Of a DNA stretch of 64,000 nt, positions 1-64,000 are shown piece by piece. The notes below the pieces were generated by a model, which had not been told where the DNA came from, did not search any database, and saw nothing but the letters and a program-made list of their open reading frames with translations. The stretch lies in the sequence record MK562502. The stretch is one strand, 5' to 3'. The DNA comes from Shigella phage KPS64. Numbering within the stretch: position 1 is the stretch's first letter; each line of letters opens with the position of its first letter. Both the position numbers and the translations under genes were made by a program.

Positions 1-2373
1 TTATTCCCAACAGTTGGTATCTTCTGGGATGCTCTTAGTGTCAAAACCTAAAAACTTACCAACTTCGACGGGTGATACTTTATTCCAATCCAGATTAGAA
101 AGCAAGAAGTTTTCTTTACGGCGTTTCTCAAAGTAATCTTTGAACTTACTTTCAAGACGCTTCTTAGCGTTATCCAGAACCTTTCTTGGCTTACAAGAGC
201 CTCTCATATTCCTGCGAATGGTATCAAGAGTGCTGGTAATATCTTTGTAAGCAACTGGTGCAGCAGTGTATGCCAAGCGTCCAAACATTGCTTCTATAGC
301 CTCTTCATTCCCCTCTAAGAAAATAGTCTTCTTAAAGTCTTTACTGTAAATGTGGCCTCTGGACTTACGCTTATCAGCAAACATAAAGTTTCGAGAAATC
401 ACATTACAATCAGTAATATCATGATTATTAGTCATATATTGGTGAGTCAAGAAACGATGATACTCAATCCAATGTGTAGCATCAATGAAATCTTTCATCA
501 CTTGTTCATTGACTTCTGTCCAGTCTTCAGGAATCTTTTTCCAGTTGGCTTTACGGAAGACATAAACTGACTGTCCAGTTAACTCTGTTATCAACGTTGC
601 AGCACGTTCTGGTGAACATGAGAAGATTCCACCAATCACTTCATCACTCTGTGCTTTGATATACAGTTGTGGTTCTTCAATCTCATCAAAGTTCTCTTTA
701 ACCTCTGTATAACGAATCATGTAAGTATTTGGACATATAAATGCTTTATACAGTTTTACAACACCACGTACAATAGTACGTTTTTCATAGTGGTGCTCTT
801 TAGATGACATTGTATGCACACTTAACAGACTCTTGTCAAGCATATGCAAAGCTACAAACTCATCAAATTGCTGCTGACTGCTGAACAAGAAAGCAATACC
901 ATTGTAGCGACGGAAGTTAGAGTCTTCCTGTTCACGGTCACGGCAAGCTCCACGGATAATCTGGTTTTTACCAGTTGTCTTCTCAGACCCGTTCTTGTTT
1001 CGACGGTCATTAATAAGGAACAAATAGTTGCTCAACTTATCTTTACTCATTGCACCAAAGATACTAAACATTGCTGCATCTTGTGAATAAGTTGCTGAAG
1101 TTGCTCGAATACGGTTCTCCAGACTGCTGTACTTGTAGTATGCTACAGGTTCATACAGATTACCAATATTAGGAACTGGATTACCATCTTTGTCAAGCCT
1201 CAAGTTACCTGCATCATCTTTCAAGAATGACGGAGAACCATCTGCTTCAGTTAACTGACCACGACGGATACCTAACAGTTTTTGTTCAAGCTTTTTCAAG
1301 TTCTGGCCTTGCCATTCCAGAGAATCTTGGACGTGAATAAAGATTTCACGAGCCTCCTTCCTCATGGTATCATAGGCTTGAGCAGCATCAATCAGAGTTG
1401 GCTTGTTAGCAATCTCTTTTACCACATCTTCTACGATTGTCTTAGTGATTTTCTTCACAGCTTCAACAATCTTGGTCTTAGTGGTCTCATTCATCTGCAA
1501 TGCTTCACGAGATGCAGCAATAGCCACTGAACCAATTGGCATGTAGATGTTAACAAGGTCTACAGCACTACGGAAGAACTGAGGCAGAATGCTTGTAAAC
1601 TCTGAACCAAGCAACTCACCCATTTCAACAGGATAAGCAATATTACCCATGATTACATTGAAATGGACACTGTTACTATTTGAACGCCAGCTCTCTTTGT
1701 ACTTCATTGCATCATAGACACCCTCTTCACGAGAAATGGAAGTCATTGCTTCAAGAATGTCATAGTACTCAACATTACACTCTGGCTTAACTTTAAAGTA
1801 CGAGTATACATTGCTCGCTTCTTCATGAAACTTGTTGATACGGTTATCGGATACCGCTACTCGAACAGCTAAACCATTTGGCTCTGTAGTTGGGTTAGTA
1901 GTCAACTTAGTTACTTGAGGGATACCATTCTCAAGGTAAACTGAGTATTTGTTAACTACACCATCAACATAGCTTGATACAGTGAATGACTGAGCAATTG
2001 CAAATGGGGACTTTGAACCGATACCCATAGCACCAATGTAGTCGTTTGAATCGTTCTTTGTAGATTCTCCATAGGTCATGTAAAGTTTCATAACTTTATC
2101 ATGAGTCAGTCCTGTACCAAAGTCACGAACTTCAAAGAATGGCTCAAAACGAGTTGGTAAGTGAACCAAGAAAGGTTTATCAACGTTACCAGAATCAATG
2201 TGAGCATCTACTGCGTTGCATGACAATTCACGAATTACAGCACGTTCTTTATATGTGTAAACACCTGAGCTTAGAAGACTGAACATTTCAGGTGTCATCT
2301 TAATCTGAGCCTGAGAGGTTTCCAGTGTACTTGAGCTTTTAATTACCGTTGCGTGGTCATTTACCATGCGCAT
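1..2373 (-). CDS. rIIA-like protein with N-terminal GHKL-type ATPase motifs
   Basis: 790-aa ORF, stop TAA at 1-3. N-terminal segment (RELSCNAVDAH ... DFGTGL ... GAMGIGSKS) resembles histidine-kinase/Hsp90-type ATP-binding motifs as in T4 rIIA. Motif recognition only. Confidence 0.45.
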   Translation of the reverse strand: MRMVNDHATVIKSSSTLETSQAQIKMTPEMFSLLSSGVYTYKERAVIRELSCNAVDAHIDSGNVDKPFLVHLPTRFEPFFEVRDFGTGLTHDKVMKLYMTYGESTKNDSNDYIGAMGIGSKSPFAIAQSFTVSSYVDGVVNKYSVYLENGIPQVTKLTTNPTTEPNGLAVRVAVSDNRINKFHEEASNVYSYFKVKPECNVEYYDILEAMTSISREEGVYDAMKYKESWRSNSNSVHFNVIMGNIAYPVEMGELLGSEFTSILPQFFRSAVDLVNIYMPIGSVAIAASREALQMNETTKTKIVEAVKKITKTIVEDVVKEIANKPTLIDAAQAYDTMRKEAREIFIHVQDSLEWQGQNLKKLEQKLLGIRRGQLTEADGSPSFLKDDAGNLRLDKDGNPVPNIGNLYEPVAYYKYSSLENRIRATSATYSQDAAMFSIFGAMSKDKLSNYLFLINDRRNKNGSEKTTGKNQIIRGACRDREQEDSNFRRYNGIAFLFSSQQQFDEFVALHMLDKSLLSVHTMSSKEHHYEKRTIVRGVVKLYKAFICPNTYMIRYTEVKENFDEIEEPQLYIKAQSDEVIGGIFSCSPERAATLITELTGQSVYVFRKANWKKIPEDWTEVNEQVMKDFIDATHWIEYHRFLTHQYMTNNHDITDCNVISRNFMFADKRKSRGHIYSKDFKKTIFLEGNEEAIEAMFGRLAYTAAPVAYKDITSTLDTIRRNMRGSCKPRKVLDNAKKRLESKFKDYFEKRRKENFLLSNLDWNKVSPVEVGKFLGFDTKSIPEDTNCWE

Positions 2374-2435
2374 AAGAATATCTCCTTAGTTGTCGATGTG
2401 GCAAACTATATAATTTTATAGATGCCACTGTCAAG

Positions 2436-2615
2436 TTACTTTTTAAATTTCTTTCCAGTTCCATTACAGTAAGGGCAACAATGACCTATACCAACTACCC
2501 CAGAACCTTCACACTCATCACAAGGTTCGGTCTCTGAGAAGTACTTGCATAGTAACACTGCAAAAGCAACTATACAACCGAGTGAAAGAACAATTTCTAA
2601 CCAATAACCTTGCAT
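2436..2615 (-). CDS. 59-aa membrane-anchored protein with DnaJ-type zinc finger (two CxxCxGxG repeats)
   Basis: Hand translation MQGYWLEIVLSLGCIVAFAVLLCKYFSETEPCDECEGSGVVGIGHCCPYCNGTGKKFKK. GGAG about 6 nt upstream of ATG. Below the 60-aa cut-off of the ORF track. Confidence 0.4.
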   Translation of the reverse strand: MQGYWLEIVLSLGCIVAFAVLLCKYFSETEPCDECEGSGVVGIGHCCPYCNGTGKKFKK

Positions 2616-2944
2616 ACCTTATCTCCTATAGTTCTGAATAGGACAAAACTCCTGTCATGGACAATACTCGAAGATACTGCAAAACTATTCTCAAGTATCT
2701 TTTTGTTTGGATTGTAAAATTCTTCTTGAAACAAATCAAGAGCTTCTTGATGGTTCTGTGGAAGACCTTTGATATAAACCTTCAAAGTAACCGTTGTATA
2801 AATCTCAGAAGCTAACTCTGATTGTGCTGCTTGAAACAGTTCATTGATAAACTTATGACCATCTTCATGGCGCTTGATGTTTTCCCAACGCTCTTCAATG
2901 ATTAAATTAACATTCATCTGTTTAATTTTCATATTAATCTCCAC
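2597..2944 (-). CDS. hypothetical protein
   Basis: 115-aa ORF; GGAG-type RBS before the internal MKIKQ start; no recognisable motif. Confidence 0.4.
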   Translation of the reverse strand: MEINMKIKQMNVNLIIEERWENIKRHEDGHKFINELFQAAQSELASEIYTTVTLKVYIKGLPQNHQEALDLFQEEFYNPNKKILENSFAVSSSIVHDRSFVLFRTIGDKVCKVIG

Positions 2945-2948
2945 AAAT

Positions 2949-2970
2949 TAAAAAGGCTCCCGTAGGAGCC
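2949..2970 (-). terminator. rho-independent terminator (minus strand)
   Basis: Hairpin GGCTCC-CGTA-GGAGCC followed by a T-run on the minus strand, downstream of the NAMPT-like gene. Confidence 0.5.
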
Positions 2971-2985
2971 TCTTATCATACTGTT

Positions 2986-4803
2986 TTAAAGTTGCTTGTC
3001 AATAGTATTTCGAACATCACGCAGGTTAACGTAACCATAAGGTTGCGAGTTACTAAATACCAGTTTCAAAGCACTATGACAGTTGTCAATTGCACCTTCA
3101 AACTCTGCAAAGCCAAAACCATCTACAGCTACCAGCTTGTCACCATCCCACATAGGGACGACTCCACCAAAAGCAGACTTCTTAAGACCACTGTCAGTTT
3201 TAGGGTCTTTAGCCAGCATAATTTCTTGACCATCCATCTGTGCAAGAGTTGCTTTAACAGCAAATGCAAAGGTGTCACGAGTCAGGTACTGATAGGTGTA
3301 TGAGCCTACACCAAACACTACGTTAGAACTTGCAAAACCTTTATCAGCAAGACGTGACAGAATCTCATTAGCCCTTTCCAGAGTGATAGAATCACCGTAG
3401 ATTAGTCCAATGTGCTCATCCAGTACTTTGTACCCTTTGGAGTTAATAGTGCCACCAAAGATGTTATACAGCGTGTGGATAGCTCCGTCAATTTCTGCTG
3501 TCAGCATACGCTTCACAGTAAACTGTCCAGTTTTCTGAGCGGTAATCAGGTTGATTGTATCAGCAGATTCAAAATCTTCTTTATCAACAACCATCTCATA
3601 ACCTTCAGAGATTAGCCAAGCAGAGAACCCAAAGCCAATATCAGACATTTCACAATTCAAGATTGTGTCATGCAGATGTGTATTGTTCGGTGCAAGCTCT
3701 TTCATGTGCTTATAGAACATTGACTTAGCAGTTTCCCATTCAATGGCTTTGTAACCTGTAACAATGTGAACAGGGTCTCCAGAGTCTGGACGAATTACCA
3801 ACTTACCATCACGATTCAGAATTACATTACGTAGCTCTGGCAGAATCTGTGTAACAGTACGCCAGAAGTTGTAAGTATCTGATACGGCACTTGCAATACC
3901 AGTTGGGTAAACTTCTGTCAGAAGGCGATGGAAAGTTTCTACCTCACCACGCCAACGCATTGCATCAAGTAAGTTGTCAGAATGCGATAGATGCCAATCA
4001 CTTACCTCTTTGTTAAGACTGTTCCATGAGATGTTTGCACACATCACAGAGTGCTCAGTAGCTGGGACAGAGTTACCAATCTCACCTACATTCATAAACT
4101 GACCATATGCACGTTTAGCTGTATATACAGCAGGGAAGCTGTCAGTACCTTTAAAACTTGTCAGGTGACCTACTGCGTTAAACGCATCATCTGTGAAGCC
4201 AGACATACCACGCATTGCAAAGTCATGACACTGCCAAGGTAAATGGAAGTCGTTGTCACAGGTCTTGTCAGCCCATTGCTTACAAATACGTTTGTAGTGC
4301 AGTGCAATTGTTGCAATCGTACAAGCTTTCCAGATTTCAGCAGAGAAAGCATCTTCAAGGTAACCAGCTACCCAATGGAATCCCTCTACAGTGTTTTTGA
4401 ATACAATCATCGGGACACGCATAGGGACAATTGTACCTTCCTCTACAGAGTAGACTTCAACAGGTAGGTAGCCCAAGTCATGAAGTTCTTCCCAATGTTG
4501 ACGACCAATAGCATCTGCACCGAGAACACCATTCATGATTTCCAAGATTTCGTCAATGGCTTCTTTCTTATCACGTTCAAAGAACGTTGCATTCCAGTGG
4601 TCTACCAGATAGTCTTTTACAAAACGCTGAATACCAAAGGCTACAACACCATCAATCTCTAACGGAGAGTTAAACCATTTGTCTCCACGAGGTGTTAAGT
4701 TCAGCATAAGATACTGTGTAGCATCTGGATACTGGTAGAAATGGCCAGATTTGTAGGCATCTGCATTAAGTGCTGCTGGTACTGCATAAAGTGATTTAGT
4801 CAT
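2986..4803 (-). CDS. nadV: nicotinamide phosphoribosyltransferase family protein (NAMPT/NadV-like; possible Namat)
   Basis: 605-aa ORF with NAMPT-like N-terminus and length; AG-rich RBS region upstream. Confidence 0.8.
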   Translation of the reverse strand: MTKSLYAVPAALNADAYKSGHFYQYPDATQYLMLNLTPRGDKWFNSPLEIDGVVAFGIQRFVKDYLVDHWNATFFERDKKEAIDEILEIMNGVLGADAIGRQHWEELHDLGYLPVEVYSVEEGTIVPMRVPMIVFKNTVEGFHWVAGYLEDAFSAEIWKACTIATIALHYKRICKQWADKTCDNDFHLPWQCHDFAMRGMSGFTDDAFNAVGHLTSFKGTDSFPAVYTAKRAYGQFMNVGEIGNSVPATEHSVMCANISWNSLNKEVSDWHLSHSDNLLDAMRWRGEVETFHRLLTEVYPTGIASAVSDTYNFWRTVTQILPELRNVILNRDGKLVIRPDSGDPVHIVTGYKAIEWETAKSMFYKHMKELAPNNTHLHDTILNCEMSDIGFGFSAWLISEGYEMVVDKEDFESADTINLITAQKTGQFTVKRMLTAEIDGAIHTLYNIFGGTINSKGYKVLDEHIGLIYGDSITLERANEILSRLADKGFASSNVVFGVGSYTYQYLTRDTFAFAVKATLAQMDGQEIMLAKDPKTDSGLKKSAFGGVVPMWDGDKLVAVDGFGFAEFEGAIDNCHSALKLVFSNSQPYGYVNLRDVRNTIDKQL

Positions 4804-4847
4804 CTTTTTATCTCTCTCAAAGTGGGGCTTTTCAGCCCCTAAAGTTG

Positions 4848-5747
4848 TTATTCAATATTTGCTACGGTCACTTGTGGGAAGTGGGAAAGACCACGGTCTT
4901 TTTCATCCCCGAGTGAGTTTGTAGTGTAGATATGGTCGATGCCATTGTCAAGAAGATTTTCAACACCTTTAGAGAAAATCCCATGAGTCACATACAGTTC
5001 TACACGTTCTGCTCCAGCTTCACGAAGATACTTTGCAGCCTCAATGAAGGTACGACCACCGTCACAGATATCATCCAGAATCATGACAGTCTTACCTGTT
5101 AAGTCTACATCATCAAGTATTCGCATACCAGTGATTTCACCAGTTTTCAGGTTTCGTACCTTAGCCATTGTAATGTAAGGTTTCTCAACCTCTTTAGCAG
5201 CCTCTTCAGTCTTCTTAGCTGCACCTGCATCTGGAGCCACTAAGTAATCAATGCGTGGGTCACTTGCAAAGTGGACTGCTGCCTCTTTTTGAGGGAGGTT
5301 GTAGAAGCTCTTAAACAAATTCTCTGCAACATTACTGTGAGTATCCAGAGCACATACTGCATCGAACTCCATAGCATTTACAAGATTTGCAAAGACTTTA
5401 AGTGCTGCTGCATCACCTTTAAACATGTGACGGTCATAGCGAGCATTTGGTAAGAATCCAAAGACAACAGTTTTCAGAGTTGCTTTCTGAGGAATCAAAC
5501 GGTCAATTGCTTCTTTAGCCATAGCCAATGCAAAGAGTGTGTCTTTGTCATAACCTTGTACAGTGAATATTACGTTTTCAATCTTACCAGCAGCATGTTC
5601 AGCAAAGTCTACTAAGTCTTCTGAGAAGTTACCACCAATCTCCCCAGAAGGGAACTGGATAATGTTGAAGGTCTCTTGATGAGAACCTTTGGAATTTGAA
5701 TTAAGTAGAACTCGAATAGTAGTTTTCATAATATCTCTCTCAGTCAA
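4848..5747 (-). CDS. ribose-phosphate pyrophosphokinase family protein (Prs-like; possible ADP-ribose pyrophosphokinase)
   Basis: 299-aa ORF; FPSGE, NARYDRH and ILDDICDGGRT segments match the Prs/PRTase type I fold. Confidence 0.7.
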   Translation of the reverse strand: MTERDIMKTTIRVLLNSNSKGSHQETFNIIQFPSGEIGGNFSEDLVDFAEHAAGKIENVIFTVQGYDKDTLFALAMAKEAIDRLIPQKATLKTVVFGFLPNARYDRHMFKGDAAALKVFANLVNAMEFDAVCALDTHSNVAENLFKSFYNLPQKEAAVHFASDPRIDYLVAPDAGAAKKTEEAAKEVEKPYITMAKVRNLKTGEITGMRILDDVDLTGKTVMILDDICDGGRTFIEAAKYLREAGAERVELYVTHGIFSKGVENLLDNGIDHIYTTNSLGDEKDRGLSHFPQVTVANIE

Positions 5748-6045
5748 AAGTTACAAATGTTACAGCCATAGCTGATTTACATTTCTTTGGGTCTACAATG
5801 TGGTAGATAACTGAACAGTTTCCTGTTCCGTCTGGTACTGGTTTTGTCCAAGTACGTTCAATATTTGGCTCTCCAAACTCTTTATAGAATCCGTTGGAGT
5901 AGTGGTCTATCATCTCAATAGCAAGTGCATCTGGGACGTGACCACGCATCATATACATCTCACTACCATTTCCAGCTTCGCTAATAAGCTCTTTGATATC
6001 CCATTGTTCTCTAGCCATGATAAGTTGCCTCATAAACTGTCTCAA
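5740..6045 (-). CDS. hypothetical protein
   Basis: 101-aa ORF, 4-nt start/stop overlap with the Prs-like gene; no motif. Confidence 0.35.
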   Translation of the reverse strand: MRQFMRQLIMAREQWDIKELISEAGNGSEMYMMRGHVPDALAIEMIDHYSNGFYKEFGEPNIERTWTKPVPDGTGNCSVIYHIVDPKKCKSAMAVTFVTFD

Positions 6046-6526
6046 GCTTCAACAAGAGTGATATTGCCAGAACTGCATATTCCCTGTCAAGCATTGGTGG
6101 CATATTATTTTTAAGATATGCTTTCTGTTCCTCCCAAGTCATCTTAGGGGCTTCTGGAAGCTTCTCTCCTTGCTTCTGGTTATCTTCTTGAGTCTGGATA
6201 AACCAGTTCGAGCAATGGTGCTCTCCACCTTTTGTCACGGGCTTATGGTGGCCTAATGTGAAAGCTTTCTTTCCAGAATATCTACAAAGCTTATTAAGGG
6301 TTGCAATAGTATTCTTGACAACACAGTATTCATAGAGGTTGTCAATAGTGTAATGAGGGTAGTACTGGAACAAGGCACTATCACGGAACTTACCACGGTT
6401 CCAAAGCACCATGTGATTAGAATTTGAGGGGTCATACTGATGTGACTCGATGAACTCTTGACGCTCATCAAAATCAAGACGAAGAACAGACATTGCAGCA
6501 GCACGTTTCAGATTTGAATGGTACAT
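6011..6526 (-). CDS. putative HNH-type endonuclease
   Basis: 171-aa ORF containing GHHKPVTKGGEHHCSNW, resembling the HNH His-Asn-His core. Weak. Confidence 0.3.
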   Translation of the reverse strand: MYHSNLKRAAAMSVLRLDFDERQEFIESHQYDPSNSNHMVLWNRGKFRDSALFQYYPHYTIDNLYEYCVVKNTIATLNKLCRYSGKKAFTLGHHKPVTKGGEHHCSNWFIQTQEDNQKQGEKLPEAPKMTWEEQKAYLKNNMPPMLDREYAVLAISLLLKLETVYEATYHG

Positions 6527-6537
6527 GATTTCTCCAA

Positions 6538-6565
6538 AATAAAAAGGGAACCTTTTACAGTTCCC
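6538..6565 (-). terminator. rho-independent terminator (minus strand)
   Basis: Hairpin GGGAAC-8nt-GTTCCC followed by a T-run on the minus strand. Confidence 0.5.
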
Positions 6566-6578
6566 TAATCATATACGT

Positions 6579-6890
6579 TTACTGAGCTATTTTCAAGACT
6601 TTTAAGAAACCTTCCTCACCAATTGCATCATAAACGTTTTCAGTTGGCTTGATAAGGTTGTTCAAGCATACAATTTTCTTACGCTTCTTGTCATAAGTAA
6701 GCTTCAGTTGTTTCAACTCTTTGTCATCTTCAGGGTGCTCGTTGTACATCTTCACAGCTTCTTTAAAGCTAATGTAGCCACCACCTAAAATAAGGAAACC
6801 TGTACCACAATAGTGGGAGTTGTGTTTATCAGCCATAAACTGGCACAGGATAGAAATCTGAATTTTACGAGTGTTATAAATCTTTTCCAT
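6579..6890 (-). CDS. hypothetical protein
   Basis: 103-aa ORF, same strand as neighbours. Confidence 0.4.
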   Translation of the reverse strand: MEKIYNTRKIQISILCQFMADKHNSHYCGTGFLILGGGYISFKEAVKMYNEHPEDDKELKQLKLTYDKKRKKIVCLNNLIKPTENVYDAIGEEGFLKVLKIAQ

Positions 6891-6901
6891 TTTAATAATC
6901 C

Positions 6902-7159
6902 TTACTTGCTACGTTTGCGGTTGCGAGCTTTTTTAGCTGCACGTTTAATTGCTGCTGCACCAGTTTGGCGATGAGCTTGCTTCTTGCCACCTTTACCACG
7001 TCCAACATGGATGTAAGGTTGCTGTTCAATCTGGCTTGCAAGAACCTGTGCAACTGCTGAAGCGTCTACTCCAACCTGCTTACCAGTCATTGAAACGATA
7101 GCTGCTGCTTTTGCCAGAGCTGCTAAGAAACCTGCTTTCATGTTTGAAAAAATTCCCAT
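6902..7159 (-). CDS. hypothetical small basic protein
   Basis: 85-aa ORF; Ala-rich N-terminus and Lys/Arg-rich C-terminus. Confidence 0.4.
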   Translation of the reverse strand: MGIFSNMKAGFLAALAKAAAIVSMTGKQVGVDASAVAQVLASQIEQQPYIHVGRGKGGKKQAHRQTGAAAIKRAAKKARNRKRSK

Positions 7160-7174
7160 TTTAATATCTCTCTA

Positions 7175-7432
7175 TTAAAGTTTAATACAGAACTGTTTCA
7201 GTTCTTCTTCTGTTACGGAAACCACTTTGTCATCTTCAACAATATTTGTTGCGTAGAAGTTTGACATGTGTGACTTATATTTTACTCTGAAAACTTCAAC
7301 TTCTGCAAGCTTTTTTAAAGCGTCTAATCCAGTTGTATCAAAAAGACTCTTTGTGTACTTCTGCCAATCTTCAAGAGTGTTAGGGTTAACCTTATACTCT
7401 CCAAACAGTGAGCTATTGCAAGAGATGGTCAT
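7175..7432 (-). CDS. hypothetical protein
   Basis: Track ORF 7175..7573 trimmed to the Met preceded by AAAGAGG, which removes overlap with nrdG. Confidence 0.35.
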   Translation of the reverse strand: MTISCNSSLFGEYKVNPNTLEDWQKYTKSLFDTTGLDALKKLAEVEVFRVKYKSHMSNFYATNIVEDDKVVSVTEEELKQFCIKL

Positions 7433-7457
7433 AATCTCACCTCTTTGAAAACCCGCT

Positions 7458-7949
7458 CTATTCTGCTCTCCATTGACAGTCGCCTTGCCAGCCATATTCT
7501 TTTCTCCAAAGTATTTGATTGTCAGACCCACGATATGGTTTGTGTGTTGGTTTAGAAGCATCATACTTACCATCTATTACCACGTCAACATATTTCATCA
7601 CTTCTAAGTTAATTTTTTCATGTAGTTGGTAACCTGTCCATAACCAGATAGACTTGTCTGGGTATACGGTTTTAATCCGCTTACAGATATTTGTTACTGT
7701 CTGAACATTCCTATCATCAAGTGGTTCTCCACCAAGGATAGATAGACCACTGATTCCATCATCATTCATTATCTGCATAATGCCATAAAGGTTTGCATAA
7801 GTAAACTCTTTACCAGCATTAAACTTCCAAGATTCCTTGTTAAAACAACCTTCACAGTGATGTTTGCAGCCAGCTACAAAAAGACTGACACGAGCACCTT
7901 CACCGTTCGCTGTATCGAATTTTCGTATTTCCATGTAGTTCATTAGCAC
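7458..7949 (-). CDS. nrdG: anaerobic ribonucleotide reductase activating protein (radical SAM)
   Basis: 163-aa ORF with CxxxCxxC cluster (GCKHHCEGCFN) and GGEPL motif; directly downstream of nrdD. Confidence 0.8.
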   Translation of the reverse strand: MLMNYMEIRKFDTANGEGARVSLFVAGCKHHCEGCFNKESWKFNAGKEFTYANLYGIMQIMNDDGISGLSILGGEPLDDRNVQTVTNICKRIKTVYPDKSIWLWTGYQLHEKINLEVMKYVDVVIDGKYDASKPTHKPYRGSDNQILWRKEYGWQGDCQWRAE

Positions 7950-8335
7950 ACCTCAACTTCAAAACTTACATGTTTTGTGACGTACTCTTCACAATGCTCT
8001 TTAATAAATTCCTGAAGCAGTTCATCTTCCTGAGCACGAGTCATCAAAGCAACATACTTTGGATTCATTGTTTGCTGAATACTGTAGAAAGACATGTCAC
8101 CAATTTCTGTACCATATGAATCTGACCATGTTCCAGTTACTACTAAGACTTTATCACTCAACTCCGTAGGGAGTTCAATGTCATCATCCTTTGCGTCATC
8201 AATAACAGAGTCAGTTATTAAAAGAGTACATGCTATGTAAAACTCTGAGTATTTTCTGTGAGTTTTCTCACAAGAGCCACACTCTAAAGCATAGTCTTTA
8301 AGCCAGTTCATTTGATTTTTATTTAATTTAGTCAT
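7943..8335 (-). CDS. hypothetical protein
   Basis: 130-aa ORF with Cys-containing N-terminus; no motif. Confidence 0.4.
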   Translation of the reverse strand: MTKLNKNQMNWLKDYALECGSCEKTHRKYSEFYIACTLLITDSVIDDAKDDDIELPTELSDKVLVVTGTWSDSYGTEIGDMSFYSIQQTMNPKYVALMTRAQEDELLQEFIKEHCEEYVTKHVSFEVEVC

Positions 8336-8431
8336 TTCTCTTTCCTTTCAATGTGTTGTATAAAAGACCTAACAAGAAACCTAGTAAGACAGAGCCTACT
8401 AAGGTGACTAACAAGAATGTTTTAATCATCA

Positions 8432-8716
8432 TCAATACCACCATATTGTTTGGTTGTTATCACAAACATACAGGTACTCTGTCCCGATTTGTGGGACGAT
8501 GATTGTAGTGTTGCCTGATATGACTGTCATATAGTATAGGTAATTTCTACTCTGTGACGTTTGCTGACAATGGTTTGCAGTCATCCAAAGCTTAGTGTGG
8601 TAACTGTCATACACAGCAAAACCTATCAGAATTACTAATGCAATCCCAAGAAACCATAACCAAAATTTAGGCCAAAAATCATAGCTCATGCTGTGACCTC
8701 TTGATACACTTTCCAA
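8432..8716 (-). CDS. hypothetical membrane protein
   Basis: 94-aa ORF with one hydrophobic helix (FWLWFLGIALVILIGFAVY). Confidence 0.35.
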   Translation of the reverse strand: MESVSRGHSMSYDFWPKFWLWFLGIALVILIGFAVYDSYHTKLWMTANHCQQTSQSRNYLYYMTVISGNTTIIVPQIGTEYLYVCDNNQTIWWY

Positions 8717-8907
8717 ACGTTTTTTGTTAAGTCCTCGTCATACCATACCCCATTAGAACCTTGCCAAGACACAGTGTATTTATTTTCAGATACATGTTTG
8801 AGGACAGCCTCAAGTGTGCGATTAGACTTTCCTGCAACGAAAAGGTAAACCTTGCCAATTTTCAACATTTTATTATCTCCAATAAAAAGGTGATGTAAGC
8901 CTATCAA
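8686..8907 (-). CDS. hypothetical protein
   Basis: 73-aa ORF; start probably the internal MLKIGK. Confidence 0.3.
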   Translation of the reverse strand: MIGLHHLFIGDNKMLKIGKVYLFVAGKSNRTLEAVLKHVSENKYTVSWQGSNGVWYDEDLTKNVWKVYQEVTA

Positions 8908-8931
8908 GACCTACACCACCTTGTCAACTAC

Positions 8932-11076
8932 TTACATAGATTTTCTATCCTGAATTTCAGCAATTTTTGCATCATTCATTCTGGAAGTACCTTTAATCTT
9001 AGTCCAGCCAAGGTATCCACATACACGGTTAATCACAGAGATATCATGTGAGTTGCACTTAGGACACAATTCAACATCTGCACTTGGACGGTGACCGCAA
9101 TTCTCACAGATTGCCAAGTCAAAGTTAACACCTTGATAGAAACCTTTACCCATACCTCTTGTCACACAAGCCCTAATAGCTTTATGATTCTCTGGATTAG
9201 CAATACGAACGTACTGGATATGACCACCATTACAAGCATGGAAGAAAGGTTCTTCTAAGTCTTGCTTTTCAAATGGTGTAATATCTGCACCAACATTCAT
9301 GTGGAAGCTGTTTGTAAAGTATTCTTTATCAGATACACCTTTAACAACTCCAAACATGTTTCTAAACTGCTTCAATTGCGTACCACAAAGGCTCTCAGCA
9401 GGTGTACCATAGAGGGCATACAAGAAACCATCTTCCTGTTTAAACTGCTCCAGTTTGCCATTCAGGTAGTTTAAAACCTTACTTGCAATATCACCGTCTG
9501 ACTCATGTAATCTCTTACCTTGTGCAAGGACTGTCAACTCATCCAATGCAGTGACACCGAAAGAGGCTGTAAAAGACTTCACAGTATCCCAACCAATCTT
9601 GTCAGTTGGCTTCTTATGACCTTTATACAAACCACCTTGTGTGAATGCCAGAGGGTTAGAACTTGCTGGCATATTAGCAATCATCTCATAACGCTTTTTA
9701 TGGAAGCTTCTAATCATCTCAAGATACTTGTCAAGTTCTGTCCAGAAGTCTAAACCATTCTCTTCAGAATACTTGTAAATCATTGGCAGATTAAGAGATA
9801 CTGCACCGATATTTGCTCGCCCTGTGTAGAACTCTTTACCATCTTCATCATGATATGGAGATAAGAAAGCTCTGCAACCCATTGGAGAGATGACTGCACC
9901 TGAACGCTCAAAAGCTTCTGCAACAGAACCATGACCAGAAACACTTAAGAAGTCTGGGTACATAGCTTTAGAACAGCACTCAATAGCTTTGTCATAAAGA
10001 GTTCCCTGCCAAGGGTCTAACATGTGTCTTGTTTCATCATAGATGTAAACCAGTTTAGGGAATACAACAGGCTTCTTAGATTTACCTTGACCATTCATTC
10101 TCACATCAAGAATAGTCTTCGCAATCATAAATTGCAAGCGGTTATCTTCACTAGCCATATCTGGTTCGAGTAAACCAAATGTTAAGGTTGTGAATGCAAA
10201 GTCACCACGGCTGCAAGGAACTGTATTCAGTTTCATTTCCAGAGATTGGAAGCCTTGGGTTAGCTCAATCTGAAGTTGTTCTTTAGCATAGTGGTATGCA
10301 CCACCTCTCCCTGTGATATTATACTGCTTTGCTTTTTCCAGATGATACTCAAAAGACTTCTTAGCATATGGCACAAGAACCTTGTCAATCTCTGGGATAG
10401 TGAACCCACCAAACTGCTGTGCAGTTGCTGAGAGTACAACGTCACCAATAACCTGTAAAGCTGAAAGTACAGACTTTGGTTCACAGTATTCGATGCCGGA
10501 CATTTCAAAACCACCTTTCAAGACACTTCCAATGTCAAACAAGCAACAGTTAATACCACCGAAGATTAAATCTCTTAAGTCATGGATATAAATGAATCCA
10601 TCTTCAATAGCACTTGCTTCTTCTGGTGTCAAGTGATACTGCTTAAAGATTTCTTTTGTCAGATACCCACGGATGATTGAACCTTTTGTAGAGATTAAGC
10701 TACTGTCAAAGTTAGCATTCTCACGGTCACCTAAGAAGAGTGTGTCTTTAGTTTTCTGGTAAAGTTCATCCCAATTCTGTGCAACCTCTTTACGATAGTT
10801 TCTGTAGGTTGAATATGACTCATAGATTTCATGGTTTACCTCTGCCAGAGTTCCCTCTACAATACTGTGAACATCATCTACAGAGATGAGCATAGCATTC
10901 TGATTAGTTGCTCTGACAAGCAATCTCATAAAGGCTGATTCAAGAGCATGGATAACTTCTAGTGGTAACTCTTTGTAGCCAACTCTATTAGCTGACTTGG
11001 TAACTGCTTCGACGATTTTATTTACATTTGGTTTTTCCAGTGAACCGTCTTTCTTAATAATTTGTACTTTAACCAT
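8932..11076 (-). CDS. nrdD: anaerobic ribonucleoside-triphosphate reductase (class III)
   Basis: C-terminal glycyl-radical motif RVCGYLG and Cys cluster CENCGH...CPKCN; N-terminal ATP-cone. Start set at MVKVQ, preceded by AGGAG (track ORF begins 90 nt upstream). Confidence 0.9.
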   Translation of the reverse strand: MVKVQIIKKDGSLEKPNVNKIVEAVTKSANRVGYKELPLEVIHALESAFMRLLVRATNQNAMLISVDDVHSIVEGTLAEVNHEIYESYSTYRNYRKEVAQNWDELYQKTKDTLFLGDRENANFDSSLISTKGSIIRGYLTKEIFKQYHLTPEEASAIEDGFIYIHDLRDLIFGGINCCLFDIGSVLKGGFEMSGIEYCEPKSVLSALQVIGDVVLSATAQQFGGFTIPEIDKVLVPYAKKSFEYHLEKAKQYNITGRGGAYHYAKEQLQIELTQGFQSLEMKLNTVPCSRGDFAFTTLTFGLLEPDMASEDNRLQFMIAKTILDVRMNGQGKSKKPVVFPKLVYIYDETRHMLDPWQGTLYDKAIECCSKAMYPDFLSVSGHGSVAEAFERSGAVISPMGCRAFLSPYHDEDGKEFYTGRANIGAVSLNLPMIYKYSEENGLDFWTELDKYLEMIRSFHKKRYEMIANMPASSNPLAFTQGGLYKGHKKPTDKIGWDTVKSFTASFGVTALDELTVLAQGKRLHESDGDIASKVLNYLNGKLEQFKQEDGFLYALYGTPAESLCGTQLKQFRNMFGVVKGVSDKEYFTNSFHMNVGADITPFEKQDLEEPFFHACNGGHIQYVRIANPENHKAIRACVTRGMGKGFYQGVNFDLAICENCGHRPSADVELCPKCNSHDISVINRVCGYLGWTKIKGTSRMNDAKIAEIQDRKSM

Positions 11077-11091
11077 TCTGACTCCTAATGC

Positions 11092-11114
11092 AAAAAAGGT
11101 CTCCGAAGAGACCC
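11092..11114 (-). terminator. rho-independent terminator (minus strand)
   Basis: Hairpin GGGTCTC-TTCG-GAGACC followed by TTTTTT on the minus strand; same core as the 15214-15237 element. Confidence 0.55.
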
Positions 11115-11125
11115 TTATATTAATT

Positions 11126-11326
11126 CTACTTAGAAAACTTTTCAATAAGCTTTTTAAGCTTTCCACTCAAATCATGTTTGATATCTAATATCTCAAAGAT
11201 AACCCATACTAGCATAGCTCCAAATAGAGCACCTTGTTTTAAATCAGTAAACAGGCTAGTAACCATGAATGCCAGAGCAATCATCGGAGCATCTTCAACA
11301 AAACCATCCCATAAACGTTTAAGCAT
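11126..11326 (-). CDS. hypothetical small membrane protein
   Basis: 66-aa ORF with a hydrophobic segment. Confidence 0.35.
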   Translation of the reverse strand: MLKRLWDGFVEDAPMIALAFMVTSLFTDLKQGALFGAMLVWVIFEILDIKHDLSGKLKKLIEKFSK

Positions 11327-11561
11327 TATTCACCTCTGCCATAAAGTTCTGTAGTGTTCCAACAGGTTTCATTTCATTGTCTTCAACCTTCATAATGAAA
11401 GGCATCTGACGAACAGGTATCTTTGCAATATCCATCAGGTCACTTAGCTCATAATCTTTCCCAAGCATTCTAACAACATGGTCTAAGCCACGAGCCTGAG
11501 CAAAGTTCTTAGCAGTCACACACTGTGGGCATCCATCTTTTGAGTAAATTACATAAGTCAT
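11319..11561 (-). CDS. glutaredoxin/NrdH-like redoxin
   Basis: 80-aa ORF with CPQC active-site motif in a thioredoxin-fold context, between nrdB and nrdD. Confidence 0.7.
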   Translation of the reverse strand: MTYVIYSKDGCPQCVTAKNFAQARGLDHVVRMLGKDYELSDLMDIAKIPVRQMPFIMKVEDNEMKPVGTLQNFMAEVNNA

Positions 11562-12634
11562 TAAGGAACCTCTAAAAATCCTGAATTTAAATCATCAACA
11601 ACGGTATTCAAAAGGTACGCACCATTTTGTTGTTCTTGGTTAGCGTTTTGCTCTTTATCAATTTCCATCTTCTTAATCATATATTTCAAAGGTGGTTCTT
11701 TAGGAGCTACGAAGTCTCTTGGAATACCAAACATATCATACAATGGAGCAGCGTTGTAGTAAACCCATTCGTGAAGAAGTTTTGTATTCAAACCTACAAC
11801 AGCACGTCCTTCAGAGAAGATATAATAAGACCATTTCTCTTCACTTTCAACTACTTCATCCAGAATTACTTTAATCTCTGGTAGTACTTGACGGAAAGCT
11901 TCTTGCCACTCTTCATCTTTCAAAGTTTCTTTTAATGCTTCGATATCAATCTTTGTGTGAATGATTTCGTCAAGCATAATTTTCTGTACTGCTTGTGCAA
12001 TCCCTTGGAATTTATCTTGTGCATCAAGTGCAAAGGTACATGCAAAGGATGCCATGAAGGAAATACCCTCAAGTGCTGTTACTGCAAAGAGACCTTTCAA
12101 GATTACTTTGTGGAAGTGTAAAGGGTCTTTCTCCATTAGCTCTTGACGAACATAGCTTAAACGATAGTTAATACCTTCGTCAAGAAGTTCTGCCAGTGCT
12201 CTGTTCACAGTCTTCAATCTGTCCTGAACAGCAGCATTCTGGTTAATCTCATCAAGGATTGTTTCAGGGTTCTTGATACACTGACGAACAATCTCTGAAT
12301 AAGTTAGTGCATGAAGGTTCTCAATTTCTGATTGCTTCATGATAGCAGTTGCATAGATATCATCAGAGATGAACGGTGCAAATGCAAAAGCTAAACTCTT
12401 AGCAACCTGTGTATCTGCTTCCCATTGCCATTTCAGAATCTCAAGCATTACACCAGACATTGACTGAGGGACACTCTCAAAGTCTAACCGTGACTGTTCA
12501 AATGGGAACTCATCTTCAGACCAGTCTTGTGCTTTCTGCTGCTTATACAGTTCAAAGATTTTTGGATAGTGTTTATTCAGTGAATCGAAAGTTTTTCGTT
12601 CACCGCCTAAGAAAATTGGATGTGGGTTAATCAT
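11561..12634 (-). CDS. nrdB: ribonucleotide reductase class Ia beta subunit
   Basis: 357-aa ORF with ferritin-like di-iron helices; adjacent to nrdA. Confidence 0.85.
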   Translation of the reverse strand: MINPHPIFLGGERKTFDSLNKHYPKIFELYKQQKAQDWSEDEFPFEQSRLDFESVPQSMSGVMLEILKWQWEADTQVAKSLAFAFAPFISDDIYATAIMKQSEIENLHALTYSEIVRQCIKNPETILDEINQNAAVQDRLKTVNRALAELLDEGINYRLSYVRQELMEKDPLHFHKVILKGLFAVTALEGISFMASFACTFALDAQDKFQGIAQAVQKIMLDEIIHTKIDIEALKETLKDEEWQEAFRQVLPEIKVILDEVVESEEKWSYYIFSEGRAVVGLNTKLLHEWVYYNAAPLYDMFGIPRDFVAPKEPPLKYMIKKMEIDKEQNANQEQQNGAYLLNTVVDDLNSGFLEVP

Positions 12635-12906
12635 TCTGGTAAGATTCCTGTATCTAGAAAGTTTCTGGCTTCAGTTGTTGTCATAACAACCCATTTGTCC
12701 TTGTTGAACATATCAAGTGGTCTTGCATATGTTTGCTTTGGATTAAAACAATCAACATATCGTATATGTTCTTTCCAAGAACCATCTGGCATCTTAACTT
12801 TTAAGTCTAAGTCTGCAATATAATACAAAGACCGTCTTGGAATATAAAATAAATATAGTGAGTTATCTTTGCTACGTATTCTCGCATTGCGAATTAAATC
12901 TAGCAT
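12631..12906 (-). CDS. hypothetical protein between nrdA and nrdB
   Basis: Track ORF 12631..13017 trimmed to the Met preceded by GGAGAAAG, which removes overlap with nrdA. Confidence 0.4.
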   Translation of the reverse strand: MLDLIRNARIRSKDNSLYLFYIPRRSLYYIADLDLKVKMPDGSWKEHIRYVDCFNPKQTYARPLDMFNKDKWVVMTTTEARNFLDTGILPE

Positions 12907-12961
12907 ATCTTTCTCCAAGTTAATTTTAGAGGGTCTTTTACGACCCTCATAGTTATTAAAA

Positions 12962-15196
12962 CTAAACACCGCAACCTTCACAGTAGGCATCTTGTAGTGC
13001 TGATTTACCAACACCAATACGACTGTTAAGGTAGTACATAGTTTTCAAACCAACAAGGTTTGCATAAATCATGTACTTCAAAGCTTGCTCTAATGATACC
13101 TTCTTAGACTTCGAGTAGTCAACATAGAAATCTGAAGAGATAGCTTGACCAGTGAATTTTTGAACAATTGCATAGCAATCAATCATATCAAAGGTGTCAA
13201 TATCCCAAGCAATTTCGTATACATACTTCAACTCTTCATAATCAGGTACAATAAACAGAACGTTACCAGTTGCAGACTTCTTAGTTAAGATGAAGTCACG
13301 AATAGGGTACAGCCCGTTTGTCGTGTTAGTTGCCAGAGAAGAACTCTCATTAGGCATATAAGCCTCTAACACAGAGTTACGGATACCTCCATTTTCTTTA
13401 ATTCGATGTGACAGGTCATCCCAATCATAACGAAGTTTTGCATCGTGCTTTTCATCAATTTTCTTGTTAGCAGTCTTTGGTGGAACCCAACCATCAGGGT
13501 ACTTAGTGAACTGCATGTACTCTGGTACACCACGCTCTTTTGCGAGTCTTAAAGATGCTTCATGCAAGAAGTAAGAGTGCATCTCAGCCAACTCATGGAG
13601 TTTAGTTTTACCAGCCCTTGATGAGTAGTTCACATAGTTCTTCGCAAGGTAATGAGCCACATTAGTAAGGCCAATACCAACAGAACGGCGTTTCTGAACG
13701 TGGTTACGCATTGACGGATACGGATAATCCATAAGGTCAATAACGGAGTCAACCATTGCAAGAGCATAATAAGCAACGTCAGCGTATTCATCTTCTGTGA
13801 TTCTCCCTGCAACCAAACTAGCTAGGAAGCAAAGAGCAACTTCACCGTCTTCTTTCTTGGCTGTGTAGCTATACAGGTCTCTTTCATCCTCAAAACCGTG
13901 AACTGGTAAGACAATCTCCATACACAGGTTTGACATTTTCAAAGGTTCTTTGAAAGGTGTATGATAGTTTGCGTTGTTAGTAAAGAACGGGTAAACACGT
14001 CCTGTAGCATAACGTTGTTGAATAAACAACTTGGCAACTTCACGAGCCTTTACACGTTTATGTTTAACACCTGTATGAACTGCGTGACCTACTGCCATAG
14101 CAAATTCATCAGCACTTGCTGTGTAGAACATGTCATACAGTCTTGGTGCATCTTTGTAAGAGAATAGCAACCAATCTGTATCGTACTGTACACATTGCCA
14201 GAAGTAATCATTTGCACCAAATGAGTAATCCATTTCATTAATACGCTTTGCAGGAACCGTTGTAGGGTGCTTCAAGCGTAGCAAATCCTCAATCTGTGGG
14301 TCTAATGCAGTGAAGAAGTTATTAGCTGAACCGCCACGACTCTTCTGCTTATTAGCCTCTACAGCAGCACGTACAAGCTTATAATAAGGGAGTTTTCCCA
14401 TATGCTCAATAGTGTTTTGTCGGATTCCATCACCAATTGTTCTGGTCTCCATCAGCATACCAATACCTGCTTGCTTAGTGGTCATGTCATAAGCTACTTT
14501 TGTAGCAATTCCAAGAGACTCAGCAGTATCATTTGCTTTAATTAGGCAGCATGAAGCATAGCCAGATTTTGTAGCTCTCAGACCATTCAGATACGGTGTA
14601 GGAGCATTAATCTTCAGGTCAGATAGATATGTGTAGAGCTTGATAACATCATCTAAACGACGCTGTTTAGGCTGTCTTTCAAAGGCTTTCATAGCCATAC
14701 CCATGAACATAAACTGTGGAGACTCAAACAACTTACCACTTTTAATGTCACGGATTCCATACTTATCACGGAACTGCTTCAGTACTGCATACCCATAAGA
14801 GATATCTTTTGAATGTACGATGTGGCCTTGTAAGTAGTCAATCTCTTCAGGTGTGTAATCCATATGTTCCCAAAGCCCCATCTGCTCCATCTTCATCACA
14901 AATGGAAGTAACTGAGGAACCTTTGTAAATCCACCAAAAGCTTCTTTGTAGATAATGCCAAGAAGTAGTCTCCCAGCCATATCAGAGTACTCTTGAGTTT
15001 GCTTATCAATACAAACGTCAATCATAGCTTGGTGCATTTCTTTTGTTGTACAACCTTCATAGACACGCTTCATAGCTTCCATGACAACCTCTGACCAGAT
15101 AATTCCTCTCTTGTCAGCCCATGAAGCCCATTTATTTAAACGCTCTGGTTCGAATGGTACGATTGTACCGTCTGATTTGCGAATAGTAGTAATCAT
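12962..15196 (-). CDS. nrdA: ribonucleotide reductase class Ia alpha subunit
   Basis: 744-aa ORF with N-terminal ATP-cone, NLCMEI active-site segment and C-terminal Cys pair (CEGCGV). Confidence 0.9.
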   Translation of the reverse strand: MITTIRKSDGTIVPFEPERLNKWASWADKRGIIWSEVVMEAMKRVYEGCTTKEMHQAMIDVCIDKQTQEYSDMAGRLLLGIIYKEAFGGFTKVPQLLPFVMKMEQMGLWEHMDYTPEEIDYLQGHIVHSKDISYGYAVLKQFRDKYGIRDIKSGKLFESPQFMFMGMAMKAFERQPKQRRLDDVIKLYTYLSDLKINAPTPYLNGLRATKSGYASCCLIKANDTAESLGIATKVAYDMTTKQAGIGMLMETRTIGDGIRQNTIEHMGKLPYYKLVRAAVEANKQKSRGGSANNFFTALDPQIEDLLRLKHPTTVPAKRINEMDYSFGANDYFWQCVQYDTDWLLFSYKDAPRLYDMFYTASADEFAMAVGHAVHTGVKHKRVKAREVAKLFIQQRYATGRVYPFFTNNANYHTPFKEPLKMSNLCMEIVLPVHGFEDERDLYSYTAKKEDGEVALCFLASLVAGRITEDEYADVAYYALAMVDSVIDLMDYPYPSMRNHVQKRRSVGIGLTNVAHYLAKNYVNYSSRAGKTKLHELAEMHSYFLHEASLRLAKERGVPEYMQFTKYPDGWVPPKTANKKIDEKHDAKLRYDWDDLSHRIKENGGIRNSVLEAYMPNESSSLATNTTNGLYPIRDFILTKKSATGNVLFIVPDYEELKYVYEIAWDIDTFDMIDCYAIVQKFTGQAISSDFYVDYSKSKKVSLEQALKYMIYANLVGLKTMYYLNSRIGVGKSALQDAYCEGCGV

Positions 15197-15213
15197 TATA
15201 TTAAATCCTACAG

Positions 15214-15237
15214 GTGAAAAAGGGTCTCCGAAGAGAC
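15214..15237 (-). terminator. rho-independent terminator (minus strand)
   Basis: Hairpin GGGGTCTC-TTCG-GAGACCC followed by TTTTT on the minus strand; core identical to the 11092-11114 element. Confidence 0.55.
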
Positions 15238-15247
15238 CCCTTAGAGA

Positions 15248-15583
15248 TTAAATGCTAAAAATCTTTTTACTTACCCAGAGTTCAACGAACTTCTGTGATA
15301 CTTTTGTCAGTGAACCTTTAGACATTGCATTCATGTACCAGTAACGCATACCATCATCGAATGCCATATCAAGTTTTTCACTAACATCATCTTCAAGTCG
15401 TGCAATTGAGAAGTTGCCACGTACTTTGCAGACAACACGACCAAACTTAATATCACTGCGACCTTTGCAATCTTCAGTGTACATTACAAAATCACCATGA
15501 CGGAGTGTCTCACCAAACTTATCAGTGCCTAATTCTTCGCCAGATTTAATTTCTTCTTTAGTTAACTTTTTAGTTTTAGACAT
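15248..15583 (-). CDS. hypothetical protein
   Basis: 111-aa ORF. Confidence 0.4.
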   Translation of the reverse strand: MSKTKKLTKEEIKSGEELGTDKFGETLRHGDFVMYTEDCKGRSDIKFGRVVCKVRGNFSIARLEDDVSEKLDMAFDDGMRYWYMNAMSKGSLTKVSQKFVELWVSKKIFSI

Positions 15584-15902
15584 GGTATCTATCCAAGTTT
15601 CGTTTCAAGTAAATCCACTGGTCATCTGTGCGCTCTACACCCATGAACAGGGGGGCTACAACAACTTTACCAAAAGTATTTCTATGCTGGCAAATCTCGT
15701 AAGAGTACGGTTTATCAATATTTAAGCCATACTTATACAACACTGCTGCTAATACTTGTTCATTATCCAGAATCGTTTCTGGCTTCTCTCCGTACTTGTC
15801 TAACAGTGAATCATTCATAAACACTGTCATAGAGAGGTTGTAGTTGGAGAAGTGGCTTTTTGCCACCACTTCTTCACCTTTATTAATGTTCTGTGAATCC
15901 AT
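15576..15902 (-). CDS. hypothetical protein
   Basis: 108-aa ORF overlapping neighbours by a few nt. Confidence 0.4.
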   Translation of the reverse strand: MDSQNINKGEEVVAKSHFSNYNLSMTVFMNDSLLDKYGEKPETILDNEQVLAAVLYKYGLNIDKPYSYEICQHRNTFGKVVVAPLFMGVERTDDQWIYLKRNLDRYHV

Positions 15903-16638
15903 TATAACCGACTCCTTTCAACCACTGCTTGAGGTTGATTGCATCATAATTCAATTTCGGATATGAGGTTACATGGAACTTCTCACCATCATAGTACACA
16001 ATATCCGCAAGCCATAATCCATTCTCACGGCAGAAGTCTTTATCTGCTTTTGAAGAGATTGGTTCAACTTTAGAAAAGTTTTTAATGCCAAGACTACCAA
16101 GACTTCCAATCAGTCCTTGGCAGATAACGCATGTGTCAGATGTTACCACAAATAATTCTTTTGCGTCAACTTCTGCAATAAAACTTTCAAGTTGAACTTT
16201 TGGAAGATTAGACTGTTTCATAATCTTACCATCAGACTTGCGAATAATCGCAAACCACTCTTTACCTTCAATAATTGATTGACGCAGGTAACATTCATCA
16301 CCAGTACGTTTCTCAATATCAAACATTCGCTGTAAAGCTTCTTGATAGTCATCTGTGTATTTGAGGTTGTTGTTTTCACAAACAGCCTTAATAGCACCAT
16401 CATGGTCATGTTGTGTCAGGAAAATTAAACCGTCAAGTACATACTGCAAATCAGCTTGAGCATCAAGGGTCTCAACAGGGTCTTTGGCTTCTACTGCTGC
16501 GACTAACTCTCTAGCTTCTTCAATCATACACAGAGATTGACTTTTCAGTGATTCCCAATACTCTGTACTGTATGGCTCTTTTGGATTATTGCCACAACGT
16601 AGATTCCAATTTCTTACGGATTCTCTGGAATTAAACAT
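15883..16638 (-). CDS. MazG-like nucleotide pyrophosphohydrolase domain protein
   Basis: 251-aa ORF; EEARELVAAVEAKDPVETLDAQADLQYVLDGL resembles the MazG/HisE EExxE...D helical motif. Motif recognition only. Confidence 0.4.
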   Translation of the reverse strand: MFNSRESVRNWNLRCGNNPKEPYSTEYWESLKSQSLCMIEEARELVAAVEAKDPVETLDAQADLQYVLDGLIFLTQHDHDGAIKAVCENNNLKYTDDYQEALQRMFDIEKRTGDECYLRQSIIEGKEWFAIIRKSDGKIMKQSNLPKVQLESFIAEVDAKELFVVTSDTCVICQGLIGSLGSLGIKNFSKVEPISSKADKDFCRENGLWLADIVYYDGEKFHVTSYPKLNYDAINLKQWLKGVGYNGFTEH

Positions 16639-16868
16639 TAAGCCTCCTTATCTTCAAACAACTTTTGTTGAGACTCAATATAGTCCATTCGTTCTTTGAG
16701 TTCAACACGTTTGCTTAACAGATGTTGAATTTGTGATTCCAGAGCATCCATCTCAGCTTCTGTAGCTGACTTAGCTTTACTGATAGTTTCCTTCAGTGCT
16801 GCTACGCCACTCTGGATTTTAGAAACATGGTCATTTTTGATTTTATTAAACATTTTAAACTCTCTCAT
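16638..16868 (-). CDS. hypothetical coiled-coil protein
   Basis: 76-aa ORF with heptad-like charged repeats. Confidence 0.35.
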   Translation of the reverse strand: MREFKMFNKIKNDHVSKIQSGVAALKETISKAKSATEAEMDALESQIQHLLSKRVELKERMDYIESQQKLFEDKEA

Positions 16869-17355
16869 TAAGTTTCATGATTTTAGTGATTCTCTTCTCA
16901 GCTTCATCATAAGTCTCTTTTGTAAGAAACTTGATTGCTGCAATGTTCGCATTGTAGAAGAGTCGAAGCTTAGAGTCAATCCTTTTTGTCATGACGTCAA
17001 ACTTATGTTGTAGGTTAGCTTCGCCATAAACTAAGCCACCTCGCGTATAGTAAGTCTGGATGATGTAGAAGTCAAACTCTTTTTCACCAAAAGATTCAAT
17101 ATCCTTCTTAATGTACTCAGAAGATGTTTGATAAGTCATCCAATCACTTTCTTTTGTCACGACTTTACGTCTGGTCTTTCCAGCAACCTTTTTCTTAGTG
17201 ACGTTATTAAATTGTTTCTTTCCAATATAATATTGTCCAGTTTTCTTACAGTATACTAAATAGACAAAACCAAAATAGTTAGCGGGGTCAATTTCCCCAC
17301 ACAGTGAAACCCAATGTCCATAAACAGGGCAATTTCCAAATCCTTTAATCTTCAT
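16855..17355 (-). CDS. putative GIY-YIG family endonuclease
   Basis: 166-aa ORF; FVYLVYCKKTGQYYIGKK fits the GIY-(10-11)-YIG spacing. Confidence 0.4.
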   Translation of the reverse strand: MKIKGFGNCPVYGHWVSLCGEIDPANYFGFVYLVYCKKTGQYYIGKKQFNNVTKKKVAGKTRRKVVTKESDWMTYQTSSEYIKKDIESFGEKEFDFYIIQTYYTRGGLVYGEANLQHKFDVMTKRIDSKLRLFYNANIAAIKFLTKETYDEAEKRITKIMKLNERV

Positions 17356-18412
17356 TCATAACTGGCTCCCAATTGTATTTTTTAAACGTAAAATCATCTT
17401 TAGGATTTCGTTCTTGATAAGCAATCCAGAAGTGCTGCTCCATTAGTTCTAGTGGAGTTCTTGTCACAATCTGACCATCCCATGATTCATAGGTGTATGA
17501 CTCTTTCTTAGCATAAAGCTCATAGATTGCGTCTAAGCACTCTTTGTAGGTAGTTTTACCTTCCAGTGCATTCATCACCGCAACTTTACCAGCACCTTTT
17601 AAACCGAAGTAGTTATCTGCATTATCACCTGCTACAGCTTGATAGCAGAGGAATTTAAAACCTACTCCGACTGTCTTCTTAGCTTTCGGTTTAGATTTGA
17701 TAGGGCAATCCCAAATCTCACCAACGTTATTATCTGCAATGAAAATTAATGGAGCCTTCTCATAAGTCATATCAATACAGTAAGTTCCTTCAGCTTGACG
17801 AAGGTCTTTATCAATACTCATCAGAGCAGCTTTTTTACCCATCTTCTCAGCTTTTGCAATAACGATAGAGTCTGCTTCGAAGCCCCCTTTTAAGAGCTTA
17901 AACTCTGGTCGTGACAGAAGATACTCACGACAAGCAACTAGGTGTGTAGGTGTTACAGCTTCTTTTCTGTTACCTTGATATTGGTGTTCAAGACCTTTGA
18001 TATCCTTGTGTTTGTGAACACCTTTCTCAGTAAGGTAACCCATCCATTTGCGTTCTTTACCAACGACTTTCAACCACTCCTGAAGAACTTGCTGTGTAGC
18101 CATAATTGCTTCAGCTTCACTCTTAGCCTCCTTCCAAGTCTGTCTTTCCCATTCATCTTCATCAAAGTCAAGTCCTAACTCTTCAGTTAAAACTCTTTGG
18201 TCAGACAGCCATTGTGCTGCCAGTTTTGCACTATCAAAAGCGTCGGATTCTTCAGCAGTGATTTTATTCACATACTTGTACTTTGCTTTTTCAACTACAC
18301 AAGCACCTTTGTAAGCAATGCTATCAGAGTCAATAAAGACGTGTGTAACGCTCTCTGGGAGCTTTGTTAAGGTGTATTGTTCCATTGTACTCTCCATACG
18401 AAAAAGCCCCAT
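17345..18412 (-). CDS. 5'-3' exonuclease / flap endonuclease
   Basis: 355-aa ORF with FIDSDSIAYKG, GGFEADSIVIA, SIDKDLRQ and AGDNADNYFGLKGAGKVAV (H3TH) segments, as in T4 RNase H / T5 D15. Confidence 0.7.
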   Translation of the reverse strand: MGLFRMESTMEQYTLTKLPESVTHVFIDSDSIAYKGACVVEKAKYKYVNKITAEESDAFDSAKLAAQWLSDQRVLTEELGLDFDEDEWERQTWKEAKSEAEAIMATQQVLQEWLKVVGKERKWMGYLTEKGVHKHKDIKGLEHQYQGNRKEAVTPTHLVACREYLLSRPEFKLLKGGFEADSIVIAKAEKMGKKAALMSIDKDLRQAEGTYCIDMTYEKAPLIFIADNNVGEIWDCPIKSKPKAKKTVGVGFKFLCYQAVAGDNADNYFGLKGAGKVAVMNALEGKTTYKECLDAIYELYAKKESYTYESWDGQIVTRTPLELMEQHFWIAYQERNPKDDFTFKKYNWEPVMNED

Positions 18413-18447
18413 ACGTCTGTACAGGGCTTTGTAGTAGTTACTGACTA

Positions 18448-19308
18448 TTACTCGTCGTCAGTTTCGAAATCATCTTCGTCGTCATCATCTGGGTTTGGTA
18501 GGTCGTCGTCATCGTCATCACCACCTTTACCTTCATCACCAGAATCTTTTGCATCTTCTTCAGTGATTTCACCGTTGTCTTCAACACCTGCAAGGCCAAG
18601 CATTGCCAGTTCATCTTCATCCAGTTCAGTCTCAGTAGCACCACCAGTACCACCAGTGTAAGGAACCAGAGTATCAATGATAAATTGTTCCTGAATTGGC
18701 TTAGTCAGAACGTTACCTTCAAATGTGTAGAAGTGAGTCGCCAGAATCACACTACCAAATGAACCGTTACCAACTGCAATATCTGGATGAATTACATCGT
18801 AAGTTTTATCGTCATCGTGCTTATCAGATTTTGCTGCCTTGATTTTCTTCATAGGCTGCTTAACTGCAACACGCTTACCGTTGATTTCTTCAACCAGCAT
18901 TACAGGGAAACTCTGTTTTGCTGACCACACAGCACCGTCTTTATATGCTGCTGAACGGCTAACCTTCAGGATGTGATAGGTGTCAGCTTCAAACGGAGGC
19001 TCACAACCAAACTTCTCTTCGAAGTCGTCTGCATCAACAGCCTCTGTAGTAACTTTATCCCAACCTTCAGGACTCTTTTTAGACTTGGTGAACTCTTTAA
19101 AGAGCTTGTTACCATCTTTTGCCAGAATTGAAACGCTGTAGTTACAATCTTTGCCCGGAAAATGTTTATCCACAGATTTACCCTTTTGAGGGCGTGGAAT
19201 AGTGTTCAGGTAATAGAACCAAACATCTTTCAGCAGGTAACGCAGAGTCTCACGTTCTTGACCATTGTACTTCTCTACCGGAGCTTTCATTTTAACAACT
19301 TTAGACAT
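18448..19308 (-). CDS. putative ssDNA-binding protein with acidic C-terminal tail
   Basis: 286-aa ORF ending in a poly-Asp/Glu tail with Phe (DDDDDDLPNPDDDDEDDFETDDE), like T7 gp2.5; sits in the replication cluster. Confidence 0.4.
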   Translation of the reverse strand: MSKVVKMKAPVEKYNGQERETLRYLLKDVWFYYLNTIPRPQKGKSVDKHFPGKDCNYSVSILAKDGNKLFKEFTKSKKSPEGWDKVTTEAVDADDFEEKFGCEPPFEADTYHILKVSRSAAYKDGAVWSAKQSFPVMLVEEINGKRVAVKQPMKKIKAAKSDKHDDDKTYDVIHPDIAVGNGSFGSVILATHFYTFEGNVLTKPIQEQFIIDTLVPYTGGTGGATETELDEDELAMLGLAGVEDNGEITEEDAKDSGDEGKGGDDDDDDLPNPDDDDEDDFETDDE

Positions 19309-19527
19309 TTTAATACCTCTTTCTCAAATTAACTTTCAACTCAACTATCAAGGAGTACAATCTTACAGACTTCGTACTCCCTTGTCAAACACTTTAAGCA
19401 GATTTCTTAGCTGCTTTACGAGCCGTCTTACCTGTACGAACACGCTTCTGTACATAGTGTTCAGCAGACTTACCGGCAGTTGCTTTCATGGAATCGCCAA
19501 ATACTTTCTCGAATGCTTTAGAATGTT

Positions 19528-19809
19528 TCATGAATCTCTCCGATATATTTCATATTCAAAATGTTTATTAGTCAAGGTAAAGATGTAAACTGTAGATAAA
19601 CCATCAATCGCTAATGCAAACTGCTCAACATTATCTTTTGATAAGTGCTCAAACTTTACTTCATGTCCCTTGTTGATGAGTACTTTACCGAACTGCTCTA
19701 CCTTAGTCAAGCACTCTTTTACAAAATTTTTTCTACTTTCTTCTGAATAGAAGGGTTCAAAACCCTCCTTCAGATAACTATCAATCAGTTTCGAACGGAC
19801 AGTCATCAT
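19528..19809 (-). CDS. hypothetical protein
   Basis: 93-aa ORF. Confidence 0.4.
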   Translation of the reverse strand: MMTVRSKLIDSYLKEGFEPFYSEESRKNFVKECLTKVEQFGKVLINKGHEVKFEHLSKDNVEQFALAIDGLSTVYIFTLTNKHFEYEIYRRDS

Positions 19810-21772
19810 TATCCTCGTTAATCACAGGTGGAATGGTGGAGCTTTCACGTTGCTCTTGTGTGTAAATCTCTCCAGATTCACGGTCAAAATCAACATCTTC
19901 ATAGTGTGGCATAGAGTCATCATAATGGTCTTCAGCCTCACCAATACCAAACTGCTGACGAATATTCTCTGCTGCACCATCAATATCAACACCACATCCA
20001 GCAGCCTTTACAAGACGGCCTGTATCTGGATTGTACCAAGTGTGACCAGCAATACCAGTTGATTTACCATGACGACGACATTTCGTTAACTTGATTTTTG
20101 TCAAGTTCTTTTTAACAGGGTCTGGGTCAACCTTGTTACGCATAAGCAAAATGTTGTTCATGGAAATCTGGAAGTATGCACCAGAACCCTTGATATCTTC
20201 TTCAGAAATATCACCACCTTCAGAGTTGGCCTTTTGACCACCTGCACTCTTACGAACGTGACACACGTTTACCTGAGCATACTGATAACGCTTACAGCGA
20301 CGAAGTAACTCAGACAGAACTTCTTCTTCATCTGTATCAGAGCGTGACAGCGCCAATGTAATAGGGTCAAGAATGATAATCTTACAATCAAGGCTGTTAA
20401 CCAGATAGTCAACAAACTCCAGCAGGTTATCTTGGTCAATTGCCCCTTGGTGGTCTACGATGTGAATACGACGACCTTTTGATAACTCAGCATGTGCAAC
20501 CTTAATCTCATCCCAATTACGCTCATCGTAAGGAATCTCTGAAATCTGCTTACTAAGATGGATTGCACAGAGCATTTCCATAAGTTCTTCGTAAGTATCC
20601 TCTACAGGAATCACACCGATGTTGTACTCAGTATCTTTCCATGCTTTGTAAATCATCTCACGAGTATATGCAGACTTACCTACAGATGAAGGTGCAGCAA
20701 GGGTTGTAATCTCACCTAAACCATACCCGCCATAAGTCAACTTATTCAAATCCCCGAAAGAATCTGGGAAAGGAATTAAAGGAATCTGACCACGATTCTT
20801 CATAGCATCGAAACCATCTGCAAAGTTCTTGATACCAGCAGGACAGTAACGAGGTGCATTGTAGATTCGTTGTTTAAATCCTTCTAAGACTGTATCTTTG
20901 TCTTTGAAGAACTTAGTCCACCACTCACTAAGGTCTTTAATACCTTCAGGATACTGGAACAGTCTTACTTTCTCAATAGGTAAGATACCAGCAGCTTCCT
21001 TAGTTGCTTTAGCCCCTGCTTCATCATTATCAAAGCATAGGTAAATCTCATCAAAGGAAGTAATATACTGATAGTTCTCTTTGATAGACTTAACATTAGC
21101 ACCGGATGGTACAGAAACGTGGCAGTAATTCTTACGTCTAGACTTATCTTTAATTGCTAAAGAAGTCATGTAGATTGCTGTAGCACATTCCATCTCACCT
21201 TCCCAGATGAAAAGACGGTTACCACCTTCTGGAGCAATCCATGAACCGAACATAGCCAGTTCACCTTTGATATCTCCGACACCACCAGAAAAGTCTTTCA
21301 ACTTCCCACGTAAGTGCTCTTTGTGATAGTCATCTGGATATTTGTGACGAACACGATAACCTACATGTTGCAACTTACCATCTTCATCTTTTTTGTATGT
21401 TGGATAGAAATGTGCATCAATATCACCGTTATCATCAATATCAACTTTAATACCAAGGCGCTCAAGGACTTTTGCAGGAATCTTCCTGTCTTTTAAATCC
21501 ATTGCTTCTAGGTTTTCTTTCACATCATCCAAATCCATACCACGAAATGTACGGTTTTTATTCTCTGAACCTGAAGTATGAGTACTCACAATCTGCCCTT
21601 TATCAAAATCCCACTCTGGAAAACCTTTTCCACAACTGAAACATGTCATTGAATATGAACCGTCATCATGACGATATATAGAACCTGCATCTGAAGATAA
21701 ACATTGAGGGCGTGGACATGCACAGTGACCTACAAATGTTCCAGCATCTTTCAGTTTTCTCTGTTTAGCCAT
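19781..21772 (-). CDS. bifunctional DNA primase-helicase (T7 gp4-like)
   Basis: 663-aa ORF; N-terminal Cys4 zinc ribbon, central TOPRIM-like region, C-terminal helicase with Walker A (APSSVGKS). Confidence 0.85.
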   Translation of the reverse strand: MAKQRKLKDAGTFVGHCACPRPQCLSSDAGSIYRHDDGSYSMTCFSCGKGFPEWDFDKGQIVSTHTSGSENKNRTFRGMDLDDVKENLEAMDLKDRKIPAKVLERLGIKVDIDDNGDIDAHFYPTYKKDEDGKLQHVGYRVRHKYPDDYHKEHLRGKLKDFSGGVGDIKGELAMFGSWIAPEGGNRLFIWEGEMECATAIYMTSLAIKDKSRRKNYCHVSVPSGANVKSIKENYQYITSFDEIYLCFDNDEAGAKATKEAAGILPIEKVRLFQYPEGIKDLSEWWTKFFKDKDTVLEGFKQRIYNAPRYCPAGIKNFADGFDAMKNRGQIPLIPFPDSFGDLNKLTYGGYGLGEITTLAAPSSVGKSAYTREMIYKAWKDTEYNIGVIPVEDTYEELMEMLCAIHLSKQISEIPYDERNWDEIKVAHAELSKGRRIHIVDHQGAIDQDNLLEFVDYLVNSLDCKIIILDPITLALSRSDTDEEEVLSELLRRCKRYQYAQVNVCHVRKSAGGQKANSEGGDISEEDIKGSGAYFQISMNNILLMRNKVDPDPVKKNLTKIKLTKCRRHGKSTGIAGHTWYNPDTGRLVKAAGCGVDIDGAAENIRQQFGIGEAEDHYDDSMPHYEDVDFDRESGEIYTQEQRESSTIPPVINEDNDDCPFETD

Positions 21773-21965
21773 TCACACCTCTTCGTTGTAGTTCTGCCTT
21801 AAGACCGTTTTCAATCTTATCAAGCTCATGGATTTCTTCTGCAATCTCTTTCCTTCTTGAAGCGACCCTTTCAAGTCGCTCCATCATAACTTCTTTGGAA
21901 AGAGATGAGAGTTCCACTGTACGGTGGTCAATTACTTTAAAGTTATTCTCTCTCATCTTCAACAC
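21765..21965 (-). CDS. hypothetical protein
   Basis: 66-aa ORF, charged/helical. Confidence 0.35.
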   Translation of the reverse strand: MLKMRENNFKVIDHRTVELSSLSKEVMMERLERVASRRKEIAEEIHELDKIENGLKAELQRRGVNG

Positions 21966-21968
21966 CTT

Positions 21969-22709
21969 TTACAGATTGATAATGGTTTTAAGTTTGCTCT
22001 CTAATTCTTCCATCGTTCCATTATTCTGGATAATATCACGAGAGAAGTTGGTGGAGATACCACGTTCAGAGCTATGGGAAGCCACCTGAATAGCATCTTT
22101 TCTTGTAATTTCAATTATCTGACTATCATAGCTTTGAAGGAACTCAGCTTCAATATCAAACCTTAAATCACATACCAGTGCAATACCTATGTGACTTTTC
22201 TTAACGCAATCACCATAGAATTTTTCAATACGTTCTGCCAAATCTGTAATCCAGAAACGCTCTCCAAGAATTTTACGGATAACCTCACTACCCCATACCT
22301 GCTGTATTTGTCTTGAGGAAATTATATATTCATTTTTCAAACCAAGCTTTGTAAGCAATGTAGGTTTACCAACTTTCTTTAACTCTTTGATAAGCCTGTC
22401 TGTGATTTCCCCACAAAGTTTTGCATCATCTTGTATACCCTTGCTTTTCATGTTTATATTGAAAGCCCATGCCACACGAGAGTTAAGGTTGTCAAAATCT
22501 AAGCTAAACTTTTTAGGCGTTTCTTTCGTATCACCGTATAGGTCGTGCCAGTTTAAGTCAAAGATAAATCCAGCAGTTGCTTTTAAGTTATCGGCAAACG
22601 CAAACACTTTAACAGTGTATCCTGCCTCATTCAATAGATTTTTTACAATGCTGCAAGACGTATCCTTTCCAGAACGAGCTTTTCCAGTAAATGCAATAAC
22701 ACTTTTCAT
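21969..22709 (-). CDS. deoxynucleoside monophosphate kinase
   Basis: P-loop AFTGKARSGKDT near the N-terminus, as in T4 gp1-type dNMP kinases. Start set at MKSVIAF, preceded by GGAG. Confidence 0.6.
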   Translation of the reverse strand: MKSVIAFTGKARSGKDTSCSIVKNLLNEAGYTVKVFAFADNLKATAGFIFDLNWHDLYGDTKETPKKFSLDFDNLNSRVAWAFNINMKSKGIQDDAKLCGEITDRLIKELKKVGKPTLLTKLGLKNEYIISSRQIQQVWGSEVIRKILGERFWITDLAERIEKFYGDCVKKSHIGIALVCDLRFDIEAEFLQSYDSQIIEITRKDAIQVASHSSERGISTNFSRDIIQNNGTMEELESKLKTIINL

Positions 22710-22766
22710 ATAAGTCACTCCATAATAAAAAGCCCCCAATTAAGGAGGCTTAAGGGTATGCCACAA

Positions 22767-23561
22767 TTATTGTAGTTTAGAACCAGTGAGTTCACGCTCA
22801 GACATTGCTTCTAGCTGCTGAACAAACTCTTCACCGAAGTTAATTGCAATCTTAGTGCTAAGAACTGCTGCACCAGTTTGACTAAATACTTCTCCGAGTG
22901 CTGCTGTATGAGCACCTTGTGACATGCTCTCTACAAAGCTTGGGTCAGACTCTAACATCTTTGAAACTTCAAGTAAAGCGTGGATACCCATGATGCTAAA
23001 GATAGCATTTAACATTGAAGTCACTTTAACCTGAATAGGGTCTAAAGAGAGACCATTAGTAATCTCTTCCAGTTTATTCATTGTCTCATCTACGTACTGA
23101 ATTGCCTTGTCAGAGACTTCATCAAAGCCCCAATCCAGTTTTGCATAACGTGGTGACTTATCATTCATACGCTTCTCTAGCGATGCCATTACAGCAGCAA
23201 CTGGTGTACAAATACCTTTCAGAAGGTCTTCATCACTCATGTTATCAAGTTCTTTAATACCCTGCTCAGTAATCTGGATGTATCCACCTGAATACATTTC
23301 ATCAAAGATGTATGCTGCAAAGGCATCAACACCAATGAAGATGGTCTTCAGAGCATCAGTCTTATTAGACAGCAGGTATTCAACCTCTTTACGGAAATCT
23401 TCGTCATTCTCTACAGCGTTTTTTACAACACGCAGAGATTCAGGGATAAATTTTCCTGACAGTGAGTTGCTACGCATAATGATAGCAAGAGTCTCAACGG
23501 TGTTCAGCATGAATGCTTCGTCAATACCTTTTTCTTCCAGAATCTCATTTACAGTTTTCAT
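22767..23561 (-). CDS. hypothetical protein
   Basis: 264-aa ORF. Confidence 0.45.
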   Translation of the reverse strand: MKTVNEILEEKGIDEAFMLNTVETLAIIMRSNSLSGKFIPESLRVVKNAVENDEDFRKEVEYLLSNKTDALKTIFIGVDAFAAYIFDEMYSGGYIQITEQGIKELDNMSDEDLLKGICTPVAAVMASLEKRMNDKSPRYAKLDWGFDEVSDKAIQYVDETMNKLEEITNGLSLDPIQVKVTSMLNAIFSIMGIHALLEVSKMLESDPSFVESMSQGAHTAALGEVFSQTGAAVLSTKIAINFGEEFVQQLEAMSERELTGSKLQ

Positions 23562-23985
23562 CTTTAATCTCTCTCATTTTGTTAATAGTAAGTCGTGATA
23601 ATCTTAAGCTTTCTTGTGAAGAGAAGTCAAGCCCTTTTTCAGACCGTGGGAAGTAATTTCTGTCCCATGTATTCTCTGCATCCTGAAGCAGTTGGGATAG
23701 ACTATCTAAGTCCGTTCCATTTTGCAACTTATTTTTTAAGGTATCTATCAAAAAGATTGTGTCTTTCGCTTTACGTCTTTCTGAAGATATCTCTTTCATG
23801 TGCTCAAATACCGAGCACTTTAAACCTTCGTCATATCCACTTGATAGTTCTATCTCATGCTGAACATCAACCATTCGACGATGTTGATAAGCATACTCCT
23901 TCTGAGCCTCGATGTAAAGTGCTTCAACTCTTTCTAAAGCTTGGACAAGGTTATTGATATCTGGGTGAACGTACATCCTCTGCAT
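23545..23985 (-). CDS. hypothetical protein
   Basis: 146-aa ORF, first gene of the leftward unit. Confidence 0.45.
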   Translation of the reverse strand: MQRMYVHPDINNLVQALERVEALYIEAQKEYAYQHRRMVDVQHEIELSSGYDEGLKCSVFEHMKEISSERRKAKDTIFLIDTLKNKLQNGTDLDSLSQLLQDAENTWDRNYFPRSEKGLDFSSQESLRLSRLTINKMREIKDENCK

Positions 23986-24244
23986 GATTGCCTCTGTTAA
24001 GTATCTATAAAGATTTTAATCTCTTATCTTTATGTATGTTATACATATAACTTTAAAGCTTTTTAAAAGCTATTAAAAATCTTTTAAGACTTTTAAAGAA
24101 ACTGTATAGTTAATCTATAAAGGGAGTCTATTAAGATAAAACCCACTTCGAAAAGACTAACACCTTGTCAAGTAGTTTGTCAACTTGCTTTTTGAAGAAA
24201 ATTGCTGTAGGGTATTATCCAGAATGATTTGAGAGGGAGTAAAA
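23986..24244. promoter_or_regulatory. divergent intergenic control region
   Basis: 259-bp AT-rich gap between leftward and rightward units; repeated TTTTAAAAGC / TCTTTTAAGAC / CTTTTAAAG and two TTGTCAA motifs; TATTAT -10-like hexamer about 30 nt before the polymerase ATG. Confidence 0.45.
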
Positions 24245-26944
24245 ATGGACAATGTAGATTTCGAAAAATTACATTTGGTTGGTGATACAGAAACTGATGG
24301 GTTGCTCCTTGAGTTTACAAAAGCACACGTAATGGCTTTCGCAGACTATAAAGATGACAGTGACGAACCTGCTGTGTGGGTGTTCACTGATGAGCCTATT
24401 CTTGGTCACAAGTATACAAAATACATCAAAGGTGGTCTGCGTGAAGGTGTTGAGTTTGCACTGAAAGCTAAACGTCTTTGTATCCACAATGGTCTTGGTT
24501 ATGACTGGTGGGTGTTTAATCACATTGCACCTGACCTGTGGAACTTTGAGAATCCTAAGTGTAAACCTTGGAGTGACTTCTTTCAGGATTCACTTATCCA
24601 ATCTCGCGTACAGTGGATGGATAGACCTACGCCAAAAGGTTACAAAGGTGCTCATGGTTTGGCTGCATGGGGTGCTCGTGTAGGTGTCCGTAAACCAGAG
24701 ATTGAAGAGTGGGGTGTCTGGAATGCAGAGATTCTTACTCGTGTTGTAGAAGATATTAAGATTAACGCCAAAACTAAACGTGCTCTTGATAATGAGTACC
24801 TCAAGCTTAAGAAGTGTGGTGTTGACACTTATGAAACCTACATGCGAGCTAAAGAAACATCCTTCTGGATGAGTCAGCAAGCTATCAACGGTTGGAAAGC
24901 TGATGTAGAGCTTATGCAGTTCCACGTTAAAGAGCTTGACAAGTTAACTAATGAGTTGGCTGCTGAGGTTGAACCACACCTTCCACCAACTATTAAGACA
25001 AAAGGTAAAGTCACAGGTGAAGAATTTGCCAAGTCTTGGAATGAGTATGTAGATACATTTGGTCACGTTGACGGTTTAAAAAGGATTACCAAGTACCCTA
25101 AGACAAAGTATCGAGAACAGATGCGTGAAGGTGAGTTGAAGCAGTACCCTATCAAGCCATATGGTAAGCCAACCACAAAGATTTTTAATGTTGAGAAACG
25201 CAACTGCTACACCCCAACTAACACGGTAACTAAAGAAGAGTACCCTGAAGGTTTTGTAGCAATGAAAGATGCTCGTGCAGTTTGTAATGAACTGAATGAG
25301 AAGATTGGCAAGAAGTGTAAAGATTGGAAGCCAGTTAAGACTGTGAAAACTGTGAAGTACTACAACGTTCACGTTGTTAATCACTTTGAGTTAGAGTCTA
25401 GTCGCTACACTGGTTTGATTGATGCACCATTCACACCAATTGAGTTTGAAGTTTCACGAATGACTCAGGTAGCTGTGGTGAAGGATTACTTAAAATCCGT
25501 TGGCTGGATTCCTGATGATTGGAACTATAAAAAAGATTCTGATGGTCGTCCTATCAAGGTTTGCAGATTCAAAGACAACAAAAAGATGATTCGCAAACAT
25601 CCTAAGTGGGATGAGATGGTTGAGCGTTGTGGGTTGAACTATATTGAGCATGAAGGTGTCTATTACATCGAGCATAACTGGTCTGTTAAGAAGTACACAG
25701 ATGTGCTTGAGCCTTGCTTGATTAGGACTTCACCAAAGCTTACAGAGTCTTCTTATGATACAATCGAAGGTGAGCTTGGACAGAAGATTGCGAAGTACTA
25801 TACTTTGATGCACCGTCGCAGGACTATTGAGAACTCAAAGGATGATGAGAAAGGTTGGCTGAACCAGATTCGTCCAGATGGTCGTTTGAGTGCAGGTGCA
25901 ATGGTATTTGGTACTTCTACTGGACGTATGACTCAGTATGGTATTGTAAACGTACCTTCTGGTGCTGCCGTGTACGGTGAACCAATGAGGGCAGTGTGGA
26001 TTTGTGAAGAGGGAACCAACGTAGTATCTGTTGATATGAACTCTGCACAGCTTGTACTACTCTGTAACTTCATGGGTGATAAAGACTTCACCAAAGCGGT
26101 AACAGAGGGTAAAGAAGAGATTGAGTTTGTTCGTCAAGAGGATGGAAGATACTACTGCAAACACTTTGACCAGTATCTGAATCCAGAGATTGACAAGTAT
26201 CTGCGTTACGACTCTGAAAACGATTTGTACGTAGTTTACTCAGGTACTGATGCTCACACTCTGAACAGTATCTACTTCAGCCTTAATGATGAGCAAGATA
26301 TCTTGACTTGTCGTGCTACTCAGGATGAGAATCTTCTTCATGAGATTAGCAAGGGACGTAAGAAAGCTAAGAATGGTATCTATGCCCTGTTGTTCGGTGC
26401 AGGGGATGAGAAGTTTGCCAAGACAATTAAAGCAGCAACTACTCAGGAAGGTGCATTGACTAAGCAGACTTACTTTGTGCGTTTGCCGAAGATTAAGAAA
26501 CTGTTAGACAACTTGGAAGCTGATTTCAAAGCAACTAAGAAAGCACTTGAAGAGGTGTTTGGTAAAACTGCTGCAATCTCTAAAGGTGGTTTTGTGAAGG
26601 TTGCTGGGGCTTGGCTGTGGTGTAAGTCTCCACACAAACTCTTGAACTATTTGCTGATGGGTTCAGAAGCACAAGTTCAGAATGAAGCAATCAACCTTGC
26701 ATGTCGTAGAGCCTATGATGAAGGGTTGATGAAGCTGAATGGACGTAAGCCAGCTATTGGAGCTAGACTTCTTCTGGCATACCACGATGAAAATAGTTGG
26801 GAATGTCCAGAAAGTATGACTCAAGAGGTTAAAGCTATCACTGACTGGATGTACGGGCAGGCTTCTAAAAACCTTGGTCTAAGAAAAGAAACTATGGTTA
26901 CAGGTACTGGTAAGGTTGGTAAGAGCTGGTTGGAAGTGCATTGA
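24245..26944 (+). CDS. DNA polymerase, family A, with 3'-5' exonuclease domain
   Basis: 899-aa ORF; exo motif DTETDGL, pol motif A-like SVDMNSAQLVLL, motif B-like RKKAKNGIYALLFG, motif C-like AYHDE. Confidence 0.9.
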   Translation: MDNVDFEKLHLVGDTETDGLLLEFTKAHVMAFADYKDDSDEPAVWVFTDEPILGHKYTKYIKGGLREGVEFALKAKRLCIHNGLGYDWWVFNHIAPDLWNFENPKCKPWSDFFQDSLIQSRVQWMDRPTPKGYKGAHGLAAWGARVGVRKPEIEEWGVWNAEILTRVVEDIKINAKTKRALDNEYLKLKKCGVDTYETYMRAKETSFWMSQQAINGWKADVELMQFHVKELDKLTNELAAEVEPHLPPTIKTKGKVTGEEFAKSWNEYVDTFGHVDGLKRITKYPKTKYREQMREGELKQYPIKPYGKPTTKIFNVEKRNCYTPTNTVTKEEYPEGFVAMKDARAVCNELNEKIGKKCKDWKPVKTVKTVKYYNVHVVNHFELESSRYTGLIDAPFTPIEFEVSRMTQVAVVKDYLKSVGWIPDDWNYKKDSDGRPIKVCRFKDNKKMIRKHPKWDEMVERCGLNYIEHEGVYYIEHNWSVKKYTDVLEPCLIRTSPKLTESSYDTIEGELGQKIAKYYTLMHRRRTIENSKDDEKGWLNQIRPDGRLSAGAMVFGTSTGRMTQYGIVNVPSGAAVYGEPMRAVWICEEGTNVVSVDMNSAQLVLLCNFMGDKDFTKAVTEGKEEIEFVRQEDGRYYCKHFDQYLNPEIDKYLRYDSENDLYVVYSGTDAHTLNSIYFSLNDEQDILTCRATQDENLLHEISKGRKKAKNGIYALLFGAGDEKFAKTIKAATTQEGALTKQTYFVRLPKIKKLLDNLEADFKATKKALEEVFGKTAAISKGGFVKVAGAWLWCKSPHKLLNYLLMGSEAQVQNEAINLACRRAYDEGLMKLNGRKPAIGARLLLAYHDENSWECPESMTQEVKAITDWMYGQASKNLGLRKETMVTGTGKVGKSWLEVH

Positions 26945-26954
26945 TGGTGTTGAA

Positions 26955-27467
26955 ATGATTACAGAAATTCGTTTAAAGGAGCTTTTAGAGTACGACCCCG
27001 ATACAGGGGTCTTTACTTGGAAATTTAGAGAAGGTAATGCAAACTTTAACTCTAGATTTGGAGGTAAGAGGGCTGGAAACTATAGAACAAACACTGATGG
27101 TCACAAGTCTGTCCAATTGCTGATTGATGGAAGGAGTTACCAAGCAAATCGTTTAGTTATCTTGTATATGGATGGATACCTACCTGATAAAACCTTACAG
27201 GTTGACCACAAGAATTGTGATGGTTGGGATAATAGATATTTGAATTTGAGGGTTTGTACGGCTTCACAAAACTCTTGCAATCGGTCTAGAAAGTCCATAT
27301 CAGGTTTACCAAAAGGTGTACAGAAGATAGGGAAAAGGTTTAGGGCAGTGATTCGTTTACAAGGTAATAATTACCATCTTGGGATGTATGACACACCTGA
27401 AGAAGCCCACGAAGCTTACTGTGAAGCTGCTATAAAACTCCACGGAGATTTTGCAAAACTTAGTTGA
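26955..27467 (+). CDS. HNH homing endonuclease with AP2-type DNA-binding domain
   Basis: HNH core (VDHKNCDGWDNRYLNLRVCTASQN) and C-terminal AP2-like segment (YHLGMYDTPEEAHEAYCEAAIKLHGDFA). Start placed at the first in-frame ATG after the polymerase stop. Confidence 0.7.
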   Translation: MITEIRLKELLEYDPDTGVFTWKFREGNANFNSRFGGKRAGNYRTNTDGHKSVQLLIDGRSYQANRLVILYMDGYLPDKTLQVDHKNCDGWDNRYLNLRVCTASQNSCNRSRKSISGLPKGVQKIGKRFRAVIRLQGNNYHLGMYDTPEEAHEAYCEAAIKLHGDFAKLS

Positions 27468-27519
27468 CAAGGTGCTCATGGAAGAGTACCTTATACTATA
27501 TATTGTATAGGAGACTTGT

Positions 27520-27720
27520 ATGACTATTTCAGAAATTGAAGTTCAACTGCAATGTGCTGGATATTCTCAAAGTGAGATTGAGGCTATGTGCATCATCATT
27601 TGCAGTAGCCATAAGCACCTCAAGCTTTCTAATGAAAATCTTCGCAAGGTTGATATTTTTATTGCTGGAGGTAAGATTATCAAGGATAAGACAGGCTACC
27701 TTAAAGGTGAACATCTATGA
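27520..27720 (+). CDS. hypothetical protein
   Basis: 66-aa ORF preceded by TAGGAGA RBS. Confidence 0.45.
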   Translation: MTISEIEVQLQCAGYSQSEIEAMCIIICSSHKHLKLSNENLRKVDIFIAGGKIIKDKTGYLKGEHL

Positions 27721-27926
27721 GTCACCGTGGAAGAACTCATCTCGCCATGATGCAAGGTGCTTCAAAAGAGACTATCAAGAATCGGAAGAAAACTCTTTTT
27801 GACAGAATGAATAGACTCATTGATAATGCAAGCCTACCTAACTCTGAAAAGGTTTTCTTGAAAGGAAATATAAAGAGTATTGCACAGGAACTTATTGACA
27901 TTGAATTTTGGAGACACCAAAAATGA
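27717..27926 (+). CDS. hypothetical protein
   Basis: 69-aa ORF; ATGA start/stop overlap with the upstream gene. Confidence 0.45.
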   Translation: MSHRGRTHLAMMQGASKETIKNRKKTLFDRMNRLIDNASLPNSEKVFLKGNIKSIAQELIDIEFWRHQK

Positions 27927-28114
27927 CATACGAAGAAGCTCTTGAAGCTATGAAACAGGGCAAGAAAGTTCGAAATGAAAATTTCACATCTGATGAGTTC
28001 TTTGAAATGAAAGATGGAAAGGTTGTATGTGAAATGGGTTACCCAATGGCTGCATGGTACAAGGGGGAACCTTGGCAGAAAACTGGATGGAGTATCTTTA
28101 ATGAAACTCTATAG
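27923..28114 (+). CDS. DUF2829-like small protein (possible Tad2-type anti-Thoeris sponge)
   Basis: 63 aa from the ATG overlapping the upstream stop; MTYEEALEAMKQGKKVRNENF ... GEPWQKTGWSIF matches my recollection of the DUF2829 N-terminal motif. Confidence 0.45.
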   Translation: MTYEEALEAMKQGKKVRNENFTSDEFFEMKDGKVVCEMGYPMAAWYKGEPWQKTGWSIFNETL

Positions 28115-28233
28115 CATTTGGGGAAGAGTTGGTGAAGGTTATGACTGGACTCTTCTTAAAACAAATGTTAAAAGTAACGAGATAGCTTACTACAAAGTCT
28201 ATTACCATAAAACTTTTAGAGAGGTAGAGTATC

Positions 28234-28485
28234 GTGAGCAATAAAGAGCAAGAATCTTTATCAATTTTCAAGAATGAAGACAAATCAATAGCTTTTGTCT
28301 CAGAGGCTTGGTGCAGAGATTTGGGATATGATTGGTATCTTTTCTTATGCGCTAAGAAAGATGTTAAACCAGTTGATGAAACCCGATTCAAAGAACTGTA
28401 TAATATCTGCCAAGAGGGTTATGAAGAACATTACGAAGGTTCTTTGAATCCTGTAAATTCAAAAGCTTCAGACTTATTTTATTGA
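28234..28485 (+). CDS. hypothetical protein
   Basis: 83-aa ORF, GTG start with AGAGGTAGAG upstream. Confidence 0.4.
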   Translation: MSNKEQESLSIFKNEDKSIAFVSEAWCRDLGYDWYLFLCAKKDVKPVDETRFKELYNICQEGYEEHYEGSLNPVNSKASDLFY

Positions 28486-28495
28486 GAGGTTTAAA

Positions 28496-28741
28496 ATGTT
28501 AAAATTATTGATACCAGCTTTAGTAGTCTTACTGGTGGGGTGCAACCCTTCTTATGAGAATAAGGATGCCTCTTACAGACTTCCTCCAGAAATGCAAGAC
28601 TGCAAGATTTATAAGCTTAATGGTGATGCCATTAGCAGGGATGTTATTGTAGTTCGCTGCCCAAATTCTCAGACTACAACTTCTTACAAGTATGGGAAGA
28701 ATAGTCAGTCACACACCACAGTTTTTGATGGAGGATATTGA
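28496..28741 (+). CDS. putative lipoprotein
   Basis: Signal peptide with lipobox (MLKLLIPALVVLLVGC); RBS GAGAGG upstream. Confidence 0.5.
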   Translation: MLKLLIPALVVLLVGCNPSYENKDASYRLPPEMQDCKIYKLNGDAISRDVIVVRCPNSQTTTSYKYGKNSQSHTTVFDGGY

Positions 28742-28742
28742 T

Positions 28743-28949
28743 ATGCAGGTTCTGGTAAATTTTATCTATAAGTATGACGTTGTTCACTCAACTACAACTG
28801 TAGCACAACGTAACCCAATAGTGCCACGAGAAGGTGAATGGGTAAGGATTGATGGTTGGACTTACACTGTAGAGAATATCATTCATAAGTTTGATGTTTG
28901 TGGAGACACACAAGTTATTGATGTAGAAATTGGTGGGAAACGTAAATGA
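28743..28949 (+). CDS. hypothetical protein
   Basis: Track ORF 28692..28949 trimmed to the Met preceded by GGAGG. Confidence 0.4.
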   Translation: MQVLVNFIYKYDVVHSTTTVAQRNPIVPREGEWVRIDGWTYTVENIIHKFDVCGDTQVIDVEIGGKRK

Positions 28950-30046
28950 CAATTCTGTACAAACAAAATAAAGATGGTTCTTTCAACGTCTGGTCATGTG
29001 TTGCTGTAGGTGATAAAGTCGTCACAACTTATGGTAAAGAAAATGGCAAGATGATGTTTGAAGAGTACACAGCAGAACCTAAGAACATCGGTAAAAAGAA
29101 TGAGCGTAATGCTGAACAGCAAGCTCTCTTTGAAGTTGCTGCTAAGTACAAGAGGCAGGTTGACCGTAAAGGATATGCTTACACAAAATCTGAAGCAGAG
29201 AATGTTGAGAAGGTTGGTGTACAGCTTGCTCAGGATGCTTCCAAGATAAGTCACAAGAAGTATCTGGTATTCCCTGCCGATGCTCAACCTAAACTTGATG
29301 GTGTTCGTTGCAGGATTTCAAGAGATGTTGACTCAGAAAGTTTTACGGCATATTCTCGTGAGAACACGGTATACAACATTCCTGTAGAGTTGATTCCTGA
29401 TGTTCTTCTTATGCTGAAACTGCACAAAGATGTTGAGGATTTCGACGGGGAGATTTATGCTCATGGTTGGGACTTGGAAGATATTGTATCTATGATTAAG
29501 AATGCTGACAATCCAGACCGTCACCTTCTTAAATTCTACTGGTATGATATCTGTGACAAGACTAAATCTTGGCCTGAGCGTCGTGAAGTTATTGATAATT
29601 CACCAATCGTTGAACTCGGTGATGCTTGCAGGGTTGTACCTGTTCAGACAATCCGTGTTAACTCTTGGGAAGAATTTGATAATGCTCATGACAACTGGGT
29701 TAAACTCAAGTTTGAAGGGGCAATGTATCGGTCAATCTCACCAGATTCGTTCTATGAGTGTGGTCATCGCTCTTACTTCCTGATTAAGCACAAGAAGATG
29801 CACACACAGGAATTTAAAGTAACTGGTGTAAAGACTGATAAACGTGGTCATGGTAAGTTCGTTGTAGAGACTCTTCCTAACGTCTTTGTAGATGTTTCAT
29901 GGAAAACTACACACGAGAAGAAAAAGTATCTTGCTGAACATCCTGAAGAGTTTATCGGGAAGCCTTTAACGGTTCAGTTCCAGAAGATGACTCGTAAGGG
30001 GTCTTTACAGTTCCCTGTTGGGCTTGTTATACGAGATTATGAATAG
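28946..30046 (+). CDS. ATP-dependent DNA ligase
   Basis: 366-aa ORF with adenylation motif I KLDGVRC, motif DFDGEIYA and FLIKHKK. Confidence 0.75.
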   Translation: MTILYKQNKDGSFNVWSCVAVGDKVVTTYGKENGKMMFEEYTAEPKNIGKKNERNAEQQALFEVAAKYKRQVDRKGYAYTKSEAENVEKVGVQLAQDASKISHKKYLVFPADAQPKLDGVRCRISRDVDSESFTAYSRENTVYNIPVELIPDVLLMLKLHKDVEDFDGEIYAHGWDLEDIVSMIKNADNPDRHLLKFYWYDICDKTKSWPERREVIDNSPIVELGDACRVVPVQTIRVNSWEEFDNAHDNWVKLKFEGAMYRSISPDSFYECGHRSYFLIKHKKMHTQEFKVTGVKTDKRGHGKFVVETLPNVFVDVSWKTTHEKKKYLAEHPEEFIGKPLTVQFQKMTRKGSLQFPVGLVIRDYE

Positions 30047-30054
30047 AGGTTAGC

Positions 30055-30204
30055 ATGTTTAGCGCAATTATCCTGTTTGTTTTTGTTGTTTTATCATTAT
30101 CTTACTTCATAAGTAAACTGTTAAGCATAACATACAAATCAGCCTTAGCCCTTACTCTGTTATCATTTGTAGTAAATGCAGTAGTCAGAGAATTTTTAAT
30201 ATAA
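30055..30204 (+). CDS. hypothetical 49-aa double-pass membrane peptide
   Basis: Hand translation MFSAIILFVFVVLSLSYFISKLLSITYKSALALTLLSFVVNAVVREFLI; RBS GAGG 6 nt upstream. Below the track cut-off. Confidence 0.35.
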   Translation: MFSAIILFVFVVLSLSYFISKLLSITYKSALALTLLSFVVNAVVREFLI

Positions 30205-30209
30205 AGTTG

Positions 30210-30237
30210 TTGACATAGAAAATTTGGTGAGTATACT
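30210..30237 (+). promoter_or_regulatory. sigma70-type promoter
   Basis: TTGACA (30210-30215), 16-nt spacer, TATACT (30232-30237); would start transcription just before repeat module A1. Confidence 0.55.
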
Positions 30238-30267
30238 GAGCAGCATAAACCAACGGGTACTCACCAG

Positions 30268-30412
30268 CATCACTTAAGAGTCTTTTAAGAGGGTTTTTAA
30301 GTGATGCTCGGTAAGGTTCGGTTGGGTGTGGTATGGTCTGGTATGGCTGGGTTGGGTCTGGTCCGGTTTGGTGAGGGTAGTTAGTCTCAGCTACATTAAA
30401 ATGAGACTCACC
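30268..30412 (+). repeat. repeat module A1: 10-bp-stem hairpin + GGT-rich tract + terminal stem-loop
   Basis: Inverted repeat CATCACTTAA...TTAAGTGATG (30268-30306); about 70 nt of GGT/GGTT repeats; stem-loop AGTCTCA-GCTACATTAAAA-TGAGACT. Confidence 0.7.
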
Positions 30413-30583
30413 TTTTTAAAAGGTCTTTAAAAGGGTCTTTTAATGAGGTTTCGCTAGGTAGGGTAGTGTCCGGTTGGGTCTGGTAAGGTCAGGTTAGGTA
30501 AAGTGAGGTAAGGGTGGATGGTAGTAGCCACGTTAAAAATCTACCAAGTTTCTAAAGAGTCTTCTGTTGAGGGTTCTTTATAA
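30413..30583 (+). repeat. repeat module A2: iteron-like direct repeats + GGT-rich tract + terminal stem-loop
   Basis: AAAAGGTCTTT AAAAGGGTCTTTT direct repeat; GGT-rich tract; stem-loop GGTAGTAG-CCACGTTAAAAAT-CTACC; then AAGAGTCTTCTGTTGAGGGTTCTTT. Confidence 0.7.
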
Positions 30584-30603
30584 ACAACTTAACAATAAAC
30601 TAA

Positions 30604-31209
<606 letters not shown>

Positions 31210-31211
31210 TT

Positions 31212-31652
31212 ATGAATACAAAAGCATTAGCAGCAAAGTTTAGTTACGGTGATACTGTATCACACTCTGAGATGGACACCTTCTTAGGTATTGTGAAGCC
31301 GACTTATCAAGGTGACATTGTTAAGTACGAAGATGAAATGAAGGCTTACGCACTTACACGCCTAAATCGACTTGAGAAGTTTATTGAGAAGCTTCTTAAA
31401 GAAGAGAAGATTTATCTGGTTACTTCAATGGGTGTTGGTTATCGTGTGGTGGAACCTAAACATCAAGCAACTATTGCAAAACGTAAAATGTCTAGTAAGA
31501 TTGGTCGTGCTTTAAAACAAGCCACTCAAGCGATTGAGAATGTGAACACTATGGCACTTAGTCATCAAGAACGTTCACGACTGATTGAACAGCAAAACCA
31601 TTTAGCTGCTATGAAAGCTAACATTAACAAGCAACGTAGAAAACCTTTCTAA
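31212..31652 (+). CDS. hypothetical protein with basic C-terminus (cassette gene 2)
   Basis: 146-aa ORF, 2 nt after the upstream stop; Lys/Arg-rich C-terminal third. Confidence 0.5.
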   Translation: MNTKALAAKFSYGDTVSHSEMDTFLGIVKPTYQGDIVKYEDEMKAYALTRLNRLEKFIEKLLKEEKIYLVTSMGVGYRVVEPKHQATIAKRKMSSKIGRALKQATQAIENVNTMALSHQERSRLIEQQNHLAAMKANINKQRRKPF

Positions 31653-31663
31653 GTTGACTAGGC

Positions 31664-31687
31664 AGCCTCTTCGGAGGCTCCTTTTTA
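31664..31687 (+). terminator. rho-independent terminator (plus strand)
   Basis: Hairpin AGCCTC-TTCG-GAGGCT followed by CTTTTT, right after the cassette. Confidence 0.5.
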
Positions 31688-31827
31688 AAAGGTCTTCAAA
31701 GAGGGTCTTTTAATGAGGTCTGTCATGGTGATGTTTGGTAGGGTTTGGCAAGGTTCAGTCAGGTAAAGTGTGGTCTAGTAAGGTAGGGTGTGGGTAGTTA
31801 ATCGGAGCTACATAAAAATTCGATTAC
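31682..31827 (+). repeat. repeat module B1 (counterpart of A2)
   Basis: TTTTTAAAAGGTCTTCAAAGAGGGTCTTTTAATGAGG, nearly identical to the A2 start; GGT-rich tract; stem-loop AATCG-GAGCTACATAAAAATT-CGATT. Confidence 0.7.
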
Positions 31828-31960
31828 ATCACTTAAGAGTCTTCTAAGAGGGTTTTTAAGTGATGTTTGGTGGTGGTTTGGTAATGTGAGGTAAGATGTG
31901 GTATAGTAAGGCGGGGTTTGGTATGGAAGGATGGCAGTAGCCTTATAAAAAATCTGCCAA
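31827..31960 (+). repeat. repeat module B2 (counterpart of A1)
   Basis: Hairpin CATCACTTAAGAGTCTTCTAAGAGGGTTTTTAAGTGATG (one substitution versus A1); GGT-rich tract; stem-loop GGCAG-TAGCCTTATAAAAAAT-CTGCC. Confidence 0.7.
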
Positions 31961-32005
31961 ATAAGCTATAAAATCTGTTGACAAGTCAGGTGTTATAGCT
32001 TATTT
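31961..32005 (+). promoter_or_regulatory. promoter with flanking 10-bp inverted repeat (operator-like)
   Basis: ATAAGCTATA (31961-31970) and TATAGCTTAT (31993-32002) are perfect reverse complements bracketing TTGACA (31977-31982); TATTTT -10-like hexamer follows. Confidence 0.4.
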
Positions 32006-32046
32006 TTATACTCAAATATATACAAAATTTTATATAGGAGATAGTT

Positions 32047-32427
32047 ATGAAAAAGTTACTTGTTGGTGTCCTTGCTATTGGTATGAGTTTTAGTGCAGCA
32101 GCTATGAAGATGCCTGAAGCAAACTTTAATGGTGTCGCTTTAGAATCTTGTAAGATTGTACAGAAAATCGCTTCAAATGCTGGAGAGTTGACTAAACCGT
32201 TGTCTGCTCAGACTGTTCAAGAAATGACTGATAAGATGGTTGACTACAACTACCATTTTATGGGAGATTACTATGACAGATTAGCAGATGAGATGGTTAC
32301 TCAGAACGTTGACCTTCTTGATAGTAAAGGTATCGAAACTGTAGAAGATGTGAAAGATAATTTTATGCGTGAGTCTTTCAAAGGTGTTCAATACTTTATT
32401 GAAAATCGTCACTGCACGGGTTTATAA
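32047..32427 (+). CDS. putative secreted/periplasmic protein
   Basis: 126-aa ORF with signal-peptide-like N-terminus (MKKLLVGVLAIGMSFSAAA); RBS AGGAG upstream. Confidence 0.5.
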   Translation: MKKLLVGVLAIGMSFSAAAMKMPEANFNGVALESCKIVQKIASNAGELTKPLSAQTVQEMTDKMVDYNYHFMGDYYDRLADEMVTQNVDLLDSKGIETVEDVKDNFMRESFKGVQYFIENRHCTGL

Positions 32428-32429
32428 TC

Positions 32430-32633
32430 ATGAAGAAGAACATCTGTAGAACAGACTATGGTGAAGTAGTCAATGATGACGGAGTAGTTATTTACAGAGT
32501 TTGGGCAAGTGATTACTCAACCGTTGTAGAGTCTTTAGATAACTACATCAATGGGACTCGTGAAAACGTCAGAGCAACTAATCTTGATTCGTTAATAGAC
32601 ACTTCTCGAAAACGGAGAAAGAAAGATGAATGA
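32430..32633 (+). CDS. hypothetical protein
   Basis: 67-aa ORF. Confidence 0.4.
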   Translation: MKKNICRTDYGEVVNDDGVVIYRVWASDYSTVVESLDNYINGTRENVRATNLDSLIDTSRKRRKKDE

Positions 32634-32925
32634 AGTCTTTGACCCTTATGCACCTCAAGATTCTTGGGAGGCTGATAGAGAGGCTGAAATGGAGAGTTAT
32701 ATCTGTCCAATGGATATAGAAGAGATGAAAGATTTTGTATCTTTCAGATTCTCTAAAGAGATTGAGAAGCTAAAACTTTCTCAGGCTCAAGTAGCAACTG
32801 TTTGTGAAATCTCACAGAGTCGTGTGTCAAATATCATTAACGACCCTCAAAAGATTTCTTTAGAGTACATGCTTAATGCTTGTACAAAACTTGGTGTAAA
32901 TTTTAACTTAAGGCTGGCAGATTAA
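32626..32925 (+). CDS. putative helix-turn-helix DNA-binding protein
   Basis: C-terminal LSQAQVATVCEISQSRVSNII resembles an XRE-type HTH. Confidence 0.45.
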   Translation: MNEVFDPYAPQDSWEADREAEMESYICPMDIEEMKDFVSFRFSKEIEKLKLSQAQVATVCEISQSRVSNIINDPQKISLEYMLNACTKLGVNFNLRLAD

Positions 32926-32926
32926 T

Positions 32927-33286
32927 ATGAAACGTGAAAATGCAATCTTTAACGATAACTTTGCAATTGGCTTCTATGGTAAACCAACTCCAGCAGAGAA
33001 ACTTTATGGTAATGCAATTCTGGAGACCTTGAAAGAGGTTTACACAACTGGTGGTATGAAGCATACTGAAGCAAACCGTGTAAGAGGTTATATGGCAATT
33101 GGCTCTGCAATCTCTAACATCAAACTTGAAACTACAAGTGCTAAAAAGGTACGAGACCACTTCATCAAAGAGTTGTCAGAGAACCTAGATGGTGTTGATG
33201 TTAAGGCTGTCTGGTTAGATGTTGATGGTCACAACTACACAACTTTTGTGTTTAAAAATGAGGATATCAAATGTCTCTTCCCTTAA
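32927..33286 (+). CDS. hypothetical protein
   Basis: 119-aa ORF. Confidence 0.45.
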   Translation: MKRENAIFNDNFAIGFYGKPTPAEKLYGNAILETLKEVYTTGGMKHTEANRVRGYMAIGSAISNIKLETTSAKKVRDHFIKELSENLDGVDVKAVWLDVDGHNYTTFVFKNEDIKCLFP

Positions 33287-33774
33287 AACTCGATTTATAC
33301 TTTGGGTACAGTGTATTGCAAGGCAGCATACTGTCACTACCAAAGTCAGATTATCGTTGTGATTTAGGTTCTGTGAAACGTGCATCACACTTTAACAACA
33401 ACATCTTAGGCTTGCAGACACTTCACAGGTGGCTTGAGGAAGATGGACGGTTGAATGAATATCTTCACCAACTAGAACTAGCCAAAGAAGAAGGGCATAT
33501 GGGTTGGAATTTACTACCCCATCTGTACAAACCTGCAAGTCCTATGGAGATACGCTATAACGAACAAGCAATTGATAGCTATAACAAATATAATATAACT
33601 ATTGGCTCAAGACCTTGGAAGGAGTATGGAAAGCTCCGTGAAATCATTATACAGACCATTGGAAAGCGTGTAGCAAAAGGTATTGCTTATGATGAAAAGG
33701 TTGACTGGAATACACAAAAGTGTATAAAATTCTTCAAGTACGATAATGACAAAGATACTTTTGTAGAGGTTTAA
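33271..33774 (+). CDS. hypothetical protein
   Basis: 167-aa ORF. Confidence 0.45.
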   Translation: MSLPLKLDLYFGYSVLQGSILSLPKSDYRCDLGSVKRASHFNNNILGLQTLHRWLEEDGRLNEYLHQLELAKEEGHMGWNLLPHLYKPASPMEIRYNEQAIDSYNKYNITIGSRPWKEYGKLREIIIQTIGKRVAKGIAYDEKVDWNTQKCIKFFKYDNDKDTFVEV

Positions 33775-33775
33775 C

Positions 33776-34291
33776 ATGAAAATTGGAATTACCCTTTGCC
33801 AGCCTGAAGCAGAGTTCTTGAAATCAATGTTGTCTGAGCATATGAAGTCCACAAATCATACTGAGAAGACATTCTTGATTGACACTAACTATGATGCAGG
33901 AACTATTGAGTTCATTGATGAAGACACTGCTGACTCTCTGTGTGTTCTTCCTGCTCACTTATTTACTCCAGAGCTACGGGATAGTCGTTCTATTGAAGTT
34001 AATCTGGAGCCAAGTATCGAACTGTACTCAGATACACAGTATCCAAGAAGCTTTAAAGCATTGCTAAACATCTTTATAGCTGATATTGTAGAGATTGTTA
34101 AGCAGACTGAAGGTGGTCATGTAGTAACTGCTGAGTGTGAACAAGGCACTATCAAACTGACAGGTGACTTTGGTTCTATGAGTTTCTTAGACTTTGTTCC
34201 AAAACACTTTGAAGATTTCCTGTCAAGTGAAGTTGATGACCTTGATTTCATACTAAAATTTGAACGCACTTTTAAGGTAAACAAAAAATGA
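33776..34291 (+). CDS. hypothetical acidic protein
   Basis: 171-aa ORF. Confidence 0.45.
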   Translation: MKIGITLCQPEAEFLKSMLSEHMKSTNHTEKTFLIDTNYDAGTIEFIDEDTADSLCVLPAHLFTPELRDSRSIEVNLEPSIELYSDTQYPRSFKALLNIFIADIVEIVKQTEGGHVVTAECEQGTIKLTGDFGSMSFLDFVPKHFEDFLSSEVDDLDFILKFERTFKVNKK

Positions 34292-34560
34292 AAATCTTAA
34301 GCGGAGTATCACAGTGTTACATGAATAATGGTGAGCCAGTTAAATGCTGCCATTGTGGAGGTGAGAACTTCCAAGGTGAAGTTTCAGAGATTGTCTCTGG
34401 CAATATCGCTGAAGAGTACACCCGTTGCTGTGGATGTGGAAAGATTTTATCTTTTTGGGCTTATGGAAGTTATGAACCACAACCTCACCTTATTTACCAT
34501 CCAAACAGGATTGTGAAGCGTGTTCTGAACTGGTTCATTATCAAAGGATTTACAAAATGA
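34288..34560 (+). CDS. hypothetical zinc-ribbon protein
   Basis: 90-aa ORF with CCHCGG ... CCGCG cysteine pairs. Confidence 0.45.
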   Translation: MKILSGVSQCYMNNGEPVKCCHCGGENFQGEVSEIVSGNIAEEYTRCCGCGKILSFWAYGSYEPQPHLIYHPNRIVKRVLNWFIIKGFTK

Positions 34561-35102
34561 TTAAGTTAATTTTTGCAAGTGGTATTAACGGGGAGTTTGG
34601 CACAGCTACTGGAATGCCTTGGCCTCGTAATAAACAAGATATGGCAGAGTTTAAGAAGCAGACTGTTAACCAGTTAGTCTTGATGGGTAGCGAAACTTGG
34701 AAGACTCTTGGGAGCAAGCCTTTGCCAAACCGTGAGAACCTTGTCTTGACAAACTCTCTTGACTTTTATGGTCTGGATTTTAAAGATGACTCTTATTGTA
34801 AAGCAAGAGTTAAGCCTGAAGCTTTTGGGGCTTTCCTGAAGTATATTGATAGCTCTATTGATGAAGATGTTTTAGTAATCGGTGGAGCCAATATCTTAAT
34901 CTCAGCTTTGCCGTATGCTGACGTAGTTTTCCACAGTGTTATTAAGGAAGTTACTGAAGAGGCTACTGTCAAGCTACCTTATGAGGGTTTCTTCCAGTAC
35001 TTGTATGACACAGAATTATTTGCTAAAGTACAGTCCAAACCCTCAGAAGATAAGTCTGTGGTTTTTGATACCTATGTTCCACAAGTAAGAGGACGTTTCT
35101 AA
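34557..35102 (+). CDS. folA: dihydrofolate reductase
   Basis: 181-aa ORF; N-terminus IFASGINGEFG..GMPWP and LVLMGSETW match DHFR motifs; directly upstream of thyA. Confidence 0.8.
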   Translation: MIKLIFASGINGEFGTATGMPWPRNKQDMAEFKKQTVNQLVLMGSETWKTLGSKPLPNRENLVLTNSLDFYGLDFKDDSYCKARVKPEAFGAFLKYIDSSIDEDVLVIGGANILISALPYADVVFHSVIKEVTEEATVKLPYEGFFQYLYDTELFAKVQSKPSEDKSVVFDTYVPQVRGRF

Positions 35103-35103
35103 T

Positions 35104-36003
35104 ATGTCACAAGCAGATGTAAGCTACAAAGCTATTTTAAACCATGTTTTATCAGTTGGTGAGTTGCGTAAAACCAGAACTGGCTCAGTGATTTCGACCT
35201 TTGCTCCACCTGAGTTCCGTTTTGATATGCGTAGTGGATTTCCATTAATCACCTCAAAACAAACATTTATGCGTCAAGTCCTCGGTGAAGCATTATGGTT
35301 CATGAACGGTGAAAACCAACTAGGCCATTTGCGTTACAGAACTTGGGGAGAGAACGACGGAGAGCGTTGGACTATCTGGACAGATGATTTTAAACGTTGG
35401 TTGAAAACAACCTATGCTACAGAGAATGATTGGCTGGAGGACGCTGGAGGAAGAATCTATGGAGTCCAATGGAGAGCCTACGAAGGTCATGGTGGCGTTG
35501 TTGTAGACCAGTTGAGTAATCTTGTAGAGAAGATGAGAAAGTCTCCTACAGACCGTTACATGCTCGTTAACGCATGGAATGCAGCAGATATCTCAAGTAA
35601 CTCTATGGCATTAGCACCTTGTCATGTACTTTTTCAGATTTATATCTCGAACACTAATGAGGTGGATTTGAAATGGTATCAGCGCTCTTGTGATACATTC
35701 TTAGGGTTACCATTTAACATTGCTTCCTATGCCTTTATCTTGGAGGTGTTGTGTAAACTGACGGGATATACACCGCGATATCTGGTAGGGACTTATGGTG
35801 ATACTCAAATCTATCAGAACCATATGTCGCAGGTTTTTCAGCTTCTTGGCAATGAAGAGTTTCCAGCACCTAAGTTTGAAATTCATCAAGATTTAAAGTC
35901 TCTTGAAGATTTGAGACATATGACAGCAGATGACTTCCTAGGTGGGTTGAAAGGGTATAAACATGCTGGTAAGATTGAAGCACCTTTATCAGTAGGTAAG
36001 TAG
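35104..36003 (+). CDS. thyA: thymidylate synthase
   Basis: 299-aa ORF; FDMRSGFPLITSK, WFMNGE and active-site ALAPCHVLFQ segments. Confidence 0.9.
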   Translation: MSQADVSYKAILNHVLSVGELRKTRTGSVISTFAPPEFRFDMRSGFPLITSKQTFMRQVLGEALWFMNGENQLGHLRYRTWGENDGERWTIWTDDFKRWLKTTYATENDWLEDAGGRIYGVQWRAYEGHGGVVVDQLSNLVEKMRKSPTDRYMLVNAWNAADISSNSMALAPCHVLFQIYISNTNEVDLKWYQRSCDTFLGLPFNIASYAFILEVLCKLTGYTPRYLVGTYGDTQIYQNHMSQVFQLLGNEEFPAPKFEIHQDLKSLEDLRHMTADDFLGGLKGYKHAGKIEAPLSVGK

Positions 36004-36006
36004 AAA

Positions 36007-36033
36007 CAAAAAAGGCTCCCGTAAAAAGGAGCC
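36007..36033 (-). terminator. terminator in convergent gap
   Basis: Hairpin GGCTCC-8nt-GGAGCC with a T-run on the minus strand, between thyA (+) and the spanin-like gene (-). Confidence 0.5.
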
Positions 36034-36039
36034 TTAGAA

Positions 36040-36414
36040 TTATTTCTTTTTAGTGCTTTGGGTATTTTGTTCTGTAATTGCTTGCAAAGCTGATACAGAT
36101 TGTGCTAAGTTGTTAACACTGTCAGAGAACTTATCAAGGGTCTTAGTCAACTTAGCGTTTTCTCCCTTAACATTCTCTAGCTGAACTTTCTGGTTCTCCA
36201 TCCCTAATTGTAGGAGCTTCATATCAGATTGTAAGTCACGAATAGCTGAATAGTTACCTTTTGAGTAACCATCCAACTGCTGTAACTTATTTGTGATAGA
36301 CACTTCCTGTTTACCATCAGAGACCTGCATTGTAGTGTACATACCAATTACACTGAAAATACCTACAACGATTGCACCAATATTATTCTTAAAAGCATCT
36401 TCAAGCCACTTCAT
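36040..36414 (-). CDS. membrane-anchored coiled-coil protein (i-spanin-like)
   Basis: 124-aa ORF; N-terminal TM helix (IGAIVVGIFSVIGMY) then coiled-coil region. Confidence 0.4.
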   Translation of the reverse strand: MKWLEDAFKNNIGAIVVGIFSVIGMYTTMQVSDGKQEVSITNKLQQLDGYSKGNYSAIRDLQSDMKLLQLGMENQKVQLENVKGENAKLTKTLDKFSDSVNNLAQSVSALQAITEQNTQSTKKK

Positions 36415-36608
36415 TATTTCTCACCTTTAAAAGCCTTTTCCAAGGTATCTACAAATTCATCATCAATAGGTGTATCTGTTTTACTCGCAAGGTATCTTGC
36501 AAGCTTAAAGAACACTTTTTCAATCATGTATTCACTGAGAAGAGAAAAAAGAAGCTTCCAAAAGAATGCCCCAAGGTTTTTCATGAGGATTGCTAGAATG
36601 GTTGGCAT
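36414..36608 (-). CDS. hypothetical small protein
   Basis: 64-aa ORF with hydrophobic N-terminus. Confidence 0.35.
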   Translation of the reverse strand: MPTILAILMKNLGAFFWKLLFSLLSEYMIEKVFFKLARYLASKTDTPIDDEFVDTLEKAFKGEK

Positions 36609-36694
36609 TTAATCACCTTACTTCTTGAGCCAAGATGGTGAGAATACCTACTAAGAAATATTAACACCATCTTGACAGTTAGTCAACAAGGTAA

Positions 36695-39073
36695 TTATGC
36701 AGTTCTTACCCAAGCCATTAATTTAATGTAAGTGTTAAGAACACTGAATGCTGCACCAGAACCAGTTGCACCAGTGTTACCACTGAATGTGTGGTTGTGA
36801 GCACCAATACCTACACCGTGACCGTGAGCACCTACCCAACTTGTTCTCCCTGTCCAAGTTCTTGATGCGTAGAAGTTGACAGGTGTACCATAAGTGAATT
36901 GTGAACCAGTATAACCCCTAGAGGCTTGTGAACCTGAGATAGCGAATGCCCCACTTGCTGTATAAAAGCTATTTGAGTCACTTCTGAAGAAACCAAAGTC
37001 ACCAGAGATTTCCATGTTACCTCTGTCATGGTCGTGAGCACCTTGAGCGTCTGTGTACTTAGTACCATAATCAAAGGTAGTGGTTGTTCCAGAGAAGCTG
37101 TGAGTGTGCGCAGGGATATGACCAACACTTAATGCAACTGTATCAGCACCACCAAGCCCTTTCACATCGGAACCATTTGCAGAACCGATTCTAATAGTTC
37201 TGTTTGCACCCTCTGTCAAGTAAGTCCAAGTAGTGCCTGGGAAAGCTGTATTTGGGTTGACATTAGAAGCAAAGAACGTCACAATACCAACTGGATACAC
37301 TTTCTTAAGGTCTGTAGAATCAGTTACAGCGGAAGCAATACGTTGGTCTACTTCAGCCTTGGTGTAAGCACCAAGTTCAGAGGGTGTAGGTTTGTCTTGG
37401 TCTGTGTAGATTTTAGCCCAAACCTCTTCAAAACCAAATCCATCCCTTGCTGTTCTATAATAGATTCCAGTATTCTTGTAGTTAAATTTAAACTGTGCAG
37501 TCGGTGTAGATGTACCAACTCCAAGGTGCATTTGGTAAACTAAGTGAGTAGACCCACCAGTTGAATTTGTAACACTGTACAAACCTGTTTTTGCATTCCA
37601 AGCAATACCTGTTGCATCACCGACTTCGGTTCCAGTTCCAGATACACCAGACAACATATATCTTGAGTTTGCAGCAGACTGTGTGTAGTATCTTGAGTCA
37701 AAGTTTGACCAATCTGTAGGCTGAACCTGACCAGTTACTGATACGCTTCTGTTGAACATGAAAGTGTCAGCAATTTCTAACTGTACACCACCACTTGAAT
37801 AGTTGTACAGGAACAGAGAATTTGGCCTACTGCCTTCACCGTTACCAATATACCAACGTCTGTTGCCGTCTGCATTAGCGCCAACAATATACAGTGATGA
37901 ATTAGCTGTCCCACTTTGCAATGTGAAAGCAGCATCTGTAGTAACAATAGTTTGTGGGTTAGTAAAAACGTTTGCAGCATTAGTTCTTGCAAGCACGTTC
38001 GTTAAAGAGCTTGGAACATATCTTGTATCAAAGTTTGCGAAGTCACTTGGTTTTACCTGACCAGATACATTAATAGCTTTGTTAAATGAAAACTCTGTAG
38101 CAATTTTCAAGTTAACATTTGTCATCTGGTTTGCTAAAACAATCTCAGACTGCGTACCATCTGGTTGACCCACATACCAAGCACCTGTCCCAGCACTGTT
38201 GTAACCACGCATAAATAATGCAGCATTCTCTGAAGCCGCTCTTAAGTTAAGTGCATTACTATCTGCAATAACATAAGTCTTCCCGTTGAAGTTGTTAACC
38301 CCAACAAAGTTATTACTTGCATTAAGTCTTGCAAATCTCTGGTCAGCAGCAGTCTGTGTAAAGAATCTTGCATCAAGGTTATTCCAGTTATTAGGCTGAA
38401 CCTGACCATTGATTTCAAAGTTCTTATCAACACTAACAGAGTTTGTACCAAGAGTCAACGTAGCACCTTTGCTGTTAACTAATGTAACATCAGTACCAGA
38501 AGTCAAGTTACCAACTGTGAATCTCAAAGCATTATTTGAGTCTCTTGCTTCAATATATGCTCCACCATCTGGTAAGATACTTTTAAGTGTTAAACCAACA
38601 CCGTTGATATTAATGATTTGTCTTGCCAAGAAAGTATTTTCAGTTTCCTTCATAGCATATCTTGCATCATTTTCAGTGTTAGTTCTCATACCTAATTCAT
38701 TAGGAGATGGTTTATTAAGTGTGTGATAAACTGTTGCAGACCTTGTGGCATCATTTACAGTTAATCTTAAAGCACTTGCATTAATTCTAAAGGTCTTGGC
38801 AGTGTCACCGAGAATAACTTCAGAAGAACCTGTTGGGTCTAATAAGTCTTTTCCACCGTATCTTAATTTAACGATGCCAAGATTCCCTGTCATATCCCCA
38901 CCAGTTAGTTGTAAGAATCTTTCTAGTTTGAAAGAGGCAAGGAAATTTGCATAGGTCATTTTACGGTCTTCATCACCTAGCATATCAGACCTTTTGATAA
39001 TTCTTAGGTGAAGTAAATCTTCTGAGCGAACTGTATCAATACTGTTTAGCTCACTTAGCTTATATTCAGCCAT
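36695..39073 (-). CDS. tail fibre protein
   Basis: 792-aa ORF, Thr/Asn/Gly-rich; C-terminal His-rich motifs (HTHSFSG...FDYGTK...GAHGHG) ending WVRTA. Confidence 0.7.
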   Translation of the reverse strand: MAEYKLSELNSIDTVRSEDLLHLRIIKRSDMLGDEDRKMTYANFLASFKLERFLQLTGGDMTGNLGIVKLRYGGKDLLDPTGSSEVILGDTAKTFRINASALRLTVNDATRSATVYHTLNKPSPNELGMRTNTENDARYAMKETENTFLARQIININGVGLTLKSILPDGGAYIEARDSNNALRFTVGNLTSGTDVTLVNSKGATLTLGTNSVSVDKNFEINGQVQPNNWNNLDARFFTQTAADQRFARLNASNNFVGVNNFNGKTYVIADSNALNLRAASENAALFMRGYNSAGTGAWYVGQPDGTQSEIVLANQMTNVNLKIATEFSFNKAINVSGQVKPSDFANFDTRYVPSSLTNVLARTNAANVFTNPQTIVTTDAAFTLQSGTANSSLYIVGANADGNRRWYIGNGEGSRPNSLFLYNYSSGGVQLEIADTFMFNRSVSVTGQVQPTDWSNFDSRYYTQSAANSRYMLSGVSGTGTEVGDATGIAWNAKTGLYSVTNSTGGSTHLVYQMHLGVGTSTPTAQFKFNYKNTGIYYRTARDGFGFEEVWAKIYTDQDKPTPSELGAYTKAEVDQRIASAVTDSTDLKKVYPVGIVTFFASNVNPNTAFPGTTWTYLTEGANRTIRIGSANGSDVKGLGGADTVALSVGHIPAHTHSFSGTTTTFDYGTKYTDAQGAHDHDRGNMEISGDFGFFRSDSNSFYTASGAFAISGSQASRGYTGSQFTYGTPVNFYASRTWTGRTSWVGAHGHGVGIGAHNHTFSGNTGATGSGAAFSVLNTYIKLMAWVRTA

Positions 39074-39118
39074 TTATAAATCCTCTTTCTAGGGGCTGTG
39101 TAGCCCCTTATAAAATAA

Positions 39119-40294
39119 TTACGCAGTTCTCTTCCAAACATATACAACATAAGAAGGTTGCTCAATATTAAATGCTTGTCCAGCACCAAATGCACCAGTT
39201 GTACCTGAGTGAGTGTGCTCAGAAGATTGAACTGTCACAGTACCTGAGTGTCCATGTGAACCAATTGCAACGCTGTGTCCATGTGCTCCGATATACACAC
39301 TGTGAGAGTGGTTACCACCAACTGAAGAGTTAACATTGAAGGTATGTGTGTGAACCCCATCAAAGTCTGTATATGACGCATTCCCAACACCTGCATCAGC
39401 CGTTGCCGTAATAGCATTCACACCACCCCTGTCAGAACCCCTCAATGGAATCCTGTGGCTGTGACTACCAGCACTGCTTACAGAACCATTAACGTTATGA
39501 GCGTGGCTTCCAGATTCGTTTGTGGCCTTAGAACCGTAATCAAAACTTGATGTGCTCTTAGTCCCATAGTCAAAGCTAGAAATTACTACTGTTGCATTAT
39601 GGGAGTGTCCACCACCAGTTAACAATACAGAGTGTGTGTGGCTTGGAATGTTATTTTGTGTAAGTGTTACAGTAGCAGAACCAAATACTGATTCTACAGG
39701 TCTTGTATCTGTGTCATAACCGACAAGAGACCTTCCTTTAGAAACTAACTCCCAAGTACCACCACAAAGTAAATATGTAGATGGGTTTGCAGGGTTAACT
39801 GACAAATGAATAGTACCAATCGGATAGCTATTCTGGATAGCCCTGTATAAAGCATTCACAGCTTTTGCAGTAGCATACTTATCAGCATCTTCAGAGTAAG
39901 AGTTTGAATATGTCCAGTTTTGAATATTAGACAAACCTACTTGAATCTTGTTAGTGTTGTGAGGGTTATTCTTGTCATTAATGTGATTCTGGATAAGAGC
40001 ATTAACTTCATCACTTGATAGAATATTAAGGTTCTGCCTAGCCTCTTCAACACTAACCACGTCTGACAAGTTATTAGCAGCCACTAATTGGAGTGCGTTA
40101 ACAACATTACCAAGTTCTACGTGAACCTTTGTAACACCGTGTGGGTTATTTCTTAAAGATGCGTGTGGAGCAAGTAATTGCTCAAGTGTGCATCGTTTAT
40201 CCTCAATACCTTGCTTAAGGTGAAAGATATCACTTAAATCAATAGGCAACGAGGCTTGAGGTAATGCACTAATTTGAATTTCACCGACTGGCAT
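39119..40294 (-). CDS. tail fibre protein (second, shared C-terminal module)
   Basis: 391-aa ORF with the same C-terminal motif set (HTHSV...FDYGTK...GAHGHS...WKRTA). Confidence 0.65.
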   Translation of the reverse strand: MPVGEIQISALPQASLPIDLSDIFHLKQGIEDKRCTLEQLLAPHASLRNNPHGVTKVHVELGNVVNALQLVAANNLSDVVSVEEARQNLNILSSDEVNALIQNHINDKNNPHNTNKIQVGLSNIQNWTYSNSYSEDADKYATAKAVNALYRAIQNSYPIGTIHLSVNPANPSTYLLCGGTWELVSKGRSLVGYDTDTRPVESVFGSATVTLTQNNIPSHTHSVLLTGGGHSHNATVVISSFDYGTKSTSSFDYGSKATNESGSHAHNVNGSVSSAGSHSHRIPLRGSDRGGVNAITATADAGVGNASYTDFDGVHTHTFNVNSSVGGNHSHSVYIGAHGHSVAIGSHGHSGTVTVQSSEHTHSGTTGAFGAGQAFNIEQPSYVVYVWKRTA

Positions 40295-40296
40295 TA

Positions 40297-40596
40297 TTAG
40301 CTCCCTTTATATTCGTATGTGTAAAGGTTAGTCGTGCTAGTGGGTGCAGTTCCTGTTACTGTGTCAATTAATTCCCAACCATTGGAAACTAAATCAGGTT
40401 GCTCCATAGCAAATGAACGAACCTCTCCAACCGTACCATTTACTTTGTTAAGCAAATAGTTGATAATATAGTTAAACCACTGACGACCCATAGGCTCACC
40501 CCTTAATAGGCCAGTGGCTTGAATTTCTGGAGGTGGTAAAACTTTAAGCTGGTTACCATCAGCATCAACTGTATCTGTAGACCATGAAAGAGACAT
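40297..40596 (-). CDS. hypothetical tail-associated protein
   Basis: 99-aa ORF between fibre and baseplate genes. Confidence 0.35.
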
Positions 40597-41492
40597 TATG
40601 AACTTCCTTCTTGTTGAGATTTATCTTTTCTGCCTTTGACGATTTGGGCGACTTCTGCCATAATCCCATAATCACCACCTGCTACTGTTTCTTTACCAGC
40701 AATGAAATAGTCGTTGCTATTGTTTGTTTTGCTGACTTTTAAATAATCTTTACTGGTACTTCCACCAGTTTTATCCACTCTTACATAACCATCTCTTACA
40801 CCTGCATCTGCAAAACTACCTAATTTATTTGCTTCTAGAGAGCCACCTGTGTTGTTCGTAATAAGACCCTTGTTAGTGTTTGTTACAAACCAGTTATTGT
40901 TCTCATCAGTAATTGCCAGAGATGAATCGGCAACCTCTACAGGAGTCCAAGCAGTACCATTTAAGGTAACATCTCTAAGGATAACTGCTGAACCAATAGT
41001 TGTTGCAGCAATCTTAGAAAGTGTGTATGCTGTATCTAACACGTTATTACGAGTGTTTACACGGATAACAATTCCACCAGTCATTGGCGTAATGTGCTCA
41101 AAAATCTGACTGAATGATGCGTTGTAAAGGGTCATAACAGCCCTTTGTAAGAAGCTTGGTGTGGTGTCAGAACGTCTTAAGAAAATTTGAATGTAGAGGA
41201 TAGCTCTGTAAGTGTCATCATCAGCACCAATAGGTCTAGGGACTTTAATCAAAGCCCCGATGTTATCAAGTTGTGTGCCAACACCTACACGAATATTTCT
41301 TTCAGTATATAACTGATTACTGATATCCTCTAATAATTGTAACTCATCTGTGATAGATTTCAATAGACTCGTGTAAATAAACTTATCTTTGAATTGAGTT
41401 ACAGTTCTTTCGTCCAATGTTTTCTCATAAAAGTTTTCAATCTTTTTAAACATTGTTACTCCTTGGTAATTGTATACTGTGAGCTTTCCCAA
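40596..41492 (-). CDS. putative baseplate/tail protein
   Basis: 298-aa ORF; assignment by position only. Confidence 0.35.
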
Positions 41493-42925
41493 ACAGTGTA
41501 CTGGTCACCATCAATAGTGATTCTTGAGGTTGTGTACTGCCCCTCAGCAGGTGGAATTGCTTGGTTATTTGAAAGTGCAACCTTAATCTCATTAATCTCG
41601 ATACCTTGAATCACATCATAGATATGTCCATAGATTCTGTTAGGGATTACATCGTTACCAACTTTCAAAGTTCTACCGTAGGCATTAATACCTTGAACAA
41701 TTCTGTCATGAATATCCTGTTCAGGGATGTTAAGAGTTTCTTCATCATAAAGAGAGTAAGTAACCTTGACAAAAACGTATTTAGGCATTGGCCTACTAAA
41801 GTAAACGTCGTGAGGGAGAGAACCTAAGTCATATGCAGTCCCAAAGATTGAACCATATGGGCGAATACCAGCAGGTTTCGTGTCCCAGATTGCCTGTGCA
41901 ATATTATCATTCTGACCACCAACTACAACAATCTTAAAAGACTTCGGAGGAAGACCATCAGAGTTTGTTGTCTCAGTATCATTTTCTACACCAGAAGCAT
42001 CAGACACACCTTGAACTCTCTTGACAGCAGCTACAATAGCATCTAGAGTACCTACACCAGTAACAGCCAGAGATTCTAAGTAACGTTGTCTCAGTTCTGT
42101 GTCAGTTTCCTCATCACGACCTGTTGTCAAGTCATATCTGTTGAAAACACTATCGAGACCATCTACAGTTGTTTCAATCTCAATCAAGGTTCCTGCCAGA
42201 GTCTGGATGGCTCCAGTTTCATCTGCTACAACGTCACTAATTGAAGTAATCTTTGTAAATGTTAAGAATGTCGTTGCGGTAACAACCATAGGGTTAGTTC
42301 TGGCAATGATATCTCCAGTGTCTTTATAGATTCTCAGAACTGAACCATCATTAGTAACTTCAGCCTTTGCAATAATACCACCATTAATAGCATCTGCAAG
42401 TTTCTGTAGCAATGTTGTAATGGTATCAGAACTAGTCGGCTGATATGAATACTCAATGTTGTCAATGATAATAACATAGTTTGCATCTGTTCGTAAAGAG
42501 TTAACTTCTAAGTTTGCCTCTACACAGTAAGATGGAGTCAGTGTGAAAGTTGACACAGGGTAAAAGATATTACCTGCTGTGCTTCTTAATCTTGTAGTGG
42601 CTGGTACAGGAGCACCAGAATTACCAGTGAACTCAGCTTGGCCTCTTGTAGCCTGTGCCACATATCTGTATACAGCATTCAAAGCTGTTACATCATCTAA
42701 ACTGAATCCTTCAGCTTTGTCAATAGTACCACCGTCATAGATTTCTGACAAGATTTCATGAACGTCTGCAAGACCTCGGCAAACAGAAGCTAAGAATAAC
42801 CCAAGTTCGCTATCTTCAGAAACATCAAGGTTTGGTGAGATATCTCTATACAGACTTGCTTTAACATCATCCAAGATTTCTTGATATCTTTTTGTTTGTA
42901 AACCTGTAGTTGTTAATCCAGCCAT
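41456..42925 (-). CDS. putative baseplate wedge protein (J-like)
   Basis: 489-aa ORF; size and position in baseplate block. Confidence 0.4.
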
Positions 42926-43340
42926 TAAATATTTACCTCTGTATTAATTTCAACATCGTCAGCAGTTGTCGTTGCATTAAATCTTACTGACACTTTTCTC
43001 ATTGCATTATCCATTGTTGAAGAGTAGTTGTAGATGTTTGTTACATCTCTCGTTTCAACAAGGTAACCTTTCATATAATTATCAAAAATAGAGGTCTTCT
43101 GCTTGAACTTAGCAAGCTGTAAATAAGGGAATCCAGCAGATGTATTAAAGAATACCTCTCCAGCCCTTAGAAGACACCTAATATGTAATCTTTGAGCTAC
43201 CTGAGTAGCTTTATCGTCTTCTGGGATAATTCTAATCTGATTACCCGTAATTTTTAAATCTCCGTGAGCAACGTATACAGAATCATTTCCTAATTTAGCT
43301 ACGTAGTCACCACCAAGATTGATTGCAAAATCTGTTTTCA

Positions 43341-43341
<1 letters not shown>
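42925..43341 (-). CDS. putative baseplate protein (W/gp25-like size class)
   Basis: 138-aa ORF; position only. Confidence 0.3.
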
Positions 43342-46102
<2,761 letters not shown>

Positions 46103-46103
<1 letters not shown>

Positions 46104-48340
46104 TATTCATCCTCTGGGTAGCTAGAGTTTAACAGAATATCTTCCTGACTCTTATCAGTGATATCCACCATCTTAGTAGCAATCTGCTTACCATCCAGAT
46201 TAAAGGAAACGTGAAGCGTCTGCTTAGTTTGCAATGGTAGTCCAGAAGGAGTCATCATCATAGGTGTCTGGTTAAACTTGTTTGCAAAGTTATTTAGAGA
46301 CTCAGACAGATTGTTCATGATAATATCCCAATTTGACAAACCATTATCAACTCTCTGAATATTTCCAGAAGTGTCTGTGGTATATTGTGCAAACTGAAGT
46401 TGTCCATTCTGGTCAAAGAACATTGGACGTTTTGGATTAGTGATTCCTGAGATAGCTTCATTGAAAGGATTAGGTGTGTTAACCTCGTTAAATCTCTTTC
46501 CAGCATTCTTGTCAACTGAACCAGATAACATTAATGCAGAACCACCTACACCAAGAGCCATTCTGGTTGCTGATACACCAGCCGTTGTAGCTGCTGTTTC
46601 TGCTGCTGTAGTTAATCCAAACTTCTGTGCAATCTTAGCTAAGATACCTTCTTCAAAGATACTCTTGACAAATGCTACAGTACCACCAAAGATTTTAGCG
46701 ACTTTTGTAATAGCTGCAATTGAGACACCAATAGCGGTGAACGTAGCAACTAACTCAGCAGAATCCTTGATTAGTTTCTGTTGACTAGCATCTAATTCCT
46801 TGAAATAACCCATTGAGGTGTAGTACAATGAAGAAATGCGGTACATGATATCTGTCACGAAGTCTAGGAGGTTACTAGCACCTTTTAAAAGGTAACCAAT
46901 ACCTGTACCAAGCGCTTCAGATGTACCAAGGGAACCTTGCAAGAACATTGCAACTGAGTTAGAGAGTTGTGAAATACCTTCGCTAGAGTTGTTGAAGAGT
47001 GCTACAAGGGTGTTATCCCACATTGCCTTTGCTTGACCCATAGAGGTAGCTGTCTGCTTAGAAACTGCATTCATACCACCTGCTGCTTCAACAAGCTCTC
47101 TCATTTTTTCTGAGACTTTTGGTAGAACGTCTTTTGCAAGAAGTTTACCATCTTTCATCAGCTTATCAAGTTCTTGTGGGGTTTTACCAATAGCATCAGA
47201 GAATAACTGAACAGCACCTGCCAAACGGTCACCTAACTGACCACGAAGTTCTTCAGCCTGAATCTTACCTTTAGATGCCATTTGCTGGAAAGCAACCATG
47301 ATACCTTTCAAGTCTTCATCAGAAGCACCACGAATACGTGAGAACATAGCAGCATTCTTATAGAACTCCTGAGTACCTTGGAAACCTAACTCTGGTTGAG
47401 CACCAGCAGCGAAGTTTGAGTACTGCTTCATAGTGTCTGTGTAGTTCTGACCAATCTGGTGAGAGAACGTAGCAGCGAACATTCTAGCTTGCTGTGTATC
47501 CCCTCCAAAGATAGCTGTTGAGGCTAACTGTGCAGACTGTCTCTTTACACCTGCATCAATAGTCTTCTGAGCTAATTCCAGCATAGCATACGCTGAAACA
47601 AAACCACCTACAAGCTGTCTTAGTGAAGAGTTTGCTCTGTCTTGTAACCAAGCTGACTCTCTGACTGCCTTAAGTCTAGCATTTTCTGCAATAACCCAAC
47701 GTTTGGTAGTGTCAATGAGTTTCTTGACTTCCATCTCATACTCACCAACTTTACCACTACCTTTGTACTTATTATAGATTCCTTGTAAGCTTCCTCTGAA
47801 GGAAGTAGCCATTTGGTTACCTTGTCCACCAATTGTTTCAAGACGACGAGTCAAACCAGAATAGAAGTTGTTATTAAACATTCTTTCCATTTGTCTTTGA
47901 GCAATATCAGGTCTAACTCTAGGTGAACCACCACCTCCAACCGGAGGGATAGTATTACCACGGCCTCTACCAACTCCACCACGAACATTGACTTTACCTT
48001 CAACATTCATAGCTTGTCTTAGAGCCTTATTAATTTCTTTGGCTGTTTTCTTACCCTGTGTTTCTAATCTACGAAGTGATTTTACACCTTGTGAATCTAA
48101 ATTCATAGCATTGTTTAGGGATTTATTGATTCTGCCTGAAGCAGTCTGAGCGTTTTTTACAAGTCTGTTTAGAGCGTCTTGTGAACTTCTATTAGGCTTC
48201 ACATCAAAGGCTTTATTGATATTGCGTTCGATACGTTGAGCAGACTGCATAGCCATTTTCTCAACTCTTTGCAAACCCTTAACAACCTTTTCACTGAATC
48301 CAAGTTCAACAATAAAACTATCAACTGTATATTGTGCCAT
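46103..48340 (-). CDS. tail tape measure protein
   Basis: 745-aa ORF; helical Ala/Gln/Lys-rich sequence with Gly-rich segments; follows chaperone-size ORFs and tube/sheath. Confidence 0.7.
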
Positions 48341-48567
48341 TAAATTTTACCTGCTTTTCTGAGTTCGTTGTAAGCCATTTCTTCTTTATATGACTTCTGG
48401 ATTTCTAAATACTGACGTAGAGATAATAAATCAACGAAGGTCATATCAAAAAGTTGGTTGAGTGTTTCTTTACACCCATCCATACCATAAATAGCAAGCA
48501 CAAATTTCATCTCATCTGCTTCATCATAAGTTGCCTTTACAGCCCCGTCAGTCAGCGGGGTCTGCAT
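48340..48567 (-). CDS. putative tail assembly chaperone
   Basis: 75-aa ORF between tube and tape measure genes. Confidence 0.35.
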   Translation of the reverse strand: MQTPLTDGAVKATYDEADEMKFVLAIYGMDGCKETLNQLFDMTFVDLLSLRQYLEIQKSYKEEMAYNELRKAGKI

Positions 48568-48575
48568 AGAATAAC

Positions 48576-48977
48576 TTAAGCTTCCTGCTGAGAAGTTAGG
48601 CTTTTGAAAATGCTTGCCTCGAAAAAACTTCCGAAGTTTGCCTCCAAAGCAAAAGCTAAGAAGTCAATAAATTCACCGTAGTTCGCTTGGAAGTAACTAT
48701 CAATTTTCAGTGGGAAGTCATTAACTGTTGCCCCCTGAAATAGTGTCTCTGCCATTGCATCAATATCTAGTTCATCAACCTTTTCAAAGCAAGCTTCAAC
48801 GAGTTCTTTAAATGGGATTTTAGCTTCCCCATCTTTAGAGGTTAAACCAGAGAACATCTGTGCAAATGCTGGTACAACTGCTTTACCAAGTTTCATAGAG
48901 ATACGAATACCATCTCTTGCTCCAAGAAGAATAATAGTTACCTTCTTGCCGTTAATCATTTTAGTTTCAGTCTTCAT
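48576..48977 (-). CDS. putative tail assembly chaperone
   Basis: 133-aa ORF, same position class. Confidence 0.35.
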   Translation of the reverse strand: MKTETKMINGKKVTIILLGARDGIRISMKLGKAVVPAFAQMFSGLTSKDGEAKIPFKELVEACFEKVDELDIDAMAETLFQGATVNDFPLKIDSYFQANYGEFIDFLAFALEANFGSFFEASIFKSLTSQQEA

Positions 48978-49001
48978 TGTGATTCCTTAAAAGTTATGCT
49001 A

Positions 49002-49040
49002 TAAAAACACAAAAGGGGAAGACCTTTTACAGTCTCCCCC
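49002..49040 (-). terminator. rho-independent terminator (minus strand)
   Basis: Imperfect hairpin GGGGAGACTG-TAAAA-GGTCTTCCCC followed by TTTTGTGTTTTT on the minus strand, after the tube gene. Confidence 0.45.
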
Positions 49041-49053
49041 TTATTAGGATTTG

Positions 49054-49500
49054 TTAAACGCTTGACGCAGGGATTGTTGAAGTGTAGTCTAACTTCTCAC
49101 AACCGAAAATCCAAGTTTTCGAGTTCTGGTCACGACCTAATTCAATCTGTGGAAGCTCTTGCAACCAAGCATTAATACCTGTTGCCAGAACTGAACCAGA
49201 TGGGTCGTAAATTACAAAGTTAGATGAGATATCTTCTTCAAGTTCCATGTCATCTTGTTTAGCTTGAATTGCAGAAAGCATCTGGTTTGATAGAGAAGTC
49301 TGCATTAGCTCAATCTCAATCGTACCTGTCTTGTCTGCATTTCTTGTCAGAGCCACTTGACCACCTGCACCTACAACTTGCGTAACAAGTGGAGAGTTTC
49401 TCTGAAGACGCAAGAATGAGTCTGGTGCAAAACCTTCAATGGCAATGCCATTCCAGCTACAAACTACATCTTTAGGGGAATATTGCTGATACATAGCCAT
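49054..49500 (-). CDS. putative tail tube protein
   Basis: 148-aa ORF immediately downstream of the sheath-size gene. Confidence 0.45.
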   Translation of the reverse strand: MAMYQQYSPKDVVCSWNGIAIEGFAPDSFLRLQRNSPLVTQVVGAGGQVALTRNADKTGTIEIELMQTSLSNQMLSAIQAKQDDMELEEDISSNFVIYDPSGSVLATGINAWLQELPQIELGRDQNSKTWIFGCEKLDYTSTIPASSV

Positions 49501-49514
49501 TCCTAATTACTCCT

Positions 49515-50867
49515 TTATTCGTAAGCCACTGTGCCTTTCAAGTCAACATCCAAGATAGCCCCTGCAAGAATACCGTGGAAGGTAATGTCTTTCAGGATAC
49601 GTGCTTTCTTATCTGCCAATGCAACTTGTGAGGCTTTAGGAACAGTAACGGTGTAAGTTGACAAAAAGTTTCTGTTAACTGCTCGCTGAAGAGATGTTTC
49701 AATGACCTGACGAATACGGGTAATACCAGTATCATCATAAGTAATCTTACCACCCTTCTGATTAATTAGCAAGTCTCTCAGAGATGTTTTCAAATCAGAT
49801 TCAAGCCAATCAACACCACGTACAATATCAATCCATTCACCACCAGAAGTGATACCTCTGCGCACTACAGGAACCCCACCATCGAGGTCAATGAAGTTAC
49901 AGCTACGGGTATCCAAAGCTGACTTCTGAATGCTTGTCAGTGGTCTCTGGTTAGCAGGTTGTAGGGATGCTGCAACACCAGTTAACTGAGCGTTACCCCA
50001 AGCAATTGAACCTGCATCGTATGGAGCACCATATGCAATGTAAGCCATTTCTGGGTAGTCAAACTCGGCTGTGTGATGCCACAAGCAAACTGTACGAGTG
50101 TACTTGCTCTTAGCTAACTGTGCTGGAACATCTGTTGCAGAGGTCAAATCAGTGCCTTGCAGAGCCTTAACGTCAGCATTAGCTGTGAAGAAAATCTTCT
50201 TACGAGCCTGAATCTCTGAAGCCATTGCTAAGACAAACTGTTGAGTTCTGTCTTCTGCTGAGATGAAGTACCAATCTGTTGAATATGTCTCAATGGATGC
50301 CAGAGCAGCGGAAGCCGTGTCAGCAGTTGTTGCTGCAATAGACGTTGTAGGTGTAATAGATGTTACTTTTACGAAGTCATTATCACCAGCTTTAGTAATA
50401 ATCATCGTCGCAGAAGCACCAGTACCTGTTACACTAGCATTAACACCATCTTTAATTGTTGGGCTTGCTTCAATCTGTGATTTAAACTCATTCAAGACAA
50501 TAAGTGCTGTGTCGCTTTCTTTTGCAGTGTATTGGAATGGCTGAGAAACACCACCACCGATAGCAACTGTCAATGAATATTCACTTCCTTCAGCCACTGT
50601 GTCAGGAATAGAAACAGTATATTGCATAGTTCTTCTACCAATATACAGTTGAGTTACTTTTGGAGTTTGGCTCCATAGCTGTTTTGCAGCTTTATACGCA
50701 GCAGTACTTTCATCAAAGTCTTCAGCTACTTCTGTTAATGAAGTATAACCACGGATTCTTTCTTCAAAGTTATCTGTTGAAGCAAGGAATAATGGTAAAC
50801 CAAAACCTTCTCTTGTAGTTCCTGCTGTGTTCAATGTAATATCTACATTAACAATTGGATTCCACAT
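49515..50867 (-). CDS. putative tail sheath protein
   Basis: 450-aa ORF upstream of the tube gene; implies a contractile tail. Position and size only. Confidence 0.5.
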   Translation of the reverse strand: MWNPIVNVDITLNTAGTTREGFGLPLFLASTDNFEERIRGYTSLTEVAEDFDESTAAYKAAKQLWSQTPKVTQLYIGRRTMQYTVSIPDTVAEGSEYSLTVAIGGGVSQPFQYTAKESDTALIVLNEFKSQIEASPTIKDGVNASVTGTGASATMIITKAGDNDFVKVTSITPTTSIAATTADTASAALASIETYSTDWYFISAEDRTQQFVLAMASEIQARKKIFFTANADVKALQGTDLTSATDVPAQLAKSKYTRTVCLWHHTAEFDYPEMAYIAYGAPYDAGSIAWGNAQLTGVAASLQPANQRPLTSIQKSALDTRSCNFIDLDGGVPVVRRGITSGGEWIDIVRGVDWLESDLKTSLRDLLINQKGGKITYDDTGITRIRQVIETSLQRAVNRNFLSTYTVTVPKASQVALADKKARILKDITFHGILAGAILDVDLKGTVAYE

Positions 50868-51467
50868 TTATTTTACCCCTTTGGAGTCTACATCTAGATG
50901 GATAGTATATTCTGGTGGCTCCTGTCCTTCCTCGTAAACCAATTCACCATCCACAATGATACGCTCGATAATACTTCCACGCTCATCTTTTAATACTGAA
51001 TTTTTTACAAGGGTTACAACAAGAGGTGCAGAATTTTCAAAATCTGTGTTGAGATAAGTATAATCATTTGGGATAGCCCCTGTATCAAGTACTGAAGCAC
51101 CTGTCATGTCAGCTAGATAATCTCTTGTAGTACTCATCTCTAATCTTTGTTTTAGCTCAAGCATAATACTGTGAGCACCTTTACCATTTACAGTAATCAG
51201 TACAGGAATCTGGAAAGCAATTCTGTAACAAACTACATCATCTTCCACGAACTTATCAAGAACCCAACCATAAGGTGTGGTAGCATCTTGACAGTATACT
51301 GTAATAAAAGGCTGGTCTGGTTTTAGACCTTTATCATTGGAATTATCTGAAGGGTAAGCCCTAATAACATTTGGTCTGTTATTCTTGTCTCTCGCTAAAC
51401 GGTGACCAATAACATCAACCAAAACTCGGACAATACCTTTCTCAAGTTCTGCTGTTTCTAACTGCAT
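50868..51467 (-). CDS. putative head-tail joining protein
   Basis: 199-aa ORF between capsid and sheath genes. Confidence 0.3.
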   Translation of the reverse strand: MQLETAELEKGIVRVLVDVIGHRLARDKNNRPNVIRAYPSDNSNDKGLKPDQPFITVYCQDATTPYGWVLDKFVEDDVVCYRIAFQIPVLITVNGKGAHSIMLELKQRLEMSTTRDYLADMTGASVLDTGAIPNDYTYLNTDFENSAPLVVTLVKNSVLKDERGSIIERIIVDGELVYEEGQEPPEYTIHLDVDSKGVK

Positions 51468-51843
51468 TCATCTTATCCCTTCTAATAATGATATACTCAT
51501 AATGGGATGTGTGAGCTAATTGTTCAGACCAATCCATTGTCATAAAGACTTCGTATTCGTGTCCCTTAATCATAACAATATCAGCTTCAGTCCAATCAAC
51601 ATCATCAGATGTTCTTAACTCAGCTACAGTGAAAAGGATTCTTGTATCTGTCAGTCTGATACCTTCAGGTAAAACAATCTGTGTACCATTCTTTACAGAA
51701 CCCTTAATATAAGGTTGAATATTACCTTTGCAGTTAATTGATACAACATCCTGTGAAGCTACCCAATCACCATCTTCATTGTAATGACCATCTTCAGATA
51801 CCTTTCTTTTAACTACAAAGCTGTGTCTATTTAAGAGTCTCAT
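51442..51843 (-). CDS. putative head-tail joining protein
   Basis: 133-aa ORF. Confidence 0.3.
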   Translation of the reverse strand: MRLLNRHSFVVKRKVSEDGHYNEDGDWVASQDVVSINCKGNIQPYIKGSVKNGTQIVLPEGIRLTDTRILFTVAELRTSDDVDWTEADIVMIKGHEYEVFMTMDWSEQLAHTSHYEYIIIRRDKMNAVRNSRT

Positions 51844-52322
51844 TTTTTAATACCTTTCTTAGTAGAAATTTTATAAGCAAGGTTATCTCGTAAATCTCCA
51901 GTTTCTACAAGAGGGGCATTGAAGCCTTTCTTTTTAACTGTAGATGGAGCGTTAGGAGGCAATATAGCCGTATTACCAAAACCTCTTTTAATTGCTTTCT
52001 GAGCACTCTTTGCAAATGCTTCTAAAGTATCTGAGGGGTCAGTATTAAGACTGTTTAATTGCTTATAGAGATTCTTCTTAGTCTGCTCTAACAAGGTCTG
52101 TCTGTGTAACATCATAGTAATTTCAAACAACCTACGATATACTTTACCTGAAGCTGCTGGTACACCAATAACTTCATGCAAGTACATTAAAGCAGAGTAA
52201 GAAAAACCAGAGCTATGTTGACCTTGTTCCTGAAAATACCCAACTTGAGCATTAGCCGTATGCAAGTTCTTCATAGCCCCGACTAATTTAGCTCTAGCGG
52301 GGTGAATAACCCTTTTAACCAT
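51840..52322 (-). CDS. putative head-tail joining protein
   Basis: 160-aa ORF. Confidence 0.3.
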   Translation of the reverse strand: MVKRVIHPARAKLVGAMKNLHTANAQVGYFQEQGQHSSGFSYSALMYLHEVIGVPAASGKVYRRLFEITMMLHRQTLLEQTKKNLYKQLNSLNTDPSDTLEAFAKSAQKAIKRGFGNTAILPPNAPSTVKKKGFNAPLVETGDLRDNLAYKISTKKGIKK

Positions 52323-52771
52323 TATTCATCTCGCTCGATAATAAATACACCATTGACACGTTCACAGTAATCTCTACCGTAGTACCTAACAGCATCGCCA
52401 TATTCAGTATATTTCTTGACAGAGCAAGGATTTTGACGACGCATGTCAATATCACACTGGTTAATACCACCCGCATAAGGGAGGCCACTAACAGAGCTTT
52501 TAACTAGGTCGTCATAGACAGCTTTCAGAGATTTGAATCTGGAAGAGTTTCGTAAATAAACACCACCAACTTTCTCATCTCCCATCTTGGCTACTTGAAA
52601 GAGTAAATATTTAAGAGCTTTGATGGCTGCTTTCTTTTCATCCTTTCCAGATTCTTGGTAGAACCACTCTAGCACCGATTGGTCAATGAGGATTTCATTG
52701 TTGTCAGTATCGGTGCAGAGGATTCGAACTCTATCAAGAGGGTTATTAGCGGGGTCGCCTGTATAACACAT
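52322..52771 (-). CDS. putative head-tail connector protein
   Basis: 149-aa ORF. Confidence 0.3.
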   Translation of the reverse strand: MCYTGDPANNPLDRVRILCTDTDNNEILIDQSVLEWFYQESGKDEKKAAIKALKYLLFQVAKMGDEKVGGVYLRNSSRFKSLKAVYDDLVKSSVSGLPYAGGINQCDIDMRRQNPCSVKKYTEYGDAVRYYGRDYCERVNGVFIIERDE

Positions 52772-52793
52772 TTATAACCCTCCTTTCAAGTTA

Positions 52794-53897
52794 TTACTCA
52801 GCGTCTGAACGAACGTCAACAAGCAGTTGAGGACGTGTGCAGTATGGCAGCATGTAAGAGTGGGCTTCGAAGTCAATACCTTCGTCACGGTCTTTCTCAT
52901 ATTCGAACACATACAGTTCCTGACCCAGAGTGTTTGCATAACCCATCTTAGGACATGGAGCGTAAGCAACTTCGAAGATGTTGTTAGCTTCACCCAACAT
53001 TGCTACGTTAGGGAATGCGTGACCTACACCAACATTAGTATCAGATACACCGTCAATGCTAACCAGAGTATGAGTCTTACCACGCTTGTCTTTGAACTTA
53101 CCGTTGTACTGTACGAATACAACACCACCGTAGTAGAAGCGGTTCATGTGAGCCTGAACACCGTCAGTACCACCAGTTCTCAGAGAACCAGTAATCTGTT
53201 GCCAAGCCAGCGGAGTCTGCTGTGCAAGGTATGCGTCACGAATCTTAGGATGCTTGATAAGCTTGCTGAAGAAAGTTCTGTCAACAACGATGTGAATTTC
53301 TTCACCGTTGATTACAGTGCCTGTCTTAGCTTCATCTTCCATGTGCATACGCAGGTCTTCAATGTGCGCATCGATATCAGAGTTCGGGTTGTCCAAGTCG
53401 AAGTAGATAGTCTTCTTAGTTACATCGAACTGCTTGTACAGGTCTGCGTACAGAACACCGTTAGCGTCGATAACTTTACCCTTCAGAGCTTGCATAAACA
53501 AGAACTCACGAGTAATATCAAACTTGGTACGAATCTTCATCAGCTTCTTAGCACGTACAACTGCTTCAGTAGTCAGTTCATTTGCAGTGCCTGGCTGACG
53601 AACACCCTGAATCTCATCAGGAGTGATGCTTTCAACTTCCTTGAAGTACATCATCGGGAAGCTAATCTGACGAACACGCTCAGGAGCGCTAGTCTCAGCT
53701 TTACGGCTGGTACGGTCTACCGCATCCAGTAAGCTGATATCCCAATCAGTCAAGTCCATCAGGAAAGTAGTCTGTGTTTGTGGAGCAGAACGGAACAGTC
53801 CCAGACCAGAGATATATCCGTAAGTATTTGGAATAGACTGGACTTCACCAGTTAAGTCAGCAAGGAAAAATCTGCTTTTTTCAGAATTAGTCAACAT
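52794..53897 (-). CDS. major capsid protein
   Basis: 367-aa ORF directly downstream of the protease and a small decoration-size ORF. Position and size only. Confidence 0.55.
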   Translation of the reverse strand: MLTNSEKSRFFLADLTGEVQSIPNTYGYISGLGLFRSAPQTQTTFLMDLTDWDISLLDAVDRTSRKAETSAPERVRQISFPMMYFKEVESITPDEIQGVRQPGTANELTTEAVVRAKKLMKIRTKFDITREFLFMQALKGKVIDANGVLYADLYKQFDVTKKTIYFDLDNPNSDIDAHIEDLRMHMEDEAKTGTVINGEEIHIVVDRTFFSKLIKHPKIRDAYLAQQTPLAWQQITGSLRTGGTDGVQAHMNRFYYGGVVFVQYNGKFKDKRGKTHTLVSIDGVSDTNVGVGHAFPNVAMLGEANNIFEVAYAPCPKMGYANTLGQELYVFEYEKDRDEGIDFEAHSYMLPYCTRPQLLVDVRSDAE

Positions 53898-53928
53898 TGT
53901 AAAATTCTCCAGAATGTCTTATTATTAA

Positions 53929-54306
53929 TTACAGGCCAGTTGGGACGAAATCAATACCTTTCGCCTTAAGAGCAGACTTGACAGCAGCAGCATCAACGCC
54001 ACTCTCTAGCTTCAGCAAGTCTTTCAGTTCAGCGTCACGGTAGATACCAACGACTTTTAACTGACCATGATAAGACAGTTGCAGGTCTGCATAGAAATTA
54101 ACGATACATACAGAATCTGCCTGAGCTTCTTGACCAGCAGCTACTTTAGAGCCGTCAGCCTTCAGAACTTCACCAACACGGTATTCTGTGCTTGCTACTG
54201 GAGCGTACTCTTTACGAGAGTGACCAGTTGGGGTAATCTGTTCCCAAAGGATAATATCGTTAAGAGGTTCTCTTTCACCTAATTTAGTAAAACCTTGATA
54301 TGCCAT
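53929..54306 (-). CDS. putative head decoration protein
   Basis: 125-aa ORF between protease and capsid genes. Confidence 0.3.
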   Translation of the reverse strand: MAYQGFTKLGEREPLNDIILWEQITPTGHSRKEYAPVASTEYRVGEVLKADGSKVAAGQEAQADSVCIVNFYADLQLSYHGQLKVVGIYRDAELKDLLKLESGVDAAAVKSALKAKGIDFVPTGL

Positions 54307-54318
54307 TATTTGTGTTCC

Positions 54319-55665
54319 TTATTTGATAAGAGTTTTCAAAGCATTCTGGAGAGCCAGTTTGCGTTGGTCAGCGTTAGCATTAGCATTTGCTTCTGGAGCG
54401 GTATCTTTACCGTCATCCACTTCTGCTTCGCCGTCATTGCCAAGTTCTTCCATAGCGTTTGAGTGTTCCAGAACAGCACCAGCAGTTTCTTTCAGCTTAG
54501 TGATTTCAGAATCCTTCTCAGACATGGCAGAAGCGTGGGACGCGATAGTTTCATTAAGTTTCTGGTTAGCACCTTCCATAGCATTCATAAACAGAACACT
54601 TAGAGGGTTGTCAAGACCAGCACCTAAAATAGCTGTTGCAGCTTCTTTTGCATCAAACCCAAAAGCTTCAGCAGATGCAGAAATCTTACCAGTTAAATCT
54701 GTAAGAACTGTTTCCTGTTCCTTAGCTTTCATTTGAGCAACCTGAAGACGCAGAGCTTCTAGTTCTTGCTTTTCTTGTTCAGTCATTTCTTCACCTGAAT
54801 TGTTTGTGTTTAAACTTACAGGAGCTTCTTCAGAACCTTGTAAGTAATTTAAGAAATCATCTTGAGACATGATAGAGTTAATTAAACCAAGTTCAAGAGC
54901 TTCCTGAGCAGAATAAACATTCGCCTCAGTATTCTTTACAGCTTCTTCAGAGATATTACGTGAGTCTGCAACAAAACTAGTAAAAGTCTTGTAAGTGTCA
55001 TCAATTCTCTTTTGAAGTCTATTCTTGCTTTCTTCTGATAATGCTTGGAATGGGGAACCCATACCTTTAAATTCACCAGCTTTAATAACGTTAATAGTTA
55101 CGCCATTCTTTTCAAATGCTTTAGTTAATTCTTGGTGAACCATAATCACACCAATTGAACCAACATCTGCATCTGGTGATGCAATAATTTCTTCAGCGGA
55201 AGATGCAAGAGCATATGCAGCAGAGCAAGCAAACTCATCTACATAAGCAATAATTTTCTTTTGGCCTCTTGAAGCCATGATGTGACGTGCCAACTCAAAA
55301 CAACCTGACGCTTCACCACCACCTGAATCAACGTGCAGCACGATAGTCTTAATAGACTCATCTGCTAGGGCTTCGTCAAAGCCTCTGCGTAAACCTTCAT
55401 AAGAACTTAGTCCACCAGTACACATTGCATCCATGAAGGTCATACGATGTGTTAGGCCACCCATAATAGGGATGATAGCAATGTCTTCTTTAACTTTTAA
55501 AAGACTTCTTGCTTCACCTTTTGGCTTATCGAAGTTTACTGCTGCTTGTACCTCACCTAACAAGCGGTTATTAACATAAGTCGCTGCTGAGTGGGCTAAT
55601 GATTCTGTAGCTAGTAAAGGTTGGTTGAATAATCTGTCAGCAAGTCTGAAGATATTCGAACTCAT
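54319..55665 (-). CDS. prohead protease (S49/ClpP-like) with C-terminal scaffold-like region
   Basis: 448-aa ORF; IVLHVDSGGGEASG and AYVDEFACSAAYALAS resemble S49 peptidase motifs; C-terminal third is helical and Ala/Glu/Lys-rich. Confidence 0.65.
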   Translation of the reverse strand: MSSNIFRLADRLFNQPLLATESLAHSAATYVNNRLLGEVQAAVNFDKPKGEARSLLKVKEDIAIIPIMGGLTHRMTFMDAMCTGGLSSYEGLRRGFDEALADESIKTIVLHVDSGGGEASGCFELARHIMASRGQKKIIAYVDEFACSAAYALASSAEEIIASPDADVGSIGVIMVHQELTKAFEKNGVTINVIKAGEFKGMGSPFQALSEESKNRLQKRIDDTYKTFTSFVADSRNISEEAVKNTEANVYSAQEALELGLINSIMSQDDFLNYLQGSEEAPVSLNTNNSGEEMTEQEKQELEALRLQVAQMKAKEQETVLTDLTGKISASAEAFGFDAKEAATAILGAGLDNPLSVLFMNAMEGANQKLNETIASHASAMSEKDSEITKLKETAGAVLEHSNAMEELGNDGEAEVDDGKDTAPEANANANADQRKLALQNALKTLIK

Positions 55666-55676
55666 TTTTACTCACC

Positions 55677-56009
55677 CTATTTATTTAAGTCAATGGATAC
55701 TGAAGAGATAACATAAATTCCTTCTTCAGCAAAGAACTGAGGGCTACTTAGAGCACCTGTTGCCACGCACTTAGAGTTGTCATCCCATAAACTAAAATGA
55801 GAAACTGTAGCAGAAGCCGGAACAGTAATATTAACTGTGTCTTCTGAGGCAATTAATCCATTATTAGGTTCTGAGAAGAAGATAGCCACTGGCTGAGTAA
55901 CCTTGTTTGCTGTAGGGTCTGCCGTTGGGTCTACATTGTGTAATACAATAGTTGTCGGGGTTAGTGTGGCTAGGATTTTATTCTTACCATCAATCGTTAA
56001 TGTTCCCAT
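55677..56009 (-). CDS. hypothetical protein
   Basis: 110-aa ORF. Confidence 0.35.
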   Translation of the reverse strand: MGTLTIDGKNKILATLTPTTIVLHNVDPTADPTANKVTQPVAIFFSEPNNGLIASEDTVNITVPASATVSHFSLWDDNSKCVATGALSSPQFFAEEGIYVISSVSIDLNK

Positions 56010-56509
56010 TAATTAAACCTTACTTTTTGTTTAAGGATTGTTGAATGGTTACCAGATTCATCTACCACATTTACAATCATATCATAAACTTTACCTTTGA
56101 CAAGTACTTTGTAATCATTTTGTGAAAAAATGTACTCAAGTCTGTTAGACTCTTTATTTACTGTCATTGGAGATTGAAATGCTGTATCAATGGTAATGAA
56201 TGCAGCTTCAACACTATTAACGTTAACACGTTTATTCTCACAGTTATATAACTTTACACCCAAAAGGCATGAACTGTCAAATGGAATTTTAACAATTTCG
56301 TTACAATTGTTTGAAATAAACTGTTTTCCGCTCATTGGAGCATCAAGTAACCTGCAAATAGTGAAAACGTCAGAGGTTCCACCATCACTAACATACCCTG
56401 AAAGGCTGACCCTTGAGCCAGCCTCTACAGTTAATTCATCAGTGATAATTAAGACACCTCTATAAGAATGCACTCGCGTAGCATTGGAAATAGAGATAAC
56501 TTCTGCCAT
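56009..56509 (-). CDS. hypothetical protein
   Basis: 166-aa ORF. Confidence 0.35.
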   Translation of the reverse strand: MAEVISISNATRVHSYRGVLIITDELTVEAGSRVSLSGYVSDGGTSDVFTICRLLDAPMSGKQFISNNCNEIVKIPFDSSCLLGVKLYNCENKRVNVNSVEAAFITIDTAFQSPMTVNKESNRLEYIFSQNDYKVLVKGKVYDMIVNVVDESGNHSTILKQKVRFN

Positions 56510-57975
56510 TATTTGTTTGCCTTATTAGCTGTGCTTGGGTCTCTAGCTGAAGGAGTATTAGCAGTCCCTTCTCCAGCAGTTTGATAACCATCACCAGAAC
56601 GACTTTGAGTGTTTGGAGATAGTTTCTCAGATACTGGTTTAGACTCATCAGCAGGTTCAAGGTCAAGATATTCTCTAAGCTTGTCAGACAATGGCTTATC
56701 AACTTCCAGAGCACCAACTGCAACTGTCTTCTGAATGAATGATGCAATAGCTTCAAGGTCTGGTGTCTCAATATCATCATACACAATTTCTACGTGTTCT
56801 TCATCATCCCACATATTTAGTGCATAAGTCTGAGCAACCAAATCACGGTTAATTACATTCTTCACTTGCTTCAGAAGAATATCAACTGACATTGCCAGTA
56901 AGCTTGTCTTAGAATCTGCCAGAGAGAATGAGCCATACTTTGACTGTCCCATAGCAAGAACATCAGACATAAACGCCATCATAATTTGCTTAGAGTATCT
57001 ATCAATGATAGAACCTGTATCATAAGCTTTAGCACCCTGTCGAGAAACTAATGAGAACTCAAAGATATCTTCTTTAGTTTCTGGGTCGATAAATCTAGGC
57101 CAAATTAAACCTGCTCTGTCATTAGCAATTAAATCATTTACTACTTCTTGGCAGTATTTAACAAAAGCTTTCTTTTCAGGTTCTGCATCTTCACCTAAGT
57201 AATCAGGTGGAAGACCAATCTTTGGCATACCTACTAAGTCTCTGGAAACACCAACTGCTTCAAACTCTTCAATTTGAACTTTGTATTTCCAAGGAACATA
57301 AGCATTAAGTAATGGTGAACGTCCCTCTGGGTTACCGTATTCATCGTCATACTTGAACAATAAGAATTTACTTCTAGGAAGCTTTCTTGTCAATGGTTGT
57401 TCACCAAGATTAATTGCTCCTGCAATATGGGAAACATTACGCAGGTTCTGTCTAACACCAATAACTTTTCTATAGTCAGAGTCAAAGTACCATTTATCTA
57501 ATGTAGTCTGATTACGGATTGGTAATTTAGCCCAACCAATTAAACCATCATTATATTTTGAAGGGTACTTACCTTTCTTACCTTGACGTTTCTTATAAAC
57601 TTTCTCGTTTACACAGAAACCGTAAGTACAGAATGACATTACAGAGTTAATAAAGTCAGCCCAATCGTGCTCCATGTCATTCATTAGTGAGTTAAAGAAA
57701 TTAGCCCTTTCAATCATTTTGGCATCTTTCTCTTTTCCCTTCGGTGGTACGAATCTCCAGTTAACCTTTCTGACAAACATCTTAATAATATTTACAGAGG
57801 CTGCTACTGAAGGGTCTCTCATCATAAGTTGGAAAGTCTTAATACTTTCTGGGAATCTTAAAGCCTGTCTAGGTTCTTCATAGATTCTTCCTGAGCGAAC
57901 TTTAAGGCCAAGACTCCCAACCTCACCCATCCTGAATGGAGGAAGGCTTTCTTGTGTTTCTGTGATATCTGCCAT
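56509..57975 (-). CDS. portal protein
   Basis: 488-aa ORF immediately downstream of the large terminase. Position and size only. Confidence 0.6.
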   Translation of the reverse strand: MADITETQESLPPFRMGEVGSLGLKVRSGRIYEEPRQALRFPESIKTFQLMMRDPSVAASVNIIKMFVRKVNWRFVPPKGKEKDAKMIERANFFNSLMNDMEHDWADFINSVMSFCTYGFCVNEKVYKKRQGKKGKYPSKYNDGLIGWAKLPIRNQTTLDKWYFDSDYRKVIGVRQNLRNVSHIAGAINLGEQPLTRKLPRSKFLLFKYDDEYGNPEGRSPLLNAYVPWKYKVQIEEFEAVGVSRDLVGMPKIGLPPDYLGEDAEPEKKAFVKYCQEVVNDLIANDRAGLIWPRFIDPETKEDIFEFSLVSRQGAKAYDTGSIIDRYSKQIMMAFMSDVLAMGQSKYGSFSLADSKTSLLAMSVDILLKQVKNVINRDLVAQTYALNMWDDEEHVEIVYDDIETPDLEAIASFIQKTVAVGALEVDKPLSDKLREYLDLEPADESKPVSEKLSPNTQSRSGDGYQTAGEGTANTPSARDPSTANKANK

Positions 57976-57987
57976 TCTTTCTACCTA

Positions 57988-59604
57988 TTAGCGTCTTAGC
58001 CCCTGATATGGATTACTCTTCATAATATCTGTATGAGCACCCATTGAAGGTGGCTTGAATAGTTTAACTTCGTTTAGACTGTTGAAAGCATCACTGGTAG
58101 CATCCACTTGGTCATCCTTAGTACGACCATCACCACAAAAACCTTCTAGTTCTTGGAAATATGCTTCATTCCAAGAGCCTCTAACAATTTTGACAAGTCC
58201 TGCCTCAGAAGCAGCAGAGAAACCCGCAAAACGGGTGACTTTATCTTTATTTGTTGGTTTAGCTCTTGCTCGGAAACCTTTCTCAGCAAGTTTTCTAATA
58301 AGGGAGGTTGCGTAGGATTTACCAGCAGCGCCGGGGTCTTGAGGGATAAAAATACCTGTGCGCTTACCATCACCTTCAGCAGTTTGGTTAATTTGTGTTT
58401 CAACTCCAGAAGGTCTATCTCTAAATCTTACTACGTTAATCACATAATAGCAACCATCTTTTTTAGATTTACCCATTTTAACACCTGCTGTCCAGTCAGG
58501 GTTAGGGTTAACCTCAGAAGGTAATGTTGCTGCTAAGTCCCATGCTCTTACGTCAAATACATCTGCTGGAACACTATCAACAATTTCACACCATTGTCTT
58601 TGCCAGTAGTTTGAACCTTCAGCACGAGCTTTCCAGTTACCAAAACGTAAACGTGCAACGTTAACTGGTGTGTTGTTTTCTAATTTACCACGATACTTAG
58701 GTTCAAGGAAGTCTAGAATAGGGTTGTCATCAATTGTACCGGAAATAAAAGTATATGTTTGAGGAATCTCAAGAGGGAACATTTCAAGAATTTTATCTCT
58801 ATCCCAATCAGAAACCATGACACCATCATTCATAACATACCAACGAATCCTACCGCACTTCTCTGGGTCTGGATATCCAGCATCATCTAGGAAAGGTTCT
58901 ACCCAATCATAAATAAAGTGGTCTCTATCTGGGTTCATTGAGATTTTCATATATGAGTCACCTTCAGCACCAGAACGTAAACGTGTCTGAAGATATGAAA
59001 TCTGTGAAGCCGAGAAGTGTGTACCTTCGTCGAAATAAATAGCTGAGTATTCGATACCTTGGTGACCTTCTGAGTGTTTCTCAAGTTCCAAATAAGTAAA
59101 CTTGATAGTTGCTCCAGAAGGGAAAGTAATAGTCATTTTCTGTTCATGTGGAACTCCACCAAACTTACCAAATAACTTCTTAGCCGCAGGCCACAGACCA
59201 CCTTGTAACTGTGTTGTATTTCGACGGAAATAAACAGCGTTATAGTTTGGGTCTTCAATAAACCTTAGTGAGTCCATTAAAAGGGCAGCAGTCTTACCAG
59301 CACCAGCAGCACCACCATATAGTACCAAGTCAGCATTAGTGTTCAAGAATACCTCTTGAGAGCCAGGCTGTGGAGCTACATAGTTCTTGTCAGTCATCAA
59401 TTTAAAGATGAGTCTTACTTGGTCTGGGGTGTATCTTAATAAAGTCAGAATTTGAGTTGGAAGGAATTTAGAGGGGTCTTTACCAAAGGATTTGATAATA
59501 TCTTTTACTTCTTCAGAAAGCCCCAACTCACCTGCTAGGACTTTCCTTACATCTTCCACTCGCTTCTGCTTAATAACATTTAAGTCCATTAAGCACCTCT
59601 GCAA
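57988..59604 (-). CDS. terminase large subunit
   Basis: 538-aa ORF with Walker A (VLYGGAAGAGKTAAL) and C-terminal nuclease-like acidic residues. Confidence 0.85.
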   Translation of the reverse strand: MQRCLMDLNVIKQKRVEDVRKVLAGELGLSEEVKDIIKSFGKDPSKFLPTQILTLLRYTPDQVRLIFKLMTDKNYVAPQPGSQEVFLNTNADLVLYGGAAGAGKTAALLMDSLRFIEDPNYNAVYFRRNTTQLQGGLWPAAKKLFGKFGGVPHEQKMTITFPSGATIKFTYLELEKHSEGHQGIEYSAIYFDEGTHFSASQISYLQTRLRSGAEGDSYMKISMNPDRDHFIYDWVEPFLDDAGYPDPEKCGRIRWYVMNDGVMVSDWDRDKILEMFPLEIPQTYTFISGTIDDNPILDFLEPKYRGKLENNTPVNVARLRFGNWKARAEGSNYWQRQWCEIVDSVPADVFDVRAWDLAATLPSEVNPNPDWTAGVKMGKSKKDGCYYVINVVRFRDRPSGVETQINQTAEGDGKRTGIFIPQDPGAAGKSYATSLIRKLAEKGFRARAKPTNKDKVTRFAGFSAASEAGLVKIVRGSWNEAYFQELEGFCGDGRTKDDQVDATSDAFNSLNEVKLFKPPSMGAHTDIMKSNPYQGLRR

Positions 59605-59610
59605 ATAGAA

Positions 59611-59817
59611 TTATTCAGAAACTTCTTCAGATTCCTGTTTAGGTTCTACACCAAACTTTTCATCTACTAAATTAAGAAGTTTATCCATCGTTGCTTCTTG
59701 TGGGTTAATACCAGTTGCAACAATTAAACGTTCAGCCACAGCCATTACAGTTGCCTGAAGCATCTGAGCCTGTTTCTGAGTTTCATATAGTTCTTTGTAA
59801 ACATTAGTCTCGTTCAT
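59611..59817 (-). CDS. hypothetical small protein upstream of terminase
   Basis: 68-aa acidic ORF; could be a small terminase-associated protein. Confidence 0.35.
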   Translation of the reverse strand: MNETNVYKELYETQKQAQMLQATVMAVAERLIVATGINPQEATMDKLLNLVDEKFGVEPKQESEEVSE

Positions 59818-59845
59818 TGTATTTCTCCAAAATTAAAGTTATAGT

Positions 59846-59869
59846 GATTCTCCTGAAAAAAGACGGTGC
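59846..59869 (-). terminator. rho-independent terminator (minus strand) after the tRNA array
   Basis: Hairpin GACGGT-6nt-ACCGTC followed by TTTTTT on the minus strand. Confidence 0.5.
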
Positions 59870-60036
59870 AGAGACCGTCAAGGAGAAACCACAATGTATG
59901 CCAGAGACATACTGTATAGGTCTTCCTATAAAGTATAACTCTATAAAAAAGCCCTGTCTAAAAATACTCTCCGGTAGCGAAAGGGAGAATACTCATAGCA
60001 GGGCATAATAACTTTGAGAGAGATATTAATATAAAT

Positions 60037-60112
60037 TGGAGTATCGGAAGGGACTCGAACCCTCATAAGCCTGTTTTGCAGACAGGAACATAACCATTTC
60101 TGACACCGACAC
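60037..60112 (-). tRNA. tRNA-Cys (anticodon GCA)
   Basis: Hand-folded cloverleaf; anticodon loop CTGCAAA on a perfect 5-bp stem; T-loop TTCGAGT; 3' CCA encoded. Confidence 0.55.
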
Positions 60113-60118
60113 ATAATT

Positions 60119-60211
60119 TGGAGGAAGATACCAGACTTGAACTGGTACGCCGATTTCTCGGTTACTGGCAGTTTAGCAAACTGCTCCCTTACCTTTTAGG
60201 GTTAATCTTCC
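60119..60211 (-). tRNA. tRNA-Ser (anticodon GCT), type II
   Basis: 93 nt; perfect acceptor stem GGAAGAT/ATCTTCC; anticodon loop TTGCTAA; long variable arm with CCGA-GAAA-TCGG stem; 3' CCA encoded. Confidence 0.65.
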
Positions 60212-60212
60212 A

Positions 60213-60947
60213 TTATTTGTTCAGAGCTTCTTTCATCTCTGGAGTTGCGATAGTATCAATCACACCAGTTTTACATGAATCATCAAACCAGCTTGGTAGA
60301 ACATTCGCAAGGAAACCATTAATATTTGTTTTCAGGTATTCTGCAATCAGTGCTGCTTCATCTGCAATCATCTGAGTTACTTCATTAGCATATGCAGTAA
60401 TCTTTGCAATACCATCATTAATCGCTGTAACGGCCTGTGTAGCGAGTTCAGAGATTGTATCTAGTCCTTGGTCGATTGCATCTTGCAAATCGCTTAGAAC
60501 GCTATTTACAGCGTCTATGGAGGTATTAATCAAATCCATCGCTTTGTTACCGTACTCGGTAGCTACGCCCATGATACCACTAAACGGTGTACATCCAACC
60601 TGTTCACCTGCTGCTCCCATAACGTTAGAGTAACCTTTAGCTACTTGCATACGTTGTGAAAACTCATCTACAGACTTTTGTCCATACTCAGTAAGTGTAC
60701 TTGTCGTTGAAGTTGTACTTCCAAGGCTTGTTGTGAAGCTTCCTAATAAGGCTGTTGTCAGTCCAGCAGCAACTAAAATCTGTTGTGTAGCTGGGTCTGT
60801 TACAGAACTAATCGAGTTAACTAATGATTGAGAGGCAGCTACAGTACCACCAAGAACTGCTGCACCAGTAATAAGAGGGTTTGAGAAACCATTACCAGTT
60901 TTAAGGAGATTAAAAATCTCTTTACTTTGTTCTGTCATCTCTTTCAT
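60213..60947 (-). CDS. hypothetical protein embedded in the tRNA array
   Basis: Track ORF 60213..61010 trimmed to MKEMTEQ, preceded by AGGTG, because the longer ORF runs into the next tRNA. Confidence 0.4.
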   Translation of the reverse strand: MKEMTEQSKEIFNLLKTGNGFSNPLITGAAVLGGTVAASQSLVNSISSVTDPATQQILVAAGLTTALLGSFTTSLGSTTSTTSTLTEYGQKSVDEFSQRMQVAKGYSNVMGAAGEQVGCTPFSGIMGVATEYGNKAMDLINTSIDAVNSVLSDLQDAIDQGLDTISELATQAVTAINDGIAKITAYANEVTQMIADEAALIAEYLKTNINGFLANVLPSWFDDSCKTGVIDTIATPEMKEALNK

Positions 60948-60963
60948 TATGCACCTATAAAGT

Positions 60964-61040
60964 TGGTAGCCCATCGGGATTTGAACCCTGTTCTCATGTT
61001 TTTCAGACACGCGCTTTAACCATATAAGCTAATTGAGCTA
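60964..61040 (-). tRNA. tRNA-like, anticodon GAA (Phe), atypical
   Basis: Good anticodon and D arms and a 7-bp acceptor pairing, but 4-nt acceptor-D spacer, 4-nt variable loop and a 3-bp T-stem. Confidence 0.35.
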
Positions 61041-61046
61041 TTAAAT

Positions 61047-61123
61047 TGGGGTGACCTACGGGAATCGAACCCGTATAGACCATGTTCACAGCATGGGTCA
61101 TTATCCATTTATGATAAGGCCAC
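61047..61123 (-). tRNA. tRNA-His (anticodon GTG)
   Basis: Anticodon loop CTGTGAA; perfect D and T stems; discriminator C; CCA encoded. Confidence 0.65.
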
Positions 61124-61154
61124 ATTTAAGGACTCTCGTAAGAACCCTTAGAAG

Positions 61155-61230
61155 TGGCAGCAGTATAAGGATTTGAACCTTAATCTTTCAGCTTCAGAGG
61201 CTGGAGCATTGCCAGTTATGCTATACTGCT
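61155..61230 (-). tRNA. tRNA-Gln (anticodon CTG)
   Basis: Perfect acceptor, D and T stems; anticodon loop CTCTGAA; CCA encoded. Confidence 0.6.
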
Positions 61231-61236
61231 AATATT

Positions 61237-61315
61237 TGGTACTCCATATCGGATTCGAACCGATACATAACACAGATTTTAAATCTGGCCTCTCTGCCAA
61301 TTGGAGTAATGGAGC
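61237..61315 (-). tRNA. tRNA with anticodon TAA (Leu by anticodon), class-I-like
   Basis: Perfect T arm; anticodon loop TTTAAAA; 7-nt variable region rather than a long arm, so isotype is uncertain. Confidence 0.45.
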
Positions 61316-61317
61316 AT

Positions 61318-61393
61318 TGGCGGGGGATGATGGAGTTGAACCATCTTCTTCGATTTCAAAGACCGAGGTTTTAACCGTGTAAACTAATCCCCT
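61318..61393 (-). tRNA. tRNA-Gln (anticodon TTG)
   Basis: Perfect D and T stems; anticodon loop CTTTGAA; A1-C72 mismatch; CCA encoded. Confidence 0.55.

Positions 61394-64000: not shown

Follow-up and report, generated by a model that had tools for sequence, protein, structure and literature searches.

Within the window, by which we mean the whole 64,000-nucleotide (64-kb) stretch of Shigella phage KPS64 that was analyzed, the minus strand carries a 59-codon ORF that begins with an ATG at 2615–2613 and ends with a TAA stop at 2438–2436 (table 1). The plus strand of the same segment is full of stops. Translation of the minus-strand ORF from 2615 to 2436 gives MQGYWLEIVLSLGCIVAFAVLLCKYFSETEPCDECEGSGVVGIGHCCPYCNGTGKKFKK. 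One tryptic peptide of this protein is YFSETEPCDECEGSGVVGIGHCCPYCNGTGK. The first-pass annotation of this DNA had described a single transmembrane helix followed by two CxxCxGxG motifs (CDECEGSG and CPYCNGTG), a GGAG at the right spacing, and a 19-nt overlap with the 3′ end of the upstream gene. We recover all of these elements: the helix and the two motifs by translation, hydropathy, and an AlphaFold model, the GGAG at 2626–2623 on the minus strand, 7 nt before the ATG, and the overlap from the end of the upstream ORF at 2597. The ORF also lies below the threshold of the ORF track, as had been stated, and is absent from that track solely because of its length, which at 59 aa is one residue under the 60-aa cut-off. 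The same GGAG site is annotated as the ribosome-binding site in Citrobacter phage Mijalis, with identical coordinates, and the 19-nt overlap, which implies translational coupling with the upstream 111-aa ORF, is also found in phages FelixO1, pEC-M719, ESh22, mistaenkt, and SUSP1.

Table 1. Features of the 59-aa gene and its surroundings (positions in the window).
Feature	Position	Strand	Evidence or remark
rIIA	1..2373	minus	Annotated; invariant downstream neighbor in Ounavirinae
Intergenic element between the 59-aa gene and rIIA (promoter and hairpin)	2393..2434	minus	Promoter scan, folding
59-aa protein-coding gene, including stop	2436..2615	minus	ORF and translation, phrog_3931 match, public annotations, pN/pS
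Basic C-terminal tail KKFKK	2439..2453	minus	Read from sequence; K55 nearly invariant
Second CxxCxGxG motif, C47-P-Y-C50-N-G52-T-G54	2454..2477	minus	Invariant residues, Anti-TRAP-like spacing
First CxxCxGxG motif, C32-D-E-C35-E-G37-S-G39	2499..2522	minus	Invariant residues, DnaJ alignment
Hydrophobic transmembrane anchor, residues 5–23	2547..2603	minus	Hydropathy, AlphaFold, alignments
19-nt overlap of the 3′ end of the upstream 111-aa ORF with the start of the 59-aa gene	2597..2615	minus	
111-aa ORF, PHROG 4262 (no assigned function)	2597..2932	minus	Upstream, coupled; phrog_4262 E = 8e-65
Shine-Dalgarno GGAG	2623..2626	minus	7 nt 5′ of the ATG, read from sequence

Residues 5–23 form the best 19-residue hydrophobic window of the protein (mean Kyte-Doolittle value 2.44), and only five residues follow the second motif. 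When the six frames of the 64-kb window were searched for CxxCxGxG, CDECEGSG and CPYCNGTG were the only occurrences, and shuffled sequence (n = 100) contained on average 0.2 single motifs and no pairs. A small membrane ORF that follows the glutaredoxin gene elsewhere in the window (11126–11326) was considered as a paralog and rejected, given that it contains zero cysteines.

The window is approximately 99.9% identical to Shigella phage Sf13, a Mooglevirus of the Ounavirinae (Felix-O1-like myoviruses). The first-pass description of the gene as unannotated does not hold: virtually all related GenBank records annotate it, including those of Sf13 (gp71, "predicted membrane protein"), Mijalis ("putative cytoplasmic membrane protein"), and FelixO1 (ORF131, "hypothetical membrane protein"). 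These orthologs and a further one in SUSP1 (agp080) share a syntenic position. The protein is also a full-length member of PHROG 3931 (E = 2.2e-33, residues 1–59 against profile positions 1–59), a phage family without functional annotation that is its sole family match.

The gene order in all Ounavirinae examined is nadV, one or two small ORFs, the 59-aa gene, and rIIA. The upstream 111-aa ORF has no hit in Pfam or NCBIfam; AlphaFold models it poorly (pLDDT 62), and a PDB fold search with the model gave no meaningful match. Its identification as a degenerate NrdH/glutaredoxin, which would make the Ounavirinae and Krischvirus gene contexts equivalent, was rejected (hhalign probability 0.2%). 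The 111-aa ORF is regarded as a neighbor of the 59-aa gene only. In Yersinia phage P778, from which the 111-aa ORF is absent, the 59-aa-type gene lies directly between nadV and rIIA, so that coupling to the 111-aa ORF varies more than the place before rIIA does. Krischvirus copies always directly follow nrdH, with an 11-nt overlap. Because the neighbors differ by lineage (rIIA or nrdH), gene context points to no partner.

Directly after the stop codon of the 59-aa gene and before rIIA lies a sigma-70-like promoter (TTGACA-18-TATAGT, 2434–2405, 11 of 12 matches), the −10 element of which is inside a stable hairpin (arms 2428–2423 and 2403–2398; ΔG = −13.9 kcal/mol, z = −4.2). When each sequence is folded separately, the intergenic regions of relatives yield hairpins too, built from sequences that differ; RNAalifold found no consensus for the intergenic hairpin because the arms are out of register. 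Another sigma-70-like promoter (3002–2975, 11 of 12 consensus matches) is located upstream of the 111-aa ORF, and a terminator-like hairpin follows nadV (2974–2951). An Rfam scan of 2300–3100 returned nothing near any gathering score.

Failure of the reading frame to persist in relatives had been named in the first pass, together with missing translation evidence, as grounds for dismissing the gene; the frame is in fact conserved in about 315 phage genomes of the Ounavirinae and Krischvirus. Full-length copies account for 251 of 255 Ounavirinae-type tblastn matches and for 62 Krischvirus-type matches. Comparison among Mooglevirus relatives gives pS values of 0.34–0.48, pN values of 0.05–0.09, and pN/pS ratios of 0.12–0.21. 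Felixounavirus and Suspvirus copies are 50–55% identical to the window protein and retain the start, the helix, and both motifs. Eight positions and no others (C32, C35, G37, G39, C47, C50, G52, and G54) are invariant in an alignment of 15 diverse members, and these cysteines and glycines hold even among members with only 31–36% identity to the window protein. M1 and E7 are nearly invariant in the family, and the cysteines within the helix (C14 and C23) are not conserved. Judged from these sequence comparisons, the 59-aa ORF is a genuine gene under purifying selection.

A few entries are frameshifted, at differing positions (phiWec172/177, NJ12, and three metagenomic copies), and in phiWec172 the frameshift is a single-base deletion within otherwise conserved DNA. 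These entries represent either recent losses or sequencing errors, and as alleles they suggest that the gene is not strictly essential. Together with the short length of only 59 codons, they are also what could be cited in favor of a chance ORF or decaying remnant that encodes no functional protein. We regard that reading as extremely improbable, and conservation effectively refutes it: pN/pS is 0.12–0.21 at a pS of about 0.4, the cysteines and glycines are invariant at the low identities given above, the ribosome-binding site is conserved, the motif pair is absent from all shuffles, and guides directed at the start region of agp080 lower the fitness of SUSP1, as described below.

The C-terminal region resembles part of the cysteine-rich domain of DnaJ. 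A profile of the family matches the cysteine-rich domain of E. coli DnaJ (1EXK, E = 3.7e-10), human DNAJA3 (2CTT, E = 1.4e-6), and Anti-TRAP (E = 0.03–0.05, with profile positions 30–53 aligned to Anti-TRAP residues 10–33). The single sequence scores 17.8 bits (E = 0.0039) against Pfam PF00684 (DnaJ_CXXCXGXG), which does not reach the gathering threshold of 32.7, and the match spans positions 36–65 of the 65-position model. This score, obtained with only half of the domain, explains why the zinc-finger assignment is missing from the public annotation of the gene. The claim of a DnaJ cysteine-rich signature, made in the first pass, is supported by the profile match to 1EXK, with two of the four motifs present and a score under the Pfam cut-off. 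Both motifs fit the CxxCxGxG consensus of DnaJ perfectly; the four motifs and two zinc centers of the complete domain are lacking. No J domain was hit in Pfam or NCBIfam, and the J domain with its HPD motif, the G/F region, and the C-terminal substrate-binding domains of an Hsp40 are all absent from a protein of 59 aa in total. Given the missing J domain, the half cysteine-rich domain, and the score below the cut-off, the protein is not a DnaJ.

Two adjacent motifs instead of four imply a single predicted Cys4 site with Anti-TRAP-like spacing (C-x2-C-x10/11-C-x2-C, an inter-motif linker of 6–8 residues). Scores against the Anti-TRAP families are below their cut-offs (11.8 bits compared with 32 for Pfam PF15777 and 16.9 compared with 65 for NCBIfam NF058604); based on these scores, the lack of a C-terminal helix, and hosts that are not known to have TRAP, the protein is not a member of the Anti-TRAP family. 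The AlphaFold model (pLDDT 74) consists of a helix at residues 3–27 followed by a small β-hairpin knuckle, and its top PDB fold matches are the DnaJ cysteine-rich domain (1EXK first), Anti-TRAP, and BSD2 (6EKB); with so small a domain the E-values of this fold search do not reach significance by themselves, yet all top hits are of one kind. The model superimposes on Anti-TRAP (2BX9) with an rmsd of 0.9 Å over 29 residues. From the four invariant cysteines, their spacing, and the structural model, we infer that the 59-aa protein is a DnaJ-type single zinc knuckle on a membrane anchor, with predicted zinc binding. That the gene encodes a real protein composed of a transmembrane segment and a zinc knuckle is a prediction in which we have high confidence.

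The family extends beyond the Ounavirinae. Krischvirus phages (RB49-like T4 relatives; approximately 60 genomes) encode a clearly related protein of 52–55 aa with the same architecture of helix and knuckle, including a GCCxxCxGxGK signature. A word-indexed protein search with the single peptide gave two hits only, and the family emerged through an alignment query and an exhaustive profile search. The latter added a handful of short helix-plus-knuckle relatives from metagenomes and many bacterial proteins in which a signal peptide or lipobox is followed by numerous CxxCxGxG repeats. Single-protein IMG/VR scans of four metagenomic relatives (P0062, P0113, P0056, and P0161) provided no new context, returning only unrelated large proteins with CxxCxGxG pairs at their ends. 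A fold search of predicted viral structures ranked the orthologs of Sf18, RB49, and Erwinia phage phiEa21-4 highest, followed by many small uncharacterized phage proteins labeled as DnaJ-like or Anti-TRAP-domain proteins. The opinion that such a protein is unusual in a phage is therefore only partly right: predicted phage structures include small DnaJ-like or Anti-TRAP-like knuckles lacking a J domain as a common type, and it is the membrane-anchored form that was found only in the Ounavirinae, in Krischvirus, and in a few relatives from metagenomes.

The charge distribution of the family bears on its membrane topology. None of 17 family members has a lysine or arginine N-terminal to the helix, where an acidic residue is nearly invariant, and all of the K/R residues in the family are C-terminal to it. 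The C-terminal side is clearly net positive in the Felix O1 and Krischvirus copies. Mooglevirus copies, including that of the window, are neutral overall on this side (five K/R and five D/E) and have an acidic linker behind the helix; their positive-inside signal is accordingly less pronounced than that of the FelixO1 and Krischvirus copies. The coat protein of phage Pf3, which is very short and spans the membrane once, has an acidic N-terminal tail free of K/R and a basic C-terminal tail and is inserted N-out/C-in. The 59-aa protein shares this charge pattern; Pf3 coat is an analog in topology only, being a structural protein of the virion that lacks a zinc finger and is unrelated in sequence to the family. 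By the positive-inside rule and the Pf3 analogy, the charge pattern would place the N-terminus in the periplasm and the knuckle in the cytoplasm, where zinc sites are stable. We consider this cytoplasmic orientation of the knuckle likely, with the charge pattern as its basis.

The opposite orientation, N-in/C-out, would place the cysteine-rich segment in the periplasm, where it could form a disulfide knot or act as a thiol-disulfide oxidoreductase, an activity reported for some plant DnaJ-like zinc-finger proteins, with a target in the envelope or periplasm. The bacterial proteins with a signal peptide or lipobox and CxxCxGxG repeats lend this some plausibility: they are apparently exported, which indicates that the motif is not confined to the cytoplasm. 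These proteins have positive N-termini of the MKK or MKR type, unlike the phage family, in which no member has the positive N-terminus typical of signal peptides and anchors and all K/R residues follow the helix. The acidic segment after the helix in Mooglevirus copies would also fit a periplasmic location, as would the translational coupling of the Krischvirus gene to the redoxin gene nrdH; however, NrdH is cytoplasmic, and its neighborhood, if anything, favors the cytoplasm. Moreover, the invariant glycines of the CxGxG motifs and the Anti-TRAP-like spacing suit a zinc knuckle. On balance we judge a periplasmic, cysteine-reactive protein to be unlikely, and we retain the cytoplasmic zinc knuckle as the preferred reading.

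Published expression and fitness data are available for two relatives. By RT-PCR in Felix O1, ORFs 130 and 1 (rIIA), which flank ORF131, both peak at 25 min (PMC3185647). In a genome-wide dCas13d knock-down of SUSP1, agp080, a PHROG 3931 gene equivalent to Felix01p243, had an FC of 1.05 and a P value of 0.11, compared with thresholds of FC > 1.2 and P < 0.05, and was classified as "Not Fit" (PMC11879866). At the level of single guides, three of the seven directed at the start region scored 1.8–2.2 (PMC11879866 supplement); in the same screen the upstream genes scored −0.6 to 0.1, rIIA scored 1.83 ("Semi-fit"), and no lysis gene scored Fit (PMC11879866). The guide data are indirect evidence that the translation start of agp080 is used. 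Considered together, the frameshift alleles and the knock-down score point to what appears to be a minor accessory gene, whose effect in a laboratory host is mild at most.

Such a profile invites comparison with superinfection-exclusion or injection-blocking factors like Imm of T4, in which case the protein would be an early, dispensable protein of the inner membrane that alters a membrane component used by incoming phage DNA. The protein is small and membrane-anchored and matters little in the laboratory; its gene lies in an early/middle block, and the flanking ORFs peak at 25 min in Felix O1; and it is common to two unrelated lineages of enterobacterial phages, as exchangeable accessory genes often are. 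An exclusion factor should, however, leave the fitness of a single phage unchanged upon knock-down, yet three of seven guides reduce it, and almost no periplasmic exposure is predicted for the protein. It is without similarity to known exclusion proteins, PHROG 3931 being its only family hit. This reading has no specific support, and we consider it improbable.

A role as a holin, antiholin, or lysis-timing factor of Felix-O1-like phages must also be weighed, because gp131 of Felix O1 was listed among five holin candidates in the genome paper (PMC3185647) and no holin has been experimentally identified in the Ounavirinae (PMC11879866 supplementary discussion). In structure the protein looks the part, as it is small, has one membrane helix, and ends in a charged C-terminus (KKFKK), and its gene adjoins rIIA, historically a lysis-inhibition locus. 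The gene is nevertheless located within a nucleotide-metabolism block and not among late or lysis genes, frameshifted alleles occur in plaque-forming isolates, and the SUSP1 knock-down was "Not Fit", a result to be read with the fact that no lysis gene was Fit in that screen (PMC11879866). Two observations largely reject the holin reading: another putative holin is annotated in Sf13 (gp120, beside the tail fibers), as it is in Moogle and Michonne, and Krischvirus PQ306574 carries a T4-type holin in addition to a member of the 59-aa family. A lysis trigger would be required for lysis in a phage with no other holin present, and the gene does not have these properties. Zinc-finger domains, moreover, are not known from any holin. 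Overall, a lysis function seems very unlikely.

Returning to the membrane-anchored zinc knuckle as the preferred reading, we hypothesize that the gene encodes a small accessory phage protein that would span the inner membrane once (residues ∼5–23), with a short acidic N-terminus facing the periplasm and 35 C-terminal residues on the cytoplasmic face. There, four cysteines would surround one zinc to form a β-hairpin knuckle with a basic tail, the knuckle corresponding approximately to half of a DnaJ cysteine-rich domain in the geometry of Anti-TRAP and BSD2. Given that the characterized DnaJ-type knuckles are protein-binding surfaces, partner binding is the most likely mechanism: the peptide may bind another protein at the cytoplasmic face of the membrane and hold or modulate it. 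Possible partners are a host inner-membrane or membrane-proximal protein, such as FtsH by analogy to the plant protein FIP, or the membrane-associated rII proteins of the phage, and the gene may help infection slightly or only in some hosts. As a whole, a membrane-tethered, partner-binding accessory protein with a zinc knuckle is an explanation that we rate somewhat above even, and we would give the partner-binding accessory role itself, which is suggested by analogy, an even chance. We are cautious in speculating about the partner. FtsH and the rII proteins are candidates by analogy and position only, and any named partner is improbable. It is unlikely, in our estimation, that the protein acts as a FIP-like modulator of a host membrane machine (e.g., FtsH) or as a third component beside RIIA and RIIB against abortive infection. 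If either of these readings were true, the family would represent a new class of small host-takeover or counter-defense factor in Felix-O1-like and RB49-like phages.

As it stands, the gene is one among many small conserved accessory genes of phages. Its interest lies in the approximately 315 genomes that carry it, which belong to phages widely used for typing and biocontrol of Salmonella, E. coli, and Shigella, and in its position adjoining rIIA; the one genome-wide screen of an Ounavirinae phage also gave it a fitness signal close to the threshold. Knowing its partner could bring to light a host process that is manipulated by these phages. The practical gain is a domain assignment that standard pipelines miss, half of a DnaJ cysteine-rich domain falling under the Pfam cut-off. 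The gene as a hypothetical membrane protein, the domain type, and a plant analog of the architecture were already known; what is new is that this phage family can be placed among the DnaJ-type zinc fingers lacking a J domain and that it is distributed over two lineages.

Several characterized proteins share parts of this architecture. The DnaJ cysteine-rich domain (PF00684, 1EXK) has the identical CxxCxGxG motif and significant profile similarity; DnaJ has four motifs and two zinc sites, whereas the phage protein has two motifs, one predicted site, and an attached membrane helix. In DnaJ the cysteine-rich module is a zinc-stabilized protein-binding surface, the zinc centers of which bind substrate and DnaK. 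Anti-TRAP (RtpA) of Bacillus (2BX9, 3LCZ) is similar in size (∼53 aa) and has a single Cys4 site built from two adjacent motifs approximately 10 residues apart; in 2BX9 the four cysteines of a single chain coordinate one zinc. Anti-TRAP is soluble and oligomerizes via a C-terminal helix, which the phage protein lacks, and it acts purely through binding another protein, TRAP. Enterobacteria are not known to have TRAP, and the target of the phage protein must therefore differ from that of Anti-TRAP. BSD2 and other plant DnaJ-like fingers are also knuckles without a J domain that serve as protein-binding or assembly factors. Unlike the phage protein, BSD2, which binds RbcL (according to PDB entry titles) and functions in Rubisco assembly, is soluble and larger and has two zinc sites and no membrane anchor.

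A literature search on phage membrane zinc-finger proteins or links of phages to FtsH found nothing directly relevant. A match in architecture comes from plants. The FtsH5-Interacting Protein of Arabidopsis (FIP, At5g02160) has a membrane anchor and two CXXCXGXG motifs that face the stroma; its binding to FtsH5, a membrane protease, was seen both in yeast two-hybrid and in pull-down assays (PMC5915565). By its published description, mature FIP matches the phage protein in having one anchor, a C4 finger, and no J domain, and its finger is on the stromal side of the membrane, which is equivalent to the cytoplasm and thus agrees with the orientation predicted for the phage protein. FIP differs in being a thylakoid protein with a transit peptide from a family reported in land plants only, and an interaction of the phage peptide with FtsH is a candidate by pure analogy. 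If our reading is right, the phage family would stand beside Anti-TRAP, BSD2, and FIP, which lack a J domain and act through binding only, as an example from bacterial viruses that is anchored in the inner membrane.

The zinc-finger gene, which encodes a membrane helix and two CxxCxGxG motifs, and the gene preceding it lie between two promoter-like elements on the minus strand. Nearer to rIIA, the short interval behind the zinc-finger gene contains a sigma-70-like promoter (TTGACA-18-TATAGT) and, around its -10 element, a stable hairpin with the arms GTGGCA and TGCCAC (dG = -13.9 kcal/mol, z = -4.2). Hairpins of equal stability but different sequence occupy the same site before rIIA in the Ounavirinae phages ESh22 (arms GAGGTA/TACCTC), pEC-M719 (GGCTAT/ATAGCC), and mistaenkt (TGCAGAG/CTCTGCA), while Felix O1 has no hairpin there and its spacer is short. 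The hairpin in the window is not a classical terminator, because it lacks a T-run behind it; it could serve in the processing or stabilization of RNA, or in controlling how rIIA is expressed. The second element, directly after nadV, is composed of a promoter-like site (TTGACA-16-TATGAT, 3002-2975, minus strand, 11/12 matches) and, abutting it, a terminator-like hairpin of 10 bp that has a T-run (2974-2951, minus strand) and to which Rfam sRNA models give weak, sub-threshold matches. This arrangement looks like a joint terminator and promoter boundary separating transcription units.

The ORF between nadV and the zinc-finger gene (PHROG 4262) is kept across Ounavirinae and is absent from Yersinia phage P778; we detected neither a family nor a fold for it. 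Its start codon depends on the source: GTG 2944 (115 aa) according to the mechanical ORF caller, but ATG 2932 (111 aa) in public records and in the PHROG profile.

In SUSP1, the orthologue of the zinc-finger gene, agp080, was classified as "Not Fit" in published CRISPRi-ART data (FC 1.05 vs the threshold of 1.2), and the adjoining rIIA as Semi-fit (PMC11879866). In the same data, three of the seven agp080 guides score 1.8-2.2, and so does the final guide against the upstream gene that overlaps agp080. These guide scores suggest either a real sub-threshold effect or an effect on rIIA. Databases also hold several independent frameshifted versions of the zinc-finger gene, whose breaks lie at different positions and which all enter one shared alternative frame with the C-terminal end ...VKCLISNLTVN; the phiWec172 frameshift results from a 1-nt deletion. 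Such copies could reflect recurrent natural loss or sequencing errors.

Locations of the features discussed
Feature	Location	Strand	Remark
Promoter-plus-hairpin element	window 2393-2434	minus	zinc-finger gene stop codon to rIIA start
Boundary element	window 2951-3002	minus	directly 3' of nadV
Upstream ORF, PHROG 4262	window 2597-2944	minus	automatic ORF caller's extent
agp080	SUSP1 (L010) 1637-1816		matches window 2436-2615
Frameshifted zinc-finger gene copies	phiWec172 (L007) 1501-1692		also proteins P0011, P0013, P0014, P0015, P0016
Bacterial tandem-CxxCxGxG proteins			P0049, P0059, P0067, P0073, P0099, P0109, P0126; from profile search
507-aa portal-like ORF	L014 2576-4099 (IMG/VR contig)		C-terminal CxxCxGxG pair
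339-aa ORF	L013 3062-4081 (IMG/VR contig)		C-terminal single CxxCxGxG
66-aa predicted membrane ORF	window 11126-11326	minus	overlaps end of phage glutaredoxin gene

The CxxCxGxG motif recurs in a sizeable set of bacterial proteins, in which an N-terminal signal peptide or lipobox is followed by 4-12 tandem copies and no J domain is present. These are presumably exported multi-knuckle proteins, and we know of no characterized function for them. Two large, unrelated phage proteins from IMG/VR contigs also carry the motif at their C-termini, which suggests that the knuckle is an add-on module reused often in phage proteins. The 66-aa ORF beside the glutaredoxin gene has zero cysteines and was for this reason rejected as a relative of the zinc-finger ORF; in arrangement, the gene pair resembles that of the RB49-like Krischvirus phages, in which a related zinc-finger ORF directly follows nrdH.

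Follow-up and report, generated by a model that had tools for sequence, protein, structure and literature searches.

The window analysed here, a 64,000-nucleotide stretch of Shigella phage KPS64 (MK562502), carries two adjacent genes on the minus strand, adps followed 44 nt downstream by namat (Table 1). Both open reading frames lie where an initial annotation had placed them, and the Prs-like and NAMPT-like families proposed there are backed by Pfam, PHROG and NCBIfam profiles. For the Prs-like protein a length of 299 residues had been given, and a maximal open reading frame of that size does exist (4848-5747), but it begins at a TTG (5747) that overlaps the upstream gene's stop codon (5740-5742). 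The ATG at 5729 is preceded by GAGAGAG and is the annotated start in every relative. Because of this ribosome-binding site and the upstream stop codon, the ATG is the most likely start, from which the gene encodes 293 residues, beginning with MKTTIR. The pair is set in a block of nucleotide-metabolism genes comprising nrd genes, glutaredoxin, dNMP kinase, thymidylate synthase and DHFR.

Table 1. Positions of the adps-namat genes, their RNA elements and the protein features discussed in the text (window coordinates)
Feature	Position	Strand	Description
Intrinsic terminator	2951..2974	-	closes the adps-namat transcription unit; fold energy -16.6 kcal/mol, z = -4.5
namat	2986..4803	-	605 aa; NAMPT family, predicted nicotinamide ADP-ribose transferase
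Namat selectivity-clamp helix (SCH)	3274..3306	-	GSYTYQYLTRD, residues 500-510; coordinates checked by translation
Namat insertion 2	3487..3753	-	residues 351-439, ~90 aa, relative to SPbetaL1 Namat; small, autonomous alpha/beta subdomain
Namat insertion 1	3955..4032	-	residues 258-283, ~26 aa, relative to SPbetaL1 Namat; helical; conservation 0.34
Namat His251	4051..4053	-	PATEHS motif; conserved catalytic His of the Nampt-like core, invariant in alignments
Namat selectivity-clamp loop (SCL)	4657..4692	-	PRGDKWFNSPLE, residues 38-49
Intergenic hairpin	4824..4839	-	GGGGCT-GAAA-AGCCCC, between adps and namat; -12.8 kcal/mol, z = -3.7
adps	4848..5729	-	293 aa from the most likely start; Prs family, predicted ADP-ribose pyrophosphokinase (ADPR-PP synthetase)
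Adps Lys190	5160..5162	-	aligns with SPbetaL1 K162 (B. subtilis Prs K197)

Two RNA hairpins accompany the genes. The terminator noted just downstream of the pair is real: on the minus strand, from 2974 to 2951, it reads AAGAGGCTCC-TACG-GGAGCCTTTT and then a T-rich tail, it folds stably (Table 1), and its sequence is identical in the Escherichia phage JohannRWettstein (Bas63). Likewise present in Bas63 is the intergenic hairpin, which is followed by the GAGAGAG ribosome-binding site of namat and may act in attenuation or in stabilizing the mRNA.

Profile searches assign both proteins to their families with E-values that rule out chance matches. Namat is recognized by Pfam PF04095 NAPRTase (E 8.5e-32) and PF18127 NAMPT_N, by PHROG 448 'nicotinamide phosphoribosyl transferase' (E 1e-199) and by NCBIfam NF006629 (465 bits against a cut-off of 405). 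Similarly, Adps matches PF14572 Pribosyl_synth, PF00156 and PHROG 619 'ribose-phosphate pyrophosphokinase' (E 5e-99). The sole Prs threshold that it passes belongs to TIGR01251, a broad subfamily model (129.7 bits against 113). Adps stays far under the equivalog and subfamily cut-offs of genuine Prs, reaching 98.8 bits against 297 for PRK01259, and scores 107 against 296 for PRK00934 and 74 against 438 for PRK03092.

The closest relatives of the locus place these assignments in a well-studied context. The window shares 98.8% DNA identity with Shigella phage Sf13 of the Ounavirinae (Mooglevirus), and its gene order nrdA, nrdB, grx, nrdD, nrdG, two small genes, adps, namat and rIIA is common to Bas63. 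The pair has syntenic orthologues in Bas63 genes 79-80, with protein identities of 81% and 76%. It was in this operon that Osterman et al. discovered NARP1, NAD+ reconstitution pathway 1 (bioRxiv 10.1101/2024.02.11.579819). In their study Bas63 without the two genes formed ~20-fold fewer plaques on SIR2-HerA cells, in which NAD+ was also lower; protection remained when the host lacked both pncC and nadR, and ADPR-PP (m/z 720.010) was seen only when wild-type Bas63 met the defence system. The purified enzymes of Bacillus phage SPbetaL1 converted ADPR and ATP to ADPR-PP, and ADPR-PP and nicotinamide to NAD+ (bioRxiv 10.1101/2024.02.11.579819). In Bacillus, the NARP1 operons of SPbetaL1 and FADO counter several NAD+-depleting systems, though not type II Thoeris. 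Tables S1 and S2 of the discovery paper list the proteins of Sf13, 3HA14 and Michonne as Adps and 'Adps-associated' Namat (bioRxiv 10.1101/2024.02.11.579819), and these are 97-99.8% identical to the pair in the window. The proposal that the two genes form an Adps/Namat module for NAD+ reconstitution is thus strengthened by orthology to Bas63, by the same gene order and by these near-identical tabled proteins. We put the probability that the pair is the two-gene NARP1 counter-defence operon of an Ounavirinae phage at roughly 0.93. As NARP1 was first identified in another phage of the Ounavirinae, and proteins almost identical to these two have been catalogued before, the system is a known, published and characterized one, and no new biology is added here.

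For Adps, identity is 81% to the Bas63 protein and 97-98% to those of Sf13 and 3HA14. It drops to 33% for SPbetaL1 Adps in a local BLASTP alignment, which is hardly separated from the 29% found for E. coli Prs, and it is therefore orthology to Bas63, together with the published tree, that carries the clade call. On these grounds the protein appears to be a member of the phage Adps clade and not a cellular Prs. The catalytic lysine is conserved as Lys190, and mutation of its SPbetaL1 equivalent (K162A) gives an inactive enzyme (bioRxiv 10.1101/2024.02.11.579819). The same study found that SPbetaL1 Adps yields no measurable product in a control reaction for Prs activity, and that Bas63 Adps 'did not purify well' (bioRxiv 10.1101/2024.02.11.579819).

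Namat is 76% identical to its Bas63 counterpart, 99.8% to Sf13 gp73 and 46% to SPbetaL1 Namat (MAFFT alignment). The initial annotation had suggested comparing both proteins with characterized Adps/Namat and NadV/Prs enzymes. Adps leans only slightly to the SPbetaL1 side in raw identity. Among PDB sequences, Namat is closest to the Namat structure 9w5w/9w5x (E 3e-125), with human NAMPT at ~1e-40. An AF2 model (pLDDT 92.3) finds 'Crystal structure of Namat' as its top Foldseek match (E 1.6e-54, target-normalised TM 0.94). The Nampt-like core is kept at D15, Y17, F195, R198, D221, H251, R338, D340, G470, D471, G500, S501, R509 and D510. Of the residues that contact NAD+ in SPbetaL1 Namat, only S190 and A362 differ, and both are conservatively replaced (by A196 and S472, respectively).

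The features that distinguish Namat from other Nampt-like enzymes lie in the adenine clamp. The helix motif described for Namat, GSX-phi-X-phi-X-phi-TRD, has aromatic residues in its third and seventh positions (PMC12774641); in the window the predicted adenine-stacking aromatics are Y502 and Y506, which align with SPbetaL1 F392 and Y396. At these two positions aromatics are missing from the comparators: a KVP40-like Nampt has Gly and Gln, H. ducreyi NadV has Gln and Arg, and Xanthomonas Nampt is non-aromatic. In the clamp loop, Arg, Lys or Tyr occupies the third position, and where this is Lys or Tyr the following residue stacks on adenine (PMC12774641). K42-W43, aligned with R40-V41 of SPbetaL1 and shared with Bas63, fits the Bas63-type arrangement of a lysine followed by a putative stacking residue. 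The view that the sequence cannot distinguish NadV and Prs from the ADPR-based route does not hold, as GSYTYQYLTRD and K42-W43 are both present in this protein and the Nampt and NadV enzymes compared lack the helix aromatics.

Together with the published biochemistry, these findings lead us to infer that the two proteins of the window catalyse the reactions of their Bas63 and SPbetaL1 homologues. A host defence of the NADase type (SIR2-HerA/Nezha, DSR, type I Thoeris, Kongming or similar) would split NAD+ into ADP-ribose and nicotinamide. Adps would then transfer pyrophosphate from ATP onto ADP-ribose at its free ribose C1'', so that ADPR-pyrophosphate forms, and Namat would swap the pyrophosphate for nicotinamide to yield NAD+ directly. 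The clamp at the entrance of the Namat pocket, formed here by Y502 and Y506 of the helix and K42-W43 of the loop, is expected to favour ADPR-PP over PRPP because it stacks on the adenine. Nevertheless, Namat still makes NMN from PRPP in vitro (bioRxiv 10.1101/2024.02.11.579819; PMC12774641).

Several NARP variants carry further genes, and we searched for these around the pair. By hmmscan, which is less sensitive than the HHpred search of the NARP1 paper, the two genes on each side gave no Pfam match, and no Macro, RyR or Nudix domain was found in them. A counterpart of the Sf13 Macro-domain protein was not found anywhere in the 64-kb window. As no gene lies between adps and namat, an RyR-domain glycosidase of the RyDEP type was not found inside the operon. 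Among the 20 unassigned ORFs scanned (CTP_transf_like and NUDIX profiles; 64 kb of the ~88-kb genome) there was no match to Nmnat, Nudix or Macro, and an Nmnat-type gene is not annotated in close relatives, including 3HA14. With no Macro, RyR or Nmnat partner gene found, the locus is read as a plain two-gene NARP1.

Two other explanations have to be weighed against a NARP1 counter-defence operon. The same chemistry could mainly serve metabolic housekeeping by recycling ADPR generated during infection, so that NAD+ is kept for phage replication. The nucleotide-metabolism block around the pair would suit such a role, as would chromosomal homologues in Enterobacteriaceae that adjoin an NrtR-like regulator of NAD metabolism, which suggests housekeeping use in cells. 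It is nonetheless very unlikely to be the main role in the phage, given that in Bas63 ADPR-PP appears only with a defence system present and loss of the genes reduces plating on SIR2-HerA cells, and that the SPbetaL1 and FADO operons act against NAD+-depleting systems in Bacillus. Classical salvage, with the Prs-like protein making PRPP from ribose-5-phosphate, the NadV-like protein making NMN from PRPP and nicotinamide, and host NadR or PncC finishing NAD+, has next to no chance of being correct: the annotation of every relative as 'ribose-phosphate pyrophosphokinase' and 'nicotinamide phosphoribosyltransferase', the generic family thresholds passed by both proteins and the in vitro synthesis of NMN by Namat speak for it, but they are opposed by the Bas63 orthologues, which protect a pncC nadR double-deletion host and give ADPR-PP in vivo, by SPbetaL1 Adps, which gave ADPR-PP from ADPR and ATP but no measurable product in the Prs control, by the Namat-specific clamp, by the low Prs scores of Adps and by the failure to find an Nmnat-type gene among the ORFs scanned or the annotations of close relatives.

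Within the NARP1 operon, the sole undescribed detail of the gene pair is two insertions in Namat, for neither of which we found a discussion in the cited NARP1 literature. Both are poorly conserved and together account for ~115 aa. Insertion 1 varies in length among Ounavirinae alignments. Insertion 2 is confidently folded in the model, and no recognizable fold relative was found for its subdomain. It could conceivably add a property beyond the minimal enzyme, such as docking of Adps to channel the labile ADPR-PP, regulation or an altered donor range, but we consider this doubtful. A weaker variant of this idea takes two genes upstream of the pair, of 171 aa and 92 aa and transcribed together with it, as lineage-specific NARP1 accessories. 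We rejected such a connection and explain the association by synteny within the lineage; in phage PaulScherrer the family of the 171-aa gene adjoins a UvrD helicase rather than NARP1, and that of the 92-aa gene is limited to Felixounavirus-like and Mooglevirus-like phages.

NARP1 is a means by which phages undo NAD+ depletion, which is among the commonest strategies of abortive infection. Its presence leads to the prediction that this phage and its Mooglevirus relatives plate on hosts with SIR2-, TIR- or DSR-type NADases. The aRES system yields ADPR-1''-phosphate, and since a gene for a Macro-domain phosphatase was not found near the pair, the phage is expected to be sensitive to it. Such predictions help to estimate phage host range and to select therapeutic phages that target Shigella, E. 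coli and Citrobacter. A practical outcome is re-annotation, as the misleading names 'Prs' and 'NadV' are still found in public records.

The pair can be compared with cellular enzymes and with several phage systems. Cellular E. coli Prs (class I) and H. ducreyi NadV (PDB 9ke8) share their folds and type of chemistry with the pair, and the latter reads GAQTYQRNTRD where Namat in the window has its aromatic clamp. NARP2, consisting of Nampt and Nmnat in Vibrio phage KVP40 and its relatives, shares the Nampt fold, the core His, the Arg-x-Asp motif and the Phe/Tyr that stacks on nicotinamide; it uses PRPP and needs Nmnat, whereas Namat in the window has the clamp aromatics. The KVP40-like Nampt of phage R11Z, the one with Gly and Gln at the aromatic positions of the helix, is 31% identical to Namat in the window. 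At its locus no Prs-like partner adjoins the gene, and the neighbours gave no Pfam match when a KVP40-type Nmnat was sought. Two extended systems have the core pair in common with the window: NARP1-AP of Vibrio phage Gary, which comprises Adps, the Macro-domain phosphatase Adpp and Namat, and the RyDEP-extended NARP1 of mycobacteriophage DyoEdafos. The additional Macro and RyR genes were not found here within two genes of the pair.

NARP1 of SPbetaL1 (Adps WIT26982, Namat WIT26983; 9w5w, 9w5x; PMC12774641) has the same two-gene order and the same catalytic Adps lysine. Its Namat, the top structural match, agrees with that of the window in the NAD+-contact residues and the helix motif, but at 491 aa it is without both insertions, and its clamp loop uses Arg40 directly instead of a Lys-Trp pair. 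Closest of all is Bas63 (bas63_0079/bas63_0080), a member of the same subfamily with the same gene order, flanks, intergenic hairpin and terminator, whose Namat has the same K42-W43, the same helix aromatics and the same two insertions. The differences are small: Bas63 is a Felixounavirus and the phage of the window a Mooglevirus, insertion 1 is 11 residues longer in the window (Namat of 605 aa) than in Bas63 (593 aa), and position 8 of the clamp helix is Leu in the window and Met in Bas63.

The initial annotation read a NAMPT-like and a Prs-like gene, adjacent on one strand and closely followed by a terminator, as a likely NAD+ reconstitution pair. Orthology and synteny with Escherichia phage JohannRWettstein (Bas63), near-identical proteins in published tables and a diagnostic motif support this reading, and the ORF coordinates and domain matches confirm the arrangement. 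The NAMPT-like ORF matches Pfam NAPRTase (E 8.5e-32) and NAMPT_N, PHROG 448 (E 1e-199) and NCBIfam NF006629 (465 bits, cut-off 405), while the Prs-like ORF matches Pribosyl_synth and Pribosyltran, PHROG 619 (E 5e-99) and TIGR01251 (129.7 bits, cut-off 113). The Prs-like gene is present as described, but 299 residues is the length of the maximal ORF only. Most likely the gene starts at the ATG at 5729, yielding 293 residues; this codon has GAGAGAG ahead of it, sits 11 nt past the stop codon of the upstream gene and is the annotated start in all relatives. The downstream terminator is a strong intrinsic one, identical in Bas63. Also kept in Bas63 is a hairpin in the 44-nt gap between the genes, which might curb read-through or make the transcript more stable.

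Coordinates of the NARP1 genes, their signals and the Namat insertions in the window
Feature	Coordinates	Strand	Details
namat, NAMPT-like ORF	2986-4803	minus	605 aa
adps, Prs-like ORF	4848-5747	minus	299 aa as maximal ORF
Intrinsic terminator after namat	2974-2951	minus	-16.6 kcal/mol, z = -4.5
GC hairpin in adps/namat gap	4824-4839	minus	16 nt, GGGGCT-GAAA-AGCCCC
Two small genes upstream of adps	5740-6526	minus	same terminator-bounded unit as adps-namat
Namat insertion 258-283	3955-4032	minus	relative to SPbetaL1 Namat
Namat insertion 351-439	3487-3753	minus	~90 aa, relative to SPbetaL1 Namat

This system has already been described in the same phage subfamily. NARP1, the pair of an ADP-ribose pyrophosphokinase (Adps) and a nicotinamide ADP-ribose transferase (Namat), was discovered as genes 79-80 of the Felixounavirus Bas63 (MZ501086) (bioRxiv 10.1101/2024.02.11.579819). 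The fetched Bas63 locus has the same gene order as the window, and over their full lengths Adps is 81% identical to bas63_0079 and Namat 76% to bas63_0080. On SIR2-HerA cells, loss of genes 79-80 from Bas63 lowered plaque numbers ~20-fold and deepened NAD+ depletion; the genes still protected in a pncC nadR double-deletion host, and ADPR-pyrophosphate (m/z 720.010) was seen only for wild-type phage on defence-carrying cells (bioRxiv 10.1101/2024.02.11.579819). Tables S1 and S2 of that study list proteins of Sf13, 3HA14 and Michonne as Adps homologues with associated Namat and as 'Adps-associated' Namat (bioRxiv 10.1101/2024.02.11.579819). Compared with these, the window's Adps is 97-98% and its Namat 99.8% identical, so that near-identical proteins are catalogued as NARP1.

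In the proposed pathway, host NADase effectors would release ADP-ribose and nicotinamide, Adps would move the pyrophosphate of ATP onto ADP-ribose, and Namat would replace this pyrophosphate with nicotinamide. NAD+ would thereby be regained in two steps that need no host salvage enzyme. Both reactions were demonstrated with enzymes of Bacillus phage SPbetaL1, with in vivo support from Bas63 (bioRxiv 10.1101/2024.02.11.579819). Family assignment, orthology and residue conservation were observed for the proteins studied here; by analogy with SPbetaL1 and Bas63, they very probably carry out the same reactions (probability about 0.93).

For Adps, K190 corresponds to SPbetaL1 K162, whose replacement by alanine abolishes activity (bioRxiv 10.1101/2024.02.11.579819). 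The protein scores far below all NCBIfam equivalog thresholds set for genuine Prs. With 33% identity to SPbetaL1 Adps and 29% to E. coli Prs, it cannot be placed by these values alone, so its clade assignment depends on Bas63 orthology and the published tree.

Neither a Macro-domain (Adpp) nor a RyR-domain (RyDEP) gene occurs within two genes of adps-namat, and 20 unassigned ORFs of the window that were scanned gave no Nmnat, Nudix or Macro domain. The window therefore carries a plain two-gene NARP1. This form is expected to fail against aRES, a host defence whose product is ADPR with a 1''-phosphate. Terminator-like sites at 6566-6545 and after namat flank four co-oriented genes, namely adps, namat and two small genes of 171 aa (PHROG 3500, weak HNH similarity) and 92 aa (PHROG 4726). 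A functional tie of the small genes to NARP1 was rejected: the 171-aa family is not beside NARP1 in phage PaulScherrer and the 92-aa family is confined to this phage's lineage, and the association was therefore attributed to synteny.

Shigella phage Sf13 (Ounavirinae, Mooglevirus) shares 98.8% DNA identity with the region, and numerous phages of Shigella, Citrobacter and Escherichia share 92-99%. Relatives that name the genes all use 'nicotinamide phosphoribosyltransferase' and 'ribose-phosphate pyrophosphokinase'. The gene order is rIIA, two small genes, namat, adps, two small genes, an HNH gene, nrdG, nrdD, grx, nrdB and nrdA. The end of rIIA coincides exactly with the start of the window (1-2373). 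Since coordinates over the first ~6.5 kb match the deposited records of 3HA14 and Michonne, the first nucleotide of the window is probably base 1 of a Mooglevirus genome record. Sf13 gp59, a 264-aa Macro-domain protein (comparison locus L004, 1237-2031; PF01661, E 3.5e-8) and a conceivable Adpp-like ADPR-1''-phosphate phosphatase, is encoded ~7.5 kb from namat, past rIIA and rIIB; it has no counterpart in window 1-64000, and a similar gene, if present in this phage, sits outside.

Overlapping the namat 3' end and its terminator is a near-consensus sigma-70-like promoter (2975-3002, minus; TTGACA, 16-nt spacer, TATGAT; 11/12 matches), which probably drives the small genes 2597-2932 and 2436-2615. 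A deoxynucleotide monophosphate kinase is encoded at 21969-22739 (minus; Pfam DNMK, E 1.7e-18). As phage dNMP kinase triggers the NAD+-depleting Kongming defence and NARP1 counters it (PMC12774641), the phage may carry both trigger and antidote. Two homing-endonuclease-type genes were also seen: HNH_3 + AP2 (26916-27467, plus) directly after the DNA polymerase gene, at a site with only small ORFs in 3HA14, and a SegE-like GIY-YIG gene (16855-17355, minus).

Owing to two insertions, Ounavirinae Namat is ~115 aa longer than the crystallised SPbetaL1 enzyme. The insertion 351-439 is predicted as a confident stand-alone small alpha/beta unit (pLDDT 91.8), for which no fold or Pfam relative was found. 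Conservation is 0.34 in 258-283 and 0.44 in 351-439, against ~0.75 in the core, and the Namat structure paper mentions neither (PMC12774641). Both are probably decoration, and a functional role is unlikely. The closest insertion-free relatives of the window's Namat (45% identity, 496 aa; P0069, P0081, P0085, P0097) are encoded on chromosomes of Klebsiella, Phytobacter, Kosakonia and Erwinia with the Namat-type motif GS[YF]TYQYNTRD. In Klebsiella michiganensis (locus L011 3127-5491, contig DAHJTQ010000013.1), the Namat-like gene follows a gene for a 289-aa Adps-like protein, 42% identical to the window's, and has a divergent NUDIX + WHD_NrtR regulator gene as its neighbour. The arrangement suggests a chromosomal NARP1-like pair that an ADPR-sensing NrtR may control.

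A 2026 structural study described a Namat 'selectivity clamp' with two parts: the helix motif GSX-phi-X-phi-X-phi-TRD, in which positions 3 and 7 are aromatics that pack onto the ADPR-PP or NAD+ adenine, and a variable loop contributing one more stacking residue (PMC12774641). The window's Namat has the helix GSYTYQYLTRD, with aromatics Y502 and Y506, and a Bas63-type loop, K42-W43. It keeps the catalytic histidine H251 and the SPbetaL1 NAD+-contact residues D15, Y17, F195, R198, D221, R338, D340, G470, D471, G500, S501, T508, R509 and D510; two contacts are conservatively changed (S190 to A196, A362 to S472). Its best PDB sequence match is a Namat structure (E 3e-125; human NAMPT ~1e-40), and the top Foldseek match of its AlphaFold model (pLDDT 92.3) is 'Crystal structure of Namat' (E 1.6e-54, target-normalised TM 0.94). 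The view that sequence cannot tell the ADPR route from classical salvage was too cautious: judged by the clamp motif, the two can be separated. In place of the two aromatics, Gly and Gln occur in a KVP40-like Nampt, Gln and Arg in H. ducreyi NadV (9ke8) and non-aromatic residues in Xanthomonas Nampt, whereas the phage protein carries the Namat motif.

Follow-up and report, generated by a model that had tools for sequence, protein, structure and literature searches.

The polymerase-to-DHFR interval of this phage, a Mooglevirus (Felix O1-like myovirus) with ∼98% identity to Shigella phages Sf17 and Sf18, is very probably a transcription unit that combines about 15 small ORFs, a DNA ligase and a complete type II VIPR (Viral Interference Programmable Repeat) locus. 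The VIPR system consists of two adjacent genes, encoding proteins of 195 and 146 aa, and of structured repeats that occupy two ORF-free gaps of ∼400 bp each (30205-30606 and 31653-32046). It is already known from a near-identical phage, SUSP1, for which a preprint of June 2026, not peer reviewed, describes exactly this architecture and mechanism (bioRxiv 10.64898/2026.04.26.720920).

The interval had been described in an earlier note as an early block of tightly coupled small ORFs of 48-171 aa. The block exists as a packed run on the plus strand, bounded by the genes for DNA polymerase (24245-26944) and HNH-AP2 endonuclease (26916-27467) and then by those for DHFR (34557-35102) and ThyA (35104-36003). 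That description nevertheless overlooked the ligase, the vipr-vap1 pair and the two gaps that break the coupling, and its size range leaves out the 366-aa ligase (28946-30046) and the 195/200-aa ORF (30607/30622-31209). All of the small ORFs have phage relatives, grouped in PHROG families that they match at E 4e-7 to 1e-107; chance ORFs are thereby excluded. The label ‘early’ was itself inferred and fits the homologous unit of Felix O1 (ORFs 80-96) in part: most of its genes peak at 25 min, while ORF 96, like ORFs 101 and 105, is reported to be transcribed within 5 min (PMC3185647).

Anatomy of the VIPR locus

The elements of the locus follow each other in the order promoter, vrRNA1, vrRNA2, vipr, vap1, terminator, vrRNA3 and vrRNA4; these, and all other features of the block described below, lie on the plus strand. 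A putative sigma-70-like promoter (30210..30237; TTGACA-16-TATACT, 11 of 12 consensus positions) stands upstream of vrRNA unit 1 (30262..30412), which comprises a 5′ hairpin (dG -21.5 kcal/mol, z -6.2), 14 GGYNN repeats and a pseudoknot tail. Unit 2 (30409..30548; 13 repeats, nhmmer E 4e-34) is followed by vipr (30622..31209), encoding a RAMP protein of 195 aa, or of 200 aa from an alternative GTG start at 30607. The gene for the 146-aa accessory protein, vap1 (31212..31652), starts 3 nt past the end of vipr and has on its 3′ side an intrinsic-terminator-like hairpin (31664..31679; AGCCTCTTCGGAGGCT and then a T run). Two further units delineated by nhmmer complete the locus, namely unit 3 (31678..31830; 15 repeats) and unit 4 (31821..31962; ∼10 regular repeats behind an irregular start). 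Throughout the window, that is, the whole 64-kb stretch of DNA analysed, these are the only four repeat units, all on the plus strand and all within the two gaps.

VIPR systems are recognised by at least four tandem YNNGG repeats with a conserved GGY and hypervariable NN, by a structured 3′ tail and by a neighbouring vap gene. Here, four units of ∼10-15 such repeats are found. Among 30 related loci, nhmmer retrieved 99 units (89 unique) from 27; the repeat tract is a multiple of 5 nt long in 85 of 89, and the 1052 pentamers read G (82%), G (98%), T (89%) or C (11%), N, N. Four types of tail are distinguished, and the two stems of their pseudoknot covary between types, with GTAG/CTAC, GTGG/CCAC and AAGG/CCTT in one stem and AGTCTCA/TGAGACT, GGTAG/CTACC, GGCAG/CTGCC and AATCG/CGATT in the other.

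These G/T-rich repeats could be read as elements acting at the DNA level, for instance an R-loop or G-quadruplex replication origin, a recombination hotspot or an antisense Rho-loading site, given that the non-template strand of the tracts is 45-49% G and 3-10% C, that they lie among clustered replication genes, with a promoter-like site upstream, and that they bracket a gene pair which relatives have or lack as a unit. Such a reading is highly improbable, since the strict GGY frame with its free NN, the tract lengths that change in steps of 5 nt and the covarying hairpin and pseudoknot stems, G.U pairs included, point to a protein-bound RNA. Moreover, satellite genes are matched by the NN positions only when one base is skipped, and near-identical units of SUSP1 are reported to be transcribed and to co-purify with Vipr (bioRxiv 10.64898/2026.04.26.720920). 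Recombination between vrRNA units probably does occur, as a side effect.

The proteins leave little distance to the SUSP1 system. Vipr shares 193 of its 195 residues (99%) with the experimentally characterised Vipr of SUSP1 (ALH47069.1), and Vap1 shares 143 of 146 (98%) with ALH47068.1; the product of type II vap genes is a predicted DNA-binding protein (bioRxiv 10.64898/2026.04.26.720920). The vipr-vap1 DNA is 95% identical in the two phages, the locus occupies the same syntenic position between the ligase gene and a 126-aa gene, and in both the vrRNAs consist of GGY/NN repeats followed by a pseudoknot tail. The differences concern the arrangement of units (two upstream and two downstream, against one and three in SUSP1), the guide set and the hosts, which for this phage lineage are Shigella and Citrobacter. 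The association extends to more distant Vipr homologs (∼40% identity) from unrelated phages and a Rhodococcus island: there, too, a vap homolog comes next, GG arrays with a period of 5 nt lie on the flanks, and a GYRVV motif is common to the partner proteins.

Vipr has the RAMP/RRM fold of the Class 1 CRISPR-Cas backbone proteins of the Cas7 type (Csm3, Cmr4, Csf2), with a putative C-terminal glycine-rich loop and a conserved C-terminal motif kept across 34 homologs. Its sequence identity to Cas7 proteins is 9-15%. Unlike these, it is a 195-aa protein with a single RRM encoded by a virulent phage, and neither a CRISPR array nor cas1/cas2 nor other Cas subunits are found nearby.

Proposed mode of action and predicted targets

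The mechanism proposed here comes from SUSP1, for which vrRNA expression, Vipr binding and repression of target transcription have been reported (bioRxiv 10.64898/2026.04.26.720920). According to that work, vrRNAs of ∼100 nt would be bound by Vipr, acting as a minimal Cas7-like RAMP protein, which would hold the conserved GGY of each pentamer; the two variable bases would pair with double-stranded DNA, leaving one unpaired base between successive dinucleotides, and the target-bound complex would block transcription. The scheme is carried over because of the 98-99% protein identity, and by analogy the RNAs of the present phage may be expressed, assembled with Vipr and used for repression. As the preprint describes it, periodic binding of a guide RNA with certain bases kept from pairing recalls Cas7, from which VIPR differs in having a period of 5 nt with three unpaired bases instead of 6 nt with one.

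The predicted targets belong to a satellite phage of ∼11 kb found inserted in E. coli chromosomes, so that VIPR appears, from the guide matches, to be an RNA-guided system aimed at a satellite and not at the host. The sample comprised 8 of 473 satellite-bearing E. coli genomes, and a match required at least 80% of NN positions. With one nucleotide skipped between dinucleotides, the eight satellite loci gave 123 matches from 51 of 85 guides, compared with 3, 0 and 2 matches for control skip lengths of 0, 2 and 3. In a five-locus scan, all 89 matches fell inside satellite islands and none in the flanking chromosome. The satellite is the one matched by SUSP1 guides, and satellite locus L040 contains the proteins WP_096972664.1 and WP_096972663.1 cited in that study.

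Under the same rule, three of the four guides of the window match the satellite at 88-100% of NN positions. vrRNA2 matches at 23/26 positions in satellites L038 (4317-4354) and L067 (4118), in the former upstream of an HTH-protein gene (4439-5380). vrRNA3 matches at 27/30 at the start of the satellite tape-measure gene in L038, L067 and L069 (8774-8817), its leading 11 dinucleotides matching perfectly. vrRNA4 scores 18/20 at position 8774 of L068, a site 42 nt inside the tape-measure gene; four further satellites show 17/20 at this offset. For vrRNA3 and vrRNA4, whose targets are coding sequences, the skipped base is the codon wobble position. The best match of vrRNA1 in the eight satellites, inside a small hypothetical gene, is 21/28 and thus below threshold; its ortholog in Sf18, one repeat longer, attains 25/30. 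When IMG/VR was scanned for the exact patterns of vrRNA1 and vrRNA2, no match emerged. As a separate observation, vrRNA4 also matches the tape-measure gene of the phage itself, at 16/20 positions.

The missing repeat and sub-threshold match of vrRNA1, the irregular 5′ start of vrRNA4 and the complete loss of vipr-vap1 in related phages raise the question of whether this locus is an inactive remnant, with guides that have decayed or hosts that offer no suitable target. This is very unlikely: Vipr and Vap1 are intact and, as noted, nearly identical to functional proteins (98-99%), and the satellite matches of vrRNA2, vrRNA3 and vrRNA4 are strong. Furthermore, vrRNA3 and vrRNA4 are unlike any guide of the 30 related loci, a pattern suggestive of guides recently exchanged rather than decayed.

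Guides may also be directed against VIPR itself. We propose, tentatively, that some VIPR-less relatives carry guide-only ‘anti-VIPR’ RNAs that would turn the Vipr of a co-infecting phage on its own vipr gene. The contigs of two phages, L023 and L030, lack vipr and retain one orphan vrRNA each. If the last dinucleotide is set aside (AT, the one most often seen beside the tail), the L023 guide matches vipr at 20/20 positions in several relatives and at 19/20 in the window (31090-31118), and the L030 guide at 16/16 on the minus strand (30658-30680). In both cases the skipped base is again the codon wobble position. If the proposal is correct, the vipr of the window would be a predicted target of orphan guides, and the vipr-vap1 cassette, with recombining vrRNA units on either side, would itself be a mobile element over which Felix O1-like phages compete.

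The ligase and the small genes around the locus

To the earlier note, the block was chiefly a store of small proteins for host takeover and anti-defence, in which the lipoprotein and the secreted protein had a possible part in superinfection exclusion or in remodelling of the envelope. The general idea of a home for conflict genes is partly supported, by VIPR, which would serve in conflict with other mobile elements, and by a Tad2-like candidate, but not by the ORFs singled out. As an account of the block this reading is doubtful, although not without arguments: several ORFs are accessory, as is typical of conflict genes, being found in 5 (Tad2-like), ∼10 (83 aa), 8 (167 aa) and 9 (49 aa) of the 30 related loci. 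On the other side, VIPR would be directed at a satellite instead of the host, and the block also houses a plain housekeeping gene. The product of the latter (28946..30046, 366 aa), annotated as a DNA ligase in Sf17/Sf18, is by its predicted domains an ATP-dependent DNA ligase, with an adenylation domain (DNA_ligase_A_M, PF01068, E 2e-8, above cut-off) containing the KxDG motif as QPKLDG, and an OB domain (PF14743, E 1.6e-4, below cut-off).

Searches of Pfam, NCBIfam and PHROGs matched a single anti-defence family, through the 63-aa ORF at 27923..28114. Its product matches the Tad2 family (DUF2829, PF11195) at E 3e-5 and 24.5-24.9 bits, just under the gathering score of 25, over profile positions 1-40 of 73; E ≤0.01 is reached by 15 of 50 family members, none of which outscores it. 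The AF2 model (pLDDT 94.1) retrieves Tad2 or ModTad2 at ranks 1-9 of a Foldseek search of the PDB (query-normalised TM 0.44-0.71), lower-ranked matches having a probability ≤0.1. It shares with Tad2 (SPO1 Gp34.65, PDB 8SME/8SMF) the N-terminal helix motif EAxxAMKxGKKV and the C-terminal W-containing strand motif. Tad2 is a homotetramer whose pockets bind gcADPR or His-ADPR. The modelled Tad2-like fold makes the protein a candidate anti-Thoeris sponge, though a truncated one: it has 63 aa against 88-101 aa, 26 residues fewer than SPO1 Tad2, so some dimer-interface and ligand-pocket loops must be absent.

The other ORFs upstream of the ligase encode proteins of 66 aa (27520..27720; phrog_4230, E 3e-35; Sf18 gp25), present in all 30 loci and diverged down to 33% identity, 69 aa (27717..27926; phrog_5180, E 4e-46; ∼20 of 30 loci), 47 aa (28101..28244; phrog_2381, E 2e-20; Sf18 gp22), 83 aa (28234..28485; phrog_9065, E 4e-49) and 68 aa (28743..28949; phrog_4427, E 2e-45; Sf18 gp19), the last found in all related loci, partially in L003. 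The accessory 49-aa hydrophobic ORF (30055..30204; phrog_22006, E 4e-7) lies between the ligase and the VIPR locus.

The envelope signals on which the superinfection-exclusion reading relied are present in the sequence. The predicted 81-aa lipoprotein (28496..28741; phrog_902, E 5e-17; 23 of 30 loci) begins with MLKLLIPALVVLLVG followed by C16, its lipobox LVG/C conforming to [LVI][ASTVI][GAS]C with Asn at +2. The 126-aa ORF (32047..32427; phrog_4332), preceded by a putative sigma-70-like promoter (31978..32006; TTGACA-17-TATTTT, 10 of 12 consensus positions), starts with a predicted signal peptide, MKKLLVGVLAIGMSFSAAA and then M, and occurs in all related loci with divergence down to 32% identity. 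Superinfection-exclusion lipoproteins are known from other coliphages (T5 Llp, phi80/N15 Cor), and the 81-aa protein resembles these in being a small predicted lipoprotein of a virulent phage whose gene lies apart from the lysis genes. It has no sequence likeness to anything of known function in Pfam, NCBIfam or the PDB, where sequence searches returned no match; for the 126-aa protein, searches of Pfam, NCBIfam and the PDB gave nothing informative.

Further downstream are a 67-aa ORF (32430..32633; phrog_4473, E 3e-39) and the XRE-type HTH protein of 99 aa (32626..32925), whose earlier identification agrees with Pfam HTH_3 (E 2.8e-8) and phrog_1373, a transcriptional regulator family. A 119-aa ORF (32927..33286; phrog_4116, E 4e-67) present in all loci, the accessory 167-aa ORF (33271..33774; phrog_9143) and a 171-aa acidic ORF (33776..34291; phrog_4422), which had no match in a PDB sequence search, follow. 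The zinc-ribbon proteins previously listed in the plural come down to one candidate within the interval, a Cys-rich protein of 79-90 aa (34288..34560; CCHC...CCGC motif; phrog_2993), annotated in Sf18 from 34321 onwards and showing a weak NCBIfam match to ECs_2282 CxxC (E 0.023).

VIPR locus and vrRNA units

The outstanding feature of the interval 27520-34560 is a VIPR locus, an RNA-guided system comprising vipr (195 aa, 30622-31209, +), vap1 (146 aa, 31212-31652, +) and guide RNAs (vrRNAs) encoded in the two flanking gaps. VIPR systems are reported in a preprint dated 25 June 2026 (bioRxiv 10.64898/2026.04.26.720920), which describes Vipr as a minimal RAMP protein, Vap as an accessory protein and the vrRNA as a run of 9-16 YNNGG repeats with a structured tail behind it. 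In the same account, double-stranded DNA is read by pairing with the NN dinucleotides, one base being skipped between them, and this pairing represses transcription. Phage SUSP1, also a member of the Ounavirinae, serves as its experimental model. The proteins of the window are identical to those of SUSP1 at 193/195 and 143/146 positions, synteny is equal, and on the SUSP1 contig (L012) our unit search yields one upstream and three downstream vrRNAs, the count given in the preprint. A VIPR locus had therefore been described before, in a phage whose VIPR genes are almost the same as those of the window. The window represents an independent, sequence-only recovery of VIPR that agrees in repeat code, fold and satellite targets, and the analysis yields a replication and a few new leads rather than a new kind of system. 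VIPR is proposed both as an ancestor of the RAMP effectors of CRISPR and as a novel mode of programming DNA recognition.

No ORF is found in 30205-30606 (vrRNA1 and vrRNA2) or 31653-32046 (vrRNA3 and vrRNA4), and on alignment each gap contains two copies of a ~140-nt unit. The unit runs from a ~20-bp hairpin with G.U pairs through a G/T-rich tract, in which GGT recurs every 5 nt, to a tail where two interleaved stems covary over four tail types and form an H-type pseudoknot. Such tracts occur only in these two gaps within the 64-kb window. Across 30 related loci, a unit HMM recovers 99 copies (89 unique) in 27 loci, all on the + strand and all at these two sites. Tracts range from 45 to 95 nt, their length being a multiple of 5 in 85/89 units, and the in-frame pentamers (n=1052) are composed of G at 82% (essentially never C), G at 98%, T at 89% or C at 11%, and two nearly free positions. 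An Rfam scan of 27000-36200 gave no match at E up to 1. Minus-strand GGT-rich tracts in some loci were rejected as vrRNAs, being glycine codons of a tail-fibre gene.

One 5′ hairpin precedes each vrRNA (30266-30308, 30413-30449, 31682-31719 and 31825-31865, +), with a dG of -21.5 kcal/mol and a z of -6.2 in unit 1; a long hairpin before every vrRNA is not found in the portion of the preprint at hand. The stem falls into two covarying families with G.U pairs, CATCACTTAAGAG.../...TTTTTAAGTGATG or CCTYWTTAAAAG.../...CTTTTAATGAGG. The hairpin may act as a signal for RNase III-type processing. A sigma-70 promoter within each hairpin is unlikely because in some relatives a 24-nt loop insertion separates the putative hexamers.

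Predicted guide targets in satellites and in vipr

The baseplate gene of the phage (45297-46103) has a 73-77% identical chromosomal counterpart in 473/5426 E. coli genomes, and eight of these 473 loci were examined. All eight are ~11-kb islands in which recombinases are encoded together with tape-measure and baseplate proteins, and most also encode a DNA methyltransferase; one (L040) carries the accessions cited in the preprint. These satellite-phage loci were scanned with 85 guides under the 1-nt-skip rule, at a threshold of at least 80% NN match. The 1-nt skip gave 123 matches, from 51/85 guides, as against 3, 0 and 2 matches for control skips of 0, 2 and 3 (at least 80% NN), and in a five-locus scan 89/89 matches fell inside the islands. 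The match of the NN code to satellite genes led to the rejection of all other readings considered for the G/T tracts: an origin of R-loop or G-quadruplex type, a protein sponge resembling TRAP, a primase-site array, an antisense rut site and T4 PeSL-like recombination cassettes.

For vrRNA2, 23/26 NN positions match upstream of an HTH-protein gene (satellite L038, 4317-4354). The match of vrRNA3 is 27/30, with the first 11 dinucleotides perfect, at the start of the tape-measure gene (L038, L067, L069 at 8774), and that of vrRNA4 lies 42 nt into this gene, with 18/20 in satellite L068 and, at an unchanged offset, 17/20 in four further satellites. The skip base coincides with the codon wobble position in both coding targets (vrRNA3 and vrRNA4). 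The best score of vrRNA1 is 21/28; its ortholog in Sf18, one repeat longer, reaches 25/30 at the same site. No guide similar to vrRNA3 or vrRNA4 was found among the 30 related loci. The exact 1-nt-skip patterns of vrRNA1 and vrRNA2 have no match in IMG/VR; natural targets hold 1-3 mismatches, so that exact-pattern scans are unsuited to finding them.

Within the phage itself, vrRNA4 has a 16/20 NN match (48270-48298, -) near the start of the tape-measure gene, 42 nt from the ATG as in the satellite matches (17-18/20). Two targeted satellites contain a vrRNA-like unit (L040 2913-3000, -; L041 3020-3113, -; nhmmer E 2e-13 and 5e-15), and the preprint likewise has satellites encoding their own vrRNAs (bioRxiv 10.64898/2026.04.26.720920).

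Some guides also match vipr itself. Eight relatives that lack vipr on their contigs still hold vrRNAs, and in two of them a single orphan vrRNA (L023 9166-9303; L030 9166-9294) matches vipr of VIPR-positive phages, the terminal AT dinucleotide beside the tail excepted. The L023 guide scores 20/20 in the related loci L010, L011, L021 and L026 and 19/20 in the window (31090-31118, +), and the L030 guide scores 16/16 in the window (30658-30680, -); the skip base is again the wobble position in both cases. These orphan vrRNAs may represent guide-only anti-VIPR elements, and orphan guides of other phages directed at vipr are not found in the preprint as far as its text is available.

Variation and distant homologs of the cassette

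The 195-aa and 146-aa genes are co-present or co-absent, occurring in 19/30 loci. Where present, the pair shows 96-100% protein identity, while neighbouring genes diverge to 32-90% (30 loci). The site between the ligase and 126-aa genes exists in three states: it is empty in L003, L005 and L015, where no unit is present; it holds 1-2 units as a solo array in eight loci (L008, L009, L018, L023, L027-L030); and it is full, with array, two genes and array, in the window and 20 other loci. Neither these three states nor such identity beside diverged neighbours is found in the available portion of the preprint. Solo units look chimeric, with an upstream-type 5′ hairpin and a downstream-type tail, as would be expected if recombination between the vrRNA units on either side had removed vipr-vap1.

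The gene pair is present in 117 records of the phage collection at 90-99.4% DNA identity, and in 117/117 it is called hypothetical or left unannotated. For the annotation of Felix O1-like phages this means that seemingly 'empty' gaps of 400 bp beside a hypothetical protein of 195 aa are probably guide-RNA genes. Three distant homologs were examined, from a Rhodococcus integrative island, skin-metagenome phages and another phage. Judging from these sequences, the association between protein and pentamer array is ancient, since in 3/3 a homolog of the 146-aa protein follows and 5-nt-periodic GG arrays flank the gene, as (GGCNN)n in high-GC hosts. A marine-sediment homolog (P0044) corresponds to X0TDZ5 and not to X1U2U4, the seed of the preprint.

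In the high-GC VIPR loci (Rhodococcus island and skin-metagenome phages; L031 9110-9660, L033 7600-7950), an acceptor-like helix in each vrRNA tail encloses a hairpin resembling a T-arm, whose 5-6-bp stem covaries and whose loop reads UUCGAUU or UUCGACU. Two of these tails are called 'tRNA-???' by ARAGORN; the score with the Rfam tRNA model is 24.3 bits, below the gathering score of 29.

Small ORFs and surroundings of the block

Within 27520-34560, 18 protein genes were counted. The earlier note had described a block of tightly coupled small ORFs (48-171 aa), of a kind often holding host-takeover and anti-defence genes, and this description stands in part. The lipobox (28496-28741) and the signal peptide (32047-32427) are where it placed them, as is one CxxC-rich ORF; its size range misses the DNA ligase and the 195/200-aa ORF, and coupling is not uniform, given the ORF-free stretches 30205-30606 and 31653-32046. 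All small ORFs match PHROG families, each of unknown function except that of the HTH protein. Pfam provides only four recognitions inside the interval, namely DNA ligase (28946-30046, +), an XRE HTH protein (32626-32925, +), a near-threshold Tad2-like ORF of 63 aa (27923-28114, +) and the neighbouring DHFR, and an NCBIfam search of the interval ORFs added nothing meaningful. Comparison of the 30 related loci separates core ORFs (66, 68, 126, 67, HTH 99, 119, 171 and Zn 90 aa) from accessory ones (69, Tad2-like 63, 47, 83, lipoprotein 81, 49 and 167 aa, and the 195/146-aa pair).

The anti-defence interpretation is likewise supported in part. The homology check brought out the Tad2-like ORF, by its Pfam match and fold, and the searches run gave no informative match for the lipoprotein, the secreted protein or the 167- and 171-aa ORFs. 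PDB sequence searches with the lipoprotein and the 126-, 167- and 171-aa ORFs returned chance-level matches only. Relatives of the lipoprotein have a precomputed PF16225 tag, which our Pfam scan, run to E 10, did not reproduce.

A Tad2-like fold is predicted for the 63-aa ORF and is supported by its PF11195 score (24.5-24.9 bits, for a Pfam cut-off of 25), by profile matches in the PDB and by fold matches of its AF2 model. Among 155 relatives (HMMER, 1.8 billion representative proteins), 15/50 tested also touch PF11195, none more strongly than the ORF itself. The broader profile retrieves three Tad2 structures weakly from the PDB (E 0.14-1), via N- and C-terminal motifs; with a narrow profile, the Tad2 matches are lost and spurious LIM-domain matches appear. 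The top nine fold matches of the AF2 model (pLDDT 94) are all Tad2, with query-normalised TM of 0.44-0.71. The ORF has 63 aa, against 89 aa for SPO1 Tad2, whose dimer interface and ligand pocket are built from loops.

The stretch 27463-35000 shares ~98% identity with Sf18 and Sf17, Shigella phages of the Ounavirinae (Mooglevirus), and matches 259 phage records in total, mostly at 80-90% identity. It belongs to a + strand unit (24245-36003) running from DNA polymerase to thymidylate synthase, with - strand genes on both sides (GC skew); the homologous unit of Felix O1 has most of its genes peaking 25 min post infection (PMC3185647). A cluster of 20 tRNA genes (60037-63942, -) is typical of Felix O1-like phages. 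An HNH-AP2 homing-endonuclease-like ORF (26916-27467, +), recognised by Pfam through HNH_3 (E 3e-11) and AP2, begins before the DNA polymerase gene has ended. Its absence from the otherwise ~98% identical Sf17 and Sf18, and its presence at varying identity in other relatives, suggest a mobile insertion. Between thyA (+) and the convergent holin gene (-) lies a bidirectional terminator-like hairpin (AAGGCTCC...GGAGCCTT, 36012-36035), the same one that the Felix O1 study lists as t79/t80 (PMC3185647).

Follow-up and report, generated by a model that had tools for sequence, protein, structure and literature searches.

A 63-residue protein of Shigella phage KPS64 represents a widespread insert-less family with the Tad2 fold

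The window analysed here, a stretch of 64,000 nucleotides of Shigella phage DNA, encodes a 63-aa protein that adopts the fold of the Tad2 proteins. The protein is remotely homologous to Tad2 and belongs to a distinct and widespread family, and its gene is under purifying selection and present or absent among sister phages. We consider it very probable that the protein represents a separate, insert-less subfamily of the Tad2-fold superfamily. Our preferred explanation, to which we assign as a whole a probability of roughly 0.45, is that it acts as an insert-less oligomeric binder with a rebuilt pocket. According to this explanation, a real accessory gene would encode the smallest form of Tad2 (α1, β-sheet, short C-terminal helix and last strand), the β2-β3 insertion having been deleted from the scaffold. 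A small homo-oligomer would form a putative pocket at an α1-mediated interface, and this pocket would bind and sequester a host molecule in early infection as a counter-defence. Its chemistry would have changed from Trp, Asn, Ser, Thr, Asp and a basic loop to Phe, Tyr, Trp, two invariant Glu and an acidic loop.

A short family with the Tad2 fold

An AlphaFold2 model of the protein based on a 72-sequence alignment reached a mean pLDDT of 93.2 and a pTM of 0.77. Its secondary structure as assigned by DSSP (H3-11, E16-18, E27-30, E33-36, H50-53, E56-58) follows the Tad2 organization, in which an N-terminal helix packs on an antiparallel β-sheet and is followed by a short helix and a last strand. 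An earlier sequence-only reading, which had likened the protein to the DUF2829 family, had named among others two checks of this assignment: comparison of a predicted structure with those of Tad2, and a Pfam HMM search. The outcome of the first is clear, as the top 14 matches obtained with Foldseek against the PDB were all Tad2 structures (SPO1, Spt and Mod), with query-normalised TM scores of 0.63-0.73 and probabilities up to 0.97, the next matches having TM scores of 0.33 or less. The E-values of the Tad2 matches were weak (0.2-1), as expected for 63 residues. When compared to predicted viral structures, the model matched short proteins named DUF2829 or Tad2-like in UniProt (E 4e-4 to 2e-3). 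Together these matches indicate that the whole protein forms a compact Tad2 fold.

The second check yielded a less straightforward answer. The Pfam profile PF11195 (Tad2-like, DUF2829) matched the 63-aa protein with 24.9 bits (E 3e-5), against a curated gathering cutoff of 25 bits, and over positions 1-40 of its 73 positions only. The same profile was matched at E<=0.01 by 27 of 99 members of the short family, and two tandem-repeat relatives exceeded the cutoff (30.1 and 42.6 bits); judging by these scores, the latter are sequence intermediates to PF11195. Among the matches listed, the precomputed PF11195 tag was carried by 0 of 89 short-family members versus 120 of 120 ModTad2 homologs. Profile-profile alignment with hhalign of the short family and 59 canonical Tad2 proteins gave a probability of 92.6% (E 4.5e-7) over 33 columns spanning α1-β1-L12-β2, which rose to 94.8% (E 4.9e-8, 59 columns) when the alignment was extended to the C-terminus (mact 0), α1 being the segment best conserved between the two groups. 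Alignment of the C-terminal halves alone was not significant (probability 1.6%, E 0.03), so that the residue map rests there on the collinearity of the folds and may be off by one or two residues. The DUF2829 assignment is hence supported by profile-profile homology and fold and borderline by Pfam score, and the protein is not a canonical Tad2 but part of a separate, insert-less family.

Sequence searches of the PDB with the 63-aa protein or its close homologs reached no Tad2 chain. Matches of the protein and of a close-homolog profile to LIM-homeodomain fusions (23 residues, E 0.03-0.1) were discarded as spurious, because a pattern of zinc ligands is missing and the protein contains one Cys only. 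With a 99-sequence profile, Tad2 chains came on top at E 0.16-0.26 and over the N-terminus only, which is no evidence on its own.

A sensitive profile search of a library of 1.84 billion proteins recovered 158 cluster representatives of the short family, mostly of 59-70 aa, with the signature M-x-x-x-E-A-x-x-A-M-x-x-G-K-K-V-x-H-x-x-F-T-x-D-E...G-x-I-x-x-E-x-G-Y...F...W...G-W-S-I. The length of about 60 aa is kept across these diverged clusters, and the 63-aa protein scores 107 bits on the HMM of the short family versus 16.7 bits on that of canonical Tad2. On such sequence criteria, the proteins of about 60 aa are a coherent separate family and not truncated copies of Tad2. The family was detected by tblastn in 454 phage genomes, with Klebsiella (169), Escherichia (110), Salmonella (74), Citrobacter, Erwinia, Shigella and others as hosts; it spans several phage families and is widespread in lytic enterobacterial phages. 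Essentially all of its members are labelled hypothetical. PHROG 3474, matched by the 63-aa protein at 1e-33, is in the category 'unknown function', an NCBIfam search with the protein returned no match, and no mention of the family was found in the published literature searched.

The short-family member of the T5-like phage SH9 is encoded within a run of small hypothetical genes, that of the T4-like phage Merlin in the hypervariable nrdH-gene 55 block, and in phi92 the domain constitutes the N-terminus of the 183-aa gp217. Like phi92 gp217, other members are often fused to unrelated C-terminal extensions. A scan of the fusion partners of 25 longer members detected only weak Tad2-like Pfam matches and no Acb4 or Sequestin domains; in view of this lack of recognisable domains, the partners were rejected as a clue to function. 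Several of the metagenomic relatives P0183, P0211, P0199, P0200, P0225 and P0044 have short Cys/His-rich C-terminal tails (CxxC...C..H), and the tail of P0225 bears a SEC-C motif (PF02810). P0104, P0114, P0142 and P0160 are tandem duplications of the short-family domain, which, if modelled, could show how protomers pack.

The gene and its genomic neighbourhood

The window belongs to a Mooglevirus (Ounavirinae) that shares about 98% identity in this region with Shigella phages Sf17 and Sf18. The gene (Table 1) is translated into MTYEEALEAMKQGKKVRNENFTSDEFFEMKDGKVVCEMGYPMAAWYKGEPWQKTGWSIFNETL*, whose C-terminus reads GWSIFNETL. KPS64_gp39 of Shigella phage KPS64 is the identical protein, and orthologs are present in Sf18 (gp23) and Michonne (gp40), all three being annotated as 'hypothetical protein'. 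The annotation of Michonne places a ribosome-binding site at the position equivalent to the GGAG motif. The ATG of the gene (27923-27925) overlaps the TGA of the upstream open reading frame (ORF) at 27924-27926, an organization consistent with translational coupling between the two. Pairwise dN/dS values calculated for four orthologs range from 0.07 to 0.21, indicating that the ORF is a real gene under purifying selection. Several claims of the sequence-only reading are upheld here: the 63-aa ORF on the plus strand, confirmed by its translation, Shine-Dalgarno sequence, dN/dS and homologs; its ATGA overlap, which involves the 69-aa ORF; and its place in a run of small genes downstream of the DNA polymerase. 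A promoter and terminator scan returned 13 promoter-like sites versus a shuffled expectation of 9.9 ± 3.4, which is no excess; we therefore claim no promoter.

Table 1. Coordinates of the gene, its signals and the segments of its product, and correspondence with SPO1 Tad2 residues
Feature	Position	Strand	Remarks
Gene for the insert-less Tad2-fold protein, 63 aa	27923..28114	+	KPS64_gp39
Shine-Dalgarno sequence GGAG, 9 nt 5′ of ATG	27910..27913	+	Read from sequence
ATGA start/stop overlap with upstream 69-aa ORF	27923..27926	+	Upstream ORF 27717-27926, PHROG 5180
47-aa ORF (ORF47)	28101..28244	+	PHROG 2381; 14-nt overlap with 3′ end of the 63-aa gene
Residues 3-11, helix α1 (EEALEAMKQ)	27929..27955	+	Region most similar to canonical Tad2; DSSP, hhalign
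Residues 18-25 (NENFTSDE), β1-β2 'L12' loop	27974..27997	+	F21/T22 at the Tad2 W/N
Residues 30-32 (K-D-G), tight β2-β3 turn	28010..28018	+	Model, hhalign gap
Residues 37-46 (EMGYPMAAWY)	28031..28060	+	E37, G39, Y40 family-specific, conserved
Residues 47-59 (KGEPWQKTGWSIF)	28061..28099	+	Short helix and last strand
F21			SPO1 W25
T22			SPO1 N26
W45 (or Y46)			SPO1 W73
G48			SPO1 S76
E49			SPO1 T78
P50			SPO1 D79
W56			SPO1 W85 (invariant C-terminal Trp)

A G5 homopolymer lies inside the gene at 28063-28067. Citrobacter phage BSwM KMM2 has G4 at this run, which shifts the reading frame into the downstream 47-aa ORF. The annotated 106-aa 'fusion' of that phage was accordingly rejected as a biological fusion, as it results from a 1-nt deletion in the G5 run, which reflects an error in sequencing or else a knock-out that arose naturally. 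Together with the very short length of the ORF, this frameshift is what could be invoked to regard the 63-aa ORF as non-functional, either a chance ORF or the decaying remnant of a full-length Tad2. We consider such an interpretation effectively refuted by the dN/dS values, by the Shine-Dalgarno sequence and ATGA coupling, by the conservation of a length of about 60 aa over 158 clusters and several phage families, and by the compact, confidently predicted fold.

The gene is part of a run of small ORFs on the same strand located between the genes for DNA polymerase (24245-26944) and DNA ligase (28946-30046), and the gene order around it matches the annotated homologous region of Sf18. All its neighbours in the window correspond to PHROGs without assigned function. 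In phage Moogle, a sister species, the syntenic site contains neither the gene nor ORF47: gp38, the homolog of the upstream ORF, is followed directly by gp39, the homolog of an 83-aa ORF (28234-28485). This absence, along with the location of members in blocks of small hypothetical ORFs elsewhere, identifies the gene as accessory. Its genomic context is 'early/accessory', and nothing more specific. ORF47 is present in 242 phage genomes and, within Mooglevirus, is gained and lost together with the 63-aa gene. A functional link between the two was nevertheless rejected, because ORF47 is widespread in Felixounavirus without the 63-aa gene, is not adjacent to it in phage outra, and is missing from phiSUSP1, which has the 63-aa gene. 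In the Justusliebigvirus phage outra, the homolog of ORF47 forms the N-terminal domain of a larger protein (160 aa).

Other features of the region were also observed. A homing endonuclease with HNH_3 and AP2 domains (26916-27467, plus strand) has its start within the 3′ end of the gene for DNA polymerase. Sf18, in other respects 98% identical, lacks it, and homing endonucleases are found at the equivalent spot in Michonne and phiSUSP1; this location has the appearance of a hotspot for mobile insertions, immediately 5′ of the small-gene operon. The same operon includes an 81-aa ORF (28496-28741, plus strand; PHROG 902) starting with MLKLLIPALVVLLVGC, a signal peptide of the lipoprotein type that includes a lipobox Cys; its product could be a superinfection-exclusion or receptor-blocking lipoprotein. 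Farther away, the window contains baseplate genes (40596-42925) and, on the minus strand at 60037-63942, 20 tRNA genes including two for Gln, three for Leu, two for Ser, two for Arg and two for Lys; large tRNA arrays are typical of Felix-O1-like phages. Genes for both anaerobic and aerobic ribonucleotide reduction occupy 7458-15196 on the minus strand, namely NrdD (8932-11166) with an NrdG-like radical-SAM activase (7458-7949), and class I ribonucleotide reductase (12962-15196 and 11561-12634). In a 790-aa ORF at the edge of the window (1-2373, minus strand), a GHKL-type ATPase domain was detected (HATPase_c_3, 26.1 bits); such a domain is unusual for a phage protein of this size.

The putative pocket compared with known Tad2 sponges

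The Tad2 fold is known to bind 3′cADPR, His-ADPR, N7-cADPR, cUMP/cCMP and cyclic dinucleotides. Its gcADPR/His-ADPR pocket is located between protomers, which meet along α1, the interface that creates the gcADPR pocket in Tad2 tetramers. Between β2 and the next core strand is a variable insertion (residues 36-59 in SPO1, 32-72 in HgmTad2; Li et al.) that contains α2 and contributes to the V/X-shaped dimer. HgmTad2/AcrIIA7 (PDB 8KBI) and SptTad2 (8WJD) are dual sponges for gcADPR and cyclic dinucleotides, the latter being accommodated in a pocket formed by the insertion (35-41 residues). ModTad2 (PDB 9EIB, 8V3E), a sponge for His-ADPR (type II Thoeris) and cUMP/cCMP (Pycsar), differs from the 63-aa protein by its 88 aa, by an extended insertion forming a second pocket, for cUMP, at the same intra-dimer interface, and by GWNGKG and S-x-S-D motifs that the 63-aa protein lacks. 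In the latter, the three-residue turn K30-D31-G32 replaces the insertion of 24-41 residues of canonical Tad2 proteins. The cyclic-dinucleotide and cUMP/cCMP pockets cannot exist in the 63-aa protein, since they are built from the missing insertion.

SPO1 Tad2 (Gp34.65; PDB 8SME/8SMF/8SMG and 8WJE), a gcADPR sponge against type I Thoeris, is likewise a small phage accessory protein. The two proteins have in common α1, the antiparallel sheet, the short C-terminal helix and the last strand (TMq 0.63-0.73), the α1-β1 sequence EAxxAhKxGkkV, and an aromatic residue at W25, to which the alignment would add one near W73 and, as Trp, one at W85. On the contrary, the 63-aa protein is shorter (SPO1 Tad2 has 89 aa), lacks the insertion with its α2, has an acidic instead of a basic L12 loop, exhibits replacements of N26, S76, T78 and D79, and has new invariant residues at E25 and E37. 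The ligand of SPO1 Tad2 is held by W25, N26, W73 and D79, to which I63, T65, D67, H71, S76 and T78 contribute. The L12 W-N pair, part of a G-W-N-G-K-G motif, is not found in the 63-aa protein, where F21/T22 are embedded in N-E-N-F-T-S-D-E, and neither is the S-x-T-D motif of the C-terminal helix, which aligns to G48/E49/P50. Across the short family, position 21 is Phe in 92 of 99 members and position 22 Thr in 53 of 99. W45, aligned with SPO1 W72/W73, is Trp in 30/99 members, and the adjacent position 46 is Phe, Tyr or Trp in 85/99. Of the C-terminal D-W of Tad2, the Trp is matched by W56 and the Asp is replaced by G55. As far as the alignment indicates, the aromatic gcADPR contacts are kept in kind and all polar contacts are lost in the 63-aa protein.

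These observations bear on the possibility, which we regard as improbable, that the protein is a bona fide Tad2 sponge for Thoeris signals (3′cADPR/2′cADPR or His-ADPR) that would block ThsA activation and add to the NAD+ genes of the phage. The whole protein does have the Tad2 fold, and F21 and W45/Y46 would provide aromatics where W25 and W73 of Tad2 stack on the ligand, but the replacement of N26, S76, T78 and D79 by T22, G48, E49 and P50 affects positions whose mutation in HgmTad2 (W21A/N22A and S90A/T92A/D93A) led to a marked loss of gcADPR binding. The acidic L12 loop, the absence of the dimerisation insertion and the Pfam score below cutoff are also difficult to reconcile with such a function. 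At the gcADPR site, loss of function is predicted for no more than about 1% of Tad2 proteins.

A survey of 18 Tad2 homologs of 60-158 aa screened against seven systems (Hadary et al. 2025) provides a further point of comparison. None of these 18 proteins belongs to the short family (<=14.6 bits on the short-family HMM versus 107 for the 63-aa protein), which also counts against a Thoeris sponge, and motifs of the short family were not found in the part of the supplementary tables that was covered (Table S1 in part), a weak negative. T79 (80 aa, KWSKD loop) scores 14.0 bits on the canonical Tad2 HMM versus 16.7 for the 63-aa protein, and inhibits Thoeris of types I and IV; that so divergent a homolog still acts on Thoeris is in favour of a Thoeris sponge. 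T80 (73 aa, 20.4 bits), an insert-less protein of a different family with a similarly compact architecture, was the only insert-less mini-Tad2 in the screen and inhibited nothing where testable. Divergence alone thus neither proves nor excludes activity. Screened homologs such as T79 and T80 keep the L12 Trp and are without the H-x-x-F-T-x-D-E / E-x-G-Y signature. TadIV-1 of T4 was rejected as a counterpart, since its structure is described as unlike that of any known sponge.

The NAD+ genes of the window are two adjacent genes on the minus strand, at 2986-4803 and 4848-5747. The product of the former (605 aa; domains NAPRTase, PF04095, and NAMPT_N, PF18127) matches Namat, and that of the latter (299 aa; domains Pribosyl_synth, PF14572, and Pribosyltran, PF00156) matches Adps. 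By domain content, the two correspond exactly to the Pfam signature of NARP1, a pair of proteins for NAD+ reconstitution. NARP1, initially reported from phage Bas63, acts against defences that deplete NAD+; type I Thoeris is among these, whereas type II Thoeris is not countered. The presence of the pair shows that the phage lineage meets NAD+-depleting defences, which lends some support to a Thoeris sponge. The module nonetheless lies about 23 kb from the 63-aa gene on the opposite strand, and has no bearing on what the 63-aa protein binds. The sequence-only reading had proposed a Tad2-type sponge forming with the NAD+ module two layers of anti-Thoeris activity. The fold, the superfamily and the module itself were retrieved, but the first layer is undermined by the loss of the canonical gcADPR site (W-N and S-x-T-D) and of the insertion, and the module is distant and on the other strand.

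The short family has features of its own in these same segments. The mean charge of the L12 loop is −1.7 in the short family versus +1.6 in canonical Tad2, and that of the three pocket-equivalent segments together about −4.5 versus −1.2; pockets of known sponges are positively charged. The near-invariant H18 (79/99 members; N18 in the 63-aa protein), E25 (97/99) and E37 (95/99), as well as the conserved G39, Y40 and W51, are all without counterpart among the conserved positions of Tad2. The conserved positions cluster in L12 (18, 21, 25), after β3 (37, 39, 40, 46) and toward the C-terminus (51, 55, 56), and these three segments are the ones lining the Tad2 inter-protomer gcADPR/His-ADPR pocket. 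This coincidence and the status of α1 as the part best conserved with Tad2 make a homo-oligomeric, pocket-forming binder the most likely interpretation, in which the pocket at the α1-mediated interface may have been retained with a different chemistry. Alternatively, the conserved aromatics could simply pack the hydrophobic interior of this very small protein. Given the changed pocket chemistry, the ligand is probably not 3′cADPR/2′cADPR bound in the canonical manner. That the protein is a sponge-like binder of a non-canonical ligand is a tentative proposal to which we give somewhat less than even odds, the missing α2/β2 element of the V-shaped Tad2 dimer, the loss of all polar gcADPR contacts, the negative charge of the pocket-equivalent segments and the inactivity of T80 where testable being counted against it.

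The acidity of the family also leads to a different interpretation, in which the Tad2 scaffold would have been re-used, for example as a small acidic inhibitor of a host protein, of defence or housekeeping function, that acts through the surface H/N18-F21-E25-E37-Y40. This hypothesis is plausible, albeit still short of probable. Short-family proteins have a mean net charge of −4.0, with 89% of them negative, in agreement with the acidic pocket-equivalent surface, E25 and E37 are near-invariant without Tad2 counterpart, and C-terminal extensions without sponge-domain matches are frequent. The fusion partners, however, give no clue to such a function. AcrIIA7, first presented as an anti-CRISPR protein, is a DUF2829 protein, but later work identified it as a nucleotide sponge (HgmTad2). 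The conserved positions, moreover, coincide with Tad2 ligand-pocket segments, not with a new surface.

Possible significance for phage counter-defence

The short family is the smallest version of the Tad2 fold and occurs frequently in lytic enterobacterial phages of the therapeutic type. Should the 63-aa protein be a sponge, it would define the minimal architecture of such proteins, probably with a new ligand. If it is not a sponge, naming proteins with a 'Tad2-like domain' anti-Thoeris by name transfer is unsafe. In its most specific form, a candidate that we consider unlikely though not negligible, the short family would be a minimal and probably dimeric sponge of new specificity on the Tad2 scaffold. 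A pocket composed of H/N18, F21, E25, E37, Y40, F/Y46 and W51 would then capture an immune signal or metabolite bound by no known sponge, possibly cationic or metal-bridged. There is precedent for discoveries of this kind, as ModTad2 led to that of His-ADPR. Moreover, 19 of the 84 sponges tested by Hadary et al. inhibited none of seven systems, which may point to undiscovered signals. If the new specificity proves true, and given how common the family is in lytic phages of Klebsiella, E. coli, Salmonella and Shigella, the protein isolated from infected cells could lead to a signalling defence of Enterobacteria that has so far escaped notice.
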